From an uncultured Candidatus Bathyarchaeia archaeon (GTDB lineage Archaea > Thermoproteota > Bathyarchaeia > Bathyarchaeales > Bathyarchaeaceae): a stretch of DNA of 59,730 nucleotides. The stretch lies in assembly GCA_964347555.1 (NCBI GenBank), contig CAYFZT010000001.1, positions 1 through 59,730 on the forward strand, given 5' to 3'. Shown piece by piece: positions 1 to 59,730 of the stretch; position 1 is the first letter of the stretch; each line of letters begins with the position of its first letter. The notes below the pieces were generated by a model. That model did not search any database, had not been told where the DNA came from, and saw nothing but the letters and a program-made list of their open reading frames with translations. The position numbers were made by a program, and so were the translations under genes.

Positions 1-28
1 GAAACGCACGGAGCCACGAGGTAAGGAG

Positions 29-1525
29 ATGCAAAAGCGCGGGAAATCTAACACCATCAAGTTCGGATCAGTATTCCTCGGATGCGTGTTTATATTAAGT
101 AGCCAAGTTTTGGCTTCCACCTCTTATAAGGTTGAGCAGCAATTCCCTCCTCGTTCTATTGCTTCCAATGATGTAACGAGGGATTATTGGCCCACTGAAG
201 GTTGGCAAGTCTCGACTCCAGCTGCCCAGAATATGACAGAAACGCGATTAGACGAGATGTCCGCCTATATTGAAACGGAAGGATTTGCCATTGATTCCAT
301 CCTCATAGTTCGCAATGGATACATCGTCTTTGAACAGTATCTTAACCCGGAACACAATCAAAACTCCCTTAATCCAATCTTTTCCTGCACGAAAAGCGTT
401 CTTTCAGCCCTCACAGGTATTGCAATTGACAAAGGATTTGTTGAGAGTGTTGACCAAGAGATTCTTGATTTCTTCCCAAATCAAACATTTGTAAATCCTG
501 ATCCTCGGAAAGAGAACATCAGCATTAAGCATCTCTTAACTATGACCTCAGGGTTTGATTGGCATGAGCTCGATGTTCCTTATGGTGATCCAGATAACAG
601 TTTCACCCAACTTGTGACCAGCACCAACTGGGTTCAGTACGTTCTAGGCAGACCTATGGTTGCCGATCCAGGAGAAATATGGAACTATAACACTGGTGAC
701 TTTCATCTGCTATCTGCCTTTCTTCAGAATGCTACTGGTCTTCCAACCAGAGAATTTGCCATTAACTCTCTCTTAGCCCCCATGGGAGTCGTCGATTCCT
801 TCTGGCAGACCGACCCCCAAGGAATTACTTTCGGCGGGAGTGGGCTTGAATTAACGCCCCGCTCAATGGCAAAGTTTGGATTTCTTTATCTGAATAATGG
901 CACCTGGGATAACCAACAACTTGTACCCAAAGATTGGGTTGTCTCATCGACCTCAAGCTACTCTTCCATAACCAACACCACAGATTACTGCTATGGTTGG
1001 TGGAGAAACCGGGAGCTACATACGTATTACGCATTAGGGTATGCCGGGCAGTTAATCTATGTTGTTCCACAATATGACCTAGTGGTTGTCTTTACTTCGT
1101 TCGAGAGAACACATTGGCCATATAACGATTTGCTGGTCCGATACGTTTTTTCCTCGCTTGAAGAGGAATCCGATCAGCTCTTGAGCATCGATAGATTGGT
1201 GCTAGCACTCGTGATAGTTGTTTCTGTGTTGGTGCTAGGATTTGTCATTGTTCGCAGAATGCTGGGGCGAAGAGAAGCGCGCGCGCATTGGAAAGCCACA
1301 ACAGAATATCACAAAACCAAGGACATTCTCCACGTCATGCAGTTGCTCGGACATAGAAACATTAGGAATACACTAATCTATACACAATTGGTTGATGCCA
1401 AAAGTGATGAATTCCACTCAGCCACAGCCAGGACAGCAGATGAAGCAAGAAAGTTGGTTGAAACAGGATTCGAATACATCTGCACTACTCCTGAGGATCT
1501 CATGCTGTTCAGAAAGCGAAAATGA
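29..1525 (+). CDS. Secreted or membrane-anchored serine hydrolase (beta-lactamase/PBP-like fold), with its 3' end fused in frame to an integrase remnant
   Basis: Signal-like N-terminus (FGSVFLGCVFILSSQVLA). S-x-x-K motif (FSCTKS). The WNYNTGDFHLL and GYAGQLIYV segments are typical of class C beta-lactamase-like esterases. A hydrophobic anchor (LVLALVIVVSVLVLGFVIV) is followed by unrelated recombinase sequence. Confidence 0.7.
   Translation: MQKRGKSNTIKFGSVFLGCVFILSSQVLASTSYKVEQQFPPRSIASNDVTRDYWPTEGWQVSTPAAQNMTETRLDEMSAYIETEGFAIDSILIVRNGYIVFEQYLNPEHNQNSLNPIFSCTKSVLSALTGIAIDKGFVESVDQEILDFFPNQTFVNPDPRKENISIKHLLTMTSGFDWHELDVPYGDPDNSFTQLVTSTNWVQYVLGRPMVADPGEIWNYNTGDFHLLSAFLQNATGLPTREFAINSLLAPMGVVDSFWQTDPQGITFGGSGLELTPRSMAKFGFLYLNNGTWDNQQLVPKDWVVSSTSSYSSITNTTDYCYGWWRNRELHTYYALGYAGQLIYVVPQYDLVVVFTSFERTHWPYNDLLVRYVFSSLEEESDQLLSIDRLVLALVIVVSVLVLGFVIVRRMLGRREARAHWKATTEYHKTKDILHVMQLLGHRNIRNTLIYTQLVDAKSDEFHSATARTADEARKLVETGFEYICTTPEDLMLFRKRK
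1277..1525 (+). mobile_element. C-terminal remnant (about 82 codons) of a tyrosine recombinase/integrase, fused to the upstream ORF
   Basis: Reads ARAHWKATTEYHKTKDILHVMQLLGHRNIRNTLIYTQL...GFEYICTTPEDLMLFRKRK. This matches the box II region (R-H-W, LLGH, catalytic Tyr in IYTQ) and the FRKRK tail I recall from archaeal integrases. The N-terminal catalytic residues are absent. The junction lies at a (GC)5 run, 1277-1286. Confidence 0.6.
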
Positions 1526-1631
1526 ATGTAACGTTATATGCAGAAAATTCTACGTTAAGGTTATTACAAGGAACCTTAAGAATACACTCTGCGAATCAAC
1601 ATAGCCCGGAAAAAAGCGAATCTTATAGCGA

Positions 1632-1738
1632 AGCCCGGTGGAGGAGCACCAGTACCGTTTGACTCCGCCGAATGTAGTGGACAAGCATAGCGGGCTTTGG
1701 ACCCGCTGACGGGAGTTCGAATCTCCCCCGGGCTACCA
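1632..1738 (+). tRNA. tRNA-Gln (anticodon UUG) with an insertion of about 31 nt (non-canonical intron) at the acceptor/D-arm junction; CCA is encoded
   Basis: Acceptor AGCCCGG (1632-1638) pairs with CCGGGCT (1728-1734), followed by discriminator A and CCA. T-arm is GGGAG-TTCGAAT-CTCCC (1711-1727). Anticodon arm is GCGGG-CTTTGGA-CCCGC (1690-1706). D-loop is AGTGGACAA (1676-1684). The extra segment at about 1641-1672 contains an internal helix, GGAG/CTCC. Confidence 0.75.
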
Positions 1739-1895
1739 TCGACCAAGTCGGGCACTTTTTGAACTCTTTGGTAAGCATTTGAGAAGCATTGTCTATTTTT
1801 CTCGGGTATATATTTCTTGCTTCTGAATGTTGTTCACGTAAGCCATAAATAACATATTAGCTAATCTCAGAAGACGACGCTTTGGTGTCAAACTG

Positions 1896-2690
1896 ATGGA
1901 TGAACAGTCACGCTACTACACTCTACTCAGAGATCCCACCCGCCGAAAAATAATTGAGATACTAGGCGAACAGAAGAAAATAGGCTTCAAAGAACTGAAA
2001 CAGACGTTAGGGCTAGGCGTTGGAACAGTCTATTATCATTTAGACATGCTCTCAGACTACTTAACCCAAGACAAACAGCGAAAATACCTTCTGAATGACC
2101 ATGGGCGTCTCTTGTACAGGTCGCTGAAAGAAGGGACATCACCTCCATCGACATTGCCTATGAGTGAAACTTTTAGTCATCGCACAGTCAAGTGGTTGTT
2201 CTTGTCGCCACTCTTTGCGAAAACTTCTCAACCTTTGAAGTTGTTCCCCGTCGCTCTTGCTATTCTGGTTTTAGGCGCGCTTGGCTCCGCTTCAGCCTCG
2301 TCGCAGTCACTACTATTCTTTTACTCATCGTTTACAGTCTACGAGTTCGAAACAACAGCCCTGTTGTACCTTTTCAACTGGATTAGCCTTTTTCTCTTCT
2401 CAGATTTGATTATCTACATTTTTTTCAAACGGATTGGTGGAGACCTGCAACTATTCGTCTGCCTAGGAATCGCATCTGTTCCCATGGCTTTGTTTCCTTA
2501 CATCTACCTGTTCCTCTCATACGAGATTGCCCGCTACTTTCTCTTGATACTCCAGATTTGGAGTGTAATGCTACTATCCTCGGCGTATTCCTTCAGCAAG
2601 GGACTGCGTCTGGATAAAACTGTCGTTCTAAGCCTGTTGGTGCTCTACTTGAATGTCGTGGTCTTACTTGCTACAGGACAATTATCTTAG
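1896..2690 (+). CDS. Membrane-tethered ArsR-type wHTH protein
   Basis: N-terminal wHTH (RRKIIEILGEQKKIGFKELKQTLGLGVGTVYYHLDML) followed by about five hydrophobic helices. Confidence 0.65.
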   Translation: MDEQSRYYTLLRDPTRRKIIEILGEQKKIGFKELKQTLGLGVGTVYYHLDMLSDYLTQDKQRKYLLNDHGRLLYRSLKEGTSPPSTLPMSETFSHRTVKWLFLSPLFAKTSQPLKLFPVALAILVLGALGSASASSQSLLFFYSSFTVYEFETTALLYLFNWISLFLFSDLIIYIFFKRIGGDLQLFVCLGIASVPMALFPYIYLFLSYEIARYFLLILQIWSVMLLSSAYSFSKGLRLDKTVVLSLLVLYLNVVVLLATGQLS

Positions 2691-2782
2691 GGTTCTAGAA
2701 CTGTTCTATGGTGAAGTTCTAGGTTTCTCGAAACGTTTTCCTTAAAAGAAGCGATTTCTAAGTATATCTCGGTGAAAAGCGC

Positions 2783-4108
2783 TTGAAAATGCGAAAAAAT
2801 CTTGTTGGAACCGCCATCTTAGCGATTCTCGTCGTCTCTCTAGCACTTCCATTGGCGACTCCATCTGCATCTGCTGAAAACGATCAGGTTCAAGCAACTT
2901 GGAGAACAGAGGGAGAGTGGACCTACATTCAAAACGATATGATTACTATAGTGTTTCCAGCAGGCGGCGAAAAACCAATGTTTCTGTGGTGGTACACAAA
3001 AGATCCTGACAACATCAATGTAGTCAAATACAAAGGACTAATTGAATATGTGACCTTTGACGAGCCGTATTTCATCTGGAGACAACAAGCAGAGGCTTGG
3101 AGGATAAGAGAACGAATACAAGCCCATTATTACGAACCCAGGCGTCACATGATCCAGGACATGGTTAGATTAAGAGCCCTTCTGCAAATTCTCTCAGACA
3201 TCGGAAACTATACTGGTCTTCACAGACCTTATCTGCCCTTTAGTGGTAGCCGTTGGGAACTGAGCAATCCAGTAAACGTCACAAAGGGCGACGTGAAATA
3301 TCTCAGCTTCAACTTCACTCTGGTGGAAGTCCCAGGGTACATGCCAAACCTACAATTCGCAGAGAACAACATAATCATCAGATGCAAATTCTATTACACG
3401 CCAGCCACCGAAGATGTTGACGGCCAGTACACCTACACGGTGAACGCAGGCGAATTCAAAATGGACCTAATAGTGAAACATTGGGATTGGAACATTGACA
3501 AGCTAAAGCCTCTATTGCAAGCACTCAGGGAAGAAGGAATCGACGTTCCTGAAGGCAAAGCGGGATTGGCATTGTGGATCAATTTGGCTTCTATTGGCAT
3601 GATTAGGTTTGCTGAAGATGACGTGGTCACCGCTGAAGATTCCAGCTTCACAGAAGAGGCATCAACAGCTACAAGTATCTACGTTGAAGGACAGAAAGTT
3701 TCAGTGGCTCAAAACCTGACAAATGTGGAAGATGAACGTCCATTGCAGTATCGCGGAAGAGAACGTTTTAAGTTTCGCTTTGAAAGAGGCAACGCTACGT
3801 TTGCCGGCTTCTTTACGTTTGTTCCTAAAGCCCTAGTTAGAGATCCTGTGAACAACACTGTAACAGATGTTGTCGATGTGACTGCTGCCTATATTGCAGC
3901 TGGCAGACACATGCGTGTGTTCCTTGGCTATCCTTACTTTGGTAACAGTGTTCTTGAGCATGATCCGTCGCTTGGTATTGAAGGTCTTCCTCAGTTGATA
4001 ACCCCGAGTCTCCTGATCACGTTAGTTGCAGCTACTGCGGTCATCACTGTTATAATCTTAGTTGTTCGCCGGAAAAGAAAAATAGTCAATGTAGTTGGCG
4101 TTTCATAA
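2783..4108 (+). CDS. Cell-surface protein of unknown function (signal peptide, C-terminal membrane anchor)
   Basis: Signal peptide ILAILVVSLALPLATPSASA. Several N-x-S/T sequons. C-terminal TM segment followed by RRKRK. No catalytic motif recognised. Confidence 0.65.
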   Translation: MKMRKNLVGTAILAILVVSLALPLATPSASAENDQVQATWRTEGEWTYIQNDMITIVFPAGGEKPMFLWWYTKDPDNINVVKYKGLIEYVTFDEPYFIWRQQAEAWRIRERIQAHYYEPRRHMIQDMVRLRALLQILSDIGNYTGLHRPYLPFSGSRWELSNPVNVTKGDVKYLSFNFTLVEVPGYMPNLQFAENNIIIRCKFYYTPATEDVDGQYTYTVNAGEFKMDLIVKHWDWNIDKLKPLLQALREEGIDVPEGKAGLALWINLASIGMIRFAEDDVVTAEDSSFTEEASTATSIYVEGQKVSVAQNLTNVEDERPLQYRGRERFKFRFERGNATFAGFFTFVPKALVRDPVNNTVTDVVDVTAAYIAAGRHMRVFLGYPYFGNSVLEHDPSLGIEGLPQLITPSLLITLVAATAVITVIILVVRRKRKIVNVVGVS

Positions 4109-4232
4109 AACCCTCTTTTTTCATGCTTCCTGCGAATCTGTTTATTTCATCGGAATAACAGGAACATTTATATATTTCGATTTCTATTAGATATTTTTCG
4201 AATTAAAATAGAAAAATGGTAAATTAAGGAAG

Positions 4233-4808
4233 GTGAATATCAAATTGCATGAAGACACGAAGGAAGAAATGAGAAGACTAAAGGAGGAAATGGCAAGCTT
4301 AAAGGAACAGCTTAAAGCCGTGCTTTCTGAAGGAGAGCGAAAAAGAAAGCGTGGCATACATATCGACATTGGCAACCGCGTACATGACTACATTGAAGAT
4401 GTCATGGAAGGCGTCGCTGAAGGCATACACGGCGAGCTGGAAAGATCCATTTTCATAGGACCAAGAGGTGTCAGAATCTTCAAAAAGAGAGAGCCACATG
4501 AAAGAGAGGAAGAGGCAGAAGTAAATCTTCCCAAAATGGCTGAAGTCATGAGCGCTCTAGGTCAAGAACACAGGTTGGGAATACTACGTGAACTTATGAG
4601 CGGAGGAAAATACATCAACGAGTTGCAAGAGAAACTTTCGGACATAACCACAAGCACACTCTCAAGCCATCTGAAAGTGCTTGAAGAAGCAGGACTCGTT
4701 GTTCAGGAGAAAGTTAGAGGACGCTACCTCATTACCATGCCTGGTAGAGCCGCCTACAAAATGGCAAGACGGGTTACCCGATTCTTAGAGAGAAGGAACA
4801 GAGAATGA
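4233..4808 (+). CDS. ArsR-family transcriptional regulator with an N-terminal coiled coil
   Basis: C-terminal wHTH (HRLGILRELMSGGKYINELQEKLSDITTSTLSSHLKVLEEAGLVVQEK). N-terminal heptad-like EEMRRLKEEMASLKEQLKAV. GTG start. Confidence 0.7.
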   Translation: MNIKLHEDTKEEMRRLKEEMASLKEQLKAVLSEGERKRKRGIHIDIGNRVHDYIEDVMEGVAEGIHGELERSIFIGPRGVRIFKKREPHEREEEAEVNLPKMAEVMSALGQEHRLGILRELMSGGKYINELQEKLSDITTSTLSSHLKVLEEAGLVVQEKVRGRYLITMPGRAAYKMARRVTRFLERRNRE

Positions 4809-5407
4809 TAGGGAAAGAGTTTCGACTTGACAGCCAAGTTTTCAAAGTAACTGAGACCTTGAAGTTATGGAAAACGGAGAAAGGCATCATAGAGATCAGT
4901 GAAAATACCTTAGCTATTCCAGTGAAGCTTAAGGACGAGTTGCAAGGCTACGTATTTCATGGACAAGGCAAACTACTTCTAGACGCTATTGTAGAAACTG
5001 AAGAAGGTGCTGTGGGGAAATCTGTTGAAAAAGAACTGGAAAAACCTTTTCTAATGTTAGGCGACGCAAAGGAAATCCAGCAATATCTCACAAAGGCAGG
5101 CGAACAAGACTTCGCAAAAATTGGCTATAAAAGTCAGCAAGAATTTATAGAAGGTGCAGAAGATTTGTGTGACCTCTTTTTCAGAGGACGAGTACATAGC
5201 CATAAAAGTTTCAACGAAAACCATGGCTTAATTTTCGCTTTTCAGAATGAAACCAGTAAATTTGACCTTCTTGTTGCTAAAGGTTCTAAACTGGTTTACA
5301 AGGCGAGGGATATGATTTTTGTGTCAAATAGACATAAAGTGGTTCTGAAAAGTCCAGGAGAAATGGTGTGCACGAATAATAGCAGATCCGTCATTATCAA
5401 GAAATAG
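4805..5407 (+). CDS. Hypothetical protein, translationally coupled to the ArsR gene
   Basis: ATGA start/stop overlap with 4233..4808. 200 aa with no recognisable motif. Confidence 0.55.
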   Translation: MIGKEFRLDSQVFKVTETLKLWKTEKGIIEISENTLAIPVKLKDELQGYVFHGQGKLLLDAIVETEEGAVGKSVEKELEKPFLMLGDAKEIQQYLTKAGEQDFAKIGYKSQQEFIEGAEDLCDLFFRGRVHSHKSFNENHGLIFAFQNETSKFDLLVAKGSKLVYKARDMIFVSNRHKVVLKSPGEMVCTNNSRSVIIKK

Positions 5408-5548
5408 CCCTCTTTCTCTTTTTTAATATAAATTATCCAAGTGTACCCGAAAAATTCTCAAAACTTCAGCGTTAGCTTTTCATGGATGTTTGAGTTAACA
5501 AGGTTCGATTTAAATGTAAAAAATAGCTGGCTAAACGTAGTGTAGTGC

Positions 5549-5880
5549 TTAAATGCAATCGTCATGCATTTTGCGTGTTCGTGTCTTAATCCATTCAGTT
5601 ACTCTTTCTTCAGTTGTTATTTCGGCTTGTTTTTGTACTTCGAGTTTTTCTTGTATGAGCGCTAGCAGCTTCTCTGGCTTGACGGGTTTAATGATGTATG
5701 CATCTGCTCCTAGGTTTAGGGCTTCAACGGCGTTTTCCAGTGATGGTACTGAGCCGACTGGTCACCTTGACAACTTCCGCTCGCGCATCTATCTTGTTGA
5801 ATAATCTGTTCCTTGAGTTGTCTGATTCAACTTGTATGAAGGTGAAGTCTGGATTATGAGTAACCAGTCATATTCAGAAT
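5549..5880 (-). pseudogene. Decayed CheY-like receiver domain (frameshifted, no start codon)
   Basis: My own minus-strand translation gives NPDFTFIQVESDNSRNRLFNKIDARAEVVKVT in one frame. After a frame change near 5760 it gives GSVPSLENAVEALNLGADAYIIKPVKPEKLLALIQEKL, ending at a stop at 5549-5551. The second stretch is a typical receiver alpha4-beta5-alpha5 sequence. The listed + strand ORF 5553..5804 is its shadow. Confidence 0.55.
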
Positions 5881-5961
5881 CCAAATAAAACACAACATGT
5901 GTGATACCTATTTCTCGACTGGAGACTCCACGGAGAATAAAAACACAAAATCCATGCCTTT

Positions 5962-7755
5962 TTAGTTCTCTTTAGCTGGTACGTAATAATATTCGGCTAT
6001 CTTCTTTTGGTATCTGTCAAGTTTTGAGCCTTCCTTGTTCACCCTTGGTCTTCTAGTTTCAAGGTCTCGTCTAAAAGTGATCTTCATCTCTTTGAGAAAT
6101 TCATTCATCCCAGCCCGGAGAGTTGTTGGCAGATTAGCAACGCCCTCTGTTCCAGGTCTGCCAGTAAAAATTATCAGGCGATCAGCAATGAAGTCTTCGG
6201 CGACAACATCGTGCTCAACGACAAATGCCGTTGCGCTTCGATTTTCAATTACTCGTCTTATGGTTCGTGCCATGGATAGGCGTTCTTCTACATCCAAGTA
6301 GGCGCTGGGTTCGTCGAGTAGGTAAAGCTGAGCTTTTCTGGAAAGGCATGCTGCTATGGCTACTTTTTGAAGTTCACCTCCGCTCAGTTGAGTTATGTCG
6401 CGGTCCATGATAGAAAGCACATTGAGGGGTTGTGCGATTTCGCTTTTGTACCAGCCAGACTCGAAATCTTCCTTTGCCATGCTTTTCAGCAGTTCTTCTA
6501 CGGTGCCTTTATACTCTGCTGAGATGTACTGGGGCTTGTAGCTCACTGTTAGTTCCTCTTTCACTGGCGGGAGTCCTCTGTTTGGCTGTTCTATTCCCGC
6601 CAGGAGTTTCACTAAGGTGGTCTTGCCTATGCCGTTTGGTCCGAGAATGCCTATGACTTCACCTTTTTTTGCTTCTCCAGCCTCAACTGTCAGGGAGAAC
6701 TCTTCGTAAGATTTTTCCATGGCACTCCATTTCAGCACTGTTTCGCCTGTAGTTCTGCTTGTTGTTGGGGGTTTTACATGGAACATGATGGGTTCTTTTC
6801 TGAATCGTATGTTTTCGTCTGGGATGAAGCCTTGAAGATATATGTTGATGCCTGTTCTCACTCCGTGCACGTGGGAAACTATGCCGTAGACTCGTGGGTG
6901 ACCGTAGAAGACGCAGATTTGGTCAGACAGATAGTCGAGGATGGCGAGGTCGTGTTCAGCTACAATCACTGTCTTCTCGTCTTTCTTTAAGCCTCGTATA
7001 GCCCTTGCTGCTTGGAGACGTTGCTTCACATCCAAATAACTTGAGGGTTCATCGAAGAGATAGACATCTGCTTCCCTGCTGATTGTGGCTGCGATGGCTA
7101 CTCTCTGCAGTTCGCCTCCACTTAAAACGTCAAGGCTTCGCTTCAGAATGTTTTCAAGCTGTAACTGCTCAACGAGAACATCAAGCATACCTTTTTCGTC
7201 AACTTTATTGAGAAGGTCACCTACTTTGCCGTGGACAACTTGCGAAATTCTATCTACATACTGGGGCTTGTGCACTACTCTGAGCTTGTTGTTGCTTAAC
7301 TGTTCAAAATATTCTTGAAGAACTGAACCGCGAAAGTGTTGGATTATCTCAGACCAGTCTGGGGGTGTGCCGTAATTTCCAAGGTTGAGTTTAATTTCGC
7401 CTGAGAGCATTTTTAGCGCCGTGGTTTTTCCAATACCGTTCTGTCCTAACAGCCCCAGCACTATACCTGAAGAAGGGATGGGTAGTCGGAAAAGTTTGAA
7501 GGTGTTTGGTCCAAATCTGTGGCTGCACTCTTCTTCAAGTTCATCTGGAAGGTTGACTATAAAGAGCGCGTCGAAGGGGCATTTTCTAACACAGATGCCG
7601 CATCCAACACATAGAGTCTCTACTACAACAGGTTTACCTTTCTCAAAACGGATAGCTTCAATCTTGCTTCTAACAGGTGGACAGAAACGATAGCAAACTC
7701 TACCGCAACGTTTAGGATCACATCGATCTTCGTCTAGAACCGCAACTCGAACCAT
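5962..7755 (-). CDS. ABCE1 (RNase L inhibitor homolog), ribosome-recycling ATPase
   Basis: N-terminal 2x[4Fe-4S] region (CDPKRCGRVCYRFCP, CVGCGICVRKCP). Two ABC cassettes (GQNGIGKTT, GPNGIGKTT, two LSGGELQ signatures). The probable start is the internal Met of MVRVAVLDEDRC at 7755, not 7806. Confidence 0.9.
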   Translation of the reverse strand: MVRVAVLDEDRCDPKRCGRVCYRFCPPVRSKIEAIRFEKGKPVVVETLCVGCGICVRKCPFDALFIVNLPDELEEECSHRFGPNTFKLFRLPIPSSGIVLGLLGQNGIGKTTALKMLSGEIKLNLGNYGTPPDWSEIIQHFRGSVLQEYFEQLSNNKLRVVHKPQYVDRISQVVHGKVGDLLNKVDEKGMLDVLVEQLQLENILKRSLDVLSGGELQRVAIAATISREADVYLFDEPSSYLDVKQRLQAARAIRGLKKDEKTVIVAEHDLAILDYLSDQICVFYGHPRVYGIVSHVHGVRTGINIYLQGFIPDENIRFRKEPIMFHVKPPTTSRTTGETVLKWSAMEKSYEEFSLTVEAGEAKKGEVIGILGPNGIGKTTLVKLLAGIEQPNRGLPPVKEELTVSYKPQYISAEYKGTVEELLKSMAKEDFESGWYKSEIAQPLNVLSIMDRDITQLSGGELQKVAIAACLSRKAQLYLLDEPSAYLDVEERLSMARTIRRVIENRSATAFVVEHDVVAEDFIADRLIIFTGRPGTEGVANLPTTLRAGMNEFLKEMKITFRRDLETRRPRVNKEGSKLDRYQKKIAEYYYVPAKEN

Positions 7756-7831
7756 GGTTGTTCCGTTTGTCCTATCTGTTTGAACAACAAAAAATGGAAC
7801 AAGCAAGTAATAAACTTACATGCGTTTTTAA

Positions 7832-8797
7832 CTAGGAAGTGTCTTTAACAATTTTCGCTTTTGAGGCAGCTAATGGTTCACTCATTTCAGATGTCATGTA
7901 AGCCCAGCATAAATGCCGAGAGTTGTGAGCAACACCGATTCCTCCTTGCATATCAACGGCAATCAAACCTATTGACTCCTTGAGACGTATCCTTCTGTTC
8001 ACAAGTTTAACGGCGTTTTCCACTGCCTCTTGAGCTGGTTGTCCGTTACGCATGAAGTCGCAAGTGGTCTTAGATAAAACCAGTCTAACTGAGACCTCAC
8101 CTATTCCAGTGGTTGAACAAGCTCCAGCCTCGTTGTCAGCATAGGTGCCGCATCCAATAAGAGGCGTGTCCCCTATTCTCCCCCGAAGCTTCAGAGTTAG
8201 CCCACCAGTAGACGTTGCGGTAGCCGAGTTTCCCTCCTTGTCAAGGGCTACTGCTCCCACAGTATCAGTTTCAAAAAGACTTGGATAAGATGAAAGCAGT
8301 TTTTTGAGCTTCGGCAAATAATAGATCCCTTTTTCACGGTTCAGTTTCTGTTTAAGTTCTCGCCAATACCGCACTCGAAGCTCTGTAAGTGGCTCGCTTT
8401 TTTCTAAGCGGAAAATTTCTGCAAGTTTTTCTGCTGCGGTGGAGGTAACAAAGACGTGATCTGTGTTTTCCATCACGATTCTGGCTAGACGAACTGGATT
8501 CTTAATGTCCTTCAGAAGCCCAACCGCTCCAGCGTTAAGAGTTTTTCCATCCATAATTGAAGCTTCCATCTCCACTCGTCTGTCCAACGTTAAGGCAGAG
8601 CCCTTTCCAGCATTGAAAACTTCGTTATCTTCCATACAAACAACTGCAGCCTCCACAGCGTCTAAAGCGCTTCCACCAGCCTCCAATATTTCAAAGCCAA
8701 CAGCAGCTGCTTCCTTAGCGCCAGACACCCCTAATTCTCTTCTCTCTGGAAGCCAGACCCCTGCTCCTCCGTGAACAACGATAACTGGCTTTCTCAT
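7832..8797 (-). CDS. Isoaspartyl peptidase / plant-type L-asparaginase (Ntn hydrolase)
   Basis: VVHGGAG N-terminus, autoprocessing site DTVGAVALD, and GIGE/HNS segments typical of the family. Confidence 0.8.
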   Translation of the reverse strand: MRKPVIVVHGGAGVWLPERRELGVSGAKEAAAVGFEILEAGGSALDAVEAAVVCMEDNEVFNAGKGSALTLDRRVEMEASIMDGKTLNAGAVGLLKDIKNPVRLARIVMENTDHVFVTSTAAEKLAEIFRLEKSEPLTELRVRYWRELKQKLNREKGIYYLPKLKKLLSSYPSLFETDTVGAVALDKEGNSATATSTGGLTLKLRGRIGDTPLIGCGTYADNEAGACSTTGIGEVSVRLVLSKTTCDFMRNGQPAQEAVENAVKLVNRRIRLKESIGLIAVDMQGGIGVAHNSRHLCWAYMTSEMSEPLAASKAKIVKDTS

Positions 8798-9008
8798 AGC
8801 CTTCCCCTCGACTTAAATGAAGTAATTACGTGCTTAATCTTCGAATTTAAAATCTTTGTATAACCTATCTCGCCTGAACAGTACTGGCTTTCTCAAAATC
8901 TGCAGAATAGAAAACGCTAAAAGAGAAAAAAAGGTTAAGCTTTTCTCGGTGGCCTGCGCTGAAGTTTTCTTTTGTTGGTCACTTGTAGCGTTAGAGTGTT
9001 GAAGAGCT

Positions 9009-9533
9009 ATGGTGTTGAAGGATTTCAATTTGCTCATAACGACCTCGCGAGGAAATGAGGAAGATGCCTGCTCTGAGATATGGTATCTGCTTGGCGAAAT
9101 TGGAGATTCCGCCGCCAAGGTTGAAAAAACAGGAATTACTGGAATTGTCGCAGCTAGAACGGCTTTCAACCCTTTTGAAGTTATTGAAAAGTTTCGGAAA
9201 ATATTGAAGGAGAGACCTTACGAATTTCGTTACACGTTCAGAGTGATTCCCATCGAAAAAGTGGTGCGAACCGATCTGAACGAAATAGAACGAGCAACTG
9301 CCGGGCTGAGTTCAAGGATAAAAGAGAAGGAATCTTTCCGAGTGACCGTGGAAAAGCGTTTCACCGCCACAGCAACACAGGACATAATTGAAGTTGCAGC
9401 AGCTAACATTGAAAGAAGAGTTGACTTAAACAATCCAGACAAAATTGTCCTCATCGAAACTGTTGGAGGACTAACCGGCATATCGATAATAAAGCCCGAC
9501 CAGATTCTCGCTGTAACGAAAGAAAAAATCTAA
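9009..9533 (+). CDS. THUMP-domain protein (RNA-modification associated)
   Basis: FNLLITTSRGNEEDACSEIWYLLGE N-terminal ferredoxin-like part. The FRVTVEKRF...IIEVAAANI part is typical of stand-alone archaeal THUMP proteins. Confidence 0.65.
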   Translation: MVLKDFNLLITTSRGNEEDACSEIWYLLGEIGDSAAKVEKTGITGIVAARTAFNPFEVIEKFRKILKERPYEFRYTFRVIPIEKVVRTDLNEIERATAGLSSRIKEKESFRVTVEKRFTATATQDIIEVAAANIERRVDLNNPDKIVLIETVGGLTGISIIKPDQILAVTKEKI

Positions 9534-9535
9534 CT

Positions 9536-10105
9536 TCAACGCTGAGTCACAAGCAAAGCAACATGTTCAATCACCAAATCCGCTAAAGCTTGCTTTTCGC
9601 CGCCCTCATTCATGATTTTTGCCTCCAACTCGACATCTGAAATCCCAAAAAGACTCCTTACGCCCTCAACCTTGTCATCAGTTAACTCTAAAAGCCCATT
9701 ATCTCGTGTGCTTCCAGTTAGAAGTGCAGAAACTTTATTCAAAAGCGACGATGCTTCATTCCGAGTGTCTGCCACGATAACAACGGCGACCTTCTGAGAT
9801 TTCGGACGGATTCCTAGAAGCTTGACGGCTTCCTTAATCTGTCTTTGAGCTGAAGCGTAAAGAAGGACCTCAATACTCAGATTGTTTGAAATATTCAACT
9901 TGTTAGTGAAGGCAGTGACGGCGTTCAAAACAGCAAAGTACAAGTGTTGCCAACCCGCTACAAGGTCTGCATTGAAGAACTGGGCACAAGCATCTCCAGT
10001 TTTTTCTCTGACAAGAAGGAAAAACTTCTTCACATCGTTTATCTGAACGTTTCTAAAACCGGCGATAACGACGTATTTGTTGAAGCCTTCTAGCTTTCGG
10101 ATCAA
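9536..10105 (-). CDS. cgi121: KEOPS complex subunit Cgi121
   Basis: FFNADLVAGWQHLYFAVLNAV...SIEVLLYASAQRQIKEAVKLLGI aligns with my recollection of the conserved Cgi121 core (ASGQRQI motif). Overlaps the upstream PRTase gene by 4 nt. Confidence 0.7.
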   Translation of the reverse strand: MIRKLEGFNKYVVIAGFRNVQINDVKKFFLLVREKTGDACAQFFNADLVAGWQHLYFAVLNAVTAFTNKLNISNNLSIEVLLYASAQRQIKEAVKLLGIRPKSQKVAVVIVADTRNEASSLLNKVSALLTGSTRDNGLLELTDDKVEGVRSLFGISDVELEAKIMNEGGEKQALADLVIEHVALLVTQR

Positions 10106-10704
10106 GCTTGCCCCTCAAGAATCTCCGCGAGGAATCTTTCCACCAGCTTGCGGTCTAAACCATGGCGTACCAGTGTTTTCTTGGCATCTTCAACAGTCTT
10201 GCCTTCGCTTTTGAACCTTTTCACGACATTTTTCACTGTTTCTTTTCTTTCCCATGGAAAAATTATCCAACGTGTTGTTTTGCGCTCGTACCAGTCTGGT
10301 GTTATGACACTCCACGGCTTGTAATAGATTGTTGCGATCTTTACATCCGTTGCTCCTTGCTCCTTTAGATGTGTCCGCACAAGACGTAAGCTCTTGCCAG
10401 TATCTGCCACATCGTCTACAACTAGGATTTTCTTGTCCTTTACTGAAACTGAAACTGGCTGAGTAATCGCAGGTTCACTTTTGGTCTTGGCTACATCCAG
10501 ATAAAACTCAGCTTTCACATTAGCTATCTCTGGGTTTTCAAGCAGATCAGACATTATGCGCGCTGGAGGCCACCCTCCGCGGGAGACTCCTACAATCACG
10601 TCTGGTTTAAAATTGGCTTTTCGAATCTTGCTGGCTAGATCCAGCAACAATTCGTAGATCTTGTCCCATGTAGGAATCTCAAACTCTAGCTCAAACTTGG
10701 ACAT
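10102..10704 (-). CDS. Purine phosphoribosyltransferase (type I PRTase, Hpt/Gpt-like)
   Basis: PRPP-binding loop ILVVDDVADTGKSL, VGVSRGGWPPARIMSD, and C-terminal WIIFPWE. Confidence 0.7.
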   Translation of the reverse strand: MSKFELEFEIPTWDKIYELLLDLASKIRKANFKPDVIVGVSRGGWPPARIMSDLLENPEIANVKAEFYLDVAKTKSEPAITQPVSVSVKDKKILVVDDVADTGKSLRLVRTHLKEQGATDVKIATIYYKPWSVITPDWYERKTTRWIIFPWERKETVKNVVKRFKSEGKTVEDAKKTLVRHGLDRKLVERFLAEILEGQA

Positions 10705-10816
10705 TGATAGGTTTCTCCTCAGAGGGGCAGTCGCACTGATTTTGTAACCAGTGCAGGAAATAAGTTTGTAGCCAACTATTGTAAAAGCTTATAGGCTCAG
10801 TGCTTATGCGTGCATA

Positions 10817-11725
10817 CTAAGGTTGAAAAAGGCTTCTGAGGAAGATTTTTCCTTTTCCAAGCGTTCCACTATAGTTTGTTGCAGTTATCTTTGACACTCC
10901 ATGAACCTGTGTGGCTTTTTCTACACCGATTTTTAGTGCTTTGGTAACATCTTCTAGCCTCAGCCCACTCACTATAACTTCGTAAACGCATTTCACATCC
11001 TCGGGGATCTTGCTTTCCTTGTTTGATGCTAGACATGGACAGTATGCATCGTTAGTGGTTGCTATGGCATCTTTGTACTTTTTTCCTCCAACCTTGGTTC
11101 CAGAAGCCGCAAACTTTCCAACAACATAAGGAATAGTCTTTATGCCTTCGACAGCTTGTTCAGCGGCTTCTAACGCTGCCTCGTCAGACTCTGCTAGGAT
11201 GAGGAACATGCCGCCAGCTACGCCTTTAGCGATTCCAAAAGTTTTTTCTACGTAAAACCATCCGTCCATTCTAGGTATTTTAAACACTTTCCTTCCAAAG
11301 GCTTCGGTTTCTTCTTCGAATCCATCTCCAAAGGTTTGTATGGTTGTACCTTTTGCGTCCACGAAGTCTTCAGCCATTTCCCTCGGCAGAAAATCAAAAA
11401 CGTTAGTTTTAGGGTAGGGTATTACTCCCTTCCTTATTCTAACTATCAGCCATTGCTTCAGACGCTCAAATCTTCTGTCAATAACCTGAATTATGAAACC
11501 CGGTCTTCCATCAGGAGTCTCCTCCGGTTTGGCTTCACCCTCTATTGAGGCTTCTGAAGGGGGAATTGTAGCCGATCTGCCTAAACCCTTAGTCTCCAAG
11601 GCTGATTCTAAAGCCCATTTTTTGTTCACAGATGTTACCAATATCCTAGCTATATGCACTGTAAAAGTTTCACAGAATGTATCTTCGACTGGAACGCCGT
11701 TAACCTTGAATTCTGCCATGGTCAT
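10817..11725 (-). CDS. ftr: Formylmethanofuran--tetrahydromethanopterin N-formyltransferase (canonical Ftr)
   Basis: VNGVPVEDTFCETF...ARILVTS, PEETPDGRPG, GVAGGMFLILAES, TNDAYCP, VKCVYEVIVSGL and ATNYSGTLGKGKIFL closely follow my recollection of characterised Ftr sequences. Confidence 0.85.
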   Translation of the reverse strand: MTMAEFKVNGVPVEDTFCETFTVHIARILVTSVNKKWALESALETKGLGRSATIPPSEASIEGEAKPEETPDGRPGFIIQVIDRRFERLKQWLIVRIRKGVIPYPKTNVFDFLPREMAEDFVDAKGTTIQTFGDGFEEETEAFGRKVFKIPRMDGWFYVEKTFGIAKGVAGGMFLILAESDEAALEAAEQAVEGIKTIPYVVGKFAASGTKVGGKKYKDAIATTNDAYCPCLASNKESKIPEDVKCVYEVIVSGLRLEDVTKALKIGVEKATQVHGVSKITATNYSGTLGKGKIFLRSLFQP

Positions 11726-11848
11726 CCCGACTCTTTCTAAGTTTTAATAAATATACTATTCTGTGATTAGAGTTTTAGGCTATACGACGATAAGATGCGA
11801 CTTTGAGGAAATATAATAAAGAAGAAACGATTCTCGATTAGACGGGAA

Positions 11849-13213
11849 ATGAACATGTCAGAAGTTACAGAGCTTATCAAAAAAGAGAATGTGAGGCAAG
11901 TAGCTTTACAATTCACCGACATGTCTGGCATCTTACATACTCTGTGGATACCTTCTGAGCTCTTCTCGAAGGTAGCTGAAGGGGGCATACATGTGGATGG
12001 TTCGTCAATCGGCATGGTAGACGTAAGCAGAAGCGACCTGAAGTTAATGCCAGACGTAGACACATTCGCAGTGTTGCCACCAGAAATTTTTGCCCAGAAG
12101 GTTGCAAGAGTAGCTTGTGACATCTACCAGCCAGAATCGAACAGGCCTTTTGAGCTTGACCCAAGATTTGTCCTAAAGAAAGTTATGGACGACGTTAAGA
12201 AAAGCCTGGGGACCTCTGTAAAATATTACGCATCTAGTGAATTGGAATATTTCCTGTTTAAAAGAGGCGAAAATGGCGACATCAAACTACTCGACGAAGG
12301 GGGATATTTGGCTACTCCTCCAGCAGATCTCGGTGTTGATTTGAGACTTGAAATCGTAAAAAATCTTAGAAACATGGGCGTTTTGATCGAAAAACACCAC
12401 CATGAAGTACCTCCTGGCAAATACGAGTTGGAGCTGGGGTTGGAGTTGGGATTGGAGCTGGGAATTAGAGCTGGGGACTTGAATGCATTAATGATAGTTG
12501 ATACTCTTTACTTGGTTAAGTTCCTCACGAAACTAATTGCTGCTAAAAGTGGACTTATCGCTTCCTTTATGCCGAAGCCTTTTCACGGTCAATTTGGGGC
12601 TGGGCTACACACTCACGTTACTCTCATAGATGAGGAAAAGAATCAAAACCTTTTTTATGACCCAGCCGAGAGTTATGGTCTCAGCAAAACATGCTTAAAC
12701 TTCATAGCTGGCATTTTAGCTCACGCAAGAACTTTGGTAGCCCTGACAAACCCGTCCGTCAACTCCTACAAGAGGCTTGTTCCAGGCTGGGAGGCGCCGG
12801 TTTACATTTCATGGGGAAGATATAATCGGTCAGCCCTTATCCGGGTTCCCCCTGGAAAAGAGATGAGAACTAGACTGGAGTACAGACCCACAGACGGATC
12901 ATGTAATTTCTACATAGCATTTGCTGCTATTCTAGCCGCTGGACTGGACGGCATAAGAAGAAAAATTGAGCCTTCAGAGCCTGTGGAAGAGGATATATAC
13001 AAAATGAGCGGAGAAGAAAGAGTTAAGCGAGGCATAGAGGTTCTCCCAGAAAATCTGGGCGACGCTTTAAAGGAGCTCTCCAAAGACAAAATTATACGGG
13101 ATGCCTTGGGGCACGCGTTCTGCGAAAAGTTTCTAAAACTTAAGACGAAAGAGTGGAGAGATTTTAACGTCACAGTACACGAATGGGAAAGAAAGAAGTA
13201 TCTTGATGTTTAG
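11849..13213 (+). CDS. Glutamine synthetase family protein (type I-like) with an in-frame tandem-repeat insertion in the catalytic barrel
   Basis: VALQFTDMSGILH N-domain, HHEVPPGKYE, SFMPKPF, GAGLHTHV, NSYKRLVPGWEAP and RLEYRPTDGSCNFY are GS signatures. An extra GLELGLELGI follows the E-x-E strand. Confidence 0.8.
   Translation: MNMSEVTELIKKENVRQVALQFTDMSGILHTLWIPSELFSKVAEGGIHVDGSSIGMVDVSRSDLKLMPDVDTFAVLPPEIFAQKVARVACDIYQPESNRPFELDPRFVLKKVMDDVKKSLGTSVKYYASSELEYFLFKRGENGDIKLLDEGGYLATPPADLGVDLRLEIVKNLRNMGVLIEKHHHEVPPGKYELELGLELGLELGIRAGDLNALMIVDTLYLVKFLTKLIAAKSGLIASFMPKPFHGQFGAGLHTHVTLIDEEKNQNLFYDPAESYGLSKTCLNFIAGILAHARTLVALTNPSVNSYKRLVPGWEAPVYISWGRYNRSALIRVPPGKEMRTRLEYRPTDGSCNFYIAFAAILAAGLDGIRRKIEPSEPVEEDIYKMSGEERVKRGIEVLPENLGDALKELSKDKIIRDALGHAFCEKFLKLKTKEWRDFNVTVHEWERKKYLDV
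12425..12473 (+). repeat. Degenerate 12-nt tandem repeat (about 4 copies of GnnTTGGAGCTG) inside the GS-like CDS
   Basis: gagttggagctg / gggttggagttg / ggattggagctg / ggaattagagctg, encoding ELEL-GLEL-GLEL-GIRA. Confidence 0.85.
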
Positions 13214-13240
13214 GTCATTCTCCTGAAAGGACGAAAAATC

Positions 13241-14512
13241 ATGGCGATAAAAGCTGACTTCGCAATAATCAACGCAAATGAGCTGGCTACTTTAAAGGGA
13301 ACAAGCAGAAAACCTAGAGTCAGAGGGGAAATGAGTAATCTTGGCATAATAAATGGAGGAGCTGTCGCTGTTAAAGATGAAAAGATAGTGACTGTAGGAA
13401 CTACAGAGGAAGTGTTGCACAAGCTTGAAAAAGGATTTGAAGTCGTAGAGGCCACTGGAAAACTTGTTACGCCTGGGCTCATTGACCCTCACGTGCACTT
13501 GATTTTTGCTGGTTCACGAGAAGAAGAACTTGAGTCGATGGCTGTGAAGGGTATTCCATACTTGGAGATCAAGGATAGAGGAGGGGGCATGCCCACAACG
13601 CTGAGAAAAACGGGTGAAGCAACCACAGAAGAACTGCTGGAAAAAACAGCCCGTATACTTGACACGATGTTGATTCACGGCACAACAACAATAGAAGCGA
13701 AGAGCGGATATGAAATGACTTTTCACGGCGAACTCAGACAATTAGAGGTAATTGACATCCTTAATAAGCGGCATCCAGTTGACTTGATTCCAACTTTTTT
13801 GGCTCAAGGAATCCCTAATGAATATGAAAATAAAGTTGACCAATTAACAGACGAAATTGTTGGGAAATGGATTCCAGAAATTGCAAAGAGAAAACTGGCT
13901 GAATACTGCGATGTATTCTGTGAAAAGGGATATTTCAATGTCGCCCAGTCTAAGCGAATACTTGAGACTGGCAGAAACCACGGTATGAAGTTGAGGATTC
14001 ACGCTGACTGGCTTGTTCACAGTGGAGGAGCAAGACTGGGCGCTGAACTAGGAGTTGTCTCTGCTGATCACCTAATCTTCACGCCAATGGAAGACATTGA
14101 AGCCTTGAAAAAGAAAGGCACTATTGGAGTTTTCCTGCCAACTACCCCCTTCTGCTATTTAGGCACCTATGCAAAAGCTAGGGAAATTATTAACAGAGGA
14201 TTGCCTGTGGCGTTAGCAACCGATTTAAGTGCAGCAAACATGTGTGAATCCATACAGATGATGATGACAATTGCGATTCTTCAGATGAAAATGACCACAG
14301 AAGAAGCCCTTGCTGCAGCGACAATTAATGCAGCTCACTCCGTAGAGCGGGCTCATGAAATAGGAAGCCTAGAAGAAGGAAAAAAGGCAGACATAGTTAT
14401 CTTTGATGCTCCTAATCACAAATATTTCCCATATCACTACGGTGTCAACTTGGCGGAAAAAGTCTTCAAAAACGGAAAGCTAGTCGTAGAAAAAGGTAGA
14501 AGAATTAAGTAA
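13241..14512 (+). CDS. Imidazolonepropionase-like amidohydrolase (HutI family)
   Basis: PGLIDPHVHLIFAGSREEE, TTTIEAKSGYEM, RIHADWL...SADHL and LATD follow the HutI/metal-dependent amidohydrolase pattern. The substrate is uncertain because no hutH or hutU lies nearby. Confidence 0.65.
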   Translation: MAIKADFAIINANELATLKGTSRKPRVRGEMSNLGIINGGAVAVKDEKIVTVGTTEEVLHKLEKGFEVVEATGKLVTPGLIDPHVHLIFAGSREEELESMAVKGIPYLEIKDRGGGMPTTLRKTGEATTEELLEKTARILDTMLIHGTTTIEAKSGYEMTFHGELRQLEVIDILNKRHPVDLIPTFLAQGIPNEYENKVDQLTDEIVGKWIPEIAKRKLAEYCDVFCEKGYFNVAQSKRILETGRNHGMKLRIHADWLVHSGGARLGAELGVVSADHLIFTPMEDIEALKKKGTIGVFLPTTPFCYLGTYAKAREIINRGLPVALATDLSAANMCESIQMMMTIAILQMKMTTEEALAAATINAAHSVERAHEIGSLEEGKKADIVIFDAPNHKYFPYHYGVNLAEKVFKNGKLVVEKGRRIK

Positions 14513-14539
14513 GTTTCTTGGCAACTTGTTGGCTTTCGA

Positions 14540-14893
14540 TTATTTTCGCCACATGCGAAGAGCCGAAGCTACAGCCAATATCCCGATGATCGCTAAGAAG
14601 ACCGCTAACGTATAGACCAAGTTAGCCACTTGAATGTTGAGAAACCAGACTCCTCCAACGGCGACGAGCAGTATTCCTCCTACAAAGGTGCTGAAGGGTC
14701 CACGCTCATATTTTTCTGGACTTTTCAGGCGAATTCCTGCGAGAACTATAATCCAAATTCCGGAGAAAGCAATGATGAGGGAAAGGACTTCGTCTGCTCT
14801 CCCAATAAGGCCTGCAGCGTAAGCCAGTATGCAGACAGCTACGATAATAACGAAGATTCCGAGAGAGAGCAAACCGGTGGGTTTTCTCGCCAT
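14540..14893 (-). CDS. Small integral membrane protein (about 4 TM)
   Basis: Four hydrophobic segments. It is the last gene of the minus-strand 17219-14540 cluster. Confidence 0.6.
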   Translation of the reverse strand: MARKPTGLLSLGIFVIIVAVCILAYAAGLIGRADEVLSLIIAFSGIWIIVLAGIRLKSPEKYERGPFSTFVGGILLVAVGGVWFLNIQVANLVYTLAVFLAIIGILAVASALRMWRK

Positions 14894-14906
14894 GACATTT
14901 CTCCAG

Positions 14907-15872
14907 CTATTTCATCTTTTTACCACAGTCAGGGCAGAACTTCGCTGTTTTGAGCACTGGGTGTCCGCATTTTGGGCATTTTGTTGTTCCAGTTGGTGCC
15001 GCTTCAATTTTGTTTCCGCATTCAAGGCAAAACTTTGATGTAGCGGGTATTCTGGCGTTGCAGTTTGGGCATATAATGAGGGCGGCTGCGGGTGTAGGTG
15101 CTGGTCCAGTTGGCGTCATTATTTGTGGTATGAGCACCATTCCTGTGCCGAGGCCTGCACCAGGAGATTTTCCAAGCTCTTTGGCAGCTTCTTTCACTGT
15201 TTCCATTCTTAACACTTCCTCTGCAGCTCTTGTTTGTCTTAGCCAGAACAAGCGGTCTCTGAATTCAGGTGTGGTGTCGATTCCTTCGAAACGGAGATCG
15301 GTGAGGTCGAGTCCTATTCGCTTAAAAGCGTCTAAAATGTCGTTTTTCACAGCCAATGAGGTTTCATCCAACTTCGTGAACACTGTGACAAGGTCATATC
15401 GGGAAAGCTCATCAATCATTCTTTCGTTAACATAGCCTCGGAGGTAATTGTTCACGTCACTTGATGTGTAGGCGTTTTGTCCTCCAACAACCTCCATAAC
15501 AAATAGTTGAGGATCTTCAACTTTAAACCAGAAACCGCCATGAACTTGCAGTGGAGCCAATTCGGTTGTTTGAGCTTTTGCCCCGTACTTGCCTGCGAAA
15601 ACACGGGTTGAAATGAAGATTACTGACGCTTTAAACGGCTTTTCTCCGTAGCCTGCAATGCGTGACAGGATGCCCGTCAGCAAGGGCAGATTTAATGTCG
15701 TAAGCGTGTGTCTTCCTGGACCTAAAACGTCGTAGGCTTTTCCGTCTCTAAAAAAGACGGCTGCTTCATATTCGCGAACGACGAGTTGGGATCCCCAAGT
15801 AATCTCATCTTCTGGGTGTCTCCAAACGATGTCTTCCGATCTCGGGTTTTTCCACTCTAAAATTTGCGGCAT
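14907..15872 (-). CDS. SPFH/Band-7-like protein (YdjI/COG4260 type) with two C-terminal zinc ribbons
   Basis: The ILEWKNPRSEDIVWRHPEDEITWGSQLVVREYEAAVFFRDGK N-terminus is typical of the YdjI-like family as I recall it. The C-terminus carries CPNCNARIPATSKFCLECG and CPKCGHPVLKTAKFCPDCG. Confidence 0.7.
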   Translation of the reverse strand: MPQILEWKNPRSEDIVWRHPEDEITWGSQLVVREYEAAVFFRDGKAYDVLGPGRHTLTTLNLPLLTGILSRIAGYGEKPFKASVIFISTRVFAGKYGAKAQTTELAPLQVHGGFWFKVEDPQLFVMEVVGGQNAYTSSDVNNYLRGYVNERMIDELSRYDLVTVFTKLDETSLAVKNDILDAFKRIGLDLTDLRFEGIDTTPEFRDRLFWLRQTRAAEEVLRMETVKEAAKELGKSPGAGLGTGMVLIPQIMTPTGPAPTPAAALIICPNCNARIPATSKFCLECGNKIEAAPTGTTKCPKCGHPVLKTAKFCPDCGKKMK

Positions 15873-15873
15873 C

Positions 15874-16431
15874 TTATTTCACTCCCAAAATAACTTCTTG
15901 TCTTTCGTCAAATTTTTCTTCCAATGATTCTAAGGAGTTACTGAGTGTTTGAATATGTTCCGTTGTTTTCTCAATCTTTCCTTTCATGACTTCTCCCTTT
16001 AAGTCATTGGTTTCTTTGACAATTCTTTCCACATAACCAAACAGCTCGTTGTCAAAAGCGGTCATCTTGTCGAGTTTCTCTTCCTCAACCTTCAGAATGT
16101 TGAAGAAGCCCGCATAACCATAAGAAGCGTGGTTAATCTTTTCAGAGACTCTGTCAAATCTCATTAGAAAGCGATCCATATCTTTTAAAACTTCATGGAG
16201 GCGGCGGTCTGAAAGCTTTTGAAAAACTTCTTTTAGATCTTTTTTTGCTTCTGCAAGTTTTCGATATATGTGATTGCGAAGGAGTTTGTCGCTTTCTCTG
16301 CGGAGTTCCTTTTCCTTGTATCCTCTGAATCCTGGGATTTCCGCTAGGATTCTTTCGGAAAGCCTCATCTCTCCTTTTGCCTTTTTATAGAACCCTTTTT
16401 CCTCGCTCATAACCAACTGTCTCCTGTTCAT
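15874..16431 (-). CDS. All-helical coiled-coil protein of unknown function
   Basis: Heptad-rich and highly charged. 2-nt spacing to the downstream SPFH gene. The start may be the internal Met of MSEEKG at 16410. Confidence 0.6.
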   Translation of the reverse strand: MNRRQLVMSEEKGFYKKAKGEMRLSERILAEIPGFRGYKEKELRRESDKLLRNHIYRKLAEAKKDLKEVFQKLSDRRLHEVLKDMDRFLMRFDRVSEKINHASYGYAGFFNILKVEEEKLDKMTAFDNELFGYVERIVKETNDLKGEVMKGKIEKTTEHIQTLSNSLESLEEKFDERQEVILGVK

Positions 16432-16466
16432 ACCATAAGGTTAAACTGAGGCTTTTAAGATTTTCA

Positions 16467-17219
16467 TTAGAGAAGTCCAGTCTTTGTTGCAGGTATGTCT
16501 CCTTTTATGACCATGCCTGTAGCCCCGTCTAAAAGAATCTGGTAGCGTTCACCTTTATATTCGTAAACAATGAGCCAAATGGGGGCGTGAAGATACACAA
16601 TGTCGCCTATGTCGAAGTCGGTTTTCATCTCTATTATCTTGTCCACATCTTGCTTCACTAAGAACTGATGATGTCCTTCAATCTGCTGCCGCGCCAATTC
16701 AACTGCTTCCTGCTTCTCCATCTCGCTATTGAGCACCTTAGCAAAGCCTTCGATTTTTCGGAAATCGTAGGGAATCTTTCCTTCTAATGGAACGTCATAC
16801 GCTCTTGTTGGAAACTCTGTGGCTTTCCTTGCTAAAACCAACCAGCTATACTTTTTCTCAATTTTTCCTTCCTTCACCACAGGCGGAACCAAGCGTTCAA
16901 AAATCCCTTTGTAAATTGTAGTAGCAGATGCGGATACTATCCAAAAGGGCGAATATGTTAACGTTTTTTCTAAGATCTTAGATGAACGGGCAAGATCTCC
17001 AGGCTTTAGAAAGCCGCTTCTCATCCAGTTGTGTGCCAACTTTTCAATCTGTTCTAGATCGTATTCGTTGAGAAGCATCGAATGTTCTAACGTAAACGCT
17101 TTGCCAGTTTCGATGACTTGTGTAAAACCGCAGTAACGACAAGTGGCAACGATATCGCCTGGTTTAAACTCTAAGGGCCCGCCACAGTTGGAACAGCGAA
17201 TCTCTTCAACAATTGACAT
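16467..17219 (-). CDS. Zinc-ribbon protein with an uncharacterised C-terminal domain
   Basis: N-terminal CSNCGGPLEFKPGDIVATCRYCG ribbon. C-terminal YLHAPIWLIVYEYKGERYQILLDGATGMVIKGDIP strand motif. Confidence 0.6.
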   Translation of the reverse strand: MSIVEEIRCSNCGGPLEFKPGDIVATCRYCGFTQVIETGKAFTLEHSMLLNEYDLEQIEKLAHNWMRSGFLKPGDLARSSKILEKTLTYSPFWIVSASATTIYKGIFERLVPPVVKEGKIEKKYSWLVLARKATEFPTRAYDVPLEGKIPYDFRKIEGFAKVLNSEMEKQEAVELARQQIEGHHQFLVKQDVDKIIEMKTDFDIGDIVYLHAPIWLIVYEYKGERYQILLDGATGMVIKGDIPATKTGLL

Positions 17220-17427
17220 AGTGCATCCTCTTTGAAACTTACTTGACGCAGGTTCAACATAAGCTTTCTTTGGCAGGTTTATTGTTTGGAATTAGAAAGG
17301 GGGTTAAAGCCATCATGAGAAGGCGTTTTGTTAAAAAAGAAAACGTTATAAGACGAAGTGATTTCTAGATACGCAATTCAGCTATGACATGGGATAAAAC
17401 AGGTTTCCACACGACACTTATGAACTG

Positions 17428-18105
17428 GTGAATAGTTTGATTCCCATTCGTGACGCAAATCGTTCTTTAACCACACCTCATATTACCAGAATACTCATCA
17501 TAGTTAATGTGATAGTGTTCTTCATCTCTTGGCTTCCAGGCACGCTAGATCAAGCTATTTGGAAATATGGAATGATTCCCGCTTTCATAATTAAAGGAGA
17601 AAAATCATGGACACTTTTGACTTCCATGTTTTTGCACGGCGACCTTCTCCATTTAGCTTTCAACATGTTGTACCTTTACATATTCGGCGACAATGTGGAA
17701 GATGTCTTCGGGCATGGGCGCTATTTCCTCGCTTACATTCTTTCAGGGACCATTGCAAGTGCCATATACATATGGACACTGGTAAGTTCGCATGACGTTA
17801 ACGCATTGTGGATTCCAACTATTGGAGCCTCAGGCGCCATTTCAGGGATTCTCGGAGCATACCTTGTTTTGCATCCAAAAGCCAGAGTGCTCACTCTAGT
17901 AATTCTTGGTTGGATAACCATTCTGCCAGTTCCTGCGGTTCTTTTCCTCGGCTTCTGGTTCGTTCTTCAAGTACTCTACGGTGTGTTAACTATTGGATTC
18001 GGTGCAGTTACTTCAATTGCTTATTGGGCTCACATAGGTGGCTTTCTGGCAGGGCTGGTCTTCGGTTTGGTTTGGAGACGTAGAAGGGTGAGACATGAAC
18101 TCTAG
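17428..18105 (+). CDS. Rhomboid-family intramembrane serine protease
   Basis: SMFLHGDLLHLAFNM, catalytic GASGAISGILGAY, and the HIGGFLAGL histidine helix. Confidence 0.85.
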   Translation: MNSLIPIRDANRSLTTPHITRILIIVNVIVFFISWLPGTLDQAIWKYGMIPAFIIKGEKSWTLLTSMFLHGDLLHLAFNMLYLYIFGDNVEDVFGHGRYFLAYILSGTIASAIYIWTLVSSHDVNALWIPTIGASGAISGILGAYLVLHPKARVLTLVILGWITILPVPAVLFLGFWFVLQVLYGVLTIGFGAVTSIAYWAHIGGFLAGLVFGLVWRRRRVRHEL

Positions 18106-18706
18106 CGACCTAATCAATACCGTTTTGCTGATTGTGTACAATGCTTTCATAATTCTTTACGTCTCTCGTAAAGTCAACGAGAAGTTCGGGAGATACATGG
18201 CTAGGAAGACTATTCATGTGTTTTCTGCTGGAGTCAGCTTGATTCTCAGCCCGTTCTTATTCAGCAGCCTACTTTTCCCTCTCATGTTCGCTGGACTTAT
18301 GATATTATTCACGGTCGCAGGCCATATTAAGAATCTTTTCGGGTGGTTTCAAGAGAATAAAAACTACGCCGACGTCTATTTCACAGTGACTTGCACGTTG
18401 TTGCTGACTCTATTCTGGAATTACAATATTTGGATAGGCGTTCTCTCCTGTCTCTTCATGGCTTGGGGAGACGGCGTTACAGGCCTTGTAAGGTATCTTG
18501 TCTATAAGAGACGAACAAAGGGAATCTGGGGAAACATAGCAATGTTCCTTCTCTGCGCTGGTTTAGGATACTTTCTGCGCGCGCGGTATAGCGGACTCAT
18601 CAGAGGAGCCTTTTCTAGTATCATAGAAAAATTTGAAAAGTTAGATGACAACATATCCGTGCCCTTTGGCTCTGCAGTAGTTATGACAGTCCTCGGGTTC
18701 TTGTAA
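18095..18706 (+). CDS. Polytopic membrane protein, possibly of the polyprenol/phytol kinase or cytidylyltransferase family
   Basis: Six or so TM segments and a WGDGVTGLVR motif resembling the dolichol/phytol kinase family. Overlaps the rhomboid gene by 11 nt. The functional call is weak. Confidence 0.4.
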   Translation: MNSSDLINTVLLIVYNAFIILYVSRKVNEKFGRYMARKTIHVFSAGVSLILSPFLFSSLLFPLMFAGLMILFTVAGHIKNLFGWFQENKNYADVYFTVTCTLLLTLFWNYNIWIGVLSCLFMAWGDGVTGLVRYLVYKRRTKGIWGNIAMFLLCAGLGYFLRARYSGLIRGAFSSIIEKFEKLDDNISVPFGSAVVMTVLGFL

Positions 18707-18798
18707 ACGTGTTTGTATTTCGAGACGCAAAGCTTAATTCATAAATTAAAGGCAATTAGGATTGAACTTAGCTTTCCAAGAAGCTGAGAGGTGAAGAA

Positions 18799-19836
18799 AT
18801 GGCAAGACTAGCGCAACTAAAGCTTTCTATGGGAACTTCAGTACTCTTAGTTTCAATAATCTTTGCCGTTTTTCTCGCCGTGATAATGGCGATTTTACAG
18901 CTCAATCTCATATGGGCTTTAGTCATAACTATCATTTTCATATTAATACAGTATCTGATCGGTCCAGCTATAGTGAGGGCGTCCACAAATCTCAGGGATC
19001 TACGTTCAGGAGAACATCCCTGGCTGGAATCCACAGTCAAGGATTTAGCCCAAAAGAGTGGGATTCCAATGCCTCGGCTGGCAATTGTACCAGATGACAC
19101 ACCTAACGCCTTTGTTTTCGGAAGAACAACCAGTGACGCCACTCTGGCTGTTCATGAAGGTTTGTTAACCCAGCTTAACCAAGATGAGATTCGAGGCGTC
19201 CTTGGGCACGAGCTTGGGCATATTCGGCACAGGGACTTCTTGATTATGACTGCCCTTTCTTCTCTTCCTCTCTTGGCTTACTTGATATTTCGGGGTACAT
19301 ATGGAGCTGCTTGGGTCAGTGGAAGGGCGTCTAGGAAAAAGGAGGGTGGAGGCGTTGCGGCTGCACTTTTCCTAGTTGCCATTGTCTCCTATGTTATCTA
19401 TATTGTTTCCTTACTGTGTGTCATGAGGCTAAGCCGCCTGCGAGAGCATTACGCTGACGCTTACTCAGCTTATGTGACAGAGTCTCCTCATCAACTGTCA
19501 AGCGCTCTAACCAAAATCACCTACGGATTGTCATTGTCGCCGAAGCCTCCTCACGGCGCTAGAATGTTTTACATAGGTGACCCCGCCCTTGCAAAACTGG
19601 AGGTTCAAGGTCTGTTGCAGCGAAAATCGGAGTATGACATCGATAAGGACGGCGTTCTAGACGAGAGAGAGCTTGAACTTGCCATGGAGAAAGAAGCTAC
19701 ATCTAGGTGGGTATCTGTCAACCGTCTGTTTCAAACTCATCCGCCAACTTTTCAACGAATCCTTTTGTTGCGCGAGATTGAAAAGGAGATGGAGAGCGGC
19801 AGATACACAACTGACCGCGTATATGCTCACGTTTGA
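18799..19836 (+). CDS. htpX: M48-family zinc metalloprotease HtpX
   Basis: HELGHIRHRD (HExxH), N-terminal TM pair, and a downstream EHYAD glutamate motif. Confidence 0.8.
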   Translation: MARLAQLKLSMGTSVLLVSIIFAVFLAVIMAILQLNLIWALVITIIFILIQYLIGPAIVRASTNLRDLRSGEHPWLESTVKDLAQKSGIPMPRLAIVPDDTPNAFVFGRTTSDATLAVHEGLLTQLNQDEIRGVLGHELGHIRHRDFLIMTALSSLPLLAYLIFRGTYGAAWVSGRASRKKEGGGVAAALFLVAIVSYVIYIVSLLCVMRLSRLREHYADAYSAYVTESPHQLSSALTKITYGLSLSPKPPHGARMFYIGDPALAKLEVQGLLQRKSEYDIDKDGVLDERELELAMEKEATSRWVSVNRLFQTHPPTFQRILLLREIEKEMESGRYTTDRVYAHV

Positions 19837-19953
19837 CACTGCAAAATGCATGCTTCGATGTCAACACGCACGCACCATACTTGATTTAGAATCTTGATTT
19901 TTCCTTCATAACTCATTTGTAACTAAAGAAATCAGCTAGTCCCTTGTGGGAAA

Positions 19954-20091
19954 ATGAGCGAAGAACTGAAGAAAATTCAGCGCGAAATCACCAGCCTCAG
20001 GAAAAACCTTGAGGAATTACGGCGTCTCTACTCAGACTGCAACCACGTTAAAAAGTTGCGTAGAGACCTAGTTAGAACTCGATACGATTAG
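19954..20091 (+). CDS. Possible 45-aa coiled-coil micro-protein
   Basis: ATG-initiated MSEELKKIQREITSLRKNLEELRRLYSDCNHVKKLRRDLVRTRYD, read by eye. There is no supporting homology. Confidence 0.25.
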   Translation: MSEELKKIQREITSLRKNLEELRRLYSDCNHVKKLRRDLVRTRYD

Positions 20092-20407
20092 ATGGCGCGC
20101 ATTATTTGGCGTTTCTAGGCGTCTATCAGATTACTTGACCTAACGATCTTTCATCGTGTAGCCTTCATCGAGCAGGAACGAGGTGATTACCGCCTGCTGA
20201 TTTGGCGCCTCTCCTGAAAGACTTTACCTAACGCCTGAAATGCGTGCGCATTAGCGGTTGCTGGCTTCTCTTTTCCCTCCTCCTCTTATGTAGAGAGGTG
20301 TGGTGTTTGGTGAGAGAGTGAGAGGAAAGAGATGGTTAGAGAAATGCCTTTTCCACACCTCAAGAACACCTCGGAAAACAGAGAAATAATAATTTAACGC
20401 AAAAATG

Positions 20408-20431
20408 TTCTATAGAACAATCTTCTATAGG
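20408..20431. promoter_or_regulatory. Two adjacent copies of the palindrome TTCTATAGAA, just 3' of the kor operon
   Basis: TTCTATAGAA (20408-20417, perfectly self-complementary), caatc, then TTCTATAGg (20423-20431). On the minus strand they sit within T-rich tracts that could act as archaeal terminators. Confidence 0.25.
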
Positions 20432-20450
20432 TAAAAGAAGAATTATTGTT

Positions 20451-20987
20451 TTAGCCTTCTACGAGTTGGAGACCAAGTTTGAATCCGCGAAGGTTTTCCT
20501 TCAACATCTCTTCAGAAACGCTGTCTCTTAACGCCTTTTCCATGGCTTTTCGACTCACTACTCTTGTTACCTTAGTTAATGCGCCCAACATGATGATGTT
20601 GGCATAAATGCCTCGTTTAAGCACGGCTTCAGCAGTGTTTGTGGCTGAAACCCAGAAGATTTTTGCTTTCAATTTTGGGATTTCTTTAACCATGTCTTTA
20701 TCAACGAAGAGTATACCATCTTCCTTCAGGCCTTTCAGATGCTTACCTAGTGCGGTTTGACTCATTGCTACTAGGATGTCGCATTTTCTTACCAAAGGGA
20801 ATTTTATTGGTCTGTCTGAAATGATTACTTCGCTCTTTGCAGCGCTTCCTCTGGCTTCTGCTCCGTAGCTTTGGGTCTGAACTGCATATTTTCCATCGTG
20901 AACTGCGGCTCTTCCCAAGATTTGTCCAGCTAGAACCACCCCTTGTCCGCCGAGTCCAGCAATCCTTGTTTCAATTCTACCTGACAC
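20451..20987 (-). CDS. korC: 2-oxoacid:ferredoxin oxidoreductase, gamma subunit
   Basis: The RIAGLGGQGVVLAGQILGRAA N-terminus is typical of gamma subunits. Overlaps the beta-subunit gene. Confidence 0.75.
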   Translation of the reverse strand: MSGRIETRIAGLGGQGVVLAGQILGRAAVHDGKYAVQTQSYGAEARGSAAKSEVIISDRPIKFPLVRKCDILVAMSQTALGKHLKGLKEDGILFVDKDMVKEIPKLKAKIFWVSATNTAEAVLKRGIYANIIMLGALTKVTRVVSRKAMEKALRDSVSEEMLKENLRGFKLGLQLVEG

Positions 20988-21804
20988 TTTTCTCTGCCTC
21001 CTTCAAAGTTTCATAAAGATGTTCCCTCAAAGTAGGTCTTTTTCGATGTGCAAATTCTCCTACAACAATTTTGTTTTCAAGCTCTTTCTCTGTAACCTTT
21101 TCAGCTTGTTCAATTGGCAAGGAGCTTTCCTTAAACCAGCGAAGCATCGTAGCGGCATCTTTCAGTCCAATTCTTCTTCCAAAAGCTGTTGGACAAGGAC
21201 TCACTGCCTCAATGAATGCGAAACCTTTCGTTGTAATCGCCGTCTTCATCGCTTTTTTCAACTGTTCAAAATGTATAGTCGTCCAACGTGCTGCATAGTT
21301 TGCCCCTGCAGTGGCAATTAAGCGAACAGTGTCTAAGGAAGGGTCGAAACTGCCGTACGGTGTGGTCGAGGTTTTAACCCCAAGCGGCGTTGTCGGCGCC
21401 ACTTGCCCACCAGTCATGCCGTAGATCATATTGTTTACCATAACAGCCATTATGTCAACGTTTCTTCGAGCTGCATGAACTAGGTGGTTAAGTCCGATAC
21501 AAGCGAGGTCGCCGTCTCCTCCGAAAACAACGACATTGAGATCTGGACGCATAAGCTTGACTCCCATTGCAACTGGAATGCTTCTGCCATGAGTAGTGTG
21601 AATCGAGTCTGCCTCAAAATAGGGTGAAGGAATCCAAGCTGAGCAGCCTATTCCGCTGCAAAAAACGAATTTGCGAAGGCTCTCGTGCCCCAATTCATGA
21701 ATAGCTCTTAGAAAACAGTTCATAACGGTTATGCAACCGCAGCCTGCGCAGAATGGAAGCGTCAAATCCCTCAAATATTTTCTGATTGTAAAGGCTTCAG
21801 TCAA
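20977..21804 (-). CDS. korB: 2-oxoacid:ferredoxin oxidoreductase, beta subunit (TPP-binding)
   Basis: CAGCGC cysteine cluster and GDGD...NN TPP motif (FGGDGDLACIGLNHLVHAARRNVDIMAVMVNNMIYGMTGGQ). Confidence 0.8.
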   Translation of the reverse strand: MTEAFTIRKYLRDLTLPFCAGCGCITVMNCFLRAIHELGHESLRKFVFCSGIGCSAWIPSPYFEADSIHTTHGRSIPVAMGVKLMRPDLNVVVFGGDGDLACIGLNHLVHAARRNVDIMAVMVNNMIYGMTGGQVAPTTPLGVKTSTTPYGSFDPSLDTVRLIATAGANYAARWTTIHFEQLKKAMKTAITTKGFAFIEAVSPCPTAFGRRIGLKDAATMLRWFKESSLPIEQAEKVTEKELENKIVVGEFAHRKRPTLREHLYETLKEAEKSVR

Positions 21805-22946
21805 CTTGATTTCACTCTCCTAACAATTTCCGTCAGCAATTCTTCAGGCGTTATCATCTCTCCTCCACCAATCTTGTTTAGCGAAACAACTTCTGCTGCG
21901 CCTTGAACTATTCGCTCTACCTCATAGACGATTTCTCCCAGATTCATCTCGGGCACAATCACAACATGAGCCATTTGAGCCATTGAACGCACAGTCTTTT
22001 CTGGAAACGGCCAGATAGTTTTCAACCTGACGAATCCAACTTTGATTCCTTTTTCTTCAGCCAGTTCCACCGCTTCGTAAGCTGCTCTCGAAGTGCATCC
22101 GAAGGAGACTATTCCCACCTCGCAATCGTCAGTGTTATACTCTTCAAAGTCAACGATTTTCTCGGCGTTACTTCGAATCTTTTCGACTAGATTTCCCACT
22201 AGTCGTCTGTGAACCAACGGGTCAGCTGTGAAGCGACGTCCATGTTCATCGTGGGTTGAGCCAGTAACCGCCACATTGTAGCCTTCCCCAACTGAGGGCA
22301 TCGGCGCTACTTCCTTCAAGCCAAAAAATTCTTTTTCTGTTGATTTCGGCTTCTTCCTCTCAACTACTGTCAACTTTTCTAAAGGCGGAATAACGATTCT
22401 TTCCCTCATGTGAGCCACAATTTCGTCAGCCAAAAGCACAATTGGCGTCCGATAGGTTTCAGCCAAACTAAACGCTTGAATCGTCAATTCAAACATCTCT
22501 TGCACAGAATTAGGCGCCAATACAATAGAAGCATAATCGCCATGAGGACCCCAACGCGCCTGCATAATGTCGCCTTGACCGCATTTGGTTGCTTGACCAG
22601 TGCTTGGACCAGCCCGTTGAACATCCACCACTACACAAGGAGTTTCAGTCATAAACGCGTAACCTAAAAACTCTTGCATCAAACTGAAGCCTGGACCCGA
22701 CGTAGCAGTCATAGCCTTCGCTCCAGTCCAGCTGGCACCAATAACCGCACCTAAAGCAGCCATTTCATCCTCCATTTGAATAGTGATTCCACCGTTCTGA
22801 GGCAGCCTTAATGCTATGTGTTCCAAAATTTCACTTGCCGGCGTAATGGGGTACCCTGCAAAAAAACGGCATCCAGCAGCGATTGCTCCTTCTGCACAGG
22901 CTTCGTTTCCTTGCCAAAAATGGGTTCCAGCTTTGGGTTTCGCCAT
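21801..22946 (-). CDS. korA: 2-oxoacid:ferredoxin oxidoreductase, alpha subunit
   Basis: WQGNEACAEGAIAAGCRFFAGYPITPASEI and TSGPGFSLMQE. No delta (ferredoxin) subunit gene is present in the operon. Confidence 0.8.
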   Translation of the reverse strand: MAKPKAGTHFWQGNEACAEGAIAAGCRFFAGYPITPASEILEHIALRLPQNGGITIQMEDEMAALGAVIGASWTGAKAMTATSGPGFSLMQEFLGYAFMTETPCVVVDVQRAGPSTGQATKCGQGDIMQARWGPHGDYASIVLAPNSVQEMFELTIQAFSLAETYRTPIVLLADEIVAHMRERIVIPPLEKLTVVERKKPKSTEKEFFGLKEVAPMPSVGEGYNVAVTGSTHDEHGRRFTADPLVHRRLVGNLVEKIRSNAEKIVDFEEYNTDDCEVGIVSFGCTSRAAYEAVELAEEKGIKVGFVRLKTIWPFPEKTVRSMAQMAHVVIVPEMNLGEIVYEVERIVQGAAEVVSLNKIGGGEMITPEELLTEIVRRVKSS

Positions 22947-23008
22947 AGCTATTTCTCCATTTGAATCGTTAATGGTGCAACTTTGGAGATTAGAAAAGTG
23001 TATGCGTG

Positions 23009-23016
23009 TATTTATA
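23009..23016 (-). promoter_or_regulatory. Candidate TATA box for the kor operon
   Basis: The minus strand reads TATAAATA about 63-70 nt upstream of the korA ATG. GGAGA lies 8 nt before the ATG. Confidence 0.3.
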
Positions 23017-23156
23017 CATACGTGTTTTTACTCTGAGCCGTCTTCTCGATTTGCTCTTCTTAAGGTTCTATTTGACTACACCTTGCTTTAATCCAAAAAA
23101 GGCTTTAGATTATAAAATTGCCAATCCAGAAAAAGGAAAAGGGAAGTGGGCAGCAG

Positions 23157-24266
23157 CTATAATCTCGCTTGTTTCACCCACGACAAGACTTCTTCTACAG
23201 TAGGTTTCTCAGCTTCGGAAATTTTTTTCTCATCAACAAAGGTTCTGGCAACTTCTGCGAGCTCTCTGTAAAGTTCAAAGGGATCCTGTTCCGCCAGTTC
23301 CCTTCTGTTCGTGACATCAACCTTCTCCAGAAGCTCCACATCTGTATCGTTGATACCTGGAATCATTAGAAGCTGAACTGTTCCTTGGAGGCGCTCCGCT
23401 GTTTCTCGAGTCAGACGGGTTTTTTCATCAATTACCGCCGGATCTGCAGTGAGAATATCGGCAACGTTGTTTATTCCCATGGCTTTAAGCTCTTCTGCTA
23501 AACGTGGACCGACTCCTTTTATGTCTCTTGTATTGCTTTGACTTGTCATCAATGGTTTAGACGGCGCCAAAGTGGTTTCTAGGTTTTCTAACCTTGCTCT
23601 TATATCATCCATGTCGACTGTGGCCTTCTCGATAGTCTTTGTGCTTTTTCTGCTTGAACGTGCCACTCTTTGTATGACTTCTTCTTGTTTTGCAAGTGCT
23701 TCTAATACTTCTTCTTTGACACCGCTGAGGTTAGTTTCTATTGTAGAGGACAATTCTTTCTTGGTCTTTTGAAGAGACTTCTCCTGTTTTTCCAAAGCGT
23801 TTAAAGTTGTTTTTCTGGTGTTCTCTAAGCTTGTTTTGAAATTTTGGGAAAACTTCTCGTTGATTTCTCTCTGGATTTCCATTCTCTCTAGCAGATCATT
23901 CTTTACTGCCTTCATGTATTTCATGTTGCCTTCAAGCCCCTCTTCTAACGTTGTCTTGTTAGCTGCGATATTGTCGTTTATCCTGACAAGCATCTCTACA
24001 AGGGTTGGGTCTAAAGGCGGCTTCCTGAACGCCATGACTGCAGTGCACCCTAAGAAAACTAAGGTGGCAACCATGGATATCCAGAAGTAGAGTTCTGCTT
24101 GTATATTTCCAGTGAATTGGCCTATGAGGTATGGTTCAAATTCGAAAGTGCTATCATACAACGTCCACATCAGCACCGCGTTGAAGGCGTTCAAAGCAGC
24201 TAGAAGAGTTAGAAATCCTAATATCCAAACTGCCGCTCCTTTTTTTAGATAAGCTGACATGCACAT
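23157..24266 (-). CDS. Membrane-anchored coiled-coil protein with C-terminal helix-hairpin-helix modules
   Basis: Two or three N-terminal TM helices, about 170 aa of coiled coil, then IKGVGPRLAEELKAMGINNVADIL and LMIPGINDTDVELLEKVDVTNRRELA (HhH/DUF4332-like). Confidence 0.6.
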   Translation of the reverse strand: MCMSAYLKKGAAVWILGFLTLLAALNAFNAVLMWTLYDSTFEFEPYLIGQFTGNIQAELYFWISMVATLVFLGCTAVMAFRKPPLDPTLVEMLVRINDNIAANKTTLEEGLEGNMKYMKAVKNDLLERMEIQREINEKFSQNFKTSLENTRKTTLNALEKQEKSLQKTKKELSSTIETNLSGVKEEVLEALAKQEEVIQRVARSSRKSTKTIEKATVDMDDIRARLENLETTLAPSKPLMTSQSNTRDIKGVGPRLAEELKAMGINNVADILTADPAVIDEKTRLTRETAERLQGTVQLLMIPGINDTDVELLEKVDVTNRRELAEQDPFELYRELAEVARTFVDEKKISEAEKPTVEEVLSWVKQARL

Positions 24267-24401
24267 ACCTCTATTTGAACGTCTTATTTGTCGTTAGGCA
24301 TTTATCTTATTTATGATGCCTTAGAAGAGAAAAATTTAGAATCTTCAGCAATAGGCGCAACTTGCTTGCTTGAAGGATGCCTAGAAAGTTTAAAAGTGAA
24401 G

Positions 24402-24409
24402 TTTATATT
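24402..24409 (+). promoter_or_regulatory. Candidate TATA box for the TIP49-like gene
   Basis: TTTATATT lies about 50-58 nt upstream of the ATG at 24460. GGTGA lies 8 nt upstream of that ATG. Confidence 0.3.
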
Positions 24410-24459
24410 TTAGTTTTTTCTCTTTACATGCGATTTTGCATTTCAAAAAGGTGATGTTT

Positions 24460-25839
24460 ATGGCATCTATCAAAGAGTTACCGACACGTTCTACAACCCG
24501 ATTTGAAAGAATAGGTGCTCACACCCACATTAAGGGTCTAGGCTTAGATGAAAACTTGAAGGCGGTTAAAATCAAGGATGGAATGGTAGGGCAAGAACGC
24601 GCTAGAGAAGCCGCTGGTCTCGTTGTTCAGATGATTAGAGAAGGAAAGCTAAGTGGAAAAACTGTTATTTTTGCTGGTCCTCCAGGAACAGGAAAAACAG
24701 CTCTCGCTGTAGCAATCTCTAAGGAGCTGGGTGAAAACGTGCCGTTCATCCAGATTAGTGGAAGCGAAATATACAGCAGTGAACGCAAGAAGACAGAGAT
24801 TCTCATTGGAGCCATAAGAAAATGCTTAGGCGTTGAGATTCACGAGATGCGCAAAGTCTACGAAGGCGAACTCACAAGCATGGACATAAAAACTGCTCCC
24901 CATCCCTACAATCCATACCAAAAAGTTCCTGACAGCGTAAAGCTCACGTTGAAGACTCGGGATGAAGAGAAGACCATTGAAGCTGGGGCTCCTATCGCTC
25001 AACAAGTCATTCAGCAGAACATATCGGAAGGTTATGTGCTACAAATCGACGCTGAAACTGGACGAGTTGCTAATCTCGGCATAAGTATGGAAAGCGCTAA
25101 GGGAAAAACCTATGACATAGACACGAGGAAAAAGATTCCACGTCCTCAAGGAAAAGTGCTCAAAGAAAAAGAGTTTGTTTACACCCCTACCTTAGCAGAT
25201 ATGGACGAAATTAACGCCCGCCAAAGACTAGGAGGCGGAATCTTCTCTATGTTCCTCGGAGGTGCAGAAACCAAAGAGATCGATACTGAAATCCGCACAG
25301 CCGTAGATGAAGCAGTCAAGAAAATGGTGGATGAAAAGAGAGCTTTCATTCATCCTGGCGTGTTATTCATTGATGACTCGCACTTGCTAGACTTGGAAGC
25401 ATTCAGCTTCTTAGGTAGAGCCATCGAAAGTGAGCTCGTGCCCATCATAATATTAGCCACAAATCGCGGTGTTACTACTATCCGTGGTACAGATGTTAAA
25501 AGTCCCATGGGCTTCCCTCTAGACCTTGTTGACCGCTCAGTAATCATCGGAACTGAAGATTATGATGCTGCTAGCATTCGCGAAATCTTAAAGATACGAT
25601 CCAAAGAGGAGAAGATAAACATTAGAGAAGATGCCCTAGAGAAGATTACAGAGGTTGGTGCTAAGACCTCTCTAAGATACTCGGTTCAACTTTTGAGCTT
25701 AGCCGCTCAGAACGCCAAAAGTGCTAAACGCAAAGATGTTACAATTAAGGATGTCGAACGAGTCAGCAAGCTTTTCATGGACATCTCTGAAGCCACACAG
25801 CACCTCAAGAAATATGAAGAGAAAATGATGTTTCACTGA
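24460..25839 (+). CDS. RuvB-like (TIP49/RuvBL) AAA+ ATPase
   Basis: RIGAHTHIKGLGLD, GQERAREAAG, Walker A GPPGTGKTALA, Walker B GVLFIDDSHLLD, and NRG...IRGTD. The track ORF begins at TTG 24436. The ATG at 24460 (or 24454) is preferred because of the GGTGA upstream. Confidence 0.85.
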   Translation: MASIKELPTRSTTRFERIGAHTHIKGLGLDENLKAVKIKDGMVGQERAREAAGLVVQMIREGKLSGKTVIFAGPPGTGKTALAVAISKELGENVPFIQISGSEIYSSERKKTEILIGAIRKCLGVEIHEMRKVYEGELTSMDIKTAPHPYNPYQKVPDSVKLTLKTRDEEKTIEAGAPIAQQVIQQNISEGYVLQIDAETGRVANLGISMESAKGKTYDIDTRKKIPRPQGKVLKEKEFVYTPTLADMDEINARQRLGGGIFSMFLGGAETKEIDTEIRTAVDEAVKKMVDEKRAFIHPGVLFIDDSHLLDLEAFSFLGRAIESELVPIIILATNRGVTTIRGTDVKSPMGFPLDLVDRSVIIGTEDYDAASIREILKIRSKEEKINIREDALEKITEVGAKTSLRYSVQLLSLAAQNAKSAKRKDVTIKDVERVSKLFMDISEATQHLKKYEEKMMFH

Positions 25840-25874
25840 CAGCATACAGCTTTTTTTAAACTAAAAACCAAGTT

Positions 25875-26597
25875 TTATGGAATATACTGTGCTGTAATGC
25901 CGTCGAATCTCACTGTTTTTTGCTCACCAGTTTTCATGTTTTGAAATCCTACTTTATAGATTGGAATGTATATCAAAGCTCGATCTGAAACCTCAAACAA
26001 CTCTCTTACTATTCGTTTGACTTCTCGAGGTCTTTTAGCTATCTTTGACTTGAGGACCTCTATCTCTTGATCTGAGAGAGGTTGAGTTTCTCCAGATTTC
26101 ACGTATTTAGCAAGTATCTTTCTTGGATTTTCTTCTTGTGGAGCCGAAGGTACACGTTTTGGCGAAACTTCACGTCCATTAGCGGTTAAGACCAGATACG
26201 CCTTGTCTTTATGGGTTATGCGCTCTTCTCCTTCTATCCTTACAGTTTTGTTTTGTCGCAGTTCTTTTGCTTCTTCCGGTTTAAGCGTATGATCCAAGAG
26301 AATAATCTCCTGCACATTTTGGTCAATTGGTATTGTATAGTTGCGTCTTCGATAGTAGTCGATTGTGTATTTTCCCTCGACAACAAAATAGGTCACGTAG
26401 TCTTTTTCAAAGGAGGTCTGTTGTACTTGGTCAGCTGGTGGCTTTAAAAATCCGTATCTCCGAAAAACTCTGTCTTTAACCTTCTCCGCAGCTAACTTGA
26501 CTATTGTAGGGTCAACTTGGGTTTTATAGACAATGAGCTTTCTTTCCACAATTTTTTCTGGCATTGGTTGAAGACTGTCGCTCATGATAGGCACCAA
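25875..26597 (-). CDS. Hypothetical protein
   Basis: 240-aa ORF with coding-like composition and no recognised motif. Confidence 0.5.
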   Translation of the reverse strand: MVPIMSDSLQPMPEKIVERKLIVYKTQVDPTIVKLAAEKVKDRVFRRYGFLKPPADQVQQTSFEKDYVTYFVVEGKYTIDYYRRRNYTIPIDQNVQEIILLDHTLKPEEAKELRQNKTVRIEGEERITHKDKAYLVLTANGREVSPKRVPSAPQEENPRKILAKYVKSGETQPLSDQEIEVLKSKIAKRPREVKRIVRELFEVSDRALIYIPIYKVGFQNMKTGEQKTVRFDGITAQYIP

Positions 26598-26794
26598 TTA
26601 TAAAAACGGATAGCTCTGCATTAATGGTTTATGAATTCACACTCTATAATTTCAGCTTAGATCCTTCATTGATCGGTGTTTTTCTCGAAAAACCTTCAAA
26701 TTCAGCCTTACTTATTGTTGAAACGAGAAATACTTTAAAACATAGAATTGCGCTTCGGCATCAAAAAAGTGTTCAAAAGAAGCCCTTTTGCAAT

Positions 26795-27493
26795 TTAAGA
26801 TGAATATTGCGCGACTATCATGGCGTGGGCTTTGTCGTATGGTTCTAAATGCACGCTTTCTTCTACGCGGAATCCACGATTCTGCAAGGTTCTTACTTCT
26901 TGCTTATAGATTTGAGTCGGCTCCTTTGTTACGTCTATGCTATGGGCTTTGACGGCTAACATCATCCAGCCTTGGTTCAAAAGAAACATGTCAGCGTTGT
27001 CTGCCAAAATCTTGGCTTGCTCTGGCTGAGCTATGTCGCAGTAGATGTTGTCCACTTTGCCAACAATTGTGGAGTAGCGTTCAGGAAACCTTGCATCTGC
27101 AAGTATAGGAGACATATTAACTCTAAAAGCGCAAACGTTGTTAACTAGTTCTCTAATGGAACGAGACGCGAACTCCACGCAGAAGACATGTCCCTTTTCG
27201 CCAACTATATCGGAAACATGACTTGCAGTTGTTCCAGAAGCAGCACCCAGATACAACACCTTGTCATCTGGTTTAATGGGGATTACCTGCAAGCCTTTCA
27301 AAATAGCAGCTGCCATCTTGCTTCTGTAAGGGTCCCACACTCTATATTCTACACCCTTAAATTTGACTAATCGTTCACCATAAACGGTTCTGCCAGCAGC
27401 AAGATTCTTTGTGGCTAGTCTTTTGGAGCCATCTTCTAACGTGGCTATGTAAATTGCAGGAAAACCGGGATGCAGCTTAACGTCTATAGCCAC
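26795..27493 (-). CDS. flpA: Fibrillarin (C/D box sRNP 2'-O-methyltransferase)
   Basis: YRVWDPYRSKMAAAILKG, SAM motif VLYLGAASGTTASHVSDIVG, and CDIAQPEQA. The preferred start is the GTG at 27493 (GGAG 8 nt upstream), overlapping the nop5 3' end by 17 nt. The Arg-rich extension to 27589 looks like an out-of-frame read of the nop5 tail. Confidence 0.9.
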   Translation of the reverse strand: MAIDVKLHPGFPAIYIATLEDGSKRLATKNLAAGRTVYGERLVKFKGVEYRVWDPYRSKMAAAILKGLQVIPIKPDDKVLYLGAASGTTASHVSDIVGEKGHVFCVEFASRSIRELVNNVCAFRVNMSPILADARFPERYSTIVGKVDNIYCDIAQPEQAKILADNADMFLLNQGWMMLAVKAHSIDVTKEPTQIYKQEVRTLQNRGFRVEESVHLEPYDKAHAMIVAQYSS

Positions 27494-28682
27494 GTTTGCT
27501 TCTCCTAAACCGTTTCCTCGAAGGCGGCGTCTTCTTGTTGACTGGTGGCTTCTCGTATTTTTTTTGAATCTCTTCAGTTCTGCTTTCAAGATCCGCCTTT
27601 AACGAGTCTCCCATGTATTTGCCGCTGAAGGCGTCGGATCGGGCTGCAATAGCTAGCTTTCCAGCCAGCGCTCGAGCCAGTTTTCCTCTTTGCCAATGTT
27701 TTGCATCGTGGATGAGTGTGTGTTGAAAGATGATTCCGTGCTTAGGTGGGCGTGTTCCAGTTTTTAACGCTCTGAACAAAGCTTTTTCTGCGCCTAAAAC
27801 TTGAATTGTGCTTGCAGGCATCTTGGCAAGATTGTTTAGTCCGCCTGAAATGGCTATGAGTCTTGCACCTAAAAGGGAGCCAACCAAGGCTTGAATGTTT
27901 GGGGCTACTTCTCCCATTGTCGTGTCAAGGTAACTTTCTAAGGTTTGTCGCGCCTTGTAGAGATCCAATGTGTTTCTGCATATGTCTTGTATCTGGTCAA
28001 GGTCGGTTTCTGTGAGGTCGGCGCCCATAGATGATGAGGCTGTTTCAACTATCTGCTTAGCTTTGGTTTTTGGCAGTCCCTCCTTCTGTAGGCTTTCAAA
28101 GGTGAAGTTTTTCCTTTGTCCGAGATCTGCAACTAGTCGCGCGTAGGTCTCATGCTTCTCTACGAGACGATTCAGTTCTGGAAAGTGAAGCCCATACCAT
28201 TCACGTATTCGACTCATAAAGAGATTGATGGTTTTATCAAGATCGTCGATGGTCTGAATTGCTTGAGCCGCAACTAAATCTCGTTTCTCCGCAGCTTTCT
28301 TTACGCGTATCTTAGTCAGCCCCGTTGAAACATTGTGGGTTAACTCTCTAAGTTCAGCTTCCTTCTTTACGAATTCCACCTCAAGAGCAATTCTTTCAAG
28401 GTTCTCACGTAGCAAATTACCTGCCTCGGAAGGCGTTTCAGCTATCGCCTCTATTTTCAGCTTCTTGCAAGCGTTTCTTGCCAGTTCTGGATTTTCAAAA
28501 ACAAACTTGTCGTAGCCTTTTGCTTGCAGTTTTTCAACGAGTCTTGCAACTTCGTCGATTACTTGTCCAGTTTCAGTTTTTCCAAGTTTATCTGCGATTT
28601 TTTCCGAATCTTTTGGAAATAAAACTTTGTCTAAGAGTTGCTTTTTTTCTCCGAAGGCGAAGACGCCCATTACACACTGCAC
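27477..28682 (-). CDS. nop5: Nop56/58 (Nop5) C/D box sRNP core protein
   Basis: REWYGLHFPEL, GSLLGARLIAISGGLNNLAKMPASTIQVLGAEKALF, HGIIFQH, and a basic C-terminal tail. Confidence 0.9.
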   Translation of the reverse strand: MQCVMGVFAFGEKKQLLDKVLFPKDSEKIADKLGKTETGQVIDEVARLVEKLQAKGYDKFVFENPELARNACKKLKIEAIAETPSEAGNLLRENLERIALEVEFVKKEAELRELTHNVSTGLTKIRVKKAAEKRDLVAAQAIQTIDDLDKTINLFMSRIREWYGLHFPELNRLVEKHETYARLVADLGQRKNFTFESLQKEGLPKTKAKQIVETASSSMGADLTETDLDQIQDICRNTLDLYKARQTLESYLDTTMGEVAPNIQALVGSLLGARLIAISGGLNNLAKMPASTIQVLGAEKALFRALKTGTRPPKHGIIFQHTLIHDAKHWQRGKLARALAGKLAIAARSDAFSGKYMGDSLKADLESRTEEIQKKYEKPPVNKKTPPSRKRFRRSKRGYRR

Positions 28683-28953
28683 TATAGTTGCTTTCAGGTT
28701 TTTTCCTCCTTTTCGAATGGTCCCAGTGCTGCTTAGCCTTTATCTTAGCAATTGAATAACCTTTTGCTTTTTCAGCTAATTTTTCTTCGAGGTTATCTTC
28801 TTGCATGAGACTGTTCTCGAATTTTGGCTATTCTTTTTTTGGAATGTGATTCTTCAACTTGAGGTTTGTGTTCGTTGTATTTCGAATTCATATTGGCGCT
28901 TCATAATGCTAATTATCTTCTTAATGGTACAGAACAAAACTTGGTGAAATCCG

Positions 28954-29265
28954 TTGAGCATGACAACTCAGGTTGAAGAACTTGAAAAGGAAAAGGAGCG
29001 ACTGAGAAAAATATTGATTTCCGTAGAGGAAGAAGAGCAGTACCTGGGAAACAGACTTAGAGTGATCGAGGAGAAAATAGCGATTCAAGTGTTAAAAGAG
29101 AAGATTAAGGCGAGACGTGCGGTTGTGGATCAACTGAAATCCAGATTGTGGGCTCTGGAAAAACGAATGAAAGAGCCACAGAAGGCATCAGCAGCTTCAG
29201 AGAGAACGGAAAACCCTCAGAAGAAGACGTCTCCAGAAGTAGTGGTTAAAACGGCTCCTGCTTAG
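28954..29265 (+). CDS. Small coiled-coil protein, unknown function
   Basis: 103-aa charged heptad-rich ORF (TTG start, or ATG at 28960). Confidence 0.4.
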   Translation: MSMTTQVEELEKEKERLRKILISVEEEEQYLGNRLRVIEEKIAIQVLKEKIKARRAVVDQLKSRLWALEKRMKEPQKASAASERTENPQKKTSPEVVVKTAPA

Positions 29266-29408
29266 CAGTTAACAACCGGAGTAACCTTAAGGTTTAGCGC
29301 GAAAGAGAGCAAGGAATCTATACGAGTTTCTTTTGTAGAGTTTCTGCGATGGACTCCGCCCTATTGTCCAAACTTGCTGCAAAATTTGCTTCTATATAAG
29401 GAATAAGC

Positions 29409-31622
29409 TTAGGCTTCGTCAATGAATTTGCTAGGTTTAGGTATTTCCAGAGGCAACCCTCGTCTCTTGCGAATATCCCCGATAACAGTTTGCGCAATGT
29501 TTTCAGGAGCCTTTTCCCAATGGTCAAACTGGGTTTGCCAGAAGGCGTGTCCAGAGGTCGCGGACCTAAGTTCGGCGGCTAAGCCAAAGGTTTCAGCTAC
29601 TGGAATGTAGCCAGTTATCATTGTTAAGGGACCTTTCTGCTCAGAAGAGACTATTCTTCCTCTTTTTCGCGTGATTATGCTGCTTACTTCACCGACCCAC
29701 TGGGCTTGAACTGTTACGCCGATCTTATAGATTGGTTCTAGAATTGCTGGTTTGGCTGTTAGAAATGAACCGTATAAACCTCGGCGGGTAGCTGGCATGA
29801 TCTGGGCTGGTCCACGATGCACAGGGTCTTCGTGCAGTTGAGCGTCTAGGAGTTTGGTTTTTACTCCTCGCATTGGTTCTTGTGCTAAGGGACCGTTTTC
29901 TGCGCCCCATCTGAATCCAGAGATGACCATGTCTTTTACTTCGCGCAGATACTGAACCCCTTTTGTCGCGTCAATGAGGATGTTCTTGTGGTCTTCTAAT
30001 GCCAAGACATTTCTTGCTTCATCGGCTGGCCATCCGGCTTCCTTGTGTAGTATTGCGCCCATCTGTTTGCGGTTCATTTCCTCTGAGATGTCGCCCTTCT
30101 CGATCATCTCTAGAACTTTTTCATCCAGCGGTTCCACCTGTATCCAGAATTTGTTGTGTTTGTTTGGGCTTTTGGCCATAGCCACTATGCCTTGTCCTGC
30201 AACGCTTTCTCTATATACAACAATGGGTTTTGACGTGATAATTTCGAGGGTTCCGCTTGTGAAGTCTTTGAGAAACTTGCAGGCGATTTCAAGGTGAAGT
30301 TCTCCCATGCCGCTGAGAAGATATTCCCCTGTTTCCTTGTTGATTGTGGTTACCAGGTTGGGGTCTTCAATGCCTAAGCGATGCATAGCATCTACTAAGC
30401 GAGGCAGATCTCTCGGGTGTTTAGGTTCTATCGCAATTGTTACAACTGGTTCAGAAACATATTTTATGCGTTCAAAAGGCACCATTGCGTCTCTATGAGA
30501 GATGTCAATCATAGTTTCTCCAGCTCTGGCAAGGTCAAGTCCAAGCAACGCCGATATGTTTCCTGCACCAATGCGGCTAACAACTTCTCTAAAAGCTCCC
30601 ATATACATGGAAACCTGTTGAATTCGATAATCCTTTTTGGCACCAATAAGATAAACTTGGGCACCTTCTTCAACTGTTCCTGAAAACAATCGACCTGTAG
30701 CAACAAGTCCAGCGTGGGGATCCAACTGTGCCAGTGTTATACACATGACTGTAGGTCCGTTATCGCGACAGTGGAGCATGGCTTGTCCTATTTCAGAGTC
30801 TATGTCGCCCCTCCAAACCTTTGGAACCCTGTATTTCTGGGCTTCGACAGGGTTTGGATGATTTTTCACAACCATGTCCAGTATGGCGGTATGGAGAGGA
30901 AGGGTTTTCTGAAGTTCTTGCCACCGCTCTTGTTTATAGGCTTCAACAATGTCGCTGAATTTGATTCCTTTAGCTTGGGCTATGTTGACAGTGAAGCCCC
31001 ATTTGTGGAGGGCAGAACCAAAGGCAACTGTTTCTTTCGTGGCATCTACCTTCCAGTCATCTTTGAATTGGGGTTCTCCATATAATTCAATGAGATTGTT
31101 GAAGTCACGGATGATGCGACGAAGCTTCTTTTCAACTTCGTCGGAGCTAAGCTTGAGTTCTCTTATGAGGCGGTCAATCTTGTTAATGAACAGCACGGGC
31201 TTAACTCGTTCCGCCAGTGCCTGTCTGGTCACGGTTTCTGTTTGAACCATAACTTCTTCCACGGCGTCAACCACGACAACAGCGCCGTCGATGGCTCTCA
31301 GAGCTCGTGTTACTTTGCCTGTGAAATCCACATGTCCAGGTGTGTCGATTAGGTTGATAACGTAAGGTTTGTCTCCCATTTCATGAAGCAAGGAGATGTT
31401 CGCCGTTTTTATCGTGATACCTCTTTTCTGCTCTTCTTCCAGATAATCGAGAGCTCGAGCCTCTCCAGCGATTTTTGGCGATAACAATCCAGCTTCGGCT
31501 AGTAGAGAATCAGTCATCGTGGTTTTACCATGGTCAATATGCGCAATAATGCCGATGTCACGAATATCCTCTTTCCTACTCATAAGCTTGAGAATGTCAC
31601 TTGTCTGTCGAAATCTTGGCAT
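29409..31622 (-). CDS. fusA: Translation elongation factor 2 (aEF-2)
   Basis: GTPase motifs AHIDHGKTT, DTPGHVDF and NKID. A diphthamide-region His lies in the HRGPAQ segment. The length is canonical. Confidence 0.95.
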   Translation of the reverse strand: MPRFRQTSDILKLMSRKEDIRDIGIIAHIDHGKTTMTDSLLAEAGLLSPKIAGEARALDYLEEEQKRGITIKTANISLLHEMGDKPYVINLIDTPGHVDFTGKVTRALRAIDGAVVVVDAVEEVMVQTETVTRQALAERVKPVLFINKIDRLIRELKLSSDEVEKKLRRIIRDFNNLIELYGEPQFKDDWKVDATKETVAFGSALHKWGFTVNIAQAKGIKFSDIVEAYKQERWQELQKTLPLHTAILDMVVKNHPNPVEAQKYRVPKVWRGDIDSEIGQAMLHCRDNGPTVMCITLAQLDPHAGLVATGRLFSGTVEEGAQVYLIGAKKDYRIQQVSMYMGAFREVVSRIGAGNISALLGLDLARAGETMIDISHRDAMVPFERIKYVSEPVVTIAIEPKHPRDLPRLVDAMHRLGIEDPNLVTTINKETGEYLLSGMGELHLEIACKFLKDFTSGTLEIITSKPIVVYRESVAGQGIVAMAKSPNKHNKFWIQVEPLDEKVLEMIEKGDISEEMNRKQMGAILHKEAGWPADEARNVLALEDHKNILIDATKGVQYLREVKDMVISGFRWGAENGPLAQEPMRGVKTKLLDAQLHEDPVHRGPAQIMPATRRGLYGSFLTAKPAILEPIYKIGVTVQAQWVGEVSSIITRKRGRIVSSEQKGPLTMITGYIPVAETFGLAAELRSATSGHAFWQTQFDHWEKAPENIAQTVIGDIRKRRGLPLEIPKPSKFIDEA

Positions 31623-31801
31623 GTTTTACTTCCCTGCCAGTGGTGAGCTAGCATGGTAGTTTAAAGTCTAACCTATTAACTTTACGTTATAACCGTCCTC
31701 GCACTTCTGTGTGTATAAGACCTTAGCCTAAAAGTCGTACGTGCAACACCTTAACCGCAACCCTTAAGAACCGCCTTACTAAATGAGCATGAAGACTTGA
31801 A

Positions 31802-32263
31802 GTGAGTGTAGAAGAAATGTCAGATAAAGAATCTCCTGAAAGTCAAGAGTTGATGAAGATAGAGAAGTTAACCCCGCGTTCAAGAGGAGTAAACACCATT
31901 GTGAAGGTAATCTCCAAAAGCCAAGTGAGGAATGTCACTGGAAGAGACTACACAGTGCACAGAGTTTCAGACGTCTTAGTGGGAGATGAAACAGGATGTG
32001 TTTACCTAACGCTTTGGGATGATAGCATTGACAAAGTAAACGAGGAAGCCACATTGCGCATTACTAATGGCTATGTGAACCTCTTCAGAGGAAACATGCG
32101 CCTAAATATAGGAAGATACGGCAGCTTCGAACTGCTTGAAGAATCTCCCATAAAGAAAGTGAACACAGAGAACAATTTATCAGATAAACGCTACGAACAA
32201 GAACAGCGGTTCCGCAGAAGAAGATACGATGACAGACGAGGATACCAGCGAAGAAGGTACTAA
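31802..32263 (+). CDS. ssb: Single OB-fold ssDNA-binding protein (crenarchaeal-type SSB) with an Arg/Tyr-rich tail
   Basis: VNTIVKVISKS...VSDVLVGDETGCVYLTLWDD...LRITNGYVNLFRGNMRLNIG parallels my recollection of the Sulfolobus SSB OB fold. Tail is RFRRRRYDDRRGYQRRRY. Confidence 0.7.
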   Translation: MSVEEMSDKESPESQELMKIEKLTPRSRGVNTIVKVISKSQVRNVTGRDYTVHRVSDVLVGDETGCVYLTLWDDSIDKVNEEATLRITNGYVNLFRGNMRLNIGRYGSFELLEESPIKKVNTENNLSDKRYEQEQRFRRRRYDDRRGYQRRRY

Positions 32264-32264
32264 C

Positions 32265-32360
32265 CTATTTAGACTTCTTTCTCCGTCTGGTTCTCTTCTT
32301 TTTCGCCCTTTTCTGTTTCTTCTTTTTAGTTTTCTTGGTCATACTCCGATGCCTAGGCAT
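32265..32360 (-). CDS. Possible Lys/Arg-rich micro-protein (L41e-like?)
   Basis: My own reading gives MPRHRSMTKKTKKKKQKRAKKKRTRRRKKSK. The internal Met gives a 25-aa peptide ending in SK, like ribosomal protein L41e. Composition-only evidence. Confidence 0.25.
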   Translation of the reverse strand: MPRHRSMTKKTKKKKQKRAKKKRTRRRKKSK

Positions 32361-32521
32361 ATTGATCCGTTTTCCTTTTGCGACTCCAACTTGTCGTGTA
32401 ACTCTTAAAGTTTCCTCTTTCTAGCCCTCTTAACTTTTTCGGACCTTCAACTTAAAATGTTAACGTGGCGCTCTCTAAAATCAAACTACGAAGAAAGGGT
32501 GGAAAGGAAGAATCATATAGA

Positions 32522-32770
32522 CTACTTTTTGAAGTCTGTTTTCTGTTTAAGTTCGAGATTTGCAAGAAGTTTCCTTACTTCTGCTCTGCACTTCATACAT
32601 TGTTCCGAAAACTCTTTCTCTGGTAAGGGACCTAGTGAGTCACAGCTGATTTCGCCATTCTTATTTATAGTTAGACAGCAAGGTGGATAGCGTCCAGAGC
32701 TGGCTAGTCCTTCCTGTATAATAGTGATTTCAGCGAGTATGTTGCCCATGCGATTTCTTATGTTAGTCAC
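32522..32770 (-). CDS. Small Cys-containing hypothetical protein
   Basis: 82-aa ORF with CC...C...C..C spacing. No homology recognised. Confidence 0.4.
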   Translation of the reverse strand: MTNIRNRMGNILAEITIIQEGLASSGRYPPCCLTINKNGEISCDSLGPLPEKEFSEQCMKCRAEVRKLLANLELKQKTDFKK

Positions 32771-32921
32771 TTGAAAACTTCTCCATGTATTAAAGAGGAA
32801 GAGTATGAGATATAGCGTTGATTACGATTCCATATATATATTCGAGACAAGACATATGCAATCGAGATAGCCTGTTCTAACGAAGAAACCAAAGAAGATT
32901 TCAGCTTGGGAAATAAATTTT

Positions 32922-33260
32922 TCAGCAGGTTAAGTGAAAAGCAGCTACGACTCTTCTAGACTGAGAAAGGCGATTATAGGTTTTGTAAGCCTGCCTCGTG
33001 TTTTCAATGACAAGTTCAATGTTTTTAGATCTAACGTAGTCTTTGACTTCTTGCGGAACCTTCATGAGTCCAGTGTAGCCAGTGCCAATAACGAGTACGT
33101 CAGGTTTAGCCTCAAAAGCCTCCTTCAAATCGTCTAGGCTCAGTTTGTGACCTTCCTTCCTCCACCAACTGTCTTTCACATGATCGGGAAAAATTATGAC
33201 ATCGCTGCTGTATCTACGCCCGTTTATCGTGATTTTACCGAAGGTATAAGATTCAATCAA
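32922..33260 (-). CDS. Mth938-like (DUF498 / NDUFAF3-family) protein
   Basis: FGKITINGRRYSSDVIIFP...WWRKEGHKLSLDDL...DVLVIGTGYTGLMKV...AFHLTC matches the family pattern as I recall it. Confidence 0.7.
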   Translation of the reverse strand: MIESYTFGKITINGRRYSSDVIIFPDHVKDSWWRKEGHKLSLDDLKEAFEAKPDVLVIGTGYTGLMKVPQEVKDYVRSKNIELVIENTRQAYKTYNRLSQSRRVVAAFHLTC

Positions 33261-33426
33261 AGAAGTACGACTCCAAAGTTATTTGGCAATCTTGATCTTT
33301 TGAGGTTTTCTAAATTTTTGATCTTAACATTCACTTTCGGTGCACTCTCTCTGGTACATTAGTTGATGTCTCATCGACTTCTTTAAATCTTAACGTATTT
33401 GAAAGTTCCTCTAGGAGAGAACCGTT

Positions 33427-33576
33427 ATGAAAAGTGTAGCTGAACACTGCAAGAACCCATGGAACGGAAAATGCACCAGTACCGAAATTCAGCTTTACAT
33501 CTACTATAGAAATAGACAGCTACCAATCTGTCGAAGATGCTGGAGCCAAATCGCCGAAAAGAACACGGAATGGTGA
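33427..33576 (+). CDS. Possible 49-aa zinc-binding micro-protein
   Basis: My own reading gives MKSVAEHCKNPWNGKCTSTEIQLYIYYRNRQLPICRRCWSQIAEKNTEW, with an HC..(7)..C / C..C arrangement. Confidence 0.3.
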   Translation: MKSVAEHCKNPWNGKCTSTEIQLYIYYRNRQLPICRRCWSQIAEKNTEW

Positions 33577-33703
33577 AAACATCCCGTTTGTTCCAGCGAA
33601 CATAATTAGAATATATTGACCTGCAAGTTTCTCACATGGTTTTTATAGTAGTTTGTCATGGTGTAGTGGGAAACCAGTCATCCACATTGAGGAGTCAGCA
33701 TCC

Positions 33704-34660
33704 ATGTACACTGTCGAGACCCAAAACCTGTCAAAAAGCTACGGTAAGGTTCAGGCATTGAAGGGTCTCGATTTCAAGGTAGACCCCGGAGAGATCATGG
33801 TCTTGTTGGGACCAAACGGTTCAGGAAAGACCACGTTGCTTCTTATTCTCGCAACGGTTCTGAAACCCTCTGCCGGCTTAGCCCGAGTAGGGGACTACGA
33901 CGTGACTAAGGAGCCAACTAAGGTTCGCCAGATTCTTGGCATTTCATTTCAAGAAGCAAGAGGATTCTGGAGACACAAACCCGCAGAGATTCTACGTTTC
34001 CACGCAGATGTGTGTGGTGTTCCCAAGAATAAACGTGACGATTTAATAGAGACCGTGATGAAAGAGCTGGAGCTTTGGGAAGCACGCAACAAACTGTTCA
34101 TGCACTTGTCAGGAGGTCAAGCTAAAAGACTAGAGGTATCTAAACTTCTGATACAACGCCCCAAGCTTGCAATTTTTGATGAACCAAGCAGTCAAGTGGA
34201 TCTGCGAGGCAAACGGAAGATCTGGGAGCAGATACGCAGACTGAGAGAGGAAGGCTCAACTATCTTAATTGCGACAAACGAAGTGAGAGAAGCAGAATAC
34301 CTAGCTGACAGAGTAACCATCTTAGATCAGGGGAAAAGCGTTGTCTGCGACACAGTCAGAAACTTGAAAGACAAAATTGCAGGAGGCGACATAGTTGAAC
34401 TCGAGCTGGAACCTGGAAAAAACAGCACAAGACTTCAAGAAGAACTGAAACAGATCCAAGGAACCGTCAGTCTAGTGACAGCTGGCGAAAACCGATTCAA
34501 GGCTTATGTTTCAATCGCCGAAGCATGGGTCCCAAAAATGACAAATCTTTGCTTCAAAAGAAAAGCACGTCTCGTGTCAGTGAGGGTAACGGAACCATCT
34601 CTCGACGACGTCTTCTTACACTTCACGGGCAAGGCATTGGAGGCTCCAAAAAGTGCGTAA
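33704..34660 (+). CDS. ABC transporter ATP-binding protein (ABC-2 exporter type)
   Basis: Walker A GPNGSGKTT, signature LSGGQAKR, Walker B AIFDEPSS. The start is taken at the Met of MYTVETQNL, preceded by GAGGAG. Confidence 0.85.
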   Translation: MYTVETQNLSKSYGKVQALKGLDFKVDPGEIMVLLGPNGSGKTTLLLILATVLKPSAGLARVGDYDVTKEPTKVRQILGISFQEARGFWRHKPAEILRFHADVCGVPKNKRDDLIETVMKELELWEARNKLFMHLSGGQAKRLEVSKLLIQRPKLAIFDEPSSQVDLRGKRKIWEQIRRLREEGSTILIATNEVREAEYLADRVTILDQGKSVVCDTVRNLKDKIAGGDIVELELEPGKNSTRLQEELKQIQGTVSLVTAGENRFKAYVSIAEAWVPKMTNLCFKRKARLVSVRVTEPSLDDVFLHFTGKALEAPKSA

Positions 34661-35414
34661 CATCATTCGCCTGGTATGGTTCGACTTGAAACATGAACTT
34701 AGGCCACCAGTGTGGATAATCATGGAATGGGTGACTTTCACTATTCAACTCGCTATCTATGGAGCCCTAATTTCCCAGCTCGTCTCCGGCGTAAGCAGCT
34801 ATCAGCAATTTTACGCTGTAGGTTTCGTAGTTATGATGACCTTTGATGTTGCATCTCACACAGGGCGTCACTTTGTGGAACATGCTCACGAAGGACGGTT
34901 GCCCTACATGCTTAGCCTTCCAATCTCCCGATCAAAACTGTTTTTTTCAATAGCTCTGCAAGGTGGAGTTGAACTTGCTCTGTTGATCTCAGTTCCCTTG
35001 GCTATTACCTTGGCGCTCATTGGGAATCTCACAGTAATCTCGGTAGTAGCTGCCATAGCTACTCTCTTTTGTCTCGGCTTCGGAGTTGCAGGGGTAATGT
35101 TAGGCTTATCTTTCATAGCCTTCAAATCGGCAGACTTGTACACAGCAATCACCGTAGGCTTAAGCAGTATCATAATCCGCTTCAGCACTGTACTTTACCC
35201 CTTCATATTTCTGCCACCAGGCTATGCTGCGGCTGCCTTTTTCAGTCCCTTAACCTATGGAGCGGACTTGGTGCGCCTCTTCTTGGGATTTGACCCTAGC
35301 ATACTCTTGAACCCCGTCTACTCTGTGGCTGTCCTCACCGCTCTAGCAGTCAGCACCCTAGCCTTGGGTGTGTTGCTTCTTCAACGTTTGGTAGAGGGTG
35401 TGAAGAGCGCATGA
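34653..35414 (+). CDS. ABC-2 type transporter permease
   Basis: Six hydrophobic segments. Overlaps the ATPase gene. Confidence 0.7.
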   Translation: MRNIIRLVWFDLKHELRPPVWIIMEWVTFTIQLAIYGALISQLVSGVSSYQQFYAVGFVVMMTFDVASHTGRHFVEHAHEGRLPYMLSLPISRSKLFFSIALQGGVELALLISVPLAITLALIGNLTVISVVAAIATLFCLGFGVAGVMLGLSFIAFKSADLYTAITVGLSSIIIRFSTVLYPFIFLPPGYAAAAFFSPLTYGADLVRLFLGFDPSILLNPVYSVAVLTALAVSTLALGVLLLQRLVEGVKSA

Positions 35415-36187
35415 AAGAACTGGTACGAATATTGAGGCTGGCTGGTAACGACTTCTCCTACTTTTTCAGAACCAAATGGCTCATGGCAATTCTCCTAAGC
35501 CTAAACCTTTCAGACATGCTCGTTGTTGCTCTAGTTTATGGAAAACTAATGACCTTCGACTACTTTCAGTTCTTTGTTCCAGGTGTCGTGATTATGGGTC
35601 TCTTCGTAGCGGCTTTAGACACTGGGAGACGCATATGGCTGGCAATCCGTGAAGGTGTGATTCACTATTATCTGTCCTTGCCGATCAGCACTGAAGGCAT
35701 TGTGGCTGCTTACCTGCTGGCTGGAGGACTCGCCGCTTTAGTGTACTCTAGTTCGCTTCTGTTAATCGCTCTCATTGTCCTTCCTGCACATGCCATTTGG
35801 AACACTTTCGTCTTTTTACCCTTCCTTTTCGTTCTTGCCATGGGGTTAGCAGGCATTGCTGCTGCCCTTGCTGCATTGGCTTCGACTCATGGAGAGTTCT
35901 TCTTCGCTTATCAGCAGATCGTGCAAGTTGTGTTGATGACTTTAAGCACTGTGTTTTATCCTATGGACATTGTCAGGCAATATCTTCCACAAGTTCTGGT
36001 AAGCGTTGTTTCAGTTAATCCCCTAAGCCTCGCTGCAGAAGCTATGCGCAAATACACCTTTGCTGGATCCCCAATTGAACCTTGGTCTTTGTTGCCCCTC
36101 CTACTAACAAGCATTCCATTAGCCTTCGTAGGGGCTTTCACCTACCTAGCAGCACTACGCGCTATCCAAGTTAAAGGAAAACTATAA
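35411..36187 (+). CDS. ABC-2 type transporter permease (second subunit)
   Basis: Six hydrophobic segments. ATGA overlap with the preceding permease. Confidence 0.7.
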   Translation: MKELVRILRLAGNDFSYFFRTKWLMAILLSLNLSDMLVVALVYGKLMTFDYFQFFVPGVVIMGLFVAALDTGRRIWLAIREGVIHYYLSLPISTEGIVAAYLLAGGLAALVYSSSLLLIALIVLPAHAIWNTFVFLPFLFVLAMGLAGIAAALAALASTHGEFFFAYQQIVQVVLMTLSTVFYPMDIVRQYLPQVLVSVVSVNPLSLAAEAMRKYTFAGSPIEPWSLLPLLLTSIPLAFVGAFTYLAALRAIQVKGKL

Positions 36188-36329
36188 TATCATTCATAGC
36201 CAGCGAATCAAATCTGGTACGCTGTTCAACATGAAAAGACGCTGAATTATTGTTGCCTAACATAAATCATAAAGGCTATGTTCTGTCAACTCGTAAGAAG
36301 AATGTCTAAAACAGCAAAGAAGGCTTCCC

Positions 36330-37682
36330 GTGTTGAACCTTAAGATTGAGAATGCAACAGTTGTTACAATGAGCCCTAAAGGAACAATGCACAACGCAAC
36401 CGTCATAGTTGAAAACGGACGTATCGCAGAATTAGACAAAGACTCTAGGCTGAATCGCAGATTCCCTAGATACGAGAAAATCGATGCAAGGGGCAAAGTT
36501 GTAATTCCAGGGCTTGTAAACACTCATCAACACATCGCTATGAGCCTCCTCCGAGGCTACGCAGACGACATTCCTTTACAAGAATGGCTGGAAAACCGAA
36601 TTTGGCCCCTTGAAAAACACATGACCGGCGAAGACATCTATACAGGTGCTCTTTTAACAGCAGTTGAAGCCCTCATGGGCGGCACAACCACAATCAACAC
36701 CATGTACCATTTTAAAGAAGAAGGCAACGAAGCCCAAGCCTTGAATAAAGTGGGCCTCAGAGGCATAGTAGGCCACGTCTGCTTCTCTTGGAGAAAAGAT
36801 GAAGACAGAAGGGCGTTGTGGAGCCTGGCAAAGAACTGGCATAATAAAGCCGAAGGTCTCTTAAGGGTCAGTGTGGATCCTCATGCTCCTTACACGGTTG
36901 ATCCAGAATACATGAGGGAACTGAGGGAAATCACTAAAGAGTTGAACGAAAAATATGGCGCTTCTCAGGCTCCAATAATGTGGCACACACACATTGCCGA
37001 AACCAGCGACGAACCAGACAAGATCAATAGAGAGTTCAAAGTTTCCGTCAAAGGAGGAGTTGTAGAGTATTTAGATTCTTTAAGCGTGCTCCAAAATGAT
37101 GTCTTAGCGGCTCACTGCGTTTCTCTCACTCCTAAAGATATACAAATTCTCAAGCAAAGAAACGTTAAGGTTTCCCACAATCCAATCTCTAATCTAAAGT
37201 TAGGTTCAGGCATCAGCCCAGTTCCAGACCTGTTGAAGGCAGGAGTCACAGTGTCACTAGGGACAGATAGCCCTTGCTCCAACAACAGTGCAGACATGTT
37301 TGAAGTCACGAAGACAACTGCGTTGTTACACAAAGGCGTCAAAAAAGAGCCAACCTTTTTGTCAGCTGAGCAAGTGTTGCGGATGGCTACAATTGAGGGT
37401 GCAAAGGCGCTTTTATGGGAAAAAGAGATAGGCTCAATCGAAGTTGGCAAAGACGCTGACTTGGTAATTGTTGATTTTAAGAAGCCTCATCTGCAACCTC
37501 TTTTCAACGAAGTGAGTCATCTCGTTTACTCAGCTAAAGCATCAGATGTAGATACGGTCTTGGTTAAGGGCAAAATCCTCATGGAAAACCGCAAGATAAC
37601 AGCTGTAAATGTTAAGAAAATTTTAGACCTTGCAGAAAGAGCCAGACAAAGGCTTCTAGTGAAACTGCAAAATGAAAAGTAA
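36330..37682 (+). CDS. mtaD: Amidohydrolase, MTA/SAH deaminase-like (MtaD/DadD family)
   Basis: PGLVNTHQHIAMSLLRGYADDIPLQEWL, HIAET, LAAHCV, GTDS, and GSIEVGKDADLVIVD. Confidence 0.7.
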   Translation: MLNLKIENATVVTMSPKGTMHNATVIVENGRIAELDKDSRLNRRFPRYEKIDARGKVVIPGLVNTHQHIAMSLLRGYADDIPLQEWLENRIWPLEKHMTGEDIYTGALLTAVEALMGGTTTINTMYHFKEEGNEAQALNKVGLRGIVGHVCFSWRKDEDRRALWSLAKNWHNKAEGLLRVSVDPHAPYTVDPEYMRELREITKELNEKYGASQAPIMWHTHIAETSDEPDKINREFKVSVKGGVVEYLDSLSVLQNDVLAAHCVSLTPKDIQILKQRNVKVSHNPISNLKLGSGISPVPDLLKAGVTVSLGTDSPCSNNSADMFEVTKTTALLHKGVKKEPTFLSAEQVLRMATIEGAKALLWEKEIGSIEVGKDADLVIVDFKKPHLQPLFNEVSHLVYSAKASDVDTVLVKGKILMENRKITAVNVKKILDLAERARQRLLVKLQNEK

Positions 37683-37683
37683 C

Positions 37684-38709
37684 TCACTTATTTAACACAA
37701 CAATCTTCAAGCATTTCTTGGTTTTCGCAGCTGTTTGAAACGCCTCCGCAGCACGGCTTAACGGGAAACGATGAGTTATCAAGTCATTTGCAGGGATTCT
37801 CCCAGAACTAATCAACTGCAAAGCTATCCTAGTTTCCACATGTGACGTAGAATAAGACGGAATCACAGAGATTTCAGAAAAGAACAGACGATGAGGACTA
37901 ATGCGAGAATATTCCTCTGGCTTAGTAGGTGCGAAAAGACACAAGGTTCCGCCTCTTCGACAAATCTTCATGCCATCAGTCAGCGCCTCCTTCACAGGAG
38001 CCGTAGCAATAACTACATCCGCGCCTCTTCCATCAGTGGCGCCCATAACAGCTTCGCTGAGATTTTCCTGTTTAGAATGCACCGTCACGTCGGCTCCAAA
38101 TTTCTCAGCCATCTTAAGCCTGAAATCAATTAAGTCGCTGACAATAACTTTGCTTGCCCCTGCCATTCGCGCAAGTAGAAGGTGAAGGATTCCTGAGGGT
38201 CCGGCACCTATTATGGCGATTATGTCTCCGGTTTGTATGTTAAGTTTATTTTGAGCGCGAATGCAACAAGCGGTTGGCTCGATTAGGGTTGCTTCTTCAA
38301 AGGAAATGGTGCTTGGGATCTTAAATGTGTCTATCTGTAAGTTTTCTGCTGGAACCTTGAAGTATTCCGCGACCCCTCCGGGATGGATATGAGTGCGCCT
38401 AAATTGTTGGCACATGGTGTAGTCGCCGTGAATACAGAAGTGGCAGGTTAAACAGGCAACATGGTGATGCACGAAAACGCGGTCTTTTAACTCAAAATTT
38501 TTAACGTTTCGTCCAGTTTCTGCCACCACGCCTGTGGGTTCGTGTCCGAGAACCAGGGGCGCTCGGCTTCTGAGATACCAGTCCATGAGGTCTGAACCGC
38601 AGATTCCGCAGGCGTTCATATTCACAAGGATTTCGTCTGGCCCAGGCTTAGGTTGAGGCATGTCTTCTACGCGTATGTCGTCAAGATTGTAATAGACGGC
38701 AGCTTTCAT
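37684..38709 (-). CDS. Zinc-dependent medium-chain alcohol/polyol dehydrogenase
   Basis: CGICGSDL, GHEPTGVV, structural-zinc Cys cluster CLTCHFCIHGDYTMC, and GAGPSG Rossmann motif. Confidence 0.75.
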   Translation of the reverse strand: MKAAVYYNLDDIRVEDMPQPKPGPDEILVNMNACGICGSDLMDWYLRSRAPLVLGHEPTGVVAETGRNVKNFELKDRVFVHHHVACLTCHFCIHGDYTMCQQFRRTHIHPGGVAEYFKVPAENLQIDTFKIPSTISFEEATLIEPTACCIRAQNKLNIQTGDIIAIIGAGPSGILHLLLARMAGASKVIVSDLIDFRLKMAEKFGADVTVHSKQENLSEAVMGATDGRGADVVIATAPVKEALTDGMKICRRGGTLCLFAPTKPEEYSRISPHRLFFSEISVIPSYSTSHVETRIALQLISSGRIPANDLITHRFPLSRAAEAFQTAAKTKKCLKIVVLNK

Positions 38710-38964
38710 TTTGATTCAATGCTGTTTTAGAAGATACATAACTTAAGATTTACCTTTTCTGGGCGATGAGTTTTAACTTTTGAGGAAAAGAGGCGCCTCT
38801 ACTCAACCAATATGAGTATTCATTGAAATAAACGCGGAAACATATAAGAATCGCAAAATCTCTATTATCATGAGTTACCTTGGAGATTCCACGTCATCCG
38901 AAATTTAATCGCGGATTCTTTCATAAGCATAAAGATTGAAGTGGCAGAGATATGATGATGCGAA

Positions 38965-41271
38965 ATGGGTAGAAAACTTGTATTTGCAATGACTTTAATG
39001 ATTTTTTCTCTCATAGGCATTTTAGTTGTATCCATTAGAGTTCAAAAGGTGAAAGGACTCGGAACCATCACCATCAAGGCTGATGGAAGTATTGACCCTC
39101 CAACAGCGAACATTACCAGTTCGGATAATATCACCTATAACTTCACCGATAACAACTACGGCGAGATCGTAGTGAAGAGAAGCAATATAATAATTGATGG
39201 CGCCGGATATGTTGCTCAAGGCAATGGAACGGGAATAGGCTTCAGCTTACAAAGCATAAGCAATGTGACGATCAAAAATACAAACATCAAAAGCTTTACA
39301 TTTGGCATTCACCTCAGCTCGTCTTCTAACTGCAAAATCTTTAGAAATAATATAACGAACAATAATTTTTGTGTCGGGCTTTTCTCGTCGTCCAATAGCA
39401 TTCTATCTGAAAACGTGATGAATGGCAGTAAATTCAACTTATTCTTTCAAGGGGTTGCACTTAGTCATTTTACGCACTCGATCGACGTTTCAAACCTTGT
39501 AGACGGGAAGCCTGTCTACTATCTTGTAAACCAGAAAGACCTCTTGATAAACTCTGTAACGCATTCACAAGTCGGGTATTTTGGGCTTATAAATAGTGTC
39601 AACGTAACGGTTGAAGATTTAGCCCTAACAGACAACTGGCAAGGAATTCTAGTCGCGTATACAAACAATTCAAGAATAATCGGCAACAACATGGCAAACA
39701 ATTTCTATGGAGTCTGGTTTCACTCATCTTTTGGCAACACGATTTCTGGAAATAATATAACGAACAACGATAATGGCGTTGGGTTCTTCTCTTCTTCCAA
39801 CAACAGTCTATACGGAAACAACATAACAAATAATGTTAACAATGGTCTCAAACTCGACTCCTCTTCAAACAACACGTTCTCAGAAAACACTATAACTAAA
39901 AATAAAATAGGCTTTGAGTTCAATAGTTCTTCAAGCAACAGCATATCTGGAAACAACATAACCGCAAATAGTTTCTACGGAATCGAGCTTTTTGATTCTT
40001 CCAATTATAATAGCATCTTTGGCAATAACATCACTGCAAGCAACTTTGAAGGCATCAATCTTTTCAATTCTTCAAATAATAGCATTTTTTGGAATAACAT
40101 AACGACGAATAACCTCGATGGTATCCTGCTCGCGGAGTCTTCGAACTACAATGACATTTTTGAAAACCACATAGCAAACAATGGAATTGGCATCTATCTT
40201 GATTTTTCTTCGAACTATAACCGCATATTTCAAAACGGCATAAAAAACAACAGCTTAGGCATCGAGCTGGGCGAGTCTTCAAACAACAAATTTTTTCATA
40301 ACAGTTTTATTGACAACACAATACAAGTAGAGATTTTCACACCTGGCTACGCTAACATTTGGGACGATGGTTATCCTTTTGGCGGCAACTATTGGAGCGA
40401 TCTCTCTCTTGTTGACTCAAATCGTGACGGCATAGGCGACACTGAGTACGCAATTGACAATAACAATACAGATAACTATCCATTGATGGGCATGTTTTCC
40501 CGTTTCAACACCTCTGCAGGGTATAACGTCGATGTTGTCTCCAACTCAACTATAGCGGATTTTGAACATTTCGAGTCTAACAGCACATTCAGGATGTACG
40601 TCTCCAATGCCTCTTCAAATCAATCATTCGGATTCATTAGAATGCGCATTCCAAAAGCTTTGATGTTTCCTCCATACACGGTTACAATTGATGATGGAAT
40701 TATGGAGGTCCTTTACTTCAACGACACTTTATATGACACTGACACTCACAGATGGATATACTTTGCTTATGAACATTCAACACATAAGATAGTAGTGCAA
40801 GGTTTTCCACCAGATTTCACCCCTCCAAGTATCTCGATTCTGTCTCCAGAAAATAAGACATACAATGTAAATGACGTTTTCCTGAATTTCACTGTAAATG
40901 AACCAACCTCTTGGATGGGCTACAGCTTAGACGGACAAGCGAATGTGACCATCACTAGAAATACAACCCTATCTGGATTGACCAACGGATTGCACAGTGT
41001 AATAGTTTATGCCAACGACACTGCGGGGAACACTGGGGCTTCTGAAATAATCTATTTTAGTATCGATATCCAACAACCAGAGCCTGGAATGCGGGGCTTG
41101 CCAACATTTGAATGGCTGGTCATAGTCATAATAATTGGCATTGTTGGAGCTACCGGATTCGCCCTATACAAGATTTCCAAACAAGATGAAGAAAGTAAAG
41201 AATCCCTTTCTGCTCATTCAATACAAGTGTCCAAAAACTTAAGAATGTTAAATATTCACTTCACTTCATGA
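38965..41271 (+). CDS. Surface protein with a long right-handed parallel beta-helix (PbH1/NosD-like) repeat array and a C-terminal TM anchor
   Basis: Signal/anchor segment, then many units like SxNxIxGNNITNN, then a C-terminal hydrophobic helix WLVIVIIIGIVGATGFALY. Confidence 0.8.
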   Translation: MGRKLVFAMTLMIFSLIGILVVSIRVQKVKGLGTITIKADGSIDPPTANITSSDNITYNFTDNNYGEIVVKRSNIIIDGAGYVAQGNGTGIGFSLQSISNVTIKNTNIKSFTFGIHLSSSSNCKIFRNNITNNNFCVGLFSSSNSILSENVMNGSKFNLFFQGVALSHFTHSIDVSNLVDGKPVYYLVNQKDLLINSVTHSQVGYFGLINSVNVTVEDLALTDNWQGILVAYTNNSRIIGNNMANNFYGVWFHSSFGNTISGNNITNNDNGVGFFSSSNNSLYGNNITNNVNNGLKLDSSSNNTFSENTITKNKIGFEFNSSSSNSISGNNITANSFYGIELFDSSNYNSIFGNNITASNFEGINLFNSSNNSIFWNNITTNNLDGILLAESSNYNDIFENHIANNGIGIYLDFSSNYNRIFQNGIKNNSLGIELGESSNNKFFHNSFIDNTIQVEIFTPGYANIWDDGYPFGGNYWSDLSLVDSNRDGIGDTEYAIDNNNTDNYPLMGMFSRFNTSAGYNVDVVSNSTIADFEHFESNSTFRMYVSNASSNQSFGFIRMRIPKALMFPPYTVTIDDGIMEVLYFNDTLYDTDTHRWIYFAYEHSTHKIVVQGFPPDFTPPSISILSPENKTYNVNDVFLNFTVNEPTSWMGYSLDGQANVTITRNTTLSGLTNGLHSVIVYANDTAGNTGASEIIYFSIDIQQPEPGMRGLPTFEWLVIVIIIGIVGATGFALYKISKQDEESKESLSAHSIQVSKNLRMLNIHFTS
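39703..40317 (+). repeat. Nine consecutive 22-24-codon PbH1 coding repeats
   Basis: FYGVWFHSSFGNTISGNNITNN / DNGVGFFSSSNNSLYGNNITNN / VNNGLKLDSSSNNTFSENTITKN / ... / SLGIELGESSNNKFFHNSFIDN. Confidence 0.8.
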
Positions 41272-41852
41272 AATATGACAATCTAACTCTGGCTGGAGCG
41301 CTTCTATTCATCGGTAGTGTTCAATGTCTTCTAGGAATGCTAATAGCCGAATCATTTTATCCAGGTTACAGTGTCTCAGAAAATTACATAAGCGACCTAG
41401 GCGTCGGCACCACTGCCATCATTTTCAACACGTCAGTGTTTCTGTTTGGCGCATGTGCAGTAGCTTGTGCCTACTTCATTTATCATGCGTTCGGTTCTAA
41501 GCTTCTTTCAATGCTCTTAACCTTAACAGGTATCGGTGCCATGGGTGTGGGATTGTTCCCAGAAAATTTTGGAGTGATACACGGCATCGCTTCCCTTATT
41601 ACCTTTCTGTTCGGGAGTCTGTCTGTTCTCATGTCTTATAGACTGTTGAAATCGCCTTCTTCATACCTTTCTATTCTATTGGGAGCAATGTCGCTGGTGG
41701 CACTTGTTCTCTTCGGTTCTGGCACTTATCTGGGTTTAGGCAGAGGTGGAATGGAACGCATGATTGCTTATCCTGCTCTGCTTTGGGGAGTAGGCTTCGG
41801 CGGTTATCTCATGAATTCTTCCAATGAGAAAGGTGCATTTGAAAAATCATAG
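41268..41852 (+). CDS. DUF998-family membrane protein
   Basis: ENYISDLGVG motif and six hydrophobic helices. ATGA overlap with the beta-helix gene. Confidence 0.6.
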   Translation: MKYDNLTLAGALLFIGSVQCLLGMLIAESFYPGYSVSENYISDLGVGTTAIIFNTSVFLFGACAVACAYFIYHAFGSKLLSMLLTLTGIGAMGVGLFPENFGVIHGIASLITFLFGSLSVLMSYRLLKSPSSYLSILLGAMSLVALVLFGSGTYLGLGRGGMERMIAYPALLWGVGFGGYLMNSSNEKGAFEKS

Positions 41853-41864
41853 TTGATCTTTCAA

Positions 41865-43166
41865 TCATGCTCTTCTATCTCTTAACTTCGCAAAAAACAA
41901 GCCCATTCCCAAGAAAACCAGGAGAGAGGAAACAAGGAAGGCGTTTATGTATGCATCACGAGCTGGAATCTTGAGTACTTCCGTCTGAAAATCAGCGAAG
42001 GGTCCGCCTATTAGAAAGCCTGCTGGTCCCCAGCTGAGCGCCATTACCGTGTTGTAACGGCTGAGAAGTCGTCCTCGTTTGTGTTCTGGAATTATGTCGC
42101 CTGCAAGGGTGAATCCGACAGTTTGAATTGTCATGAAAGCAAGACCGTTTAATCCATATATTATCGCCATTATAGCGGCGTCTGGAACGAATTTGTAGAG
42201 AAGGGGGATAACAGCTGAAAGAATTAGTCCAGCCAAGATAACGTCGACTCTTCCTATTCTGTCAGAAAGTTTTCCAAGAGCCACGCTGGCAATCATTCCG
42301 CCGATGGTCCACGCAGCAACTATTAGGCTTATTTCGACATCGCTTGCAGCCAAACCGTTTTCCAACTGCAAGAAAAACAGAAATATCTGGTTGATGGATG
42401 CTGCGCCTAAGACCACAATGATTAGAGAAACTAGGAACCAAGAGAACCTTTTTTCGTTGGAAAATTCACTCCTCCTTCTCTGGGCTGGAAGGGGCTCAGC
42501 TTTCTCCTTTTCTTCACGTGAAATCGAAGCCTGCCGTTTCTGCGTTTTAATTGATTTAGAAGCCTGCCACATTATGGCGGCACCAATTAGAAGCATGGTG
42601 ACAACTACGTAGAAGATTGTTCCCTCTTTGAAACCGGCGCCTTCGCGGTAAAGAAAACCAGCGATTAACACTCCAGTCATTCGTCCGACAGAGGCTAGAA
42701 AGTTGAAGGCGCCAATGAGTCCGCCTCTAGTCTTTGGAGTTGTTACGTCTGTAATTAGAGCTGCCCAGCCGACGTCTGACATGGACCAAAAGAATTCCAG
42801 TAGCGAAAGTCCAATAATGACAGCTAGCCCTGTGTCAAAGCTTCTTCCTGCTTCTAGCAGAGATTTGTGAACAAGAAAAACGATGATGTAGGCGAATCCA
42901 GCGATTAGCTCTCCGGTAACAACCAGTTTTGCTCTCAGTTGATAGCGATCTGAGATTCTTCCCCAGAGTAGGTTTTGTCCAGCGGCTGACGTCAGCATTG
43001 TGAACGTTCCAAGCCCAGCTGTTAAGGTAACTCTTCTCAAGAGCGAAAACAGGTAAATATACATGAAAGAATAGAATATGCCCCGTCTCATGAAGGATAG
43101 AAACTGAAAAGACCCTAAACCGAAGAACGCACTTTTTCCTAATGCACTTTCCCAGATGCCTTTCAT
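41865..43166 (-). CDS. MFS transporter
   Basis: About 12 TM segments in two halves separated by a charged loop. GRISDRYQLR- and GKLSDRIGR-type MFS loop motifs. Confidence 0.8.
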   Translation of the reverse strand: MKGIWESALGKSAFFGLGSFQFLSFMRRGIFYSFMYIYLFSLLRRVTLTAGLGTFTMLTSAAGQNLLWGRISDRYQLRAKLVVTGELIAGFAYIIVFLVHKSLLEAGRSFDTGLAVIIGLSLLEFFWSMSDVGWAALITDVTTPKTRGGLIGAFNFLASVGRMTGVLIAGFLYREGAGFKEGTIFYVVVTMLLIGAAIMWQASKSIKTQKRQASISREEKEKAEPLPAQRRRSEFSNEKRFSWFLVSLIIVVLGAASINQIFLFFLQLENGLAASDVEISLIVAAWTIGGMIASVALGKLSDRIGRVDVILAGLILSAVIPLLYKFVPDAAIMAIIYGLNGLAFMTIQTVGFTLAGDIIPEHKRGRLLSRYNTVMALSWGPAGFLIGGPFADFQTEVLKIPARDAYINAFLVSSLLVFLGMGLFFAKLRDRRA

Positions 43167-43275
43167 TGGCTTCTCAGCCTTGATAGACCAACATAAAGCA
43201 GCATTGGACTCTAAAGGATTTCTTCACCAGTCATTTATATAACAAATGCAAGAGAGAAATGTCAATGGACGTGTT

Positions 43276-44291
43276 CTACCAGTTTTTGGTTTCGTATTTG
43301 TTTTCTATCCACGTGTTGCCAGTGCCTGTTCCGTCCCAGTACAAGTCAAACTCATTGTTGCGCAGAACGATGTTCTCCTTGATGGTGTTCTTGGAAGCGT
43401 GGTATCCAACCAATATTCCGAAGTGGGCATTTCTCAGAACTATGTTTCCCTCCACCAAGTTTTCATCTGAAAGGCCGATGCTGATTCCGTATGCATTGCA
43501 CACAATGATGTTTCCTTTGACAGTGTTACAGCCTGCCCAAACAATGACGATGCCAGTTCTGCTGTTGTTTATGACTAGGTTTTCCATGACAGAGTTGTAA
43601 ACCGATTCAATAAGGTGGATTCCAACATATTCATTTTTCGTGATAAGGTTACGACTGATATCATTGTTGTCTGAACGTTCGAGGAGGATGCCACCGCCAA
43701 GATTATTTCTGATAATATTCTTTTGGATAGTGTTGTAGCCAGCCAACCACAGGGAAATGCCTGGAGAAAGATGGTTGGCTATGATGTTCTGTTCAACCCT
43801 GTTGAAAGCGCCATGAATGATAATGCCGGTGCCAGAATTGTTTATGACTATGTTGTTTCTGATGACGTTACCGTCGCTATCTGCTTCGATGCCGTGGTAG
43901 TTCTCGGTGAAAAAATTTTTCTCCACTGTGCAACTATCTGAGGCGGAAGGCAAGTAAATTCCTGCGTAACCCCCGTTGACTATCGTGAATCCTTTATTGT
44001 TACTTTGCTTGACGTCACGTGGAATACGCCCATCCTTCTCTGAAGTCCATCAACAGTCACTTTTCCATCTGCTATCAAAGTTAGCGGCTTGGTCACGTTG
44101 ATCCGTCCTTCAGCGTAATATCCTCTTGAAACCACAATGGTGTCTCCAGGACTCGCCGCGTCAACTGCCTCCTGTATGCTCAGATAGTCACGGGGCACTC
44201 TAATAACATCAGAATCTGCTTCCACAGGAAACAAAGAAAATGTTACAACCGAAAGAAACAGTATAACCAGTACAGATGCCTTAAAGTGCAT
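43276..44291 (-). pseudogene. Secreted NosD-like beta-helix protein interrupted by a 1-nt frameshift
   Basis: The N-terminal ORF (signal peptide, PGDTIVVSRGYYAE) ends ...SSKVTIKDSR*. A different frame continues GFTIVNGGYAGIYLPSASDSCTVEKN and runs into ORF 43276..43953. Restoring one G in aagga (about 43990) would give the canonical VTIKGFTIVNGG. Confidence 0.65.
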
Positions 44292-44440
44292 TCTCCGATT
44301 CTCCCCCAGTTAATAACCTAGAAAACCCGCTATTAATCTATTCCTATGCACCTTTTTTGCATACACGCATCTGCAAATCTAACTCACATTATATTTAAAT
44401 TGCTCTAGAATCATTCAGATAATTGGTGTTGAGGGGCTAA

Positions 44441-46939
44441 TTGAAAAGGCGGATACTCTTTCCCTTCTCAGCCATCGTAGGCTTAGACAAGCTTAAGCTA
44501 GCCGTTTTAATAAACGCAATTAACCCCAAAATAGGCGGAGTGTTAATTCGGGGTCCAAAAGGTTCAGGCAAAACAACAATTGTACGCGCTTTAGCTGACA
44601 TCTTACCCGAACTTGCTGTTGTCAAAGACTGCCCTTTCAAATGTAGCCCCAACGACCCTTCAAACATGTGCCCCACCTGTAGCGAACGTTACCATAAGGG
44701 CAAAAATCTGCCCACTGAAAAGCGAAAGATGACGGTTGTTAACTTGCCTTTAGGTGCTACAGAAGACCGAGTTGTAGGCAGCCTAGATGTGGAAAAGGCT
44801 ATCAAATTAGGAATTGAAGCCTTAGAGCCAGGCATCTTAGCAGAGGCTAACCAAAACATTTTGTATGTCGACGAAATCAACTTACTGCCCGATCATATCG
44901 CTGATGACTTGCTAGACGCAGCTGCAACTGGCTGGAATGTTGTAGAACGCGAAGGAATATCTGTCAGCCACCCTTCCAGATTTATCTTCATCGGAACCAT
45001 GAATCCAGAAGAAGGAGAACTTCGACCCCAACTTCTAGACCGTTTCCCTCTCTCTGTGAGTGTGGGAAGAATAAATTCGATTAAAGAAAGAATGGAGGTA
45101 GTGAAAAGAAATCTCGAATTTGAAAGGAACCCTGAGAGTTTCTTAAAAATATACGCTCCTACTCAAAAGGAGCTAGAAAGCAAAATTCTCCAAGCCAGAA
45201 ATATTCTGTCGAAAGTGGAGATAGCGGAGAAGCTGCTTGAAGCGATATGCAAGGCTTGTTTAGATCTCAAAGTTGACGGTATGAGACCCGACATTGTCCT
45301 CAGCAAAACAGCGCAGACACTGGCAGCGTTTGAGGATAGAACATCGGTCTCTCTAAATGATGTTCTAGTAGCCTCTGAACTTGCTCTGAGCCATAGGACA
45401 AGAGAGGGAGGATTCTTAGAGCCAGCTACAAAAGATGAAATTAAAAAGGTCTTCATGGCAGCTATCAAAGAGGTGCAATACATACCTGCCGAAGCAATAC
45501 AAAAAGTCGAAGAACAGAAGGAAAAGGCAAAAGGCAAAGAGTCTCCGAGATGGGTTAAGGCTGTCTTCAAAGAGGTCGGAGATGCAAGCGAAAAAGAGGA
45601 AGAGCAATTCAGAAAATTACTTTACAAACGCCGCATATGGAGGCTCCTTAATAGACTCCAATTCACACTTAACACTCACATATTTGGACTTACAAAGAGA
45701 CTGAAACGCGCGATTGAGGAAGCGCCCATTGTAGACAGCGTCGTCAAGGGAAGAACCAAAGCTAAAGGGTATAAGGGAGAAAAAATTCCAGAAAAGAAAG
45801 AACCCAAGCAATTTTCCTTCACAACAGAACAGCGCGATGAGACTTCTGAAGAGCCGAAGCTTGGTATAGCAAGAATACCTGAAGAGAAGATGAAAGGAAT
45901 TCCAACAGTTAGCTCCGCGGTTAAATCTTCAGATATGATTACAGGTATCTCCATATTCACTAAGATTAAGAAAACCGCTCTCGCTCCGTTTAAATTTTCT
46001 TTTGAAGTGAAGGCTTCAACCAAAAAAAAGATTAGCAGTCAAGCTGGCAAGAGAGCTGAAACCATAACGACACTGCATCGTGGACGACCCCGCGGCTGGA
46101 GTTTTCCCAAAGGTAAACCCAGAGACATACATCTTCCAGCCACCATCAGAGCAGCAGCATTAAGGCAGAAATACCGGAAAAAGCCTCTAGAAACCGCGCT
46201 TAAGATAAGTGTTAAGGATGTGCGAGAGAAACTACGTCTATACAAGGCACCGATGACTCTAGTTTTTGTTATAGACCTAAGCGGCTCAATGATGCTGAAT
46301 ATTGAATCCGTAAAGAATGCTTTGCTGCAACTTCACAGAGACGCCTATCGCTATAGAGACAGAGCAGGCATAGTAGCCCTAAAAGACACAGGCGCAGTCG
46401 TTGTTCAACATCCAACAACAAATCTAAGAGTTGTAGCAAACAAGTTGATAGGACTAAAAATCAGCGGCTTTACACCTTTAGCTGCTGGAATGCTCAAGGC
46501 TTCAGAAGTCTTGAAAGAGGCAAAACGAAGAAACAGATCGACAATACCTGTCATGGTCATAATAACCGATGGCAGCGCAAATGTACCCTTACTGAGAAGT
46601 CTAGAAACAAGTGAAATACGCAGCTTTGATGAAATCGGCATCATCACCCGAGAGTTCGAAGAATTAGCTGTAAAAGACGTAATCTCGGTTTCAAAAATGA
46701 TTCAGAAAGAGGGAGTTTACACTGTAGTTGTGAACACAAATCCCAACTTTTATGGCAGAGAAACCTACGGGTTTTCCGTAACCCAGCAGATAGCCACAAT
46801 CACTAAAGGCAGTCTACATGTGGTTGGAAGACTTGCGAGTAAGGATGAACTCACCGAAAGAATCTTTGAAAAGATAGCTGAAGACCAGAGATTGATAGCA
46901 TACAAGATACGAAATCCCCAGCTTCCCACAAGAGTCTAG
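44441..46939 (+). CDS. ChlI-like AAA+ ATPase fused to a ChlD-like vWA domain (Mg-chelatase I/D-type fusion)
   Basis: [40 protein letters not shown] (Walker A), LYVDEINLL (Walker B), RPQLLDRF. Then a K/E-rich linker of about 250 aa, a GRPRGW segment, and a vWA domain with MIDAS DLSGSM...TPL...TDG. Confidence 0.8.
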
Positions 46940-46999
46940 CCACAATCTTTGGCAACTGTCTACACTATAAATTTTTAAATCGTGCAAAGAAAACTATGA

Positions 47000-47539
47000 G
47001 TGATTATAATGACTAAACAAAAGATTGTTATTTGGATGGGCTCATCCAGCGATATTCCCTTTGCACACCGCATTGAAGACTTTGTTAAAGAAGAAAGATT
47101 TTCCGTGAAATGTGAATACCGCATCTCTTCAGCGCACAAAACTCCAGAAAAGCTGCTGAAGGAACTGAAAGTTTACGAGCAATCTGGCGACAATATTGTC
47201 TATGTTACTGTTGCTGGCTTGTCCGATGCTCTTTCTGGAGTCGTCGCTGGTAATTCCAATTATCCAGTTATTGCTTGTTCTCCAGATGCTGAAAAACACG
47301 GGTGGTCAAAGGTTTTCTCTTCTGTAATGACCCCGAAAGGCGTAACAGTCTCTTATATAGTAGAACCAGAAAACGCTGCTTTAATGGCTGTAAAAATTCT
47401 TGCTCTGTCAAATCCTTCGCTTCGCAAGGAAATCGAAAAGTTCATGCAAAAAATGAGAAAGACTGTTGAAAATGCAGATGAAGAATTGAGGAAAAAAGAG
47501 GTTTATGAGCTCCACAGAGAACACTTTGAGGCAGAATAA
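47000..47539 (+). CDS. purE: PurE (AIR carboxylase / N5-CAIR mutase family)
   Basis: MGSSSD, SAHKTP and AGLSDALSGVVAG motifs. The start is GTG 47000 or ATG 47009. Confidence 0.85.
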   Translation: MIIMTKQKIVIWMGSSSDIPFAHRIEDFVKEERFSVKCEYRISSAHKTPEKLLKELKVYEQSGDNIVYVTVAGLSDALSGVVAGNSNYPVIACSPDAEKHGWSKVFSSVMTPKGVTVSYIVEPENAALMAVKILALSNPSLRKEIEKFMQKMRKTVENADEELRKKEVYELHREHFEAE

Positions 47540-48372
47540 TGCACTGCGAGATTATTTTGGAAACAAATCTTCCCTATGCGTTATTTAAGAGAGGGAAAGT
47601 ACGAGATGTCTACGACCTGAAAGACAGACTTCTAATCGTCTCAACCGACAGAATTTCAGCCTTTGATGTAGTGTTGCCAAACGGTGTTCCCTGCAAAGGC
47701 GAAGCCCTCAACAGACTTTCTAACTACTGGTTTAAGGAAACAGAAGATATCGTCCAAAATCACATACTCGAAGTTATGGATCCAAGAATGGTTCTTGTAA
47801 AGAAAGCTAACCCTATAGACATCGAATTTGTAGTGAGAGGCTACCTATACGGCTCCTTATGGAAGAAATACGCTAATGGAAAAGCATCAGATATTCCATC
47901 GGGCTTAAGAGAGGCTGAGCGCCTTCCAAATCCTATTCTTACACCTACCACTAAGGCTGAAGTAGGCCATGATGTTGACATTGAAAGAAAAGAGGTTATC
48001 AAAAAAGTTGGAAAAACTGTAGCTGAAGAGATTGACGAAGTTTGCCTAAAAATCTACGAAAAAGCTTCTAGAAAAGCGGAAGCCAACGGAATAATCATTG
48101 CTGACACAAAACTAGAGTTCGGCTTCTGCGATGACGAGTTAATTCTCATTGATGAACTGCTTACGCCTGATTCGTCCCGTTTTTGGCCTGTTGAAAAGTA
48201 TAAAATCGGTGGAAGTCAGTTCAGTTTTGACAAACAATACGTCAGAGATTACTTAGAAAGTATAAAATGGAACAAGAAGCCGCCAGCGCCAAACCTGCCC
48301 GAACGCATTATTCTTGAAACATCTAAAAAATACGTTGAAGCTTATGAGCGGTTAACTGGCAGAAAGTTTTGA
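47539..48372 (+). CDS. purC: SAICAR synthetase
   Basis: GKVRDVYDL, STDRISAFD, KGEALNRLSNYWF, and LIDELLTPDSSRFW. Confidence 0.9.
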   Translation: MHCEIILETNLPYALFKRGKVRDVYDLKDRLLIVSTDRISAFDVVLPNGVPCKGEALNRLSNYWFKETEDIVQNHILEVMDPRMVLVKKANPIDIEFVVRGYLYGSLWKKYANGKASDIPSGLREAERLPNPILTPTTKAEVGHDVDIERKEVIKKVGKTVAEEIDEVCLKIYEKASRKAEANGIIIADTKLEFGFCDDELILIDELLTPDSSRFWPVEKYKIGGSQFSFDKQYVRDYLESIKWNKKPPAPNLPERIILETSKKYVEAYERLTGRKF

Positions 48373-48446
48373 TTTATAAGTGTCAAAAACTTCTAAATAG
48401 AAAGTGTTAAATTTTCTATTAATTGTCTAAGAAATGGTGAAACATC

Positions 48447-49880
48447 ATGGGTATTGCGAGAGAAGAGATGCAGAAAATAGTTAAGTCGTTTAAAGAGCCG
48501 ATAGGTCTCAATTTAGGCTCTCATTCTGCTCTTGATGCTTGGCAAGGACAAAGAAACTATGGGTTAAGAAGCATAATCTATACAACACGTGCAAGAGCCC
48601 GTATCTACCTGCAGAATCCTATGGTTGGAAAACCAGGAGAAACCGTAGAAGAGATGCCGAGGCAAGTTAAAGAAGAAATAATCGTGGTTAACGACCCGAA
48701 GGATATCAAGAAAGATGGGAAATGGAGAAGCGCCATACTGGTTCTCGACGAATATCGAGATATAGTAAAGTATGTTGACGATCTAGTCAATCTTGAATGC
48801 CTACAAATTACAAACAGAGCCTTTTCCGTCTACGTAGGTGGAGATGAATACTGCAGTGTAATAGAAAACCGTTTTGCAGTTCCCATTATGGGCTCAAGAA
48901 GAGCGTTGAAAATCGAGAACAGAGGAGAGATTGAAAAAGATTACTACTGGTTTGCCGAAAAAGCTGGAATCCCCTTCCCAAAATCTTACAAGTATGAGAT
49001 TCACTCTAGCGGAATCAGATTCAAAGAGCCAATAGACGAACCCATGCTTCTCAAAGCAGAGCACGCCCACCGCGCCTTCGAAAGAGAATTCATTTTTGCT
49101 GCTGATTCCAGCGACCTTGAAGAGAAGGTGCAACGAGAGATGGAAGCTGGAACCCTCACAAGAGAAAGCCTAGAATACGCTCGAGTGGAACAGATCGTTT
49201 TAGGTCCTCATGCTAACTTCAACTTCTTCTTCTCTCCCCTTGACGCCAAGGAAGAATGGGGAGACGTAGACGATTGGTATGTAAAACTGTACAACGTAAG
49301 CCTTGAAGAAGCCCGAACCTGCTTAGCAAACCAGTTCCTGTCAATCGATGAACGAAGAGAAACCATACTAGACGGCGTAAAAAGAATGCCCATAGACATC
49401 CAACAAAAAATCAAGAAGGTTCCCTCCTTCGAGGTTTCCGCTCATCTGATGATGAGCCTACGCGAATCCTTGCTAAAAGATGTACATCGTTATGCAGATG
49501 CCTTCCTCTTAGCGCTGAAGAAGTACGCGTCTCCAGGGATTATTGGCGCTTGGTGTTTGCAGACATTGATTACTTGGGATAGAATCTCCAAGTATGAGTT
49601 GCAGCCTAAAGCCAAGTTTGACTTCACTGGCGGAGCCGACCCGAAAACTGCCATGGACTATGGCTTGTACGATGTGCCAGAAGGACAAGAACCCTACATG
49701 CACATTCCAGTTACGCAGGACTTGGCCTTACGACATGGCGGTGGAACCAACGTACACATGGGTGTGGGTTCGCAATATGCCAACGCTAAGTATCAGAAGC
49801 CCATGAGCATGGGAGACAGAATCGCCTTGGAAATCAGACGTGCCTGGAAAAGGAAGCAGCTTGAAGAGATCGTAACATAA
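48447..49880 (+). CDS. purP: PurP-like formate-dependent FAICAR synthetase (ATP-grasp), unusually long
   Basis: LGSHSALD N-terminus and GGGTNVHMGVGSQYA...PMSMGDRIALEIRRA...LEEIVT C-terminus match my recollection of archaeal PurP. At 477 aa it is about 100 residues longer than my remembered length for PurP. Confidence 0.7.
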   Translation: MGIAREEMQKIVKSFKEPIGLNLGSHSALDAWQGQRNYGLRSIIYTTRARARIYLQNPMVGKPGETVEEMPRQVKEEIIVVNDPKDIKKDGKWRSAILVLDEYRDIVKYVDDLVNLECLQITNRAFSVYVGGDEYCSVIENRFAVPIMGSRRALKIENRGEIEKDYYWFAEKAGIPFPKSYKYEIHSSGIRFKEPIDEPMLLKAEHAHRAFEREFIFAADSSDLEEKVQREMEAGTLTRESLEYARVEQIVLGPHANFNFFFSPLDAKEEWGDVDDWYVKLYNVSLEEARTCLANQFLSIDERRETILDGVKRMPIDIQQKIKKVPSFEVSAHLMMSLRESLLKDVHRYADAFLLALKKYASPGIIGAWCLQTLITWDRISKYELQPKAKFDFTGGADPKTAMDYGLYDVPEGQEPYMHIPVTQDLALRHGGGTNVHMGVGSQYANAKYQKPMSMGDRIALEIRRAWKRKQLEEIVT

Positions 49881-49904
49881 AATGTGTACATGTTCAAGTT
49901 TTAG

Positions 49905-50990
49905 GTGGAATTGGTGCCAGAGAGTTTCACCTACGCCGAAGCTGGCGTGGACAGAAAACTAAGAGCAAGATCAAAGGTTGCACTTAAAGCTCTGAAACAA
50001 ACTTACAGGCACAGTCGCTACGGAAAAGTGATCCATCTACCCTACGGCAACATCTTTCCAGTAAACGACAGATACTTAGACCTAGTCATTGAAGGCGTCG
50101 GAACCAAGGTTCTCATAGCCCAGTTGGCAAACAAATACGACACAATAGGAATAGACGGCATAGCCTTAGCGGTAAATGACGTCATACGATCAGGAGCTAG
50201 ACCCATAGCCATCGCGGACAACATACATGCCCATGTTTCTGACCCAACGCTTGTGGCTGAGTGGATGAAGGGAATAGTAAAAGGCGCAGAGGAAGCCGGT
50301 TGCGTAGTGCCAAGTGGAGAAATCGGCGACGTAGCAGAGATAATAAAAGGGCTTTCCGCAGGCAAAGGTTTCGACATGGTCTTTGCATGTGTTGGAGAAT
50401 TAGACAAAAGCGATATAATTTTTGGAAACAACATCAAGCCAGAAGATGTCGTTATTGGTTTGAGAAGTTCAGGCATCCACAGTAATGGAATAACCCTTGC
50501 AAGAAAAATTTTATTTAAGCAGTGGGGCGGCAAATACGAGCCTTTTGATGTTCCTGAAGAATTCGATAGAGAACTTGTCTACGAAGTTCTGGAGCCAATG
50601 AAAATCTATGTAAAACCCTTTCTGGATGCCGCTGAAAAGTATGAGATTAAAGGGGCAGTGCACATCACTGGAGACGCATACCTGAAATTCGACAAACTAA
50701 TGCAATTTTCCAAAGGAATAGGCTTCGAATTCGACAACTTCAAGCCTCAACCAATATTCAATCTAATTCAAAAAGTTGCTTCTCAAGTCAAGGCTCCAAT
50801 CACAGATGAAGAAATGTTGAAAACCTTCAACTTTGGATGGGGCTTCGCAGTCATTGCGAGTAAAGACGACCAAGACGCGGTTATAGACAGTTTTGAAAAG
50901 AATAAGCTGCAAGCTGAAAAGATAGGAAAAGCAACAAGTGCAAAAAGAATTGTCGCTTTATACAACGGAAAGAAATTTTTGCTCAGATGA
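49905..50990 (+). CDS. purM: AIR synthetase
   Basis: YAEAGVD, GVGTKVLIAQ, and the DNI/GEI and SSGIHSNG segments. Confidence 0.85.
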   Translation: MELVPESFTYAEAGVDRKLRARSKVALKALKQTYRHSRYGKVIHLPYGNIFPVNDRYLDLVIEGVGTKVLIAQLANKYDTIGIDGIALAVNDVIRSGARPIAIADNIHAHVSDPTLVAEWMKGIVKGAEEAGCVVPSGEIGDVAEIIKGLSAGKGFDMVFACVGELDKSDIIFGNNIKPEDVVIGLRSSGIHSNGITLARKILFKQWGGKYEPFDVPEEFDRELVYEVLEPMKIYVKPFLDAAEKYEIKGAVHITGDAYLKFDKLMQFSKGIGFEFDNFKPQPIFNLIQKVASQVKAPITDEEMLKTFNFGWGFAVIASKDDQDAVIDSFEKNKLQAEKIGKATSAKRIVALYNGKKFLLR

Positions 50991-51069
50991 TTTTGTAAGC
51001 ATAATAAAGTAAAAATTTACTGATTCATGTCATAAATATTGATATATTTGTATCTACAGATTTGCAATT

Positions 51070-52563
51070 ATGTACGACTGCCTAAAAGAAGAGTGCGGAG
51101 TCTTCGGCGCACAAGATTACAGAAAAGGCTCTATTTTTCCCTATATCTACTGGGGTCTCCGCGCTCAGAATCATCGAGGCCACCAGTCCCATGGAATCAT
51201 CACATTTAACGGAGACTTCCACAAATACAAGGCTTTAGACTTGGTTCCAAAGATAAAAAAGGAAGATATTCAAAATTGGCTTAGTCGACTTCCAGGATCC
51301 GATGGCATAGGAAACATCCGCTACACAACTTCAGGCGGAACCGATGAACAATCCTTGATTAAAGGCACTCAACCATATCTGATAGAGACAAAAGAAGCTA
51401 GATTAGCTGTGTCCTTCAACGGTAACATAGTTAATCACTTCAAACTGCACAGCCAATTGAAGGAAACTTTTCCTCAGTCTTGCTATGAATGTGATGTAGA
51501 ACTGATCGGAAGAAAGCTAGTTACCGAACTAGCTAGAACGAAAGACTTACCCTCATCTGTGAAGAGCTGCATGAAGGAGATTGAAGGAGCCTTCTCAGTT
51601 GTAGGTTTAGCAAAAAACGGTGAGATGTTCGCTTTTAAAGATCCTTATGGAATCAAACCTCTTTGTTGTGGTCACAGTCCAGAGGGCACAATTCGCGCTG
51701 TTTCCTCCGAAACTGTGGGTCTCAACATCAATGCCCTTGACTATGACTTCGAGCTGGAGCCTGGAGAATTCGTAATGGCTTCGAAAGACAATCTCATTCG
51801 GGAGCAGCTTGTTCCGTGCAGAAGAAGGGCGCTTTGTGCCTTCGAGTTTGCATATTTCGCCAGACCAGATTCGAGGCTTGGAAACAGATTTGTTTATGAG
51901 ACGAGGGAAGAGTTTGGAAGAAACTTAGCCAAAGAGTACAGTGAGCACGTTAGAGACTCTGATGTTATTATATCTCTGCCGGAAACGGGCGACGATGTTG
52001 CCTTAGGTCTCCACGAAGCAACTGGTCTACGTTGGGAACGAGCAGTTCGAAGACACCGCTACGTAACTGAACGCGCCTTCATTCTTCTAGCTGAAGAACG
52101 TTATGCCACAATTGACAGAAAACTCAATGTCCTTGGAAATAAGATCAAGGGTAAGAAAGTTGCAGTTACTGAAGACAGCATCGTTAGAGGGGACACAACA
52201 AGAGTTGTCGTGGAAAAGCTGCGAAGGATGGGAGCAAAAAAGGTTTATCTGTTTATCACTTTCCCAAGAATAATTGGTCCATGTTTCTATGGCATTGACA
52301 TGGCAACCTACGGCGAGCTGATCGGTTCTCGACATCAACCAGAAGAGATCGCAAACATAATAGGCGCCGATGCTGTGAATTACCAGTCGATTAGCGGTTT
52401 CGTCAAGTCTATTGGCTTGGGAAAAAACGAATTGTGTTTAGCCTGTGTCACAGGAGAGTATCCGACACCACTTGCGCAGAAGATGGCAGATGAAATGCGA
52501 GAAAAATTTGAAAAAGGCTACAAAGAAACTGGAAGAATATATGAAGTTTCGAGTGTACTCTGA
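51070..52563 (+). CDS. purF: Amidophosphoribosyltransferase
   Basis: Ntn Cys in ECGVFGA, RGHQSHGI, PRPP loop VAVTEDSIVRGDT, and C-terminal Cys residues (CLACVTGEYP). Confidence 0.9.
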   Translation: MYDCLKEECGVFGAQDYRKGSIFPYIYWGLRAQNHRGHQSHGIITFNGDFHKYKALDLVPKIKKEDIQNWLSRLPGSDGIGNIRYTTSGGTDEQSLIKGTQPYLIETKEARLAVSFNGNIVNHFKLHSQLKETFPQSCYECDVELIGRKLVTELARTKDLPSSVKSCMKEIEGAFSVVGLAKNGEMFAFKDPYGIKPLCCGHSPEGTIRAVSSETVGLNINALDYDFELEPGEFVMASKDNLIREQLVPCRRRALCAFEFAYFARPDSRLGNRFVYETREEFGRNLAKEYSEHVRDSDVIISLPETGDDVALGLHEATGLRWERAVRRHRYVTERAFILLAEERYATIDRKLNVLGNKIKGKKVAVTEDSIVRGDTTRVVVEKLRRMGAKKVYLFITFPRIIGPCFYGIDMATYGELIGSRHQPEEIANIIGADAVNYQSISGFVKSIGLGKNELCLACVTGEYPTPLAQKMADEMREKFEKGYKETGRIYEVSSVL

Positions 52564-52658
52564 AAGATAGAAGTGGCTTTAAGCCCACGTGTTTTTCTGA
52601 AGAATGTAACAATTAAATCAAAAAGAACACAATAGCTCTGGAGGCAGTGGTGAGATGA

Positions 52659-53321
52659 TTGCAAACTAAACTCCTGTATCTGTATGACAGCTATCTGAGA
52701 GAATTCGAAGCAAAAGTCCAGAATGCCAAAGAAAGGCAAGTGATTTTGGATCAAACAGCCTTTCATCCCCTCTCTGGTGGTGTAGCTCATGACATGGGAT
52801 ACCTTGCAAAGGGAAACATGAAATATAAAGTCATGAAGGTGGAGATAAACAGAGAAACAAAAGAGATAGTTCATGTACTTGAAGAAGAAGCAGCCTTTGA
52901 CCAGAGCAGTCTTGTAAAGGGAATATTAGACTGGGAAAGAAGATACAGATTGATGCGACTTCATACCGCAGCACACTTGGTAGCAGCCGTGATGTATAGA
53001 GACCATGACGCATTGATAACAGGGGGGCAAGTAGACTACAAGTATGCAAAATTGGACTTCAACCTTCCCACAACCAGCCGAGAAATATTCGAAGCTGCTG
53101 TCGAAAAAGCTAACAAAGAAGCAAACAAAAAGGTCTCCCTAAAAATATATTTTCTAACAAGAGAAGAAGCGTTGAAAATGCCGGGAATAGTAAAATTGGC
53201 TGAAAGAATGCCCCCCAAAGAAAGGGAGTTAAGGATAGTGGAGATCCCTGGCATAGACACGCAGGCCGACGGTGGACCCCATGTTAAAAACACTGGAGAG
53301 ATAAGTAGAAAACAAGGGTAA
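52659..53321 (+). CDS. alaX: AlaX-type alanyl-tRNA editing protein (AlaX-M-like), 3' end possibly frameshifted
   Basis: LYLYDSYLREFEAKV, zinc motif HTAAHLVAAV, and DGGPHVKNTGEI. TTG start. See the finding on its 3' end. Confidence 0.7.
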   Translation: MQTKLLYLYDSYLREFEAKVQNAKERQVILDQTAFHPLSGGVAHDMGYLAKGNMKYKVMKVEINRETKEIVHVLEEEAAFDQSSLVKGILDWERRYRLMRLHTAAHLVAAVMYRDHDALITGGQVDYKYAKLDFNLPTTSREIFEAAVEKANKEANKKVSLKIYFLTREEALKMPGIVKLAERMPPKERELRIVEIPGIDTQADGGPHVKNTGEISRKQG

Positions 53322-53387
53322 GGATAAGAGAAGAATATATTTTGACGCTGAATAGAGTCAGAGAAGGAGGCTTTAGTTAAAAACTCA

Positions 53388-53603
53388 TTATGTGCGCTGC
53401 TTTCTAATGTCTCTACCCAACAATGCTGAGAAAACAAAGATGCAAGCAAGGGCTACTATTGCCAAGAGTAAGTCTCCTGTAAAGAATAATTCGAACAAAA
53501 GAACTGCTACCCAAAAAACTACAAGAAAGAGGTCAAAGATTATCCCCTTAGTGAATTTTCCAGTTCTTCTAATCATCTTCAGCCTTTCCATCCTAAAATT
53601 CAT
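53388..53603 (-). CDS. Small two-TM membrane protein
   Basis: 71-aa ORF with two clear hydrophobic helices in an otherwise non-coding gap. Confidence 0.4.
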   Translation of the reverse strand: MNFRMERLKMIRRTGKFTKGIIFDLFLVVFWVAVLLFELFFTGDLLLAIVALACIFVFSALLGRDIRKQRT

Positions 53604-53818
53604 GCGTGTAGAGACTATAAGGTTTCCGCAGACTTCGCAGAAATGAGCGTTATGAAGAATTTCACTGGTAAAGGCGTAAGAAAACAGTAACCTTTCTTTA
53701 ACAGGGAAAATGCAAAAAACCTTATTAGCAAATCAAAATTAAACAAGAACTTGTTAAGAAGGTTGAGAAGAAACCAGAAAGAAGAATCTGTGGGGGTTTT
53801 GCACTGCCTGAAAGAGTA

Positions 53819-55225
53819 GGCGTCTTAGCTGTTTCCTACGGTGCAAGAGAAGCGGCGATTATAGACGCTTTCGCACGCAGTCAAGATTATCGAGTAGAAA
53901 TATACGTTGCTGACAAGCAGAGAAACCCTTTCAATCTGAAAAGAGCCAAAGCACATGTAGTTATACCCGATCTTAACATTGAACAAATCTGCAAATTTGC
54001 CCAAAGACACAAACAAAAAATCGATTTCGGCATAGTGGGTCCAGAAAAACCAATAATCGAAGGCATACGAAACTATGTAGAAAAAGAAACAGACATACCT
54101 CTAATCTGCCCTACAAAGGAATACGCCCTCGAAGCCAGCAAAGTTGCTCAAAGACTCCTTTTACAAAAAGTTGTGCCAGAGGTCAACCCTAAATTCAAAG
54201 TTTTCAATCCGAAAGATTACAGCACAATTACTGCGGTTAAACGAGAAGTCCACAAATGGCTTGACGAAATAGGCAATGCAGTAGCAGTGAAACCTGACCG
54301 TCCAGCCGCTGGAAAGGGAGTAGGGGTCTGGGGCGACCACTTCAACACCCGCCAAGAACTAGTTGACCATTTCATGTCAAACATCGAATATGGTCCTGTG
54401 ATAATAGAAGAAAAGATTGAGGGCGAAGAATCCAGCTTTCAAGCCTTTTGCGACGGAAAACATCTGGTGCCTCTGCCTGAAACTCGAGACTACAAGCGAG
54501 CCTTTGACGGAGATAAGGGTCCAAACACTGGCGGCATGGGCTCCTACAAAGACGTTGGCGATATATTGCCCTTCATGACTACAGTTGACAAGGAAAAGGA
54601 GACCGAAATTGTGAACAAGGTTTTCAGAGAGCTGAGAAAGCGAGCCTCAAGCACAGATCTGCGAGGCATTCCCTTCTACAACGCCTTCATTCATACAAGC
54701 ACAGGTTCCAAGGTTTTGGAAAATAATAGTCGACCTGGAGATCCTGAGATACAAAATCTTCTTCCAATTCTAAAAGACGATTTCGTTGATGTATGCTGCA
54801 GGATTCTTGAAGGCAATTTGACAAGAGTGAGCTTTGAGAGGAAAGCTACTGTTGTCACATACAAAGTGCCTCCTAACTACGGCGGATTTGCCAAAGTATT
54901 CCCTGAAAAAGTCAAAACTGAAGAAGTAGACAAGCCTGTTAATTTAAGCCAAGGAGAGAAGCTTGCTGAAAAGTATAGTAGTGCAATTCGAATCTATCCT
55001 GCCTCCGTGGAGCTCAGAGAAGACGGTGAGGTTTATGCTCTTGGATCGAGAACCGTCTGTGTGGTTGGTGTGGGAGACGACATCCAAGAAGCGAGGGAAA
55101 TCTCGCTGAAGGGCATTGACGCGATCACTGGGGGGGCACTTTGGAACAGAACAGACATAGCATCTAGAGAGCACTTAGAAAAAAGCATTGAACACATGAG
55201 AAATCTGAGGCCATCCAGAAGATGA
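53819..55225 (+). CDS. purD: Phosphoribosylamine--glycine ligase (GAR synthetase); 5' boundary unresolved
   Basis: ATP-grasp body (AVKPDRPAAGKGVGVW, GGMGSY, ENNSRPGDPE). The N-domain sequence GVLAVSYGAREAAIIDAF...IDFGIVGPEKP is encoded in frame upstream of the first canonical start (GTG 54035). No ATG, GTG or TTG occurs between the in-frame TAG at 53726 and 54035. Confidence 0.8.
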   Translation, partial: GVLAVSYGAREAAIIDAFARSQDYRVEIYVADKQRNPFNLKRAKAHVVIPDLNIEQICKFAQRHKQKIDFGIVGPEKPIIEGIRNYVEKETDIPLICPTKEYALEASKVAQRLLLQKVVPEVNPKFKVFNPKDYSTITAVKREVHKWLDEIGNAVAVKPDRPAAGKGVGVWGDHFNTRQELVDHFMSNIEYGPVIIEEKIEGEESSFQAFCDGKHLVPLPETRDYKRAFDGDKGPNTGGMGSYKDVGDILPFMTTVDKEKETEIVNKVFRELRKRASSTDLRGIPFYNAFIHTSTGSKVLENNSRPGDPEIQNLLPILKDDFVDVCCRILEGNLTRVSFERKATVVTYKVPPNYGGFAKVFPEKVKTEEVDKPVNLSQGEKLAEKYSSAIRIYPASVELREDGEVYALGSRTVCVVGVGDDIQEAREISLKGIDAITGGALWNRTDIASREHLEKSIEHMRNLRPSRR

Positions 55226-56316
55226 ACACAAACTCGCAGAGAATCTTCATTTCAGACTGTGAAGGGCCAATATCTAAAAACGACAATGCGTTTGAACTTG
55301 CATCCCATTTTATTCCCCATGGAGACAAGTTCTTCACGTTGATAAGCAGATACGATGACATCTTAGCCGATATCGTGAAGAAAAAAGGCTACAAGGCTGG
55401 AGACACTTTAAAGCTTATACTTCCCTTCTTGAAGGCTTACGACGCAACAAATCAAGGCATCATGGAATACTCCTCAAAGAATGTGCTTTTAGTTCCGGGA
55501 GCCAAACATCTGCTTCAATTCGTTAAAGCAGTTATGCCCTCGTTTATCGTAAGCACAAGCTATGAACAGTATATGCGTGCCCTATGTAGCTTCATAGATT
55601 TCCCCTACGAAAACGTGTTCTGCACTCGACTAGACTTGGACAGATACAAAATTGAAGAGAAAGAGAGAGACCAACTTGAACAGTTAAGAAAAGAAATTTC
55701 CGCTTTACCCATGCTTGAAATTCCGAAAAATGCAAAATCTATCCTCGACTTTCCAGTACCACAACGTGAAGCAATAGATAAGTTGGATGAAGTTTTCTGG
55801 GAAAAAATTAGCAAGATGAAAATTGGCAAAATTTTCAACGAGGTTAATCCAATTGGCGGAAATGAGAAGGCTGAAGCTGTGAAAAACATAGCTAAGAGAT
55901 TAGGGAGTAGGCTCTCTGATGTAATGTATGTTGGCGACAGCATAACTGATGTTTCAGCTTTTCAGCAGGTACGAAAAGAAGGAGGATTGACTGTTTCTTT
56001 CAATGGCAATGCTTATGCGGTTAGGGAGGCGGAAATTGCCGTACTCTCAGAAAACGCAATTGTAACCTCCGTCTTAGTAGACACTTTTAACAGGTTCGGC
56101 AGGACTGGTGTTTTTCAGCTTGTAAACGAATGGAGCCATCAAGCTCTACAAAGATGTGGAATTGACTCTACTCTGCAAAAACGCATTTTAGAGTTGTATC
56201 CCAAACAGCTTCCAAAGGTTGAGAGAATAACATTAGACAACAAGGAGCAGTTGATGAAAGAGAGCAGTGTCTTTAGAAAATCTGTGCGCGGTGAAGCCGT
56301 GGGAAAGCTGGGATAG
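55222..56316 (+). CDS. HAD-fold-like protein of unknown function (possibly EhaR-like)
   Basis: FISDCEGP (degenerate motif I) and YVGDSITDVSAF (motif IV-like). ATGA overlap with the purD stop. Confidence 0.6.
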   Translation: MNTNSQRIFISDCEGPISKNDNAFELASHFIPHGDKFFTLISRYDDILADIVKKKGYKAGDTLKLILPFLKAYDATNQGIMEYSSKNVLLVPGAKHLLQFVKAVMPSFIVSTSYEQYMRALCSFIDFPYENVFCTRLDLDRYKIEEKERDQLEQLRKEISALPMLEIPKNAKSILDFPVPQREAIDKLDEVFWEKISKMKIGKIFNEVNPIGGNEKAEAVKNIAKRLGSRLSDVMYVGDSITDVSAFQQVRKEGGLTVSFNGNAYAVREAEIAVLSENAIVTSVLVDTFNRFGRTGVFQLVNEWSHQALQRCGIDSTLQKRILELYPKQLPKVERITLDNKEQLMKESSVFRKSVRGEAVGKLG

Positions 56317-56364
56317 CAGATAACTAATTTGGTCAATAATATCTAAACTTGGTTTGGTGATGTA

Positions 56365-57261
56365 ATGGCTGAAATTGAAGACACCTATGCTGAAGCTTTT
56401 GATGGGCTCTTCTGTCGAATTTTAATCACTGCCAAAGATGAGAAACGATTGAAACGGGCTGCTTACGGCTGTACTGCCTTGCCTATGGTGGTTGTTGGCA
56501 GAACCGAAGGGGGAGTTGAAAAGTGGGTTAGCGAAACGGAAACAATTGACGGACGTTTAGGCGCTATAGTGCAGTTTTGGGGCGCAATAGATACATCTAA
56601 ACCCTTCAAGGCATCGTTGAAAAAGTTCGTCAAAGAAGTTTCCTATAGAATCCGTCAAGAGATACTGGTTGAGCCAACCACATGCGTTTTTAATGCTTTA
56701 GATTCTGAAAAAAAGTTTGATGTCATGCCCAGCATTGGGCACTGTGGAGACGGCTACGAATGGGAAGAAGAAAACTACGGACGTCGAGTTATCAACATTC
56801 CGCTTATGATGCCAGGCTTCAAAATTGAACGTTTCCTCGGCTATGACATCGGTGTTTCTGGCGGAAATCTTTGGTTAATGTGCAAGGATGAGGATTCTGC
56901 GCTTGAAGCTGGAGACAAAGCCCTCAAAGCCATACATAGTGTTGAAGGAGTAGTCACACCTTTCGACATCTGCTCAGCAGGATCAAAACCAGAAACGCAC
57001 TTTCCAGAGATAGGTCCAACAACTAATCATCCTTATTGTCCCTCATTGAAAGGTAAAATACCTGATTCAAAAGTCCCAGATGGCGTATACTCGATTCCAG
57101 AGATCGTAATCAACGGCATGTCTCTAGAAGCAGTGAAAAAGGCGATGAAAGCCGCAATTTATGCGGTTAGAGACATGGAGGGGGTCTTTAGAATTTCTGC
57201 GGGCAACTATGGTGGAAAACTGGGCAAGAATAAGATATACTTGCGAGAGCTGGTAAGATGA
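56365..57261 (+). CDS. Divergent Ftr-family paralog (formyltransferase-like)
   Basis: EDTYAEAFDGLFCRILITA, GVSGGNLWLMCKD, TNHPYCPS, IPEIVINGMSLEAV and SAGNYGGKLGKNKIYL align along the full length with the canonical Ftr at 10817..11725. The acidic PEETPDGRPG loop is replaced. Confidence 0.75.
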   Translation: MAEIEDTYAEAFDGLFCRILITAKDEKRLKRAAYGCTALPMVVVGRTEGGVEKWVSETETIDGRLGAIVQFWGAIDTSKPFKASLKKFVKEVSYRIRQEILVEPTTCVFNALDSEKKFDVMPSIGHCGDGYEWEEENYGRRVINIPLMMPGFKIERFLGYDIGVSGGNLWLMCKDEDSALEAGDKALKAIHSVEGVVTPFDICSAGSKPETHFPEIGPTTNHPYCPSLKGKIPDSKVPDGVYSIPEIVINGMSLEAVKKAMKAAIYAVRDMEGVFRISAGNYGGKLGKNKIYLRELVR

Positions 57262-58172
57262 AGTTTGACGTCTTAGGCTTTGGCGCCTTAAATGTAGACA
57301 AACTCTACAAGGTTAACAAGATCGCAAGAGAAGGTGAAGAAAGCTTTGTCACAGACTTTCATGAAGCACCAGGGGGTTCAGCAGCAAATACGATAGTTGG
57401 CTTAGCACGCTTAGGCTTAAAGACAGGCTATATTGGAAAAGTTGCTAATGATCCAGAAGGAAAACTACTGCTAAGGGATTTCAAAAAGGAAAAAGTTGTC
57501 ACAAGCGGTATACTGATCGCTCCAACTGGAAGAAGCGGTGTTGTCACTGGCTATGTCGACATTAAGGGACAAAGAGCCTTGTATGTAGACCCGGGTGAAA
57601 ACGACACTTTAGAATTTAAGGACATCAGTTTGAAATATGCAAGCAACGCCAGTTTTCTGCACCTGACATCTTTTGTCGGAGAGAAGCCTTTCAAAGCGCA
57701 AGAGAAGCTGGTTGAGAAGTTGCCTGATGTTCGGGTAAGTCTAGACCCTGGCGAAATATACGCAAGAAAGGGCTTAACCGCTTTGAAATCTCTTGTTGAG
57801 CGAAGCTACATTGTTTTTCCTAATGGAAATGAGGTTAGACTTCTCACTGGAAAAGGATTTAAAGAGGGCTCAAAAATCCTGATTCAGAAAGGTGCAGGTA
57901 TAGTTGCAGTGAAGCTAGGTGATAAGGGATGCTATGTTACTGATGGTAAAGAAAGCCATCTTGTTGAGCCTTATTCTTCAGAGGTTGTGGATACAACTGG
58001 TGCTGGCGACGCCTTTTGTGCTGGCTTTCTATATGGCTTAATTAAAGGCAAAGACCTCTACACATGCGCAAAGCTTGGAAACTTCGTGGCTTCCCGTTGC
58101 ATAGCAAAAATTGGTGCAAGAACAGGATTGCCCGAGCTTTCAGAGTTGAAAAGGCTAAAATTTCTTCGTTAA
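57258..58172 (+). CDS. PfkB-family carbohydrate/nucleoside kinase
   Basis: GFGALNVD, GGSAANT, and DTTGAGDAFCAGFLYG (anion hole/catalytic Asp). ATGA overlap with the Ftr paralog. Confidence 0.8.
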   Translation: MKFDVLGFGALNVDKLYKVNKIAREGEESFVTDFHEAPGGSAANTIVGLARLGLKTGYIGKVANDPEGKLLLRDFKKEKVVTSGILIAPTGRSGVVTGYVDIKGQRALYVDPGENDTLEFKDISLKYASNASFLHLTSFVGEKPFKAQEKLVEKLPDVRVSLDPGEIYARKGLTALKSLVERSYIVFPNGNEVRLLTGKGFKEGSKILIQKGAGIVAVKLGDKGCYVTDGKESHLVEPYSSEVVDTTGAGDAFCAGFLYGLIKGKDLYTCAKLGNFVASRCIAKIGARTGLPELSELKRLKFLR

Positions 58173-58991
58173 ATACTCTGTCATGGAGTCAATGATTAGT
58201 CTTCCATCCCCATATTTCTGAACGTACTTTCTTCTTGTCCAGTCGGGTAGTTGCCAGCCGTAATAGGCTCTTTCTGGATGGGGCATCAAGCCAAATATTG
58301 TTCCCTCTGGATTACAGATGCCTGCGATGTCGTAGAAGGCTCCGTTAGGGTTTGCTGGATACTTGCCATTTGCATACTCACCCTTTTCATTACAGTATCT
58401 GAAAACTAATTGGTCGTTTTCAATAAGCCTTCGCAAACATTTCTCCTCCTCTTCTTTTGGAAACATGAATCTGCCTTCAGCATGCGCAATTGGAATCCTT
58501 ATCATCTTGTCTCTCGGAATTTTCTGCGTAAATAAACATCTGCCCGAGTTTACATGTTTGAGATGAACCCACATGCAACGGTATCCAATAGGCTCATTCG
58601 TCGCTAAGGCTGCTTGTGAATACTTACTGCTTCCTCCATCAAATCCAGGCAGCAATCCAGCTTCAACCAGCACTTGAAAGCCATTACAAATACCCAAAAC
58701 AAGCTTTTCTTGTGCAATAAATTCCTTAAGATCTCGTTCAAGCTTGGCTAAGATTCCTTTAGCCCATATGGCGCCAGCTCGCACATAATCGCCATAGGCG
58801 AAGCCACCTGGAAAAACGAGGGCGTCATAGCTGAGAAGGCTCTTCTCCTTGATTATTTTGTTTAGATGAACGATTTCGGCTTTGACGCCTGAATCTTCGA
58901 ATGCGCTTTTGGTTTCTGCGTCACAGTTGGTTCCTCCAACCCGCATAATGCATACGTTAACGTCCTCTTTTTTCACAAGGCTAACCTCCAA
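58155..58991 (-). CDS. purQ: FGAM synthase, glutaminase subunit
   Basis: GTNCD, PGGFAYGDY, catalytic GICNGFQVL, and MPHPER. Confidence 0.85.
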   Translation of the reverse strand: MEVSLVKKEDVNVCIMRVGGTNCDAETKSAFEDSGVKAEIVHLNKIIKEKSLLSYDALVFPGGFAYGDYVRAGAIWAKGILAKLERDLKEFIAQEKLVLGICNGFQVLVEAGLLPGFDGGSSKYSQAALATNEPIGYRCMWVHLKHVNSGRCLFTQKIPRDKMIRIPIAHAEGRFMFPKEEEEKCLRRLIENDQLVFRYCNEKGEYANGKYPANPNGAFYDIAGICNPEGTIFGLMPHPERAYYGWQLPDWTRRKYVQKYGDGRLIIDSMTEYLTKKF

Positions 58992-59730
58992 AAGTGCTTT
59001 TCCAAGCGTTTCTGAGTTCTGCTAGGCTTGCATCTACAACTGGCCTGTCGTCTGTTCCATACACAAGCAAACTCTTTTCCCCCTTCACCCTACCCACAAC
59101 TGAAAAGTCAACACCTTTTAGTAAAGCTTCAAAATCTTCACGCCTTTTTTCTTGAACCTCAACCAGAAAACGACTGTTAGATTCAGAAAACAAGATGAAA
59201 TCGTTTCTTTGCATGTTTCCTGGTCTGGGAACGCTCTCCAAGTATAGGTTGATTCCGTAGTCGCCTGTGAAAGCCATCTCTGAAATTGCAGCTGCTAAGC
59301 CTCCTTCAGAAAGGTCGTGGCAAGCCTCAACACAGCCAGCATCAACAGCTTTAACTATTGACTCTATGATTTTTCTTGCTTGAGGCATTCTAACTTTGGG
59401 CACAGTATTGCCTAGAAAGCCTCTCAACTTGTAATATTCGGAGCCACCCAGCTCCGGATAGGTTGAACCAAAAATATAGATGAGGTTTCCAGCTTGTTTG
59501 ACATCCAAGGACACCGCTTTTCTCACGTCAGGAATAACTCCGACTGCTGTGATTAGAAGTGTTGGAGTAACAGGACCTAAAGGCGACTCATTGTAGAGGC
59601 TATCTTTGCCAGAGATAAAAGGGGTTCCAAAGCCTTTCGCAAATCGGTAACAGGCTTTGCATGCCCTCACTAAGGCGCTCATTCTATCCGTCTTTTCAGG
59701 GTTGCCCCAGGTGAAGTTGTCAAGCAAGGC
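58981..59730 (-). CDS. purL: FGAM synthase subunit PurL, C-terminal part (gene runs off the window)
   Basis: LDNFTWGNPEKTDRM...ACKACYRFAKGFGTPFISGKDSLYNE and HDLSEGGLAAAISEMAF. The frame is open to the window edge. Confidence 0.85.
   Translation of the reverse strand, partial: ALLDNFTWGNPEKTDRMSALVRACKACYRFAKGFGTPFISGKDSLYNESPLGPVTPTLLITAVGVIPDVRKAVSLDVKQAGNLIYIFGSTYPELGGSEYYKLRGFLGNTVPKVRMPQARKIIESIVKAVDAGCVEACHDLSEGGLAAAISEMAFTGDYGINLYLESVPRPGNMQRNDFILFSESNSRFLVEVQEKRREDFEALLKGVDFSVVGRVKGEKSLLVYGTDDRPVVDASLAELRNAWKSTFGG

Follow-up and report, generated by a model that had tools for sequence, protein, structure and literature searches.

SPFH proteins (stomatin, prohibitin, flotillin as well as HflK/C) occur in every domain of life, and what they do is poorly understood. 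To our knowledge, membrane targeting and control of the anchor-less YdjI/SamI branch are known for one species only. In Bacillus subtilis, YdjI (SamI) has no anchor of its own, and YdjG and YdjH bring it to the membrane (PMC8581546; bioRxiv 10.64898/2026.02.06.704340). YdjI is needed for PspA membrane foci (PMC8581546), and the loss of SamI results in SamGH-dependent global transcriptional changes (bioRxiv 10.64898/2026.02.06.704340). The SPFH proteins of the stomatin/NfeD and HflK/C-FtsH systems have N-terminal transmembrane (TM) anchors and long coiled-coil walls (PMC2636767). Archaeal SPFH proteins with coiled-coil and zinc-ribbon parts are also found in a membrane-remodelling context in the methanogen 'Meth_adaptin' ESCRT loci, which contain Vps4, ESCRT-III and adaptin-like genes (Makarova et al., PMC11188069).

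The window analysed here is a stretch of 59,730 nt (59.7 kb) from an uncultured Bathyarchaeia archaeon. The initial annotation had described four tightly packed minus-strand genes with gaps of 35, 1 and 13 nt; all four were found as ORFs where it had placed them, and their coordinates give the same gaps. The features discussed are as follows.

P1, 16467..17219, minus strand: 250-aa soluble protein with an N-terminal zinc ribbon and an alpha+beta domain
P2, 15874..16410, minus strand: 178-aa helical protein (185 aa from an alternative upstream ATG at 16431)
P3, 14907..15872, minus strand: 321-aa TM-less SPFH protein of Band_7_1 (YdjI/SamI) type
P3 SPFH domain, residues 16-230, nt 15183-15827, minus strand
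P3 pair of C-terminal zinc ribbons, residues 266-320, nt 14913-15077, minus strand (DZR, Zn_Ribbon_1)
P4, 14540..14893, minus strand: 117-aa membrane protein with four TM segments
HtpX-like M48 protease, 18799..19836, plus strand (Pfam Peptidase_M48, 5e-35)

Like B. subtilis pspA-ydjGHI (pspA-samGHI), the archaeal operon has a Band_7_1 SPFH protein that is TM-less and in which a low-complexity linker leads to C-terminal zinc ribbon(s); in both, a membrane protein and a zinc-ribbon protein are encoded alongside, and homology between the zinc-ribbon proteins was shown by way of the Enterococcus cluster and other bacterial pairs. Unlike the Bacillus operon, it has neither PspA nor a TPM-domain SamH homologue, its membrane component is an unrelated 4-TM mini-protein, and it contains an extra, strictly coupled helical partner, P2, which a scan of five YdjG-linked bacterial clusters did not reveal. 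P1 carries a single ribbon where SamG has two, and it is without the TM through which SamG serves as a membrane anchor; P3 falls in a different Band_7_1 clade from the SPFH proteins linked only to YdjG-like genes (neighbor-joining tree). Because P4 is unrelated to SamH and no TPM, PspA or TelA gene was found in the 166 P2-bearing loci scanned (L001-L166), the Bacillus analogy may not carry over. The locus resembles stomatin/NfeD and HflK/C-FtsH in the translational coupling of an SPFH gene to a partner gene of its own and in an expected action at the membrane, but P3 has neither the TM anchor nor the coiled-coil wall, and P2 is all-helical and soluble, unlike the OB-fold membrane protein NfeD or a protease. 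None of the Vps4, ESCRT-III and adaptin-like genes of the Meth_adaptin loci is present in the P1-P4 operon, and P2, P1 and P4 are not described for those loci (PMC11188069).

Gene order was compared in 80 species-level Bathyarchaeia genomes, with counts made over 77 or 73 loci. The SPFH gene directly followed P2 in 77/77 loci, and P4 was directly downstream of the SPFH gene in at least 66/73 (HMM search). P1 was directly upstream of P2 in 52 of the 73 loci and within 6 kb in 65; in the other 8 it was not found within 6 kb. Spacing was nearly invariant, with a P2-P3 gap of 0-10 nt (median and nearly always 1 nt; 72 species) and a P3-P4 gap of 11-22 nt. The arrangement is far beyond chance and recurs with this spacing in 80 species-level genomes; conservation in other archaea, which the initial annotation had proposed as a check, was borne out. 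In the window, the P3 ATG lies 1 nt past the P2 stop codon, with a GGAG within the 3′ end of P2, and GGAG motifs resembling ribosome-binding sites precede the coupled starts of the operon. The helical protein had been given 185 aa. However, nearly all P2 homologues are 178 aa long and the second ATG (16410) has a GGAG ribosome-binding site 10 nt upstream, so the product is probably 178 aa long; its helical character was retained, with four long helices in the AF2 model. The start at 16410 results in a P1-P2 gap of 56 nt, and the gap in other Bathyarchaeia is typically 49-95 nt.

The P2-Band_7_1 pair was also observed, in the same order, in Vulcanimicrobiota, Anaerolineae, another bacterium (7.6 Mb), Thermofilaceae and on three further contigs (loci L172-L175). 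P2 adjoined the SPFH gene in 63 of the 65 metagenome loci that had enough downstream DNA and in 6/6 of a further locus set, and it was directly upstream of Band_7_1 in every other context examined, bacterial and archaeal. The P2-SPFH pair is the core of the system and is found well beyond archaea, which the initial annotation had overlooked.

P3 matched Band_7_1 (PF13421; 1e-29, 104.1 bits against a cutoff of 24, residues 16-205), Band_7 (4e-20), DZR (9e-12) and Zn_Ribbon_1 (4e-14), in agreement with its earlier description as a YdjI-like SPFH protein ending in two zinc ribbons. The linker at about residues 235-265 is flexible, of low complexity and rich in Pro, Gly, Thr and Ala. No 19-residue hydrophobic window of P3 reached the TM threshold, and the highest Kyte-Doolittle score among 77 Bathyarchaeial P3 orthologues was 1.51. 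A long coiled-coil wall of the HflK/C cage type was also absent from P3. In the neighbor-joining tree, P3 grouped with other P2-linked SPFH proteins, none of which has a TM, and apart from SPFH proteins linked only to YdjG-like genes.

The P2 family comprises about 1070 representatives (clusters at 50% identity; E ≤ 1e-3), with members from Bathyarchaeia, Thermofilaceae, Chloroflexi-like and Vulcanimicrobiota genomes, and its signature motifs are PGFRGYKEKELRRESDKLLR and HASYGYAGFF. No TM was predicted in P2, and searches against Pfam gave no consistent family match. The sole library match was to NCBIfam NF047596 'LIMLP_15305', which was full-length (48.2 bits, E 1e-12) but below the 210-bit cutoff. 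Ten diverse P2 relatives aligned to this model, mostly near full length (E 5e-7 to 1e-16, including P2). By these alignments, P2 is homologous to the LIMLP_15305 family, in the sense of the same broad family, without being an equivalog of it. The model takes its name from a Leptospira locus tag (hypothetical protein) and carries no function; in the only paper that we found, the gene is listed simply as lying beside a small RNA (PMC7567364). Some P2 homologues have a TM or a zinc ribbon at the N-terminus, or DUF4178 at the C-terminus; DUF4178 belongs to the domains of PspA-associated operons (PMC11237479).

PspA/ESCRT-III and TelA were rejected as families for P2, and LemA was not supported. 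For PspA and Vipp1, the hhalign probability was 0.15%, and no PspA_IM30 or Snf7 Pfam match was found in P2 or 48 diverse relatives; Foldseek comparison with CdvB2 filaments gave a TM score of 0.15 (E 0.33), and that with viral PspA gave 0.31 (E 0.39). The initial annotation had likewise seen no PspA similarity in the helical protein. Two folds that it had suggested as candidates were not upheld: TelA (PF05816) gave no Pfam match and an hhalign probability of 1.5% against Paracoccus TelA, and LemA (PF04011) was neither listed in the Pfam scans nor named among the best 50 Foldseek PDB matches, in addition to the lack of a TM in P2.

The AF2 model of P2 (pLDDT 80.5, pTM 0.74) contains four long helices in an up-down arrangement. 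Foldseek found no significant structural neighbour; the best match, IncA (TM score 0.47, E 0.04), was uninformative, and the predicted four-helix bundle is a generic fold. No PspA/Vipp1 structure with the long alpha1-alpha2 hairpin was among the best 50 PDB matches. The residues invariant across the family are P26, G27, G30, Y31, R38, D41, R45, G98, Y99, D120 and R170. In the model, all of them (aromatic/Gly loops and Arg/Asp) would map to one pole of the bundle, although the conserved SYGYAGFF loop has a pLDDT <50 and its placement at the pole was derived from the order of the helices and not from coordinates.

The P1 ribbon (CxxC...CxxC, residues 9-30, nt 17130-17195), whose C9, C12, C27 and C30 are invariant, is as initially annotated. 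The remainder had been called beta-rich; the low-confidence model (pLDDT 40 for the main domain) instead gives mixed alpha+beta. Full-length tblastn matches of P1 were zinc-ribbon (ZnR) proteins beside Band_7_1 genes on bacterial plasmids, and such homologues were found in Paracoccus, Vibrio, Tsukamurella, Enterococcus and Comamonas. The P1 HMM matched the bacterial SPFH-linked ZnR proteins with E 3e-19 to 4e-28, and hhalign against this family gave 99.1% probability (E 9e-19 over 239 columns); in the Enterococcus protein, residues 83-348 pair with P1 residues 3-245. The ribbons align with each other, and in both P1 and the bacterial family the alpha+beta domain ends in a P-x-W ... G-x-T/S-G-x-V-x-G-x-x-P motif. 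The P1 chain stops immediately behind the conserved G..P motif, without a second zinc ribbon or a hydrophobic TM segment, whereas the bacterial members have two ribbons, and they and the Thermofilaceae P1 paralogues have TMs. By these profile comparisons, P1 has true homology to the bacterial SPFH-linked ZnR (YdjG/SamG-type) family but lacks the second ribbon and the TM. The relation to YdjG was established through the Enterococcus cluster, a trio of SPFH, Zn_Ribbon_TF (4e-7 in the family member) and TPM proteins whose YdjG-type protein is homologous to P1, and through the other bacterial pairs. The published N-terminus of B. subtilis YdjG (MIISYKCPNC, from a primer) agrees with the P1 family, and its published architecture is consistent with it (PMC11237479). 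The likeness of the ribbon protein to YdjG that was noted at first is stronger than proposed, as homology to the bacterial family including the Enterococcus trio.

P4 contains four hydrophobic segments, as expected of the four-TM micro-protein described initially, and is the sole integral-membrane product of the operon. The loop between TM2 and TM3 is conserved (P.KYERGaFS), and a second conserved motif is AvGGaWF. No family match to P4 was found in Pfam or NCBIfam, and none of the four operon proteins matched the TPM domain of SamH.

We propose that the product of the operon is an SPFH scaffold module of the SamG/SamI (YdjG/YdjI) kind, associated with the membrane and built on a previously undescribed two-gene core, and we give this reading a probability slightly above one-half (approximately 0.55). 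P2 and P3 would be produced at a constant ratio and would join in a complex. The aromatic, Gly-rich and basic pole of the P2 model may dock the SPFH oligomer, the membrane interface or both, and docking would control the place and time of SPFH ring assembly. P4 would be the integral anchor, and P1 a recruitment or sensing adaptor whose contacts are made by its ribbon. If SamGHI is a guide, the operon may have a membrane-stress scaffold role, in which stressed regions of the membrane would be stabilised or reported on by the complex without PspA.

Other readings assign the module a different activity. P2 stands where the SamGHI/PspA parts list has its 'helical protein', and it could be a non-homologous PspA substitute: an effector that remodels or seals membrane, forms polymers where the membrane is damaged and is brought there by the SPFH protein, in the way that YdjI recruits PspA. 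YdjI is required for PspA foci (PMC8581546). The P2-DUF4178 fusions tie the family to PspA-type operon contexts (PMC11237479), and PspA is encoded neither in the window nor in the 166 P2-bearing loci scanned. We nevertheless regard the substitute as unlikely: besides the hhalign probability of 0.15% and the lack of PspA_IM30 and Snf7 in P2 and its 48 relatives, the P2 model is a compact bundle (pTM 0.74) with no extended ESCRT-III hairpin (TM score 0.15 with CdvB2), and conservation, which is concentrated in the loops of one pole and not along the helices, suggests a docking site more than a polymer lattice. Somewhat less probable again is a module that serves mainly in stress signalling, in which membrane state would alter SPFH/P2 assembly and ribbon or HTH partners (P1, or the bacterial TM-winged HTH-ZnR proteins) would relay the change to gene expression, in parallel with the proposed SamG-SamH sensor complex. 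No HTH or other DNA-binding domain was detected in the four Bathyarchaeial proteins, many P2-SPFH pairs have no regulator-like neighbour, and ribbons are present in only 37% of bacterial P2-linked SPFH proteins. On the other side are an approximately 165-aa protein with two TMs, a winged HTH and a zinc ribbon encoded directly upstream of P2 in 29 bacterial loci, the C-terminal HTH_17 domain of the Comamonas SPFH protein, the zinc ribbons on P1, P3 and some P2 homologues, and the SamGH-dependent transcriptional changes on SamI loss in B. subtilis (bioRxiv 10.64898/2026.02.06.704340).

The initial annotation had placed the cluster in a membrane quality-control neighbourhood with a rhomboid, a polyprenol-kinase-like protein and HtpX. 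This did not hold: the rhomboid and the 203-aa protein, for which no family match supports the polyprenol-kinase label, were beside the cluster in 0/80 Bathyarchaeia genomes, and HtpX was divergently upstream of P1 in only 9/80 loci. HtpX was 91-235 nt from P1 in 8 of these 9 and stayed with P1 even where P1 was detached from P2 (L017, L018, L046 and L080); it is a lineage-specific divergent neighbour of P1, outside the conserved core. For the protease in the window, the NCBIfam HtpX models matched below their cutoffs. SPFH-protease partnerships are well established (PMC2636767), and the association with P1 would fit an SPFH/P2 cage that regulates HtpX, as HflK/C does for FtsH or stomatin for NfeD. 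Such a cage is improbable, as HtpX is not near the cluster in about 70 of the 80 Bathyarchaeia loci and is missing from the genes called in each bacterial P2-SPFH context that was inspected, the rhomboid is not a conserved neighbour at all, and P3 has neither a TM nor a long HflK/C-type coiled-coil wall. The least probable reading is that the genes are mere neighbours with unrelated functions or part of an anti-phage defence island. The former is contradicted by synteny and spacing kept across 80 species and two domains of life. On the Vibrio plasmid, a TIR-domain gene is found close to the SPFH/YdjG-like pair and would fit the latter, but no PADLOC model was matched by any of the four proteins, and the flanking genes are housekeeping genes that differ from locus to locus.

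A broader proposal, which we hold tentatively and at somewhat less than even odds, is that the P2 family is an undescribed obligate partner of one entire clade of anchor-less Band_7_1 SPFH proteins in bacteria and archaea and gives it membrane targeting or assembly control. P2 would then supply what classical SPFH proteins have through a TM and coiled coil, and Bacillus through SamG and SamH, and the P2-SPFH pair would be an ancient PspA-independent membrane-scaffold system. The SamG-SamI pairing extends into archaea, and strict coupling links a large sister clade of YdjI/SamI-type SPFH proteins to a conserved helical protein without a Pfam family or literature. The model of this protein shows a sharply delimited conserved site on one pole; the predicted two-protein complex could reveal how TM-less SPFH scaffolds assemble, and P2 would give genome annotation a named partner family. 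Bathyarchaeia and Thermofilaceae would have extended the pair with SamG-like and small multi-TM proteins. In Thermofilaceae, the P2-SPFH pair is followed by a small membrane protein (in the P4 position, a non-homologous multi-TM protein of 99-107 aa) and then by two P1 paralogues, each with C-terminal TMs.

The four minus-strand ORFs that the initial annotation described as tightly packed were all present at the exact positions claimed, with annotated gaps of 35 nt (P1-P2), 1 nt (P2-P3), and 13 nt (P3-P4):

16467-17219, minus strand: P1, zinc-ribbon protein (250-aa ORF)
15874-16431, minus strand: P2, helical protein (185-aa ORF; probable start at 16410)
14907-15872, minus strand: P3, SPFH protein (321-aa ORF)
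14540-14893, minus strand: P4, mini-protein with four transmembrane helices (TMs; 117-aa ORF)

P2 translation probably starts at the second ATG, at 16410: this codon has a GGAG ribosome-binding site 10 nt upstream, and P2 homologues are nearly all 178 aa long. With this start, the P1-P2 gap was 56 nt, inside the range of its relatives (typically 49-95 nt, with kilobase insertions in approximately 10 genomes). The ATG of P3 was found 1 nt past the P2 stop codon, with a GGAG within the 3′ end of P2, and the P4 start was also preceded by GGAG. The top database matches gave Candidatus Bathyarchaeota/Bathyarchaeia as the source of the sequence.

Conservation was scanned using one genome per species, which yielded 230 P2 relatives, and the best 80 of the 230 loci were analyzed; all were from Bathyarchaeia or Thermoproteota MAGs. 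Among these, the SPFH gene directly followed P2 in all 77 loci with enough DNA, and P4 followed the SPFH gene in 66 of the 73 Bathyarchaeia loci by HMM (tblastn added more). P1 was directly upstream of P2 in 52 of the 73 Bathyarchaeia loci and within 6 kb in 65. The P2-P3 spacing was nearly constant (median, 1 nt; range, 0-10 nt; 72 species), and P3-P4 spacing was 11-22 nt in Bathyarchaeia. Where P1 was missing, no substitute ribbon protein was found upstream of P2, the upstream genes being unrelated. Thus, given these adjacencies and spacings, the unit that stays fixed in Bathyarchaeia is P2-P3-P4, to which P1 is often added as an accessory.

The pairing of P2 with an SPFH gene extended well beyond this class. 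A Band_7_1 gene was directly downstream of a P2 homologue in MAGs of Vulcanimicrobiota (one) and Anaerolineae (two), in a bacterial contig of 7.6 Mb, and in Thermofilaceae, and the same order was found in three further contigs. Of the 65 metagenome loci whose downstream DNA was long enough, 63 also had this order, and the remaining two carried a small insertion. Many of the loci with the pair were clearly bacterial, with neighboring genes for TonB-dependent receptors, RND efflux, FHIPEP, and ribosomal protein L9. The P2 family was tied to SPFH in every context examined: in bacteria and archaea alike, the genes for an SPFH protein with no TM and for its dedicated helical partner are a translationally coupled pair.

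Genes added to the pair varied with lineage. In Bathyarchaeia, these were P1 and P4; in Thermofilaceae, they were a small multi-TM protein non-homologous to P4 and two P1 paralogues that retain their TMs. In a Chloroflexi-like group, a protein of approximately 165 aa was encoded directly upstream of P2 in 29 bacterial loci:

L082 (P2-bearing locus), 5296-5796: approximately 165-aa protein with two TMs at the N-terminus, a winged-HTH-like segment, and a zinc ribbon at the C-terminus (also L083, L097-L101, L112, L117, L124, L125, L128, and others)

In 12 of the 29 loci, this gene was preceded by one for a DUF2207 membrane protein (approximately 620-660 aa). The shorter protein could be a membrane anchor or a regulator of the P2-SPFH pair in that lineage. 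As a separate observation, in one archaeal-looking contig (L174:3764-7968) the P2 and SPFH genes overlapped by their start and stop codons and were flanked by HSP20 upstream, OsmC downstream, and a rhomboid gene 5 kb upstream, a stress-gene context seen once.

P3 matched Pfam Band_7_1 (PF13421, 1e-29), with a double zinc ribbon at residues 266-320 and no predicted transmembrane segment, and the claim that it is YdjI-like was thus upheld. The published architecture of B. subtilis YdjI/SamI is the same: an SPFH domain, a low-complexity linker, and a C-terminal zinc finger, with no anchor (PMC8581546; bioRxiv 10.64898/2026.02.06.704340). In a neighbor-joining tree, P2-linked SPFH proteins, archaeal and bacterial, were placed apart from those linked only to YdjG-like genes, and none of the P2-linked proteins in the set had a TM. 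The C-terminal module of the SPFH proteins differed by lineage, being a double zinc ribbon, GYF_2, or, in Comamonas, HTH_17.

An exhaustive profile search recovered 1070 cluster representatives of the P2 family at E ≤ 1e-3 and 454 at E ≤ 1e-10, mostly of 165-185 aa, with the motifs (I/V)PG(F/Y)xGYKxKExRRxADKxLR near the N-terminus and HASYGY(A/S)GFFDAxK mid-protein. The sole library match of P2 was to the NCBIfam "LIMLP_15305 family" model, sub-threshold and mostly near-full-length; the model takes its name from a Leptospira locus tag for which we found no function in the literature. No common Pfam family was found among 38 diverse relatives, and a weak match of P2 to DUF7201 (7e-4) was rejected, being absent from relatives. 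Searches with P2 also returned no match in the PDB (sequence and profile) or, by tblastn, among plasmids. Some relatives were fusions, with a C-terminal DUF4178 (P0304, P0336, P0367, and P0370), an N-terminal zinc ribbon on a Pro/Thr/Gln linker (P0287), or an N-terminal TM helix (P0266). DUF4178, a beta-rich domain known from PspA/polyamine operons, occurs in PspA-associated operons (PMC11237479).

The AlphaFold model of P2 was confident (pLDDT 80.5, pTM 0.74) and had four long helices (residues 29-68, 72-97, 110-142, and 149-175), with the loop containing SYGYAGFF poorly defined. Foldseek searches of the PDB and BFVD with this model returned generic helical bundles only (all E ≥ 0.027), the top match being the four-helix bundle of IncA (TM-score 0.47, E 0.04). 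The observation that the helical protein lacks PspA likeness was borne out: hhalign gave a probability of 0.15% against PspA/Vipp1 (reference PspA sequence checked against 4WHE), and the TM-score to the ESCRT-III protein CdvB2 was only 0.15. The other folds proposed for checking fared no better, with TelA rejected at an hhalign probability of 1.5% and LemA absent from the Pfam scans and the Foldseek matches listed.

Searches of Pfam, NCBIfam, and the PDB (sequence and profile) recognized nothing in P1 past its N-terminal ribbon, and its AlphaFold2 model (alignment of 42 close homologues) reached a pLDDT of only 40. Comparisons for an internal duplication (N-terminal against C-terminal half) and for a relationship to DUF4178 were negative. 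By tblastn against plasmids, full-length relatives of P1 were found in Paracoccus, Vibrio, and Pseudorhodobacter (96-98% coverage, E 1e-8 to 6e-11) and another relative in Tsukamurella (94% coverage, E 1e-5), and in each annotated case a Band_7_1 SPFH gene was directly upstream of the relative. The gene order in Enterococcus gallinarum was SPFH (Band_7_1 and DZR), ribbon protein (Zn_Ribbon_TF), and TPM-domain protein, which is the YdjI/YdjG/YdjH set of Bacillus. The P1 profile matched the bacterial ribbon proteins over the whole length of P1 (E 3e-19 to 4e-28), and profile-profile comparison with that family gave 99.1% probability (E 9e-19, 239 columns). The bacterial homologues have two ribbons, a C-terminal TM, and an alpha+beta domain, common to P1, that ends P-x-W ... 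G-x-T/S-G-x-V-x-G-x-x-P; the published description of YdjG matches this architecture (PMC11237479). The homology is strong. With its single ribbon and an end at the point where the TM of its homologues would start, P1 is thus a truncated, soluble representative of the YdjG/SamG-type family, the link to YdjG being made via the Enterococcus cluster and the published architecture.

Other genes were observed beside the plasmid pairs. In Paracoccus ferrooxidans pFER4 (L167:1263-5981), TelA (PF05816, 1e-106) and a DUF2927 protein were encoded directly upstream of the SPFH gene (Band_7_1 and GYF_2, with a YdjG-like partner). In the Vibrio sp. plasmid p1ST2 (L168:1-2946), a TIR-domain protein and a 762-aa hypothetical protein were encoded upstream of, and divergently to, the SPFH/YdjG-like pair.

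The membrane quality-control neighborhood proposed in the initial annotation was not conserved. Of the 80 genomes, none had the rhomboid gene or the gene for a 203-aa protein beside the cluster, and nine had HtpX there:

17220-19836: divergent HtpX-P1 pair (also in loci L005, L015-L018, L046, L072, and L080)
18095-18706, plus strand: 203-aa multi-TM protein, overlapping the rhomboid stop codon

HtpX and P1 were divergent and 91-235 nt apart in eight of the nine HtpX-bearing Bathyarchaeia loci, and the pairing was kept where P1 was 0.85-3.2 kb from P2; in the window, the rhomboid and 203-aa genes lie between them. HtpX adjacency is a lineage-specific hint and no conserved feature. The label "polyprenol-kinase-like" for the 203-aa protein was unsupported, with no family match in Pfam or NCBIfam.

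The closest known system is the B. subtilis pspA-samGHI operon, to whose members the SPFH and ribbon proteins are homologous. The window operon differs from it in lacking PspA and the TPM protein; P1 is without two defining features of SamG (second ribbon and TM), and the B. subtilis operon has no counterpart of P2 or P4. We found no description of the P2 family or of its coupling to Band_7_1 in the literature; surveys of PSP and ESCRT systems treat SPFH proteins that are YdjI-type or otherwise carry zinc ribbons but not a P2-type partner, and Bathyarchaeia are not represented in the data of the PSP surveys. The conserved core subunit of this SPFH partner system, P2, is new.

We infer that P2 and P3 form a complex. 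The family-wide invariant residues of P2 (P26, G27, G30, Y31, R38, D41, R45, G98, Y99, D120, and R170) were located where helix 1 starts, where helices 2 and 4 end, and within the first third of helix 3; by helix order, rather than coordinates, all would be at one pole of an up-down-up-down bundle. Such a Tyr/Phe/Gly/Arg-rich pole would be expected if P2 docks onto the SPFH oligomer, binds at the membrane interface, or does both, and because of it P2 may target the anchor-less SPFH scaffold or gate how it assembles. The integral anchor would be P4, through its conserved TM2-TM3 loop (P.KYERGaFS), and P1 would be an adaptor or sensor. The analogy with SamGHI suggests that the complex would act in membrane-stress protection or signalling. 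No PspA gene was found in the window, and no PspA, TPM, or TelA gene in the 166 P2-bearing loci scanned; a role for P2 as a non-homologous stand-in for PspA was considered less probable than the targeting or gating of SPFH assembly, as were a mainly signalling role and a cage that regulates HtpX. An anti-phage defense role had no support, as PADLOC defense models matched none of the four window proteins.

On the other side of the operon, one gene converged with P4:

13241-14512, plus strand: imidazolonepropionase HutI (TIGR01224, 401.6 bits; cutoff, 298)

Among the best 80 loci, HutI adjoined the cluster elsewhere only in L001 and is, therefore, unrelated to the operon. A glutamine-synthetase-like ORF (11849-13213, plus strand) contained a short tandem peptide, ELELGLELGLELG, mid-protein, which may be a real insertion or may reflect an assembly error.

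Follow-up and report, generated by a model that had tools for sequence, protein, structure and literature searches.

Three adjacent genes in the purine cluster of a Bathyarchaeia genome, encoding an EhaR-type protein of the HAD superfamily, a divergent formyltransferase paralog (Ftr2/EhaS type) and an EhaT-type PfkB kinase, probably form a conserved three-enzyme module for the formylation of GAR to FGAR (purine C8) in organisms that lack both PurN and PurT; we put the probability of this reading at roughly 60%. GAR or a closely related compound would accept the formyl group, formyl-methanofuran or formyl-H4MPT would donate it, and the kinase and the phosphatase may each have a role in the module. 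No paper or curated family assigning GAR formylation to this trio was found.

Gene organization

The features described here lie on a stretch of 59,730 nucleotides (the window; Table 1). The three open reading frames, two ATGA overlaps and 48-nt gap claimed in an earlier note on this DNA are all readily apparent from direct inspection of the sequence. The stop codon TGA of purD overlaps the ATG of the HAD gene at 55222-55225, the stop of ftr2 overlaps the start of the kinase gene at 57258-57261, and the 48-nt spacer between the HAD and ftr2 genes (56317-56364) is accompanied by a Shine-Dalgarno-like GGTGAT before the ftr2 ATG. At its distal end the kinase gene shares 18 nt (58155-58172) with the convergent purQ. 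Profile matches support both the bracketing of the trio by purD and purQ/purL and the presence of purE, purC, purP, purM, purF, purD, purQ and purL, as the note had stated; purL continues past the end of the window.

Table 1. Coordinates of the trio, the flanking purine genes and the canonical Ftr used for comparison
Feature	Position	Strand	Length	Evidence and remarks
purE (N5-CAIR mutase family)	47000..47539	+		TIGR01162 1e-36
purC (SAICAR synthase)	47539..48372	+		NF010568 348 bits, over cut-off
PurP-family ATP-grasp protein	48447..49880	+	477 aa	DUF1297 2e-47, DUF1246 5e-18 (Pfam)
purM	49905..50990	+		TIGR00878 247 bits, over cut-off
purF	51070..52563	+		TIGR01134 4.6e-88
purD (GAR synthetase)	53804..55225	+		TIGR00877 1e-68; putative start
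EhaR-type HAD gene	55222..56316	+	364 aa	HAD Pfam matches; homologues named EhaR
Ftr2/EhaS-type paralog gene	56365..57261	+	298 aa	FTR + FTR_C
EhaT-type PfkB kinase gene	57258..58172	+	304 aa	PfkB
purQ (FGAM synthase glutaminase subunit)	58155..58991	-		NF002252 299.6 bits, over cut-off; convergent with trio
purL, C-terminal part	58981..59727	-		TIGR01736 2e-51, profile positions 474-713
Canonical Ftr (Ftr1), outside module	10817..11725	-		257 bits to M. kandleri 1FTR

Two flanking genes require comment. When purD is read from GTG 54035, the first in-frame ATG, GTG or TTG and the start of the mechanically listed open reading frame, it is devoid of GARS_N; when it is translated from 53795, GARS_N, GARS_A and GARS_C are all detected. 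The codons for the conserved N-terminus lie in frame ahead of this GTG, and CTG 53804, which lines up with the M-E-R-V-G beginning of homologous proteins, is the probable start codon. The PurP-family protein, presumed to be the formate-dependent AICAR formyltransferase, is long and divergent, reaching 144 bits with NCBIfam PurP models, far under their cut-offs; in principle, it might use formate to formylate GAR.

The three proteins

Profile searches agree with the families named in the earlier note. The first protein is matched by several HAD Pfam models (E ~1e-6) and falls in the phosphoserine-phosphatase-like class of the HAD superfamily; its homologues are called 'energy-converting hydrogenase A subunit R' by JGI. 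The catalytic motifs are intact (DCEGP, STS, K216, GDSITD). Across 68 diverse homologues D12, E14, G15, P16, S111, S113, K216, G238, D239, D243 and R356 are invariant and R352 nearly so. The C-terminus (...RGxxxGxLG) and the cap residues D21, D45 and D46 are invariant as well, while Y44 and Y57 of the cap are invariant in the 25 closest homologues and exceed 90% in the wider set. An AlphaFold2 model (pLDDT 96.8) retrieves 1y8a as the top Foldseek match, followed by phosphoserine phosphatases and ThrH, which are HAD-IB-type enzymes; motif I of EhaR is a D-x-E-G variant, and a Glu at this position also occurs in ThrH (DLEGV) and in enolase-phosphatase E1 (DIEGT). The fold is shared with 1y8a at a TM-score of 0.80 normalised to the query and 0.92 normalised to the target, and the two sequences match at 2e-77. 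This relative, AF1437 of Archaeoglobus fulgidus, is a structural-genomics protein without assigned function (PDB 1Y8A); it differs in being a divergent DWEGP subtype that is solitary in its genome. At 364 aa EhaR is considerably larger than its relatives of this fold; it has additional helical inserts, and its conserved C-terminal extension terminates in an invariant LG.

For the second protein, both Pfam domains of Ftr are detected (FTR 4e-42, FTR_C 1e-54), and it aligns over its full length, at ~37-40% identity, with the solved formyltransferases (EC 2.3.1.101; 1FTR, 2FHJ, 1M5S, 1M5H; FhcD in 6S6Y). The catalytic Glu245 (M. kandleri numbering), whose role has been described (PMC6926001), is kept in IPEIVING and is invariant across the Ftr1 and Ftr2 clades, together with many Gly, Pro and Asp positions. 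By analogy with Ftr, the chemistry is probably a formyl transfer from a formamide donor. Unlike the canonical enzyme, however, Ftr2/EhaS forms a separate clade without a characterised member, with clade-specific switches beside the catalytic Glu (V243I, Y244P) and elsewhere (F127C, S207A). Its context is purine synthesis or an eha operon instead of the C1 pathway, and its proposed acceptor is a glycinamide ribo-compound instead of H4MPT. The canonical copy reported in the window is confirmed: Ftr1 retains PEETPDGRPG, TNDAYCP and VKCVYE, scores 257 bits against 1FTR, compared with 160-178 bits for the paralog against the solved enzymes, and lies inside the clade of characterised Ftr enzymes in a neighbour-joining tree. 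The paralog clusters with EhaS, apart from 1FTR, 1M5S, 1M5H and Ftr1, in keeping with the claim that it is a diverged paralog; its identity is 48-49% to Methanobrevibacter EhaS versus 33-34% to Ftr1. Ftr2 has been reported from Archaeoglobales, M. kandleri, Methanothermobacter and ANME-1, and of the two forms only Ftr1 is said to have been characterised (Chadwick et al. 2022, PMC9012536).

The third protein contains a full-length PfkB domain (1e-51) with the motifs GALNVD, GGSAAN and DTTGAGD, and thus shares the N-x-D, GG and DTTGAGD signatures of ribokinase and other PfkB sugar and riboside kinases. It differs from them in lying far under all NCBIfam equivalog cut-offs (ribokinase model, 156 bits against 299.65), and its best PDB relatives score only ~95 bits. 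It is closest to kinases encoded in other trios: identity is 42% with Methanobrevibacter EhaT and 38% with the bacterial trio kinase.

Conservation and variants of the module

The neighbourhood was surveyed in 80 Bathyarchaeia species genomes, with counts taken over the evaluable loci (70 or 72) and the flanks searched with pur and trio queries only. purD lies immediately upstream of ehaR at all 70 evaluable loci; ftr2 follows ehaR in 66 of 72 and ftr2 plus pfkB in 63 of 72. Its presence in 63 of 72 evaluable species genomes shows that this arrangement is not due to chance. In 6-9 genomes purF-purD-ehaR occurs without adjacent ftr2 or pfkB. The conserved synteny, together with the separate recurrence of the module in bacteria alongside a PurN-like enzyme, bears out the association of the trio with pur genes anticipated in the earlier note.

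The bacterial version, found at ~20 loci in the order PfkB, Formyl_trans_N, EhaR, carries a PurN-like formyltransferase in place of Ftr. In one operon (L173: purB-purC-purS-purQ-purL-purF-[PfkB-FT-EhaR]-purH, gaps of 14-39 nt) the trio occupies the purN position of the classical Bacillus-type pur operon. At another locus (L156) it adjoins purH, with purD, purL, purF and purM close by and a PNP/UDP-type nucleoside phosphorylase gene next to ehaR. The three genes also occur together without other pur genes nearby (L090 and ~15 further loci). Fusions join EhaR to a PurN-like domain (P0304) or to a PurT-like ATP-grasp domain (P0305, P0326). The PurN-like enzymes retain the N-x-H and Asp residues and match PurN with higher scores than PurU; with E. 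coli PurN as reference, the canonical GAR-phosphate loop is replaced by FSTGRD or the acidic SLHDDD. In all three families (Ftr, PurN-like, PurT-like) the partner is divergent and not canonical. The proposed net reaction and the pur operon position are those of PurN (folate-dependent) and PurT (formate/ATP-dependent), and divergent relatives of both fill the formyltransferase slot elsewhere. In contrast, Ftr2 is homologous to neither, the PurN-like partners are without the canonical loop, and a kinase and a HAD protein always belong to the module, whereas PurN and PurT need neither.

EhaR-family members also occur singly (AF1437; loci L086, L088, L091 and L174). No Ftr or PfkB gene was found within 10 kb of the A. 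fulgidus homologue; therefore, the trio is not one unit there.

An apparent gap at GAR formylation

As claimed for the visible cluster, no purN or purT was found among the scanned window ORFs of at least 120 aa, two overlapping shadow ORFs being set aside. A further cluster read ORF by ORF (L121) combines the trio with purP, purM, purE, purD, purF, purL, purQ, purS and purC, and contains no purN or purT; neither gene occurs in the covered parts of the other trio clusters either. In all these trio clusters AICAR formylation is already supplied by PurP or PurH. As for other lineages, Brown et al. (2011, PMC3261824) report no identified GAR formyltransferase for Archaeoglobi, Methanobacteriales or M. 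kandleri, and Chadwick et al. (2022, PMC9012536) none for ANME-1. Both purN and purT are reported as absent from Archaeoglobi, Methanobacteriales, Methanopyrus and ANME-1, lineages that carry Ftr2, in line with the proposed anti-correlation with purN/purT. Ftr2 and PurN are not strictly exclusive, since they reportedly coexist in ANME-2a/2b (PMC9012536).

Alternative explanations

The kinase and the phosphatase are not obviously required by a one-step reaction, which counts against the module reading. There is a real though minor chance that ordinary GAR is the direct substrate of the formyltransferase and that the other two proteins are loosely associated helpers. A ribokinase or ribose-1-phosphate kinase could, with a sugar-phosphate phosphatase or mutase, provide PurF with ribose 5-phosphate/PRPP; alternatively, the two might salvage nucleosides or nucleotides. 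The top NCBIfam matches of the kinase, ribokinase and ribose-1-phosphate kinases, are consistent with this, as is the phosphorylase gene beside ehaR in L156; non-consecutive purine enzymes can also be fused, as for PurN-PurH1 in Halobacteria (Brown et al. 2011, PMC3261824), and an ATP-consuming detour would be spared. However, the trio co-travels in archaea and bacteria even away from pur genes, general ribose supply would need no divergence of the formyltransferase in all three families, and a PRPP synthetase gene is absent both from L121, of which every ORF was read, and from the annotated genes of L085, L090 and L173. It is unlikely that the module formylates another amine (AICAR, phosphoribosylamine or glycine) or frees formate, in a PurU-like manner, for a PurP-type ligase serving both GAR and AICAR. 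Such a role would suit the atypical PurP-family protein of the window (477 aa, far under the NCBIfam cut-offs), the absence of AICAR activity in some PurP-like proteins and the clustering of purU-like genes with pur genes in Halobacteria (both Brown et al. 2011, PMC3261824). Bacterial trios nevertheless lie beside purH, so that AICAR formylation is covered, with no PurT or PurP in the locus parts covered. Methanothermobacter mutants that lack formate dehydrogenase depend on a formate supplement (Kaster et al. 2011), and therefore EhaS supplies no meaningful amount of free formate; the preference of the PurN-like enzymes for PurN over PurU points the same way, and formate release would likewise leave the kinase and the HAD protein unexplained.

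Ftr2 scores over the NCBIfam Ftr subfamily cut-off (331 versus 297 bits) and retains the catalytic Glu and most motifs common to all Ftr, as expected of a second formyl-MFR:H4MPT isoenzyme of C1 metabolism whose position has no specific meaning. This is improbable, given that the place between purD and purQ/purL is kept in 63 of 72 species, the equivalent bacterial slot holds a PurN-like enzyme, a canonical Ftr is already present in the genome, and Ftr2 is the less transcribed copy in ANME (PMC9012536). Least probable is that EhaR, EhaS and EhaT belong to the Eha energy-converting hydrogenase as subunits or accessory factors: cotranscription with ehaA-R in Methanothermobacter (Kaster et al. 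2011) and the terminal operon position in Methanobrevibacter speak for it, but the trio of the window has no eha gene among the scanned ORFs, pur genes are its immediate neighbours in the 80 Bathyarchaeia genomes (pur and trio queries only), it also occurs in bacteria, and all three proteins keep catalytic motifs of soluble enzymes.

Proposed mechanism

According to the GAR formylation reading, formyl-methanofuran (or N5-formyl-H4MPT) would most likely serve Ftr2 as formyl donor, via conserved Glu245-type oxyanion chemistry, and Ftr2 would pass the group to the glycinamide amine of the product of the translationally coupled PurD; the formylated product would then be consumed by the convergent PurQ/PurL. 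As for the kinase and the phosphatase, a tentative favourite, held at well below even odds, is formylation of a dephosphorylated intermediate. EhaR would remove the 5'-phosphate of GAR, or pass the phosphate on as ThrH does, the formyltransferase would act on glycinamide riboside, and the kinase would restore the 5'-phosphate to give FGAR; the use of ATP would render a near-isoenergetic formamide-to-formamide transfer irreversible. This route is favoured because the PurN-like enzymes have exchanged the canonical GAR-phosphate loop, the kinase retains the ribokinase N-x-D and GG motifs, and the EhaR cap has conserved D21, D45, D46, Y44 and Y57. Such an ATP-costing dephosphorylation detour has no known precedent in purine synthesis.

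Relation to the eha operons and significance

The similar trio at the end of eha operons, described in the earlier note, proves to be real. In Methanobrevibacter (L085), EhaR-like, FTR and PfkB genes come after ehaA-Q, separated by at most 8 nt, and the window trio is 38%, 49% and 42% identical to the respective EhaR, EhaS and EhaT. EhaS and EhaT are described as Ftr and ribokinase homologues, and since the trio genes are cotranscribed with ehaA-R in Methanothermobacter they were reinterpreted as Eha subunits (Kaster et al. 2011). Homologous proteins, the order R-S-T and (near-)overlapping genes are common to Methanothermobacter, Methanobrevibacter and the window. The window trio differs in lying behind purD and facing purQ/purL, with no eha genes in the window, and the published view is of hydrogenase subunits without an assigned role (Kaster et al. 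2011). A metabolic link is conceivable, in which Eha would replenish formyl-methanofuran and the trio would withdraw it for biosynthesis.

Collectively, the PfkB kinase and EhaR-type HAD enzyme are constant components of the module and the formyltransferase slot is interchangeable, being filled by Ftr2/EhaS in Bathyarchaeia and Methanobacteriales, by a PurN-like enzyme in several bacteria and by a PurT-like ATP-grasp domain in some fusions, and the trio lies just where one would expect the formylation step that has long been missing from archaeal purine synthesis.

Genomic Context of the Trio

The three ORFs of the module lie on the plus strand exactly where the earlier note had placed them, and the junctions described there can be read directly in the sequence: an ATGA at 55222-55225 combines the purD stop with the start of the HAD gene, a 48-nt spacer, which contains a GGTGAT ribosome-binding-like motif, precedes the Ftr gene, and an ATGA at 57258-57261 is common to the second and third genes. 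Profile searches matched all the families proposed for the products, namely HAD, FTR with FTR_C, and PfkB. The names carried by close homologues assign the window to Bathyarchaeia. The neighboring genes encode a Mg/Co-chelatase-like protein, PurE, PurC, a PurP-family protein, PurM, PurF, the AlaXM editing protein and PurD, while purQ and the end of purL lie beyond the trio on the opposite strand. Neither PurN nor PurT was found by Pfam or NCBIfam in nearly all other ORFs of at least 120 aa in the window, two overlapping shadow ORFs excepted. Among the window ORFs scanned, eha genes were not found either, and the trio here does not close an eha hydrogenase operon.

Positions and profile assignments of the trio and of other genes discussed in the window
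Feature	Position	Strand	Assignment
EhaR-type HAD protein	55222..56316	+	several HAD models, E about 1e-6 (profile search)
Ftr2 paralog	56365..57261	+	PF01913 FTR, 4e-42 (residues 3-147); PF02741 FTR_C, 1e-54 (residues 151-296)
PfkB kinase	57258..58172	+	PF00294, 1e-51 (residues 6-293)
Canonical Ftr (Ftr1)	10817..11725		
Purine phosphoribosyltransferase-like gene	10102-10704		
KEOPS subunit Cgi121	9536-10105		
Fused Mg-chelatase I/D-like gene	44441-46939		putative cobaltochelatase, 832 aa
PurP-family protein	48447-49880		477 aa
AlaXM alanyl-tRNA editing gene	52659-53321		

Several features of the surrounding region are recorded here in their own right. In purD (53729-54035), the conserved N-terminus lacks ATG, GTG or TTG, and the sequence coding for GARS_N lies ahead of the first canonical start, the GTG at 54035. 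Homologues start M-E-R-V-G, and the window reads CTG CCT GAA AGA GTA at this point, the CTG lying at 53804; this would reflect either the use of CTG as the start or a defect introduced by mutation or assembly. The AlaXM gene separates purF from purD, which are adjacent in the other Bathyarchaeia genomes examined. The chelatase-like gene is directly upstream of purE, and a homologue is placed likewise in locus L038. The PurP-family protein, a putative AICAR formyltransferase, is of unusual length, is matched in two to three separate stretches, and scores far under all NCBIfam PurP cut-offs. Two intervals, 32263-33653 and 28682-29409, contain no ORF of at least 120 aa and nothing detectable by Rfam, for which tRNA was the only match in the scan. 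A bacterial-type promoter and terminator scan, whose models do not cover archaeal promoters, gave counts not above those of shuffled sequence (7 vs a mean of 8.2, and 3 vs 4.9).

The Two Ftr Copies

The paralog retains both Ftr lobes over its full length (Pfam) and shares 33% identity with Ftr1, the canonical copy of the window. Against three solved archaeal Ftr enzymes, Ftr1 scores 236-257 bits and Ftr2 160-178 bits. In a neighbor-joining tree, Ftr1 groups with 1FTR, 1M5S and 1M5H, while Ftr2 joins the pur-linked copies of Bathyarchaeia and the EhaS of Methanobrevibacter. The identity, the separate clade and the lower scores bear out the proposal that a diverged paralog stands beside a canonical Ftr, and the tree places it in the anticipated "Ftr II" clade. 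The TIGR03119 equivalog gives 226 bits for Ftr2, under the cut-off of 292.6; judged by sequence, the paralog is not an ortholog of the characterized Ftr enzymes (EC 2.3.1.101). NCBIfam release 20 names it plain Ftr.

The Glu of the Ftr2 motif IPEIVING aligns with that of VYEIVING and is invariant in both clades. This is the catalytic residue, Glu245 in M. kandleri and Glu252 in FhcD, for which an oxyanion-stabilizing role has been restated for FhcD (PMC6926001). Clade-specific changes occur right beside it (V243I and Y244P) and also at F127C and S207A. From the preserved catalytic Glu and these substitutions, Ftr2 would appear to be an active formyltransferase whose site has been altered. In contrast to PurN and PurT, it has no Formyl_trans_N or ATP-grasp domain (Pfam), and the likeness claimed to those enzymes is one of function only.

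On the strand of Ftr1, a purine phosphoribosyltransferase-like gene and the gene for KEOPS subunit Cgi121 follow it; no C1-pathway genes are found among its neighbors.

The EhaR-Type HAD Protein and the EhaT-Type Kinase

Across 68 diverse homologues, the HAD motifs D12-x-E14-G-P, S111-T-S113, K216 and G238-D239-S-I-T-D243 show no or almost no variation, with motif I carrying Glu rather than Asp two positions after the nucleophile. The AlphaFold2 model (pLDDT 96.8) displays a Rossmannoid HAD fold with a cap, and in Foldseek both 1y8a and phosphoserine phosphatases match it with probability 1.0. Of the solved relatives, the uncharacterized AF1437 (1Y8A) is nearest; phosphoserine phosphatases and ThrH come next. 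The protein differs from phosphoserine phosphatase (SerB) itself, as TIGR00338 yields 21 bits against a cut-off of 144, and NCBIfam release 20 holds no EhaR-family model. ThrH, a phosphotransferase, and enolase-phosphatase E1 carry the same D-x-E-G variant of motif I. Stand-alone divergent subtypes of the family occur at four loci (L086, L088, L091 and L174) and as A. fulgidus AF1437.

All EhaR-family proteins examined, including fusions and AF1437, end in R-x-x-x-R-G-x-x-x-G-x-L-G, with Gly as the last residue; the consensus of this tail is R-K-x-V-R-G-x-x-I-G-x-L-G (residues 348-364 in the window protein). A carrier function via the invariant C-terminal Gly was considered and set aside, as it finds no support from the fold. 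A role as the missing IMP cyclohydrolase was also set aside because the phosphoryl-transfer motifs are all intact; PurO is already present in Methanothermobacter.

The kinase consists of a full-length PfkB domain that keeps the ribokinase motifs N-x-D, GG and DTTGAGD (DTTGAGDAF in the sequence). It is distinguished from ribokinase (RbsK) by its scores against TIGR02152 (156 bits vs a cut-off of 299.65) and NF008353 (104 vs 341), and it matched no characterized subfamily in NCBIfam. The kinases of archaeal and bacterial trios share 38-42% mutual identity, and no solved PfkB structure exceeds about 95 bits against the window kinase, a combination that fits orthology of the trio kinases at the sequence level.

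Correspondence with EhaR, EhaS and EhaT

Homologues of the HAD protein bear the JGI name "energy-converting hydrogenase A subunit R". On a Methanobrevibacter contig (L085), genes for a homologue of EhaR, a protein with FTR and FTR_C domains and a PfkB-type kinase come after those from ehaA through the polyferredoxins, with gaps of at most 8 nt. In this same order, the three products share 38%, 49% and 42% identity with their counterparts in the window, and the Ftr-like one, EhaS, is just 29% identical to the canonical Ftr of the window. The eha operons were reportedly described by Tersteegen and Hedderich in 1999; to our knowledge, the Ftr-like and ribokinase-like genes at their ends have stood without a function since then. 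Eha has a reported anaplerotic role, and its linkage to the trio would be sensible if it replaces formyl-methanofuran drawn off for purines. The eha-operon trio mentioned in the earlier note is real, both on this contig and, for EhaS and EhaT, in Kaster et al. 2011. According to these authors, the initial annotations of EhaS and EhaT were Ftr and ribokinase, and the two were later seen as hydrogenase subunits because they are cotranscribed with eha.

Conservation across Bathyarchaeia

A scan with one genome per species was evaluated for the best 80 of more than 551 matches, all from Bathyarchaeia and with HAD identity down to 52%. Within these 80, purD is directly upstream of ehaR at every locus with room to judge (70/70), ftr2 comes next after ehaR in 66 of 72 evaluable loci, and both ftr2 and pfkB follow in 63 of 72, while purQ-purL-purM are usually convergent behind the trio. 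Within Bathyarchaeia, the neighborhood survey confirms the association of the trio with pur genes. The 80 loci were queried with pur and trio sequences only, not with eha, and the immediate flanks of the trio are pur genes. For other phyla, gene context was drawn from individual loci and a single metagenome scan.

Four loci (L010, L016, L017 and L041) keep purF-purD-ehaR and have unrelated genes in the usual place of ftr2 and pfkB; in the first three of them these are a primase-like and a KaiC-like ORF, identified by visual inspection of their sequences.

Versions of the Module with Other Formyltransferases

When 1.8 billion representative proteins were searched, 664 EhaR-family clusters emerged, some of which are fusions (loci L081-L084). 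In one protein, P0304, a PurN-like Formyl_trans_N domain is fused to EhaR; in two others, P0305 and P0326, the partner is a PurT-like ATP-grasp region of ~550 aa. The PurT-like label is tentative, as the match is short (about 30 residues, E about 3e-8) and the ATP-grasp part fits no Pfam family well, and the contigs with these fusions are too short to reveal neighbors. Separate genes are found as well: an Aerophobetes-like bacterium has an operon in the order PfkB, PurN-like formyltransferase, EhaR, and in the metagenome scan a PurN-like gene adjoins ehaR in 22 loci, with the kinase in view at 17 of them. In the PurN-like partners, the catalytic N-x-H and Asp are preserved, and FSTGRD, or an acidic SLHDDD, stands in place of the GAR-phosphate loop of E. 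coli PurN.

The placement of these versions is readily apparent at locus L173 (GC 59%), which reads purB-purC-purS-purQ-purL-purF-[PfkB-FT-EhaR]-purH with gaps of 14-39 nt. In the classical Bacillus-type pur operon, the place taken here by the trio belongs to purN. At L156 the trio is beside purH, with purD, purL, purF and purM nearby. On an archaeal contig (L121), purP, purM, purE, purD, ehaR, ftr2, pfkB, purF, purL, purQ, purS and purC are gathered in 14 kb, and neither purN nor purT was found in this cluster. Collectively, these loci reveal a three-slot module in which the formyltransferase is swappable among non-homologous families and which is embedded or substitutes in pur operons at the position of GAR formylation. 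In our view, this swap within the same module is the new and most telling result.

At L156, a gene for a PNP/UDP-type nucleoside phosphorylase (8788-9660, minus strand) adjoins ehaR divergently, an arrangement that may point to chemistry on ribose 1-phosphate or a riboside.

The Missing GAR Formylation Step

In the pur clusters with the trio, PurP or PurH would account for AICAR formylation, and GAR formylation is the sole step without a gene. The trio occupies the purN/purT position, with no other candidate, in the window, at L121, in 63 of 72 Bathyarchaeia loci (best 80 of more than 551 matches) and, in its PurN-like version, at L173. Brown et al. 2011 (PMC3261824) reported that two Archaeoglobi, four Methanobacteriales and M. 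kandleri have no purN or purT in an otherwise intact pathway, and that M. thermautotrophicus is a purine prototroph. Chadwick et al. 2022 (PMC9012536) added ANME-1 to these lineages and described a divergent Ftr2 in ANME-1, ANME-2a/2b, Archaeoglobales, M. kandleri and Methanothermobacter, Ftr1 being the only form characterized; ANME-2a/2b, which reportedly have both Ftr2 and PurN, are an exception to the absence of purN and purT in Ftr2 carriers. The distribution of Ftr2 and the purN/purT gap appear there in separate sections and are left unconnected. In the searchable literature, which leaves most subscription journals outside, we found no paper joining Ftr2 to the gap, nor any functional assignment for EhaR/EhaS/EhaT or Ftr2.

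Proposed Function and Alternatives

We infer, with a probability of roughly 0.6, that the module makes FGAR, the Ftr2 of the window taking the formyl group from formyl-methanofuran or N5-formyl-H4MPT. The assignment of EhaR/S/T as hydrogenase subunits, which derives from their cotranscription with eha, is contradicted by trios whose immediate neighbors are pur rather than eha genes, and by the occurrence of trios in bacteria. Were the second copy in the window just another ordinary Ftr, the PurN-like enzyme occupying the same slot in other versions would be difficult to explain. Methanothermobacter mutants that lack formate dehydrogenase are formate auxotrophs (Kaster et al. 2011), which is at odds with a formate-releasing role for the module.

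Within the FGAR-forming reading, the parts played by the other two proteins are proposed with low confidence. EhaR might strip or hand on the 5'-phosphate of GAR, glycinamide riboside would then be formylated, and the kinase would put the phosphate back afterwards; in such a cycle, ATP would drive forward the formyl exchange between two simple formamides, a reaction otherwise near equilibrium. A simpler scheme, in which GAR is formylated directly while the kinase and the HAD protein feed ribose phosphate, appears unlikely. The broadest form of the proposal is speculative, and we hold it to be possible rather than probable: a third, previously unrecognized route to FGAR, widespread in anaerobic archaea and bacteria, in which EhaR and EhaT cycle the ribose phosphate and formylation takes place on a modified, probably dephosphorylated, form. 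The donor would be set by the formyltransferase occupying the slot, that is, formyl-methanofuran or formyl-H4MPT for Ftr2, 10-formyl-folate for the PurN-like enzyme, and formate with ATP for the ATP-grasp domain.

Implications

The enzyme of GAR formylation has been an acknowledged gap in archaea since at least 2011, in Methanobacteriales, Methanopyrus and Archaeoglobi and later in ANME-1. The locus unites this puzzle with that of the genes at the eha ends, and three small soluble proteins would serve to test both. Should the proposal be true, the gap would be filled in these four groups and in Bathyarchaeia, and EhaR/S/T would move from hydrogenase subunits to purine enzymes. Methanogenic C1 carriers would be directly linked to purine C8, which would come straight from methanogenic or Wood-Ljungdahl carriers and not from folate or free formate. 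Eha, the anabolic hydrogenase, would share its transcript with a consumer of the formyl-methanofuran that it helps to regenerate. Thousands of "Ftr", "HAD hydrolase" and "sugar kinase" annotations would need renaming, and a textbook pathway would gain a new logic, in which a formyl transfer is flanked by an obligatory pair of kinase and phosphatase.
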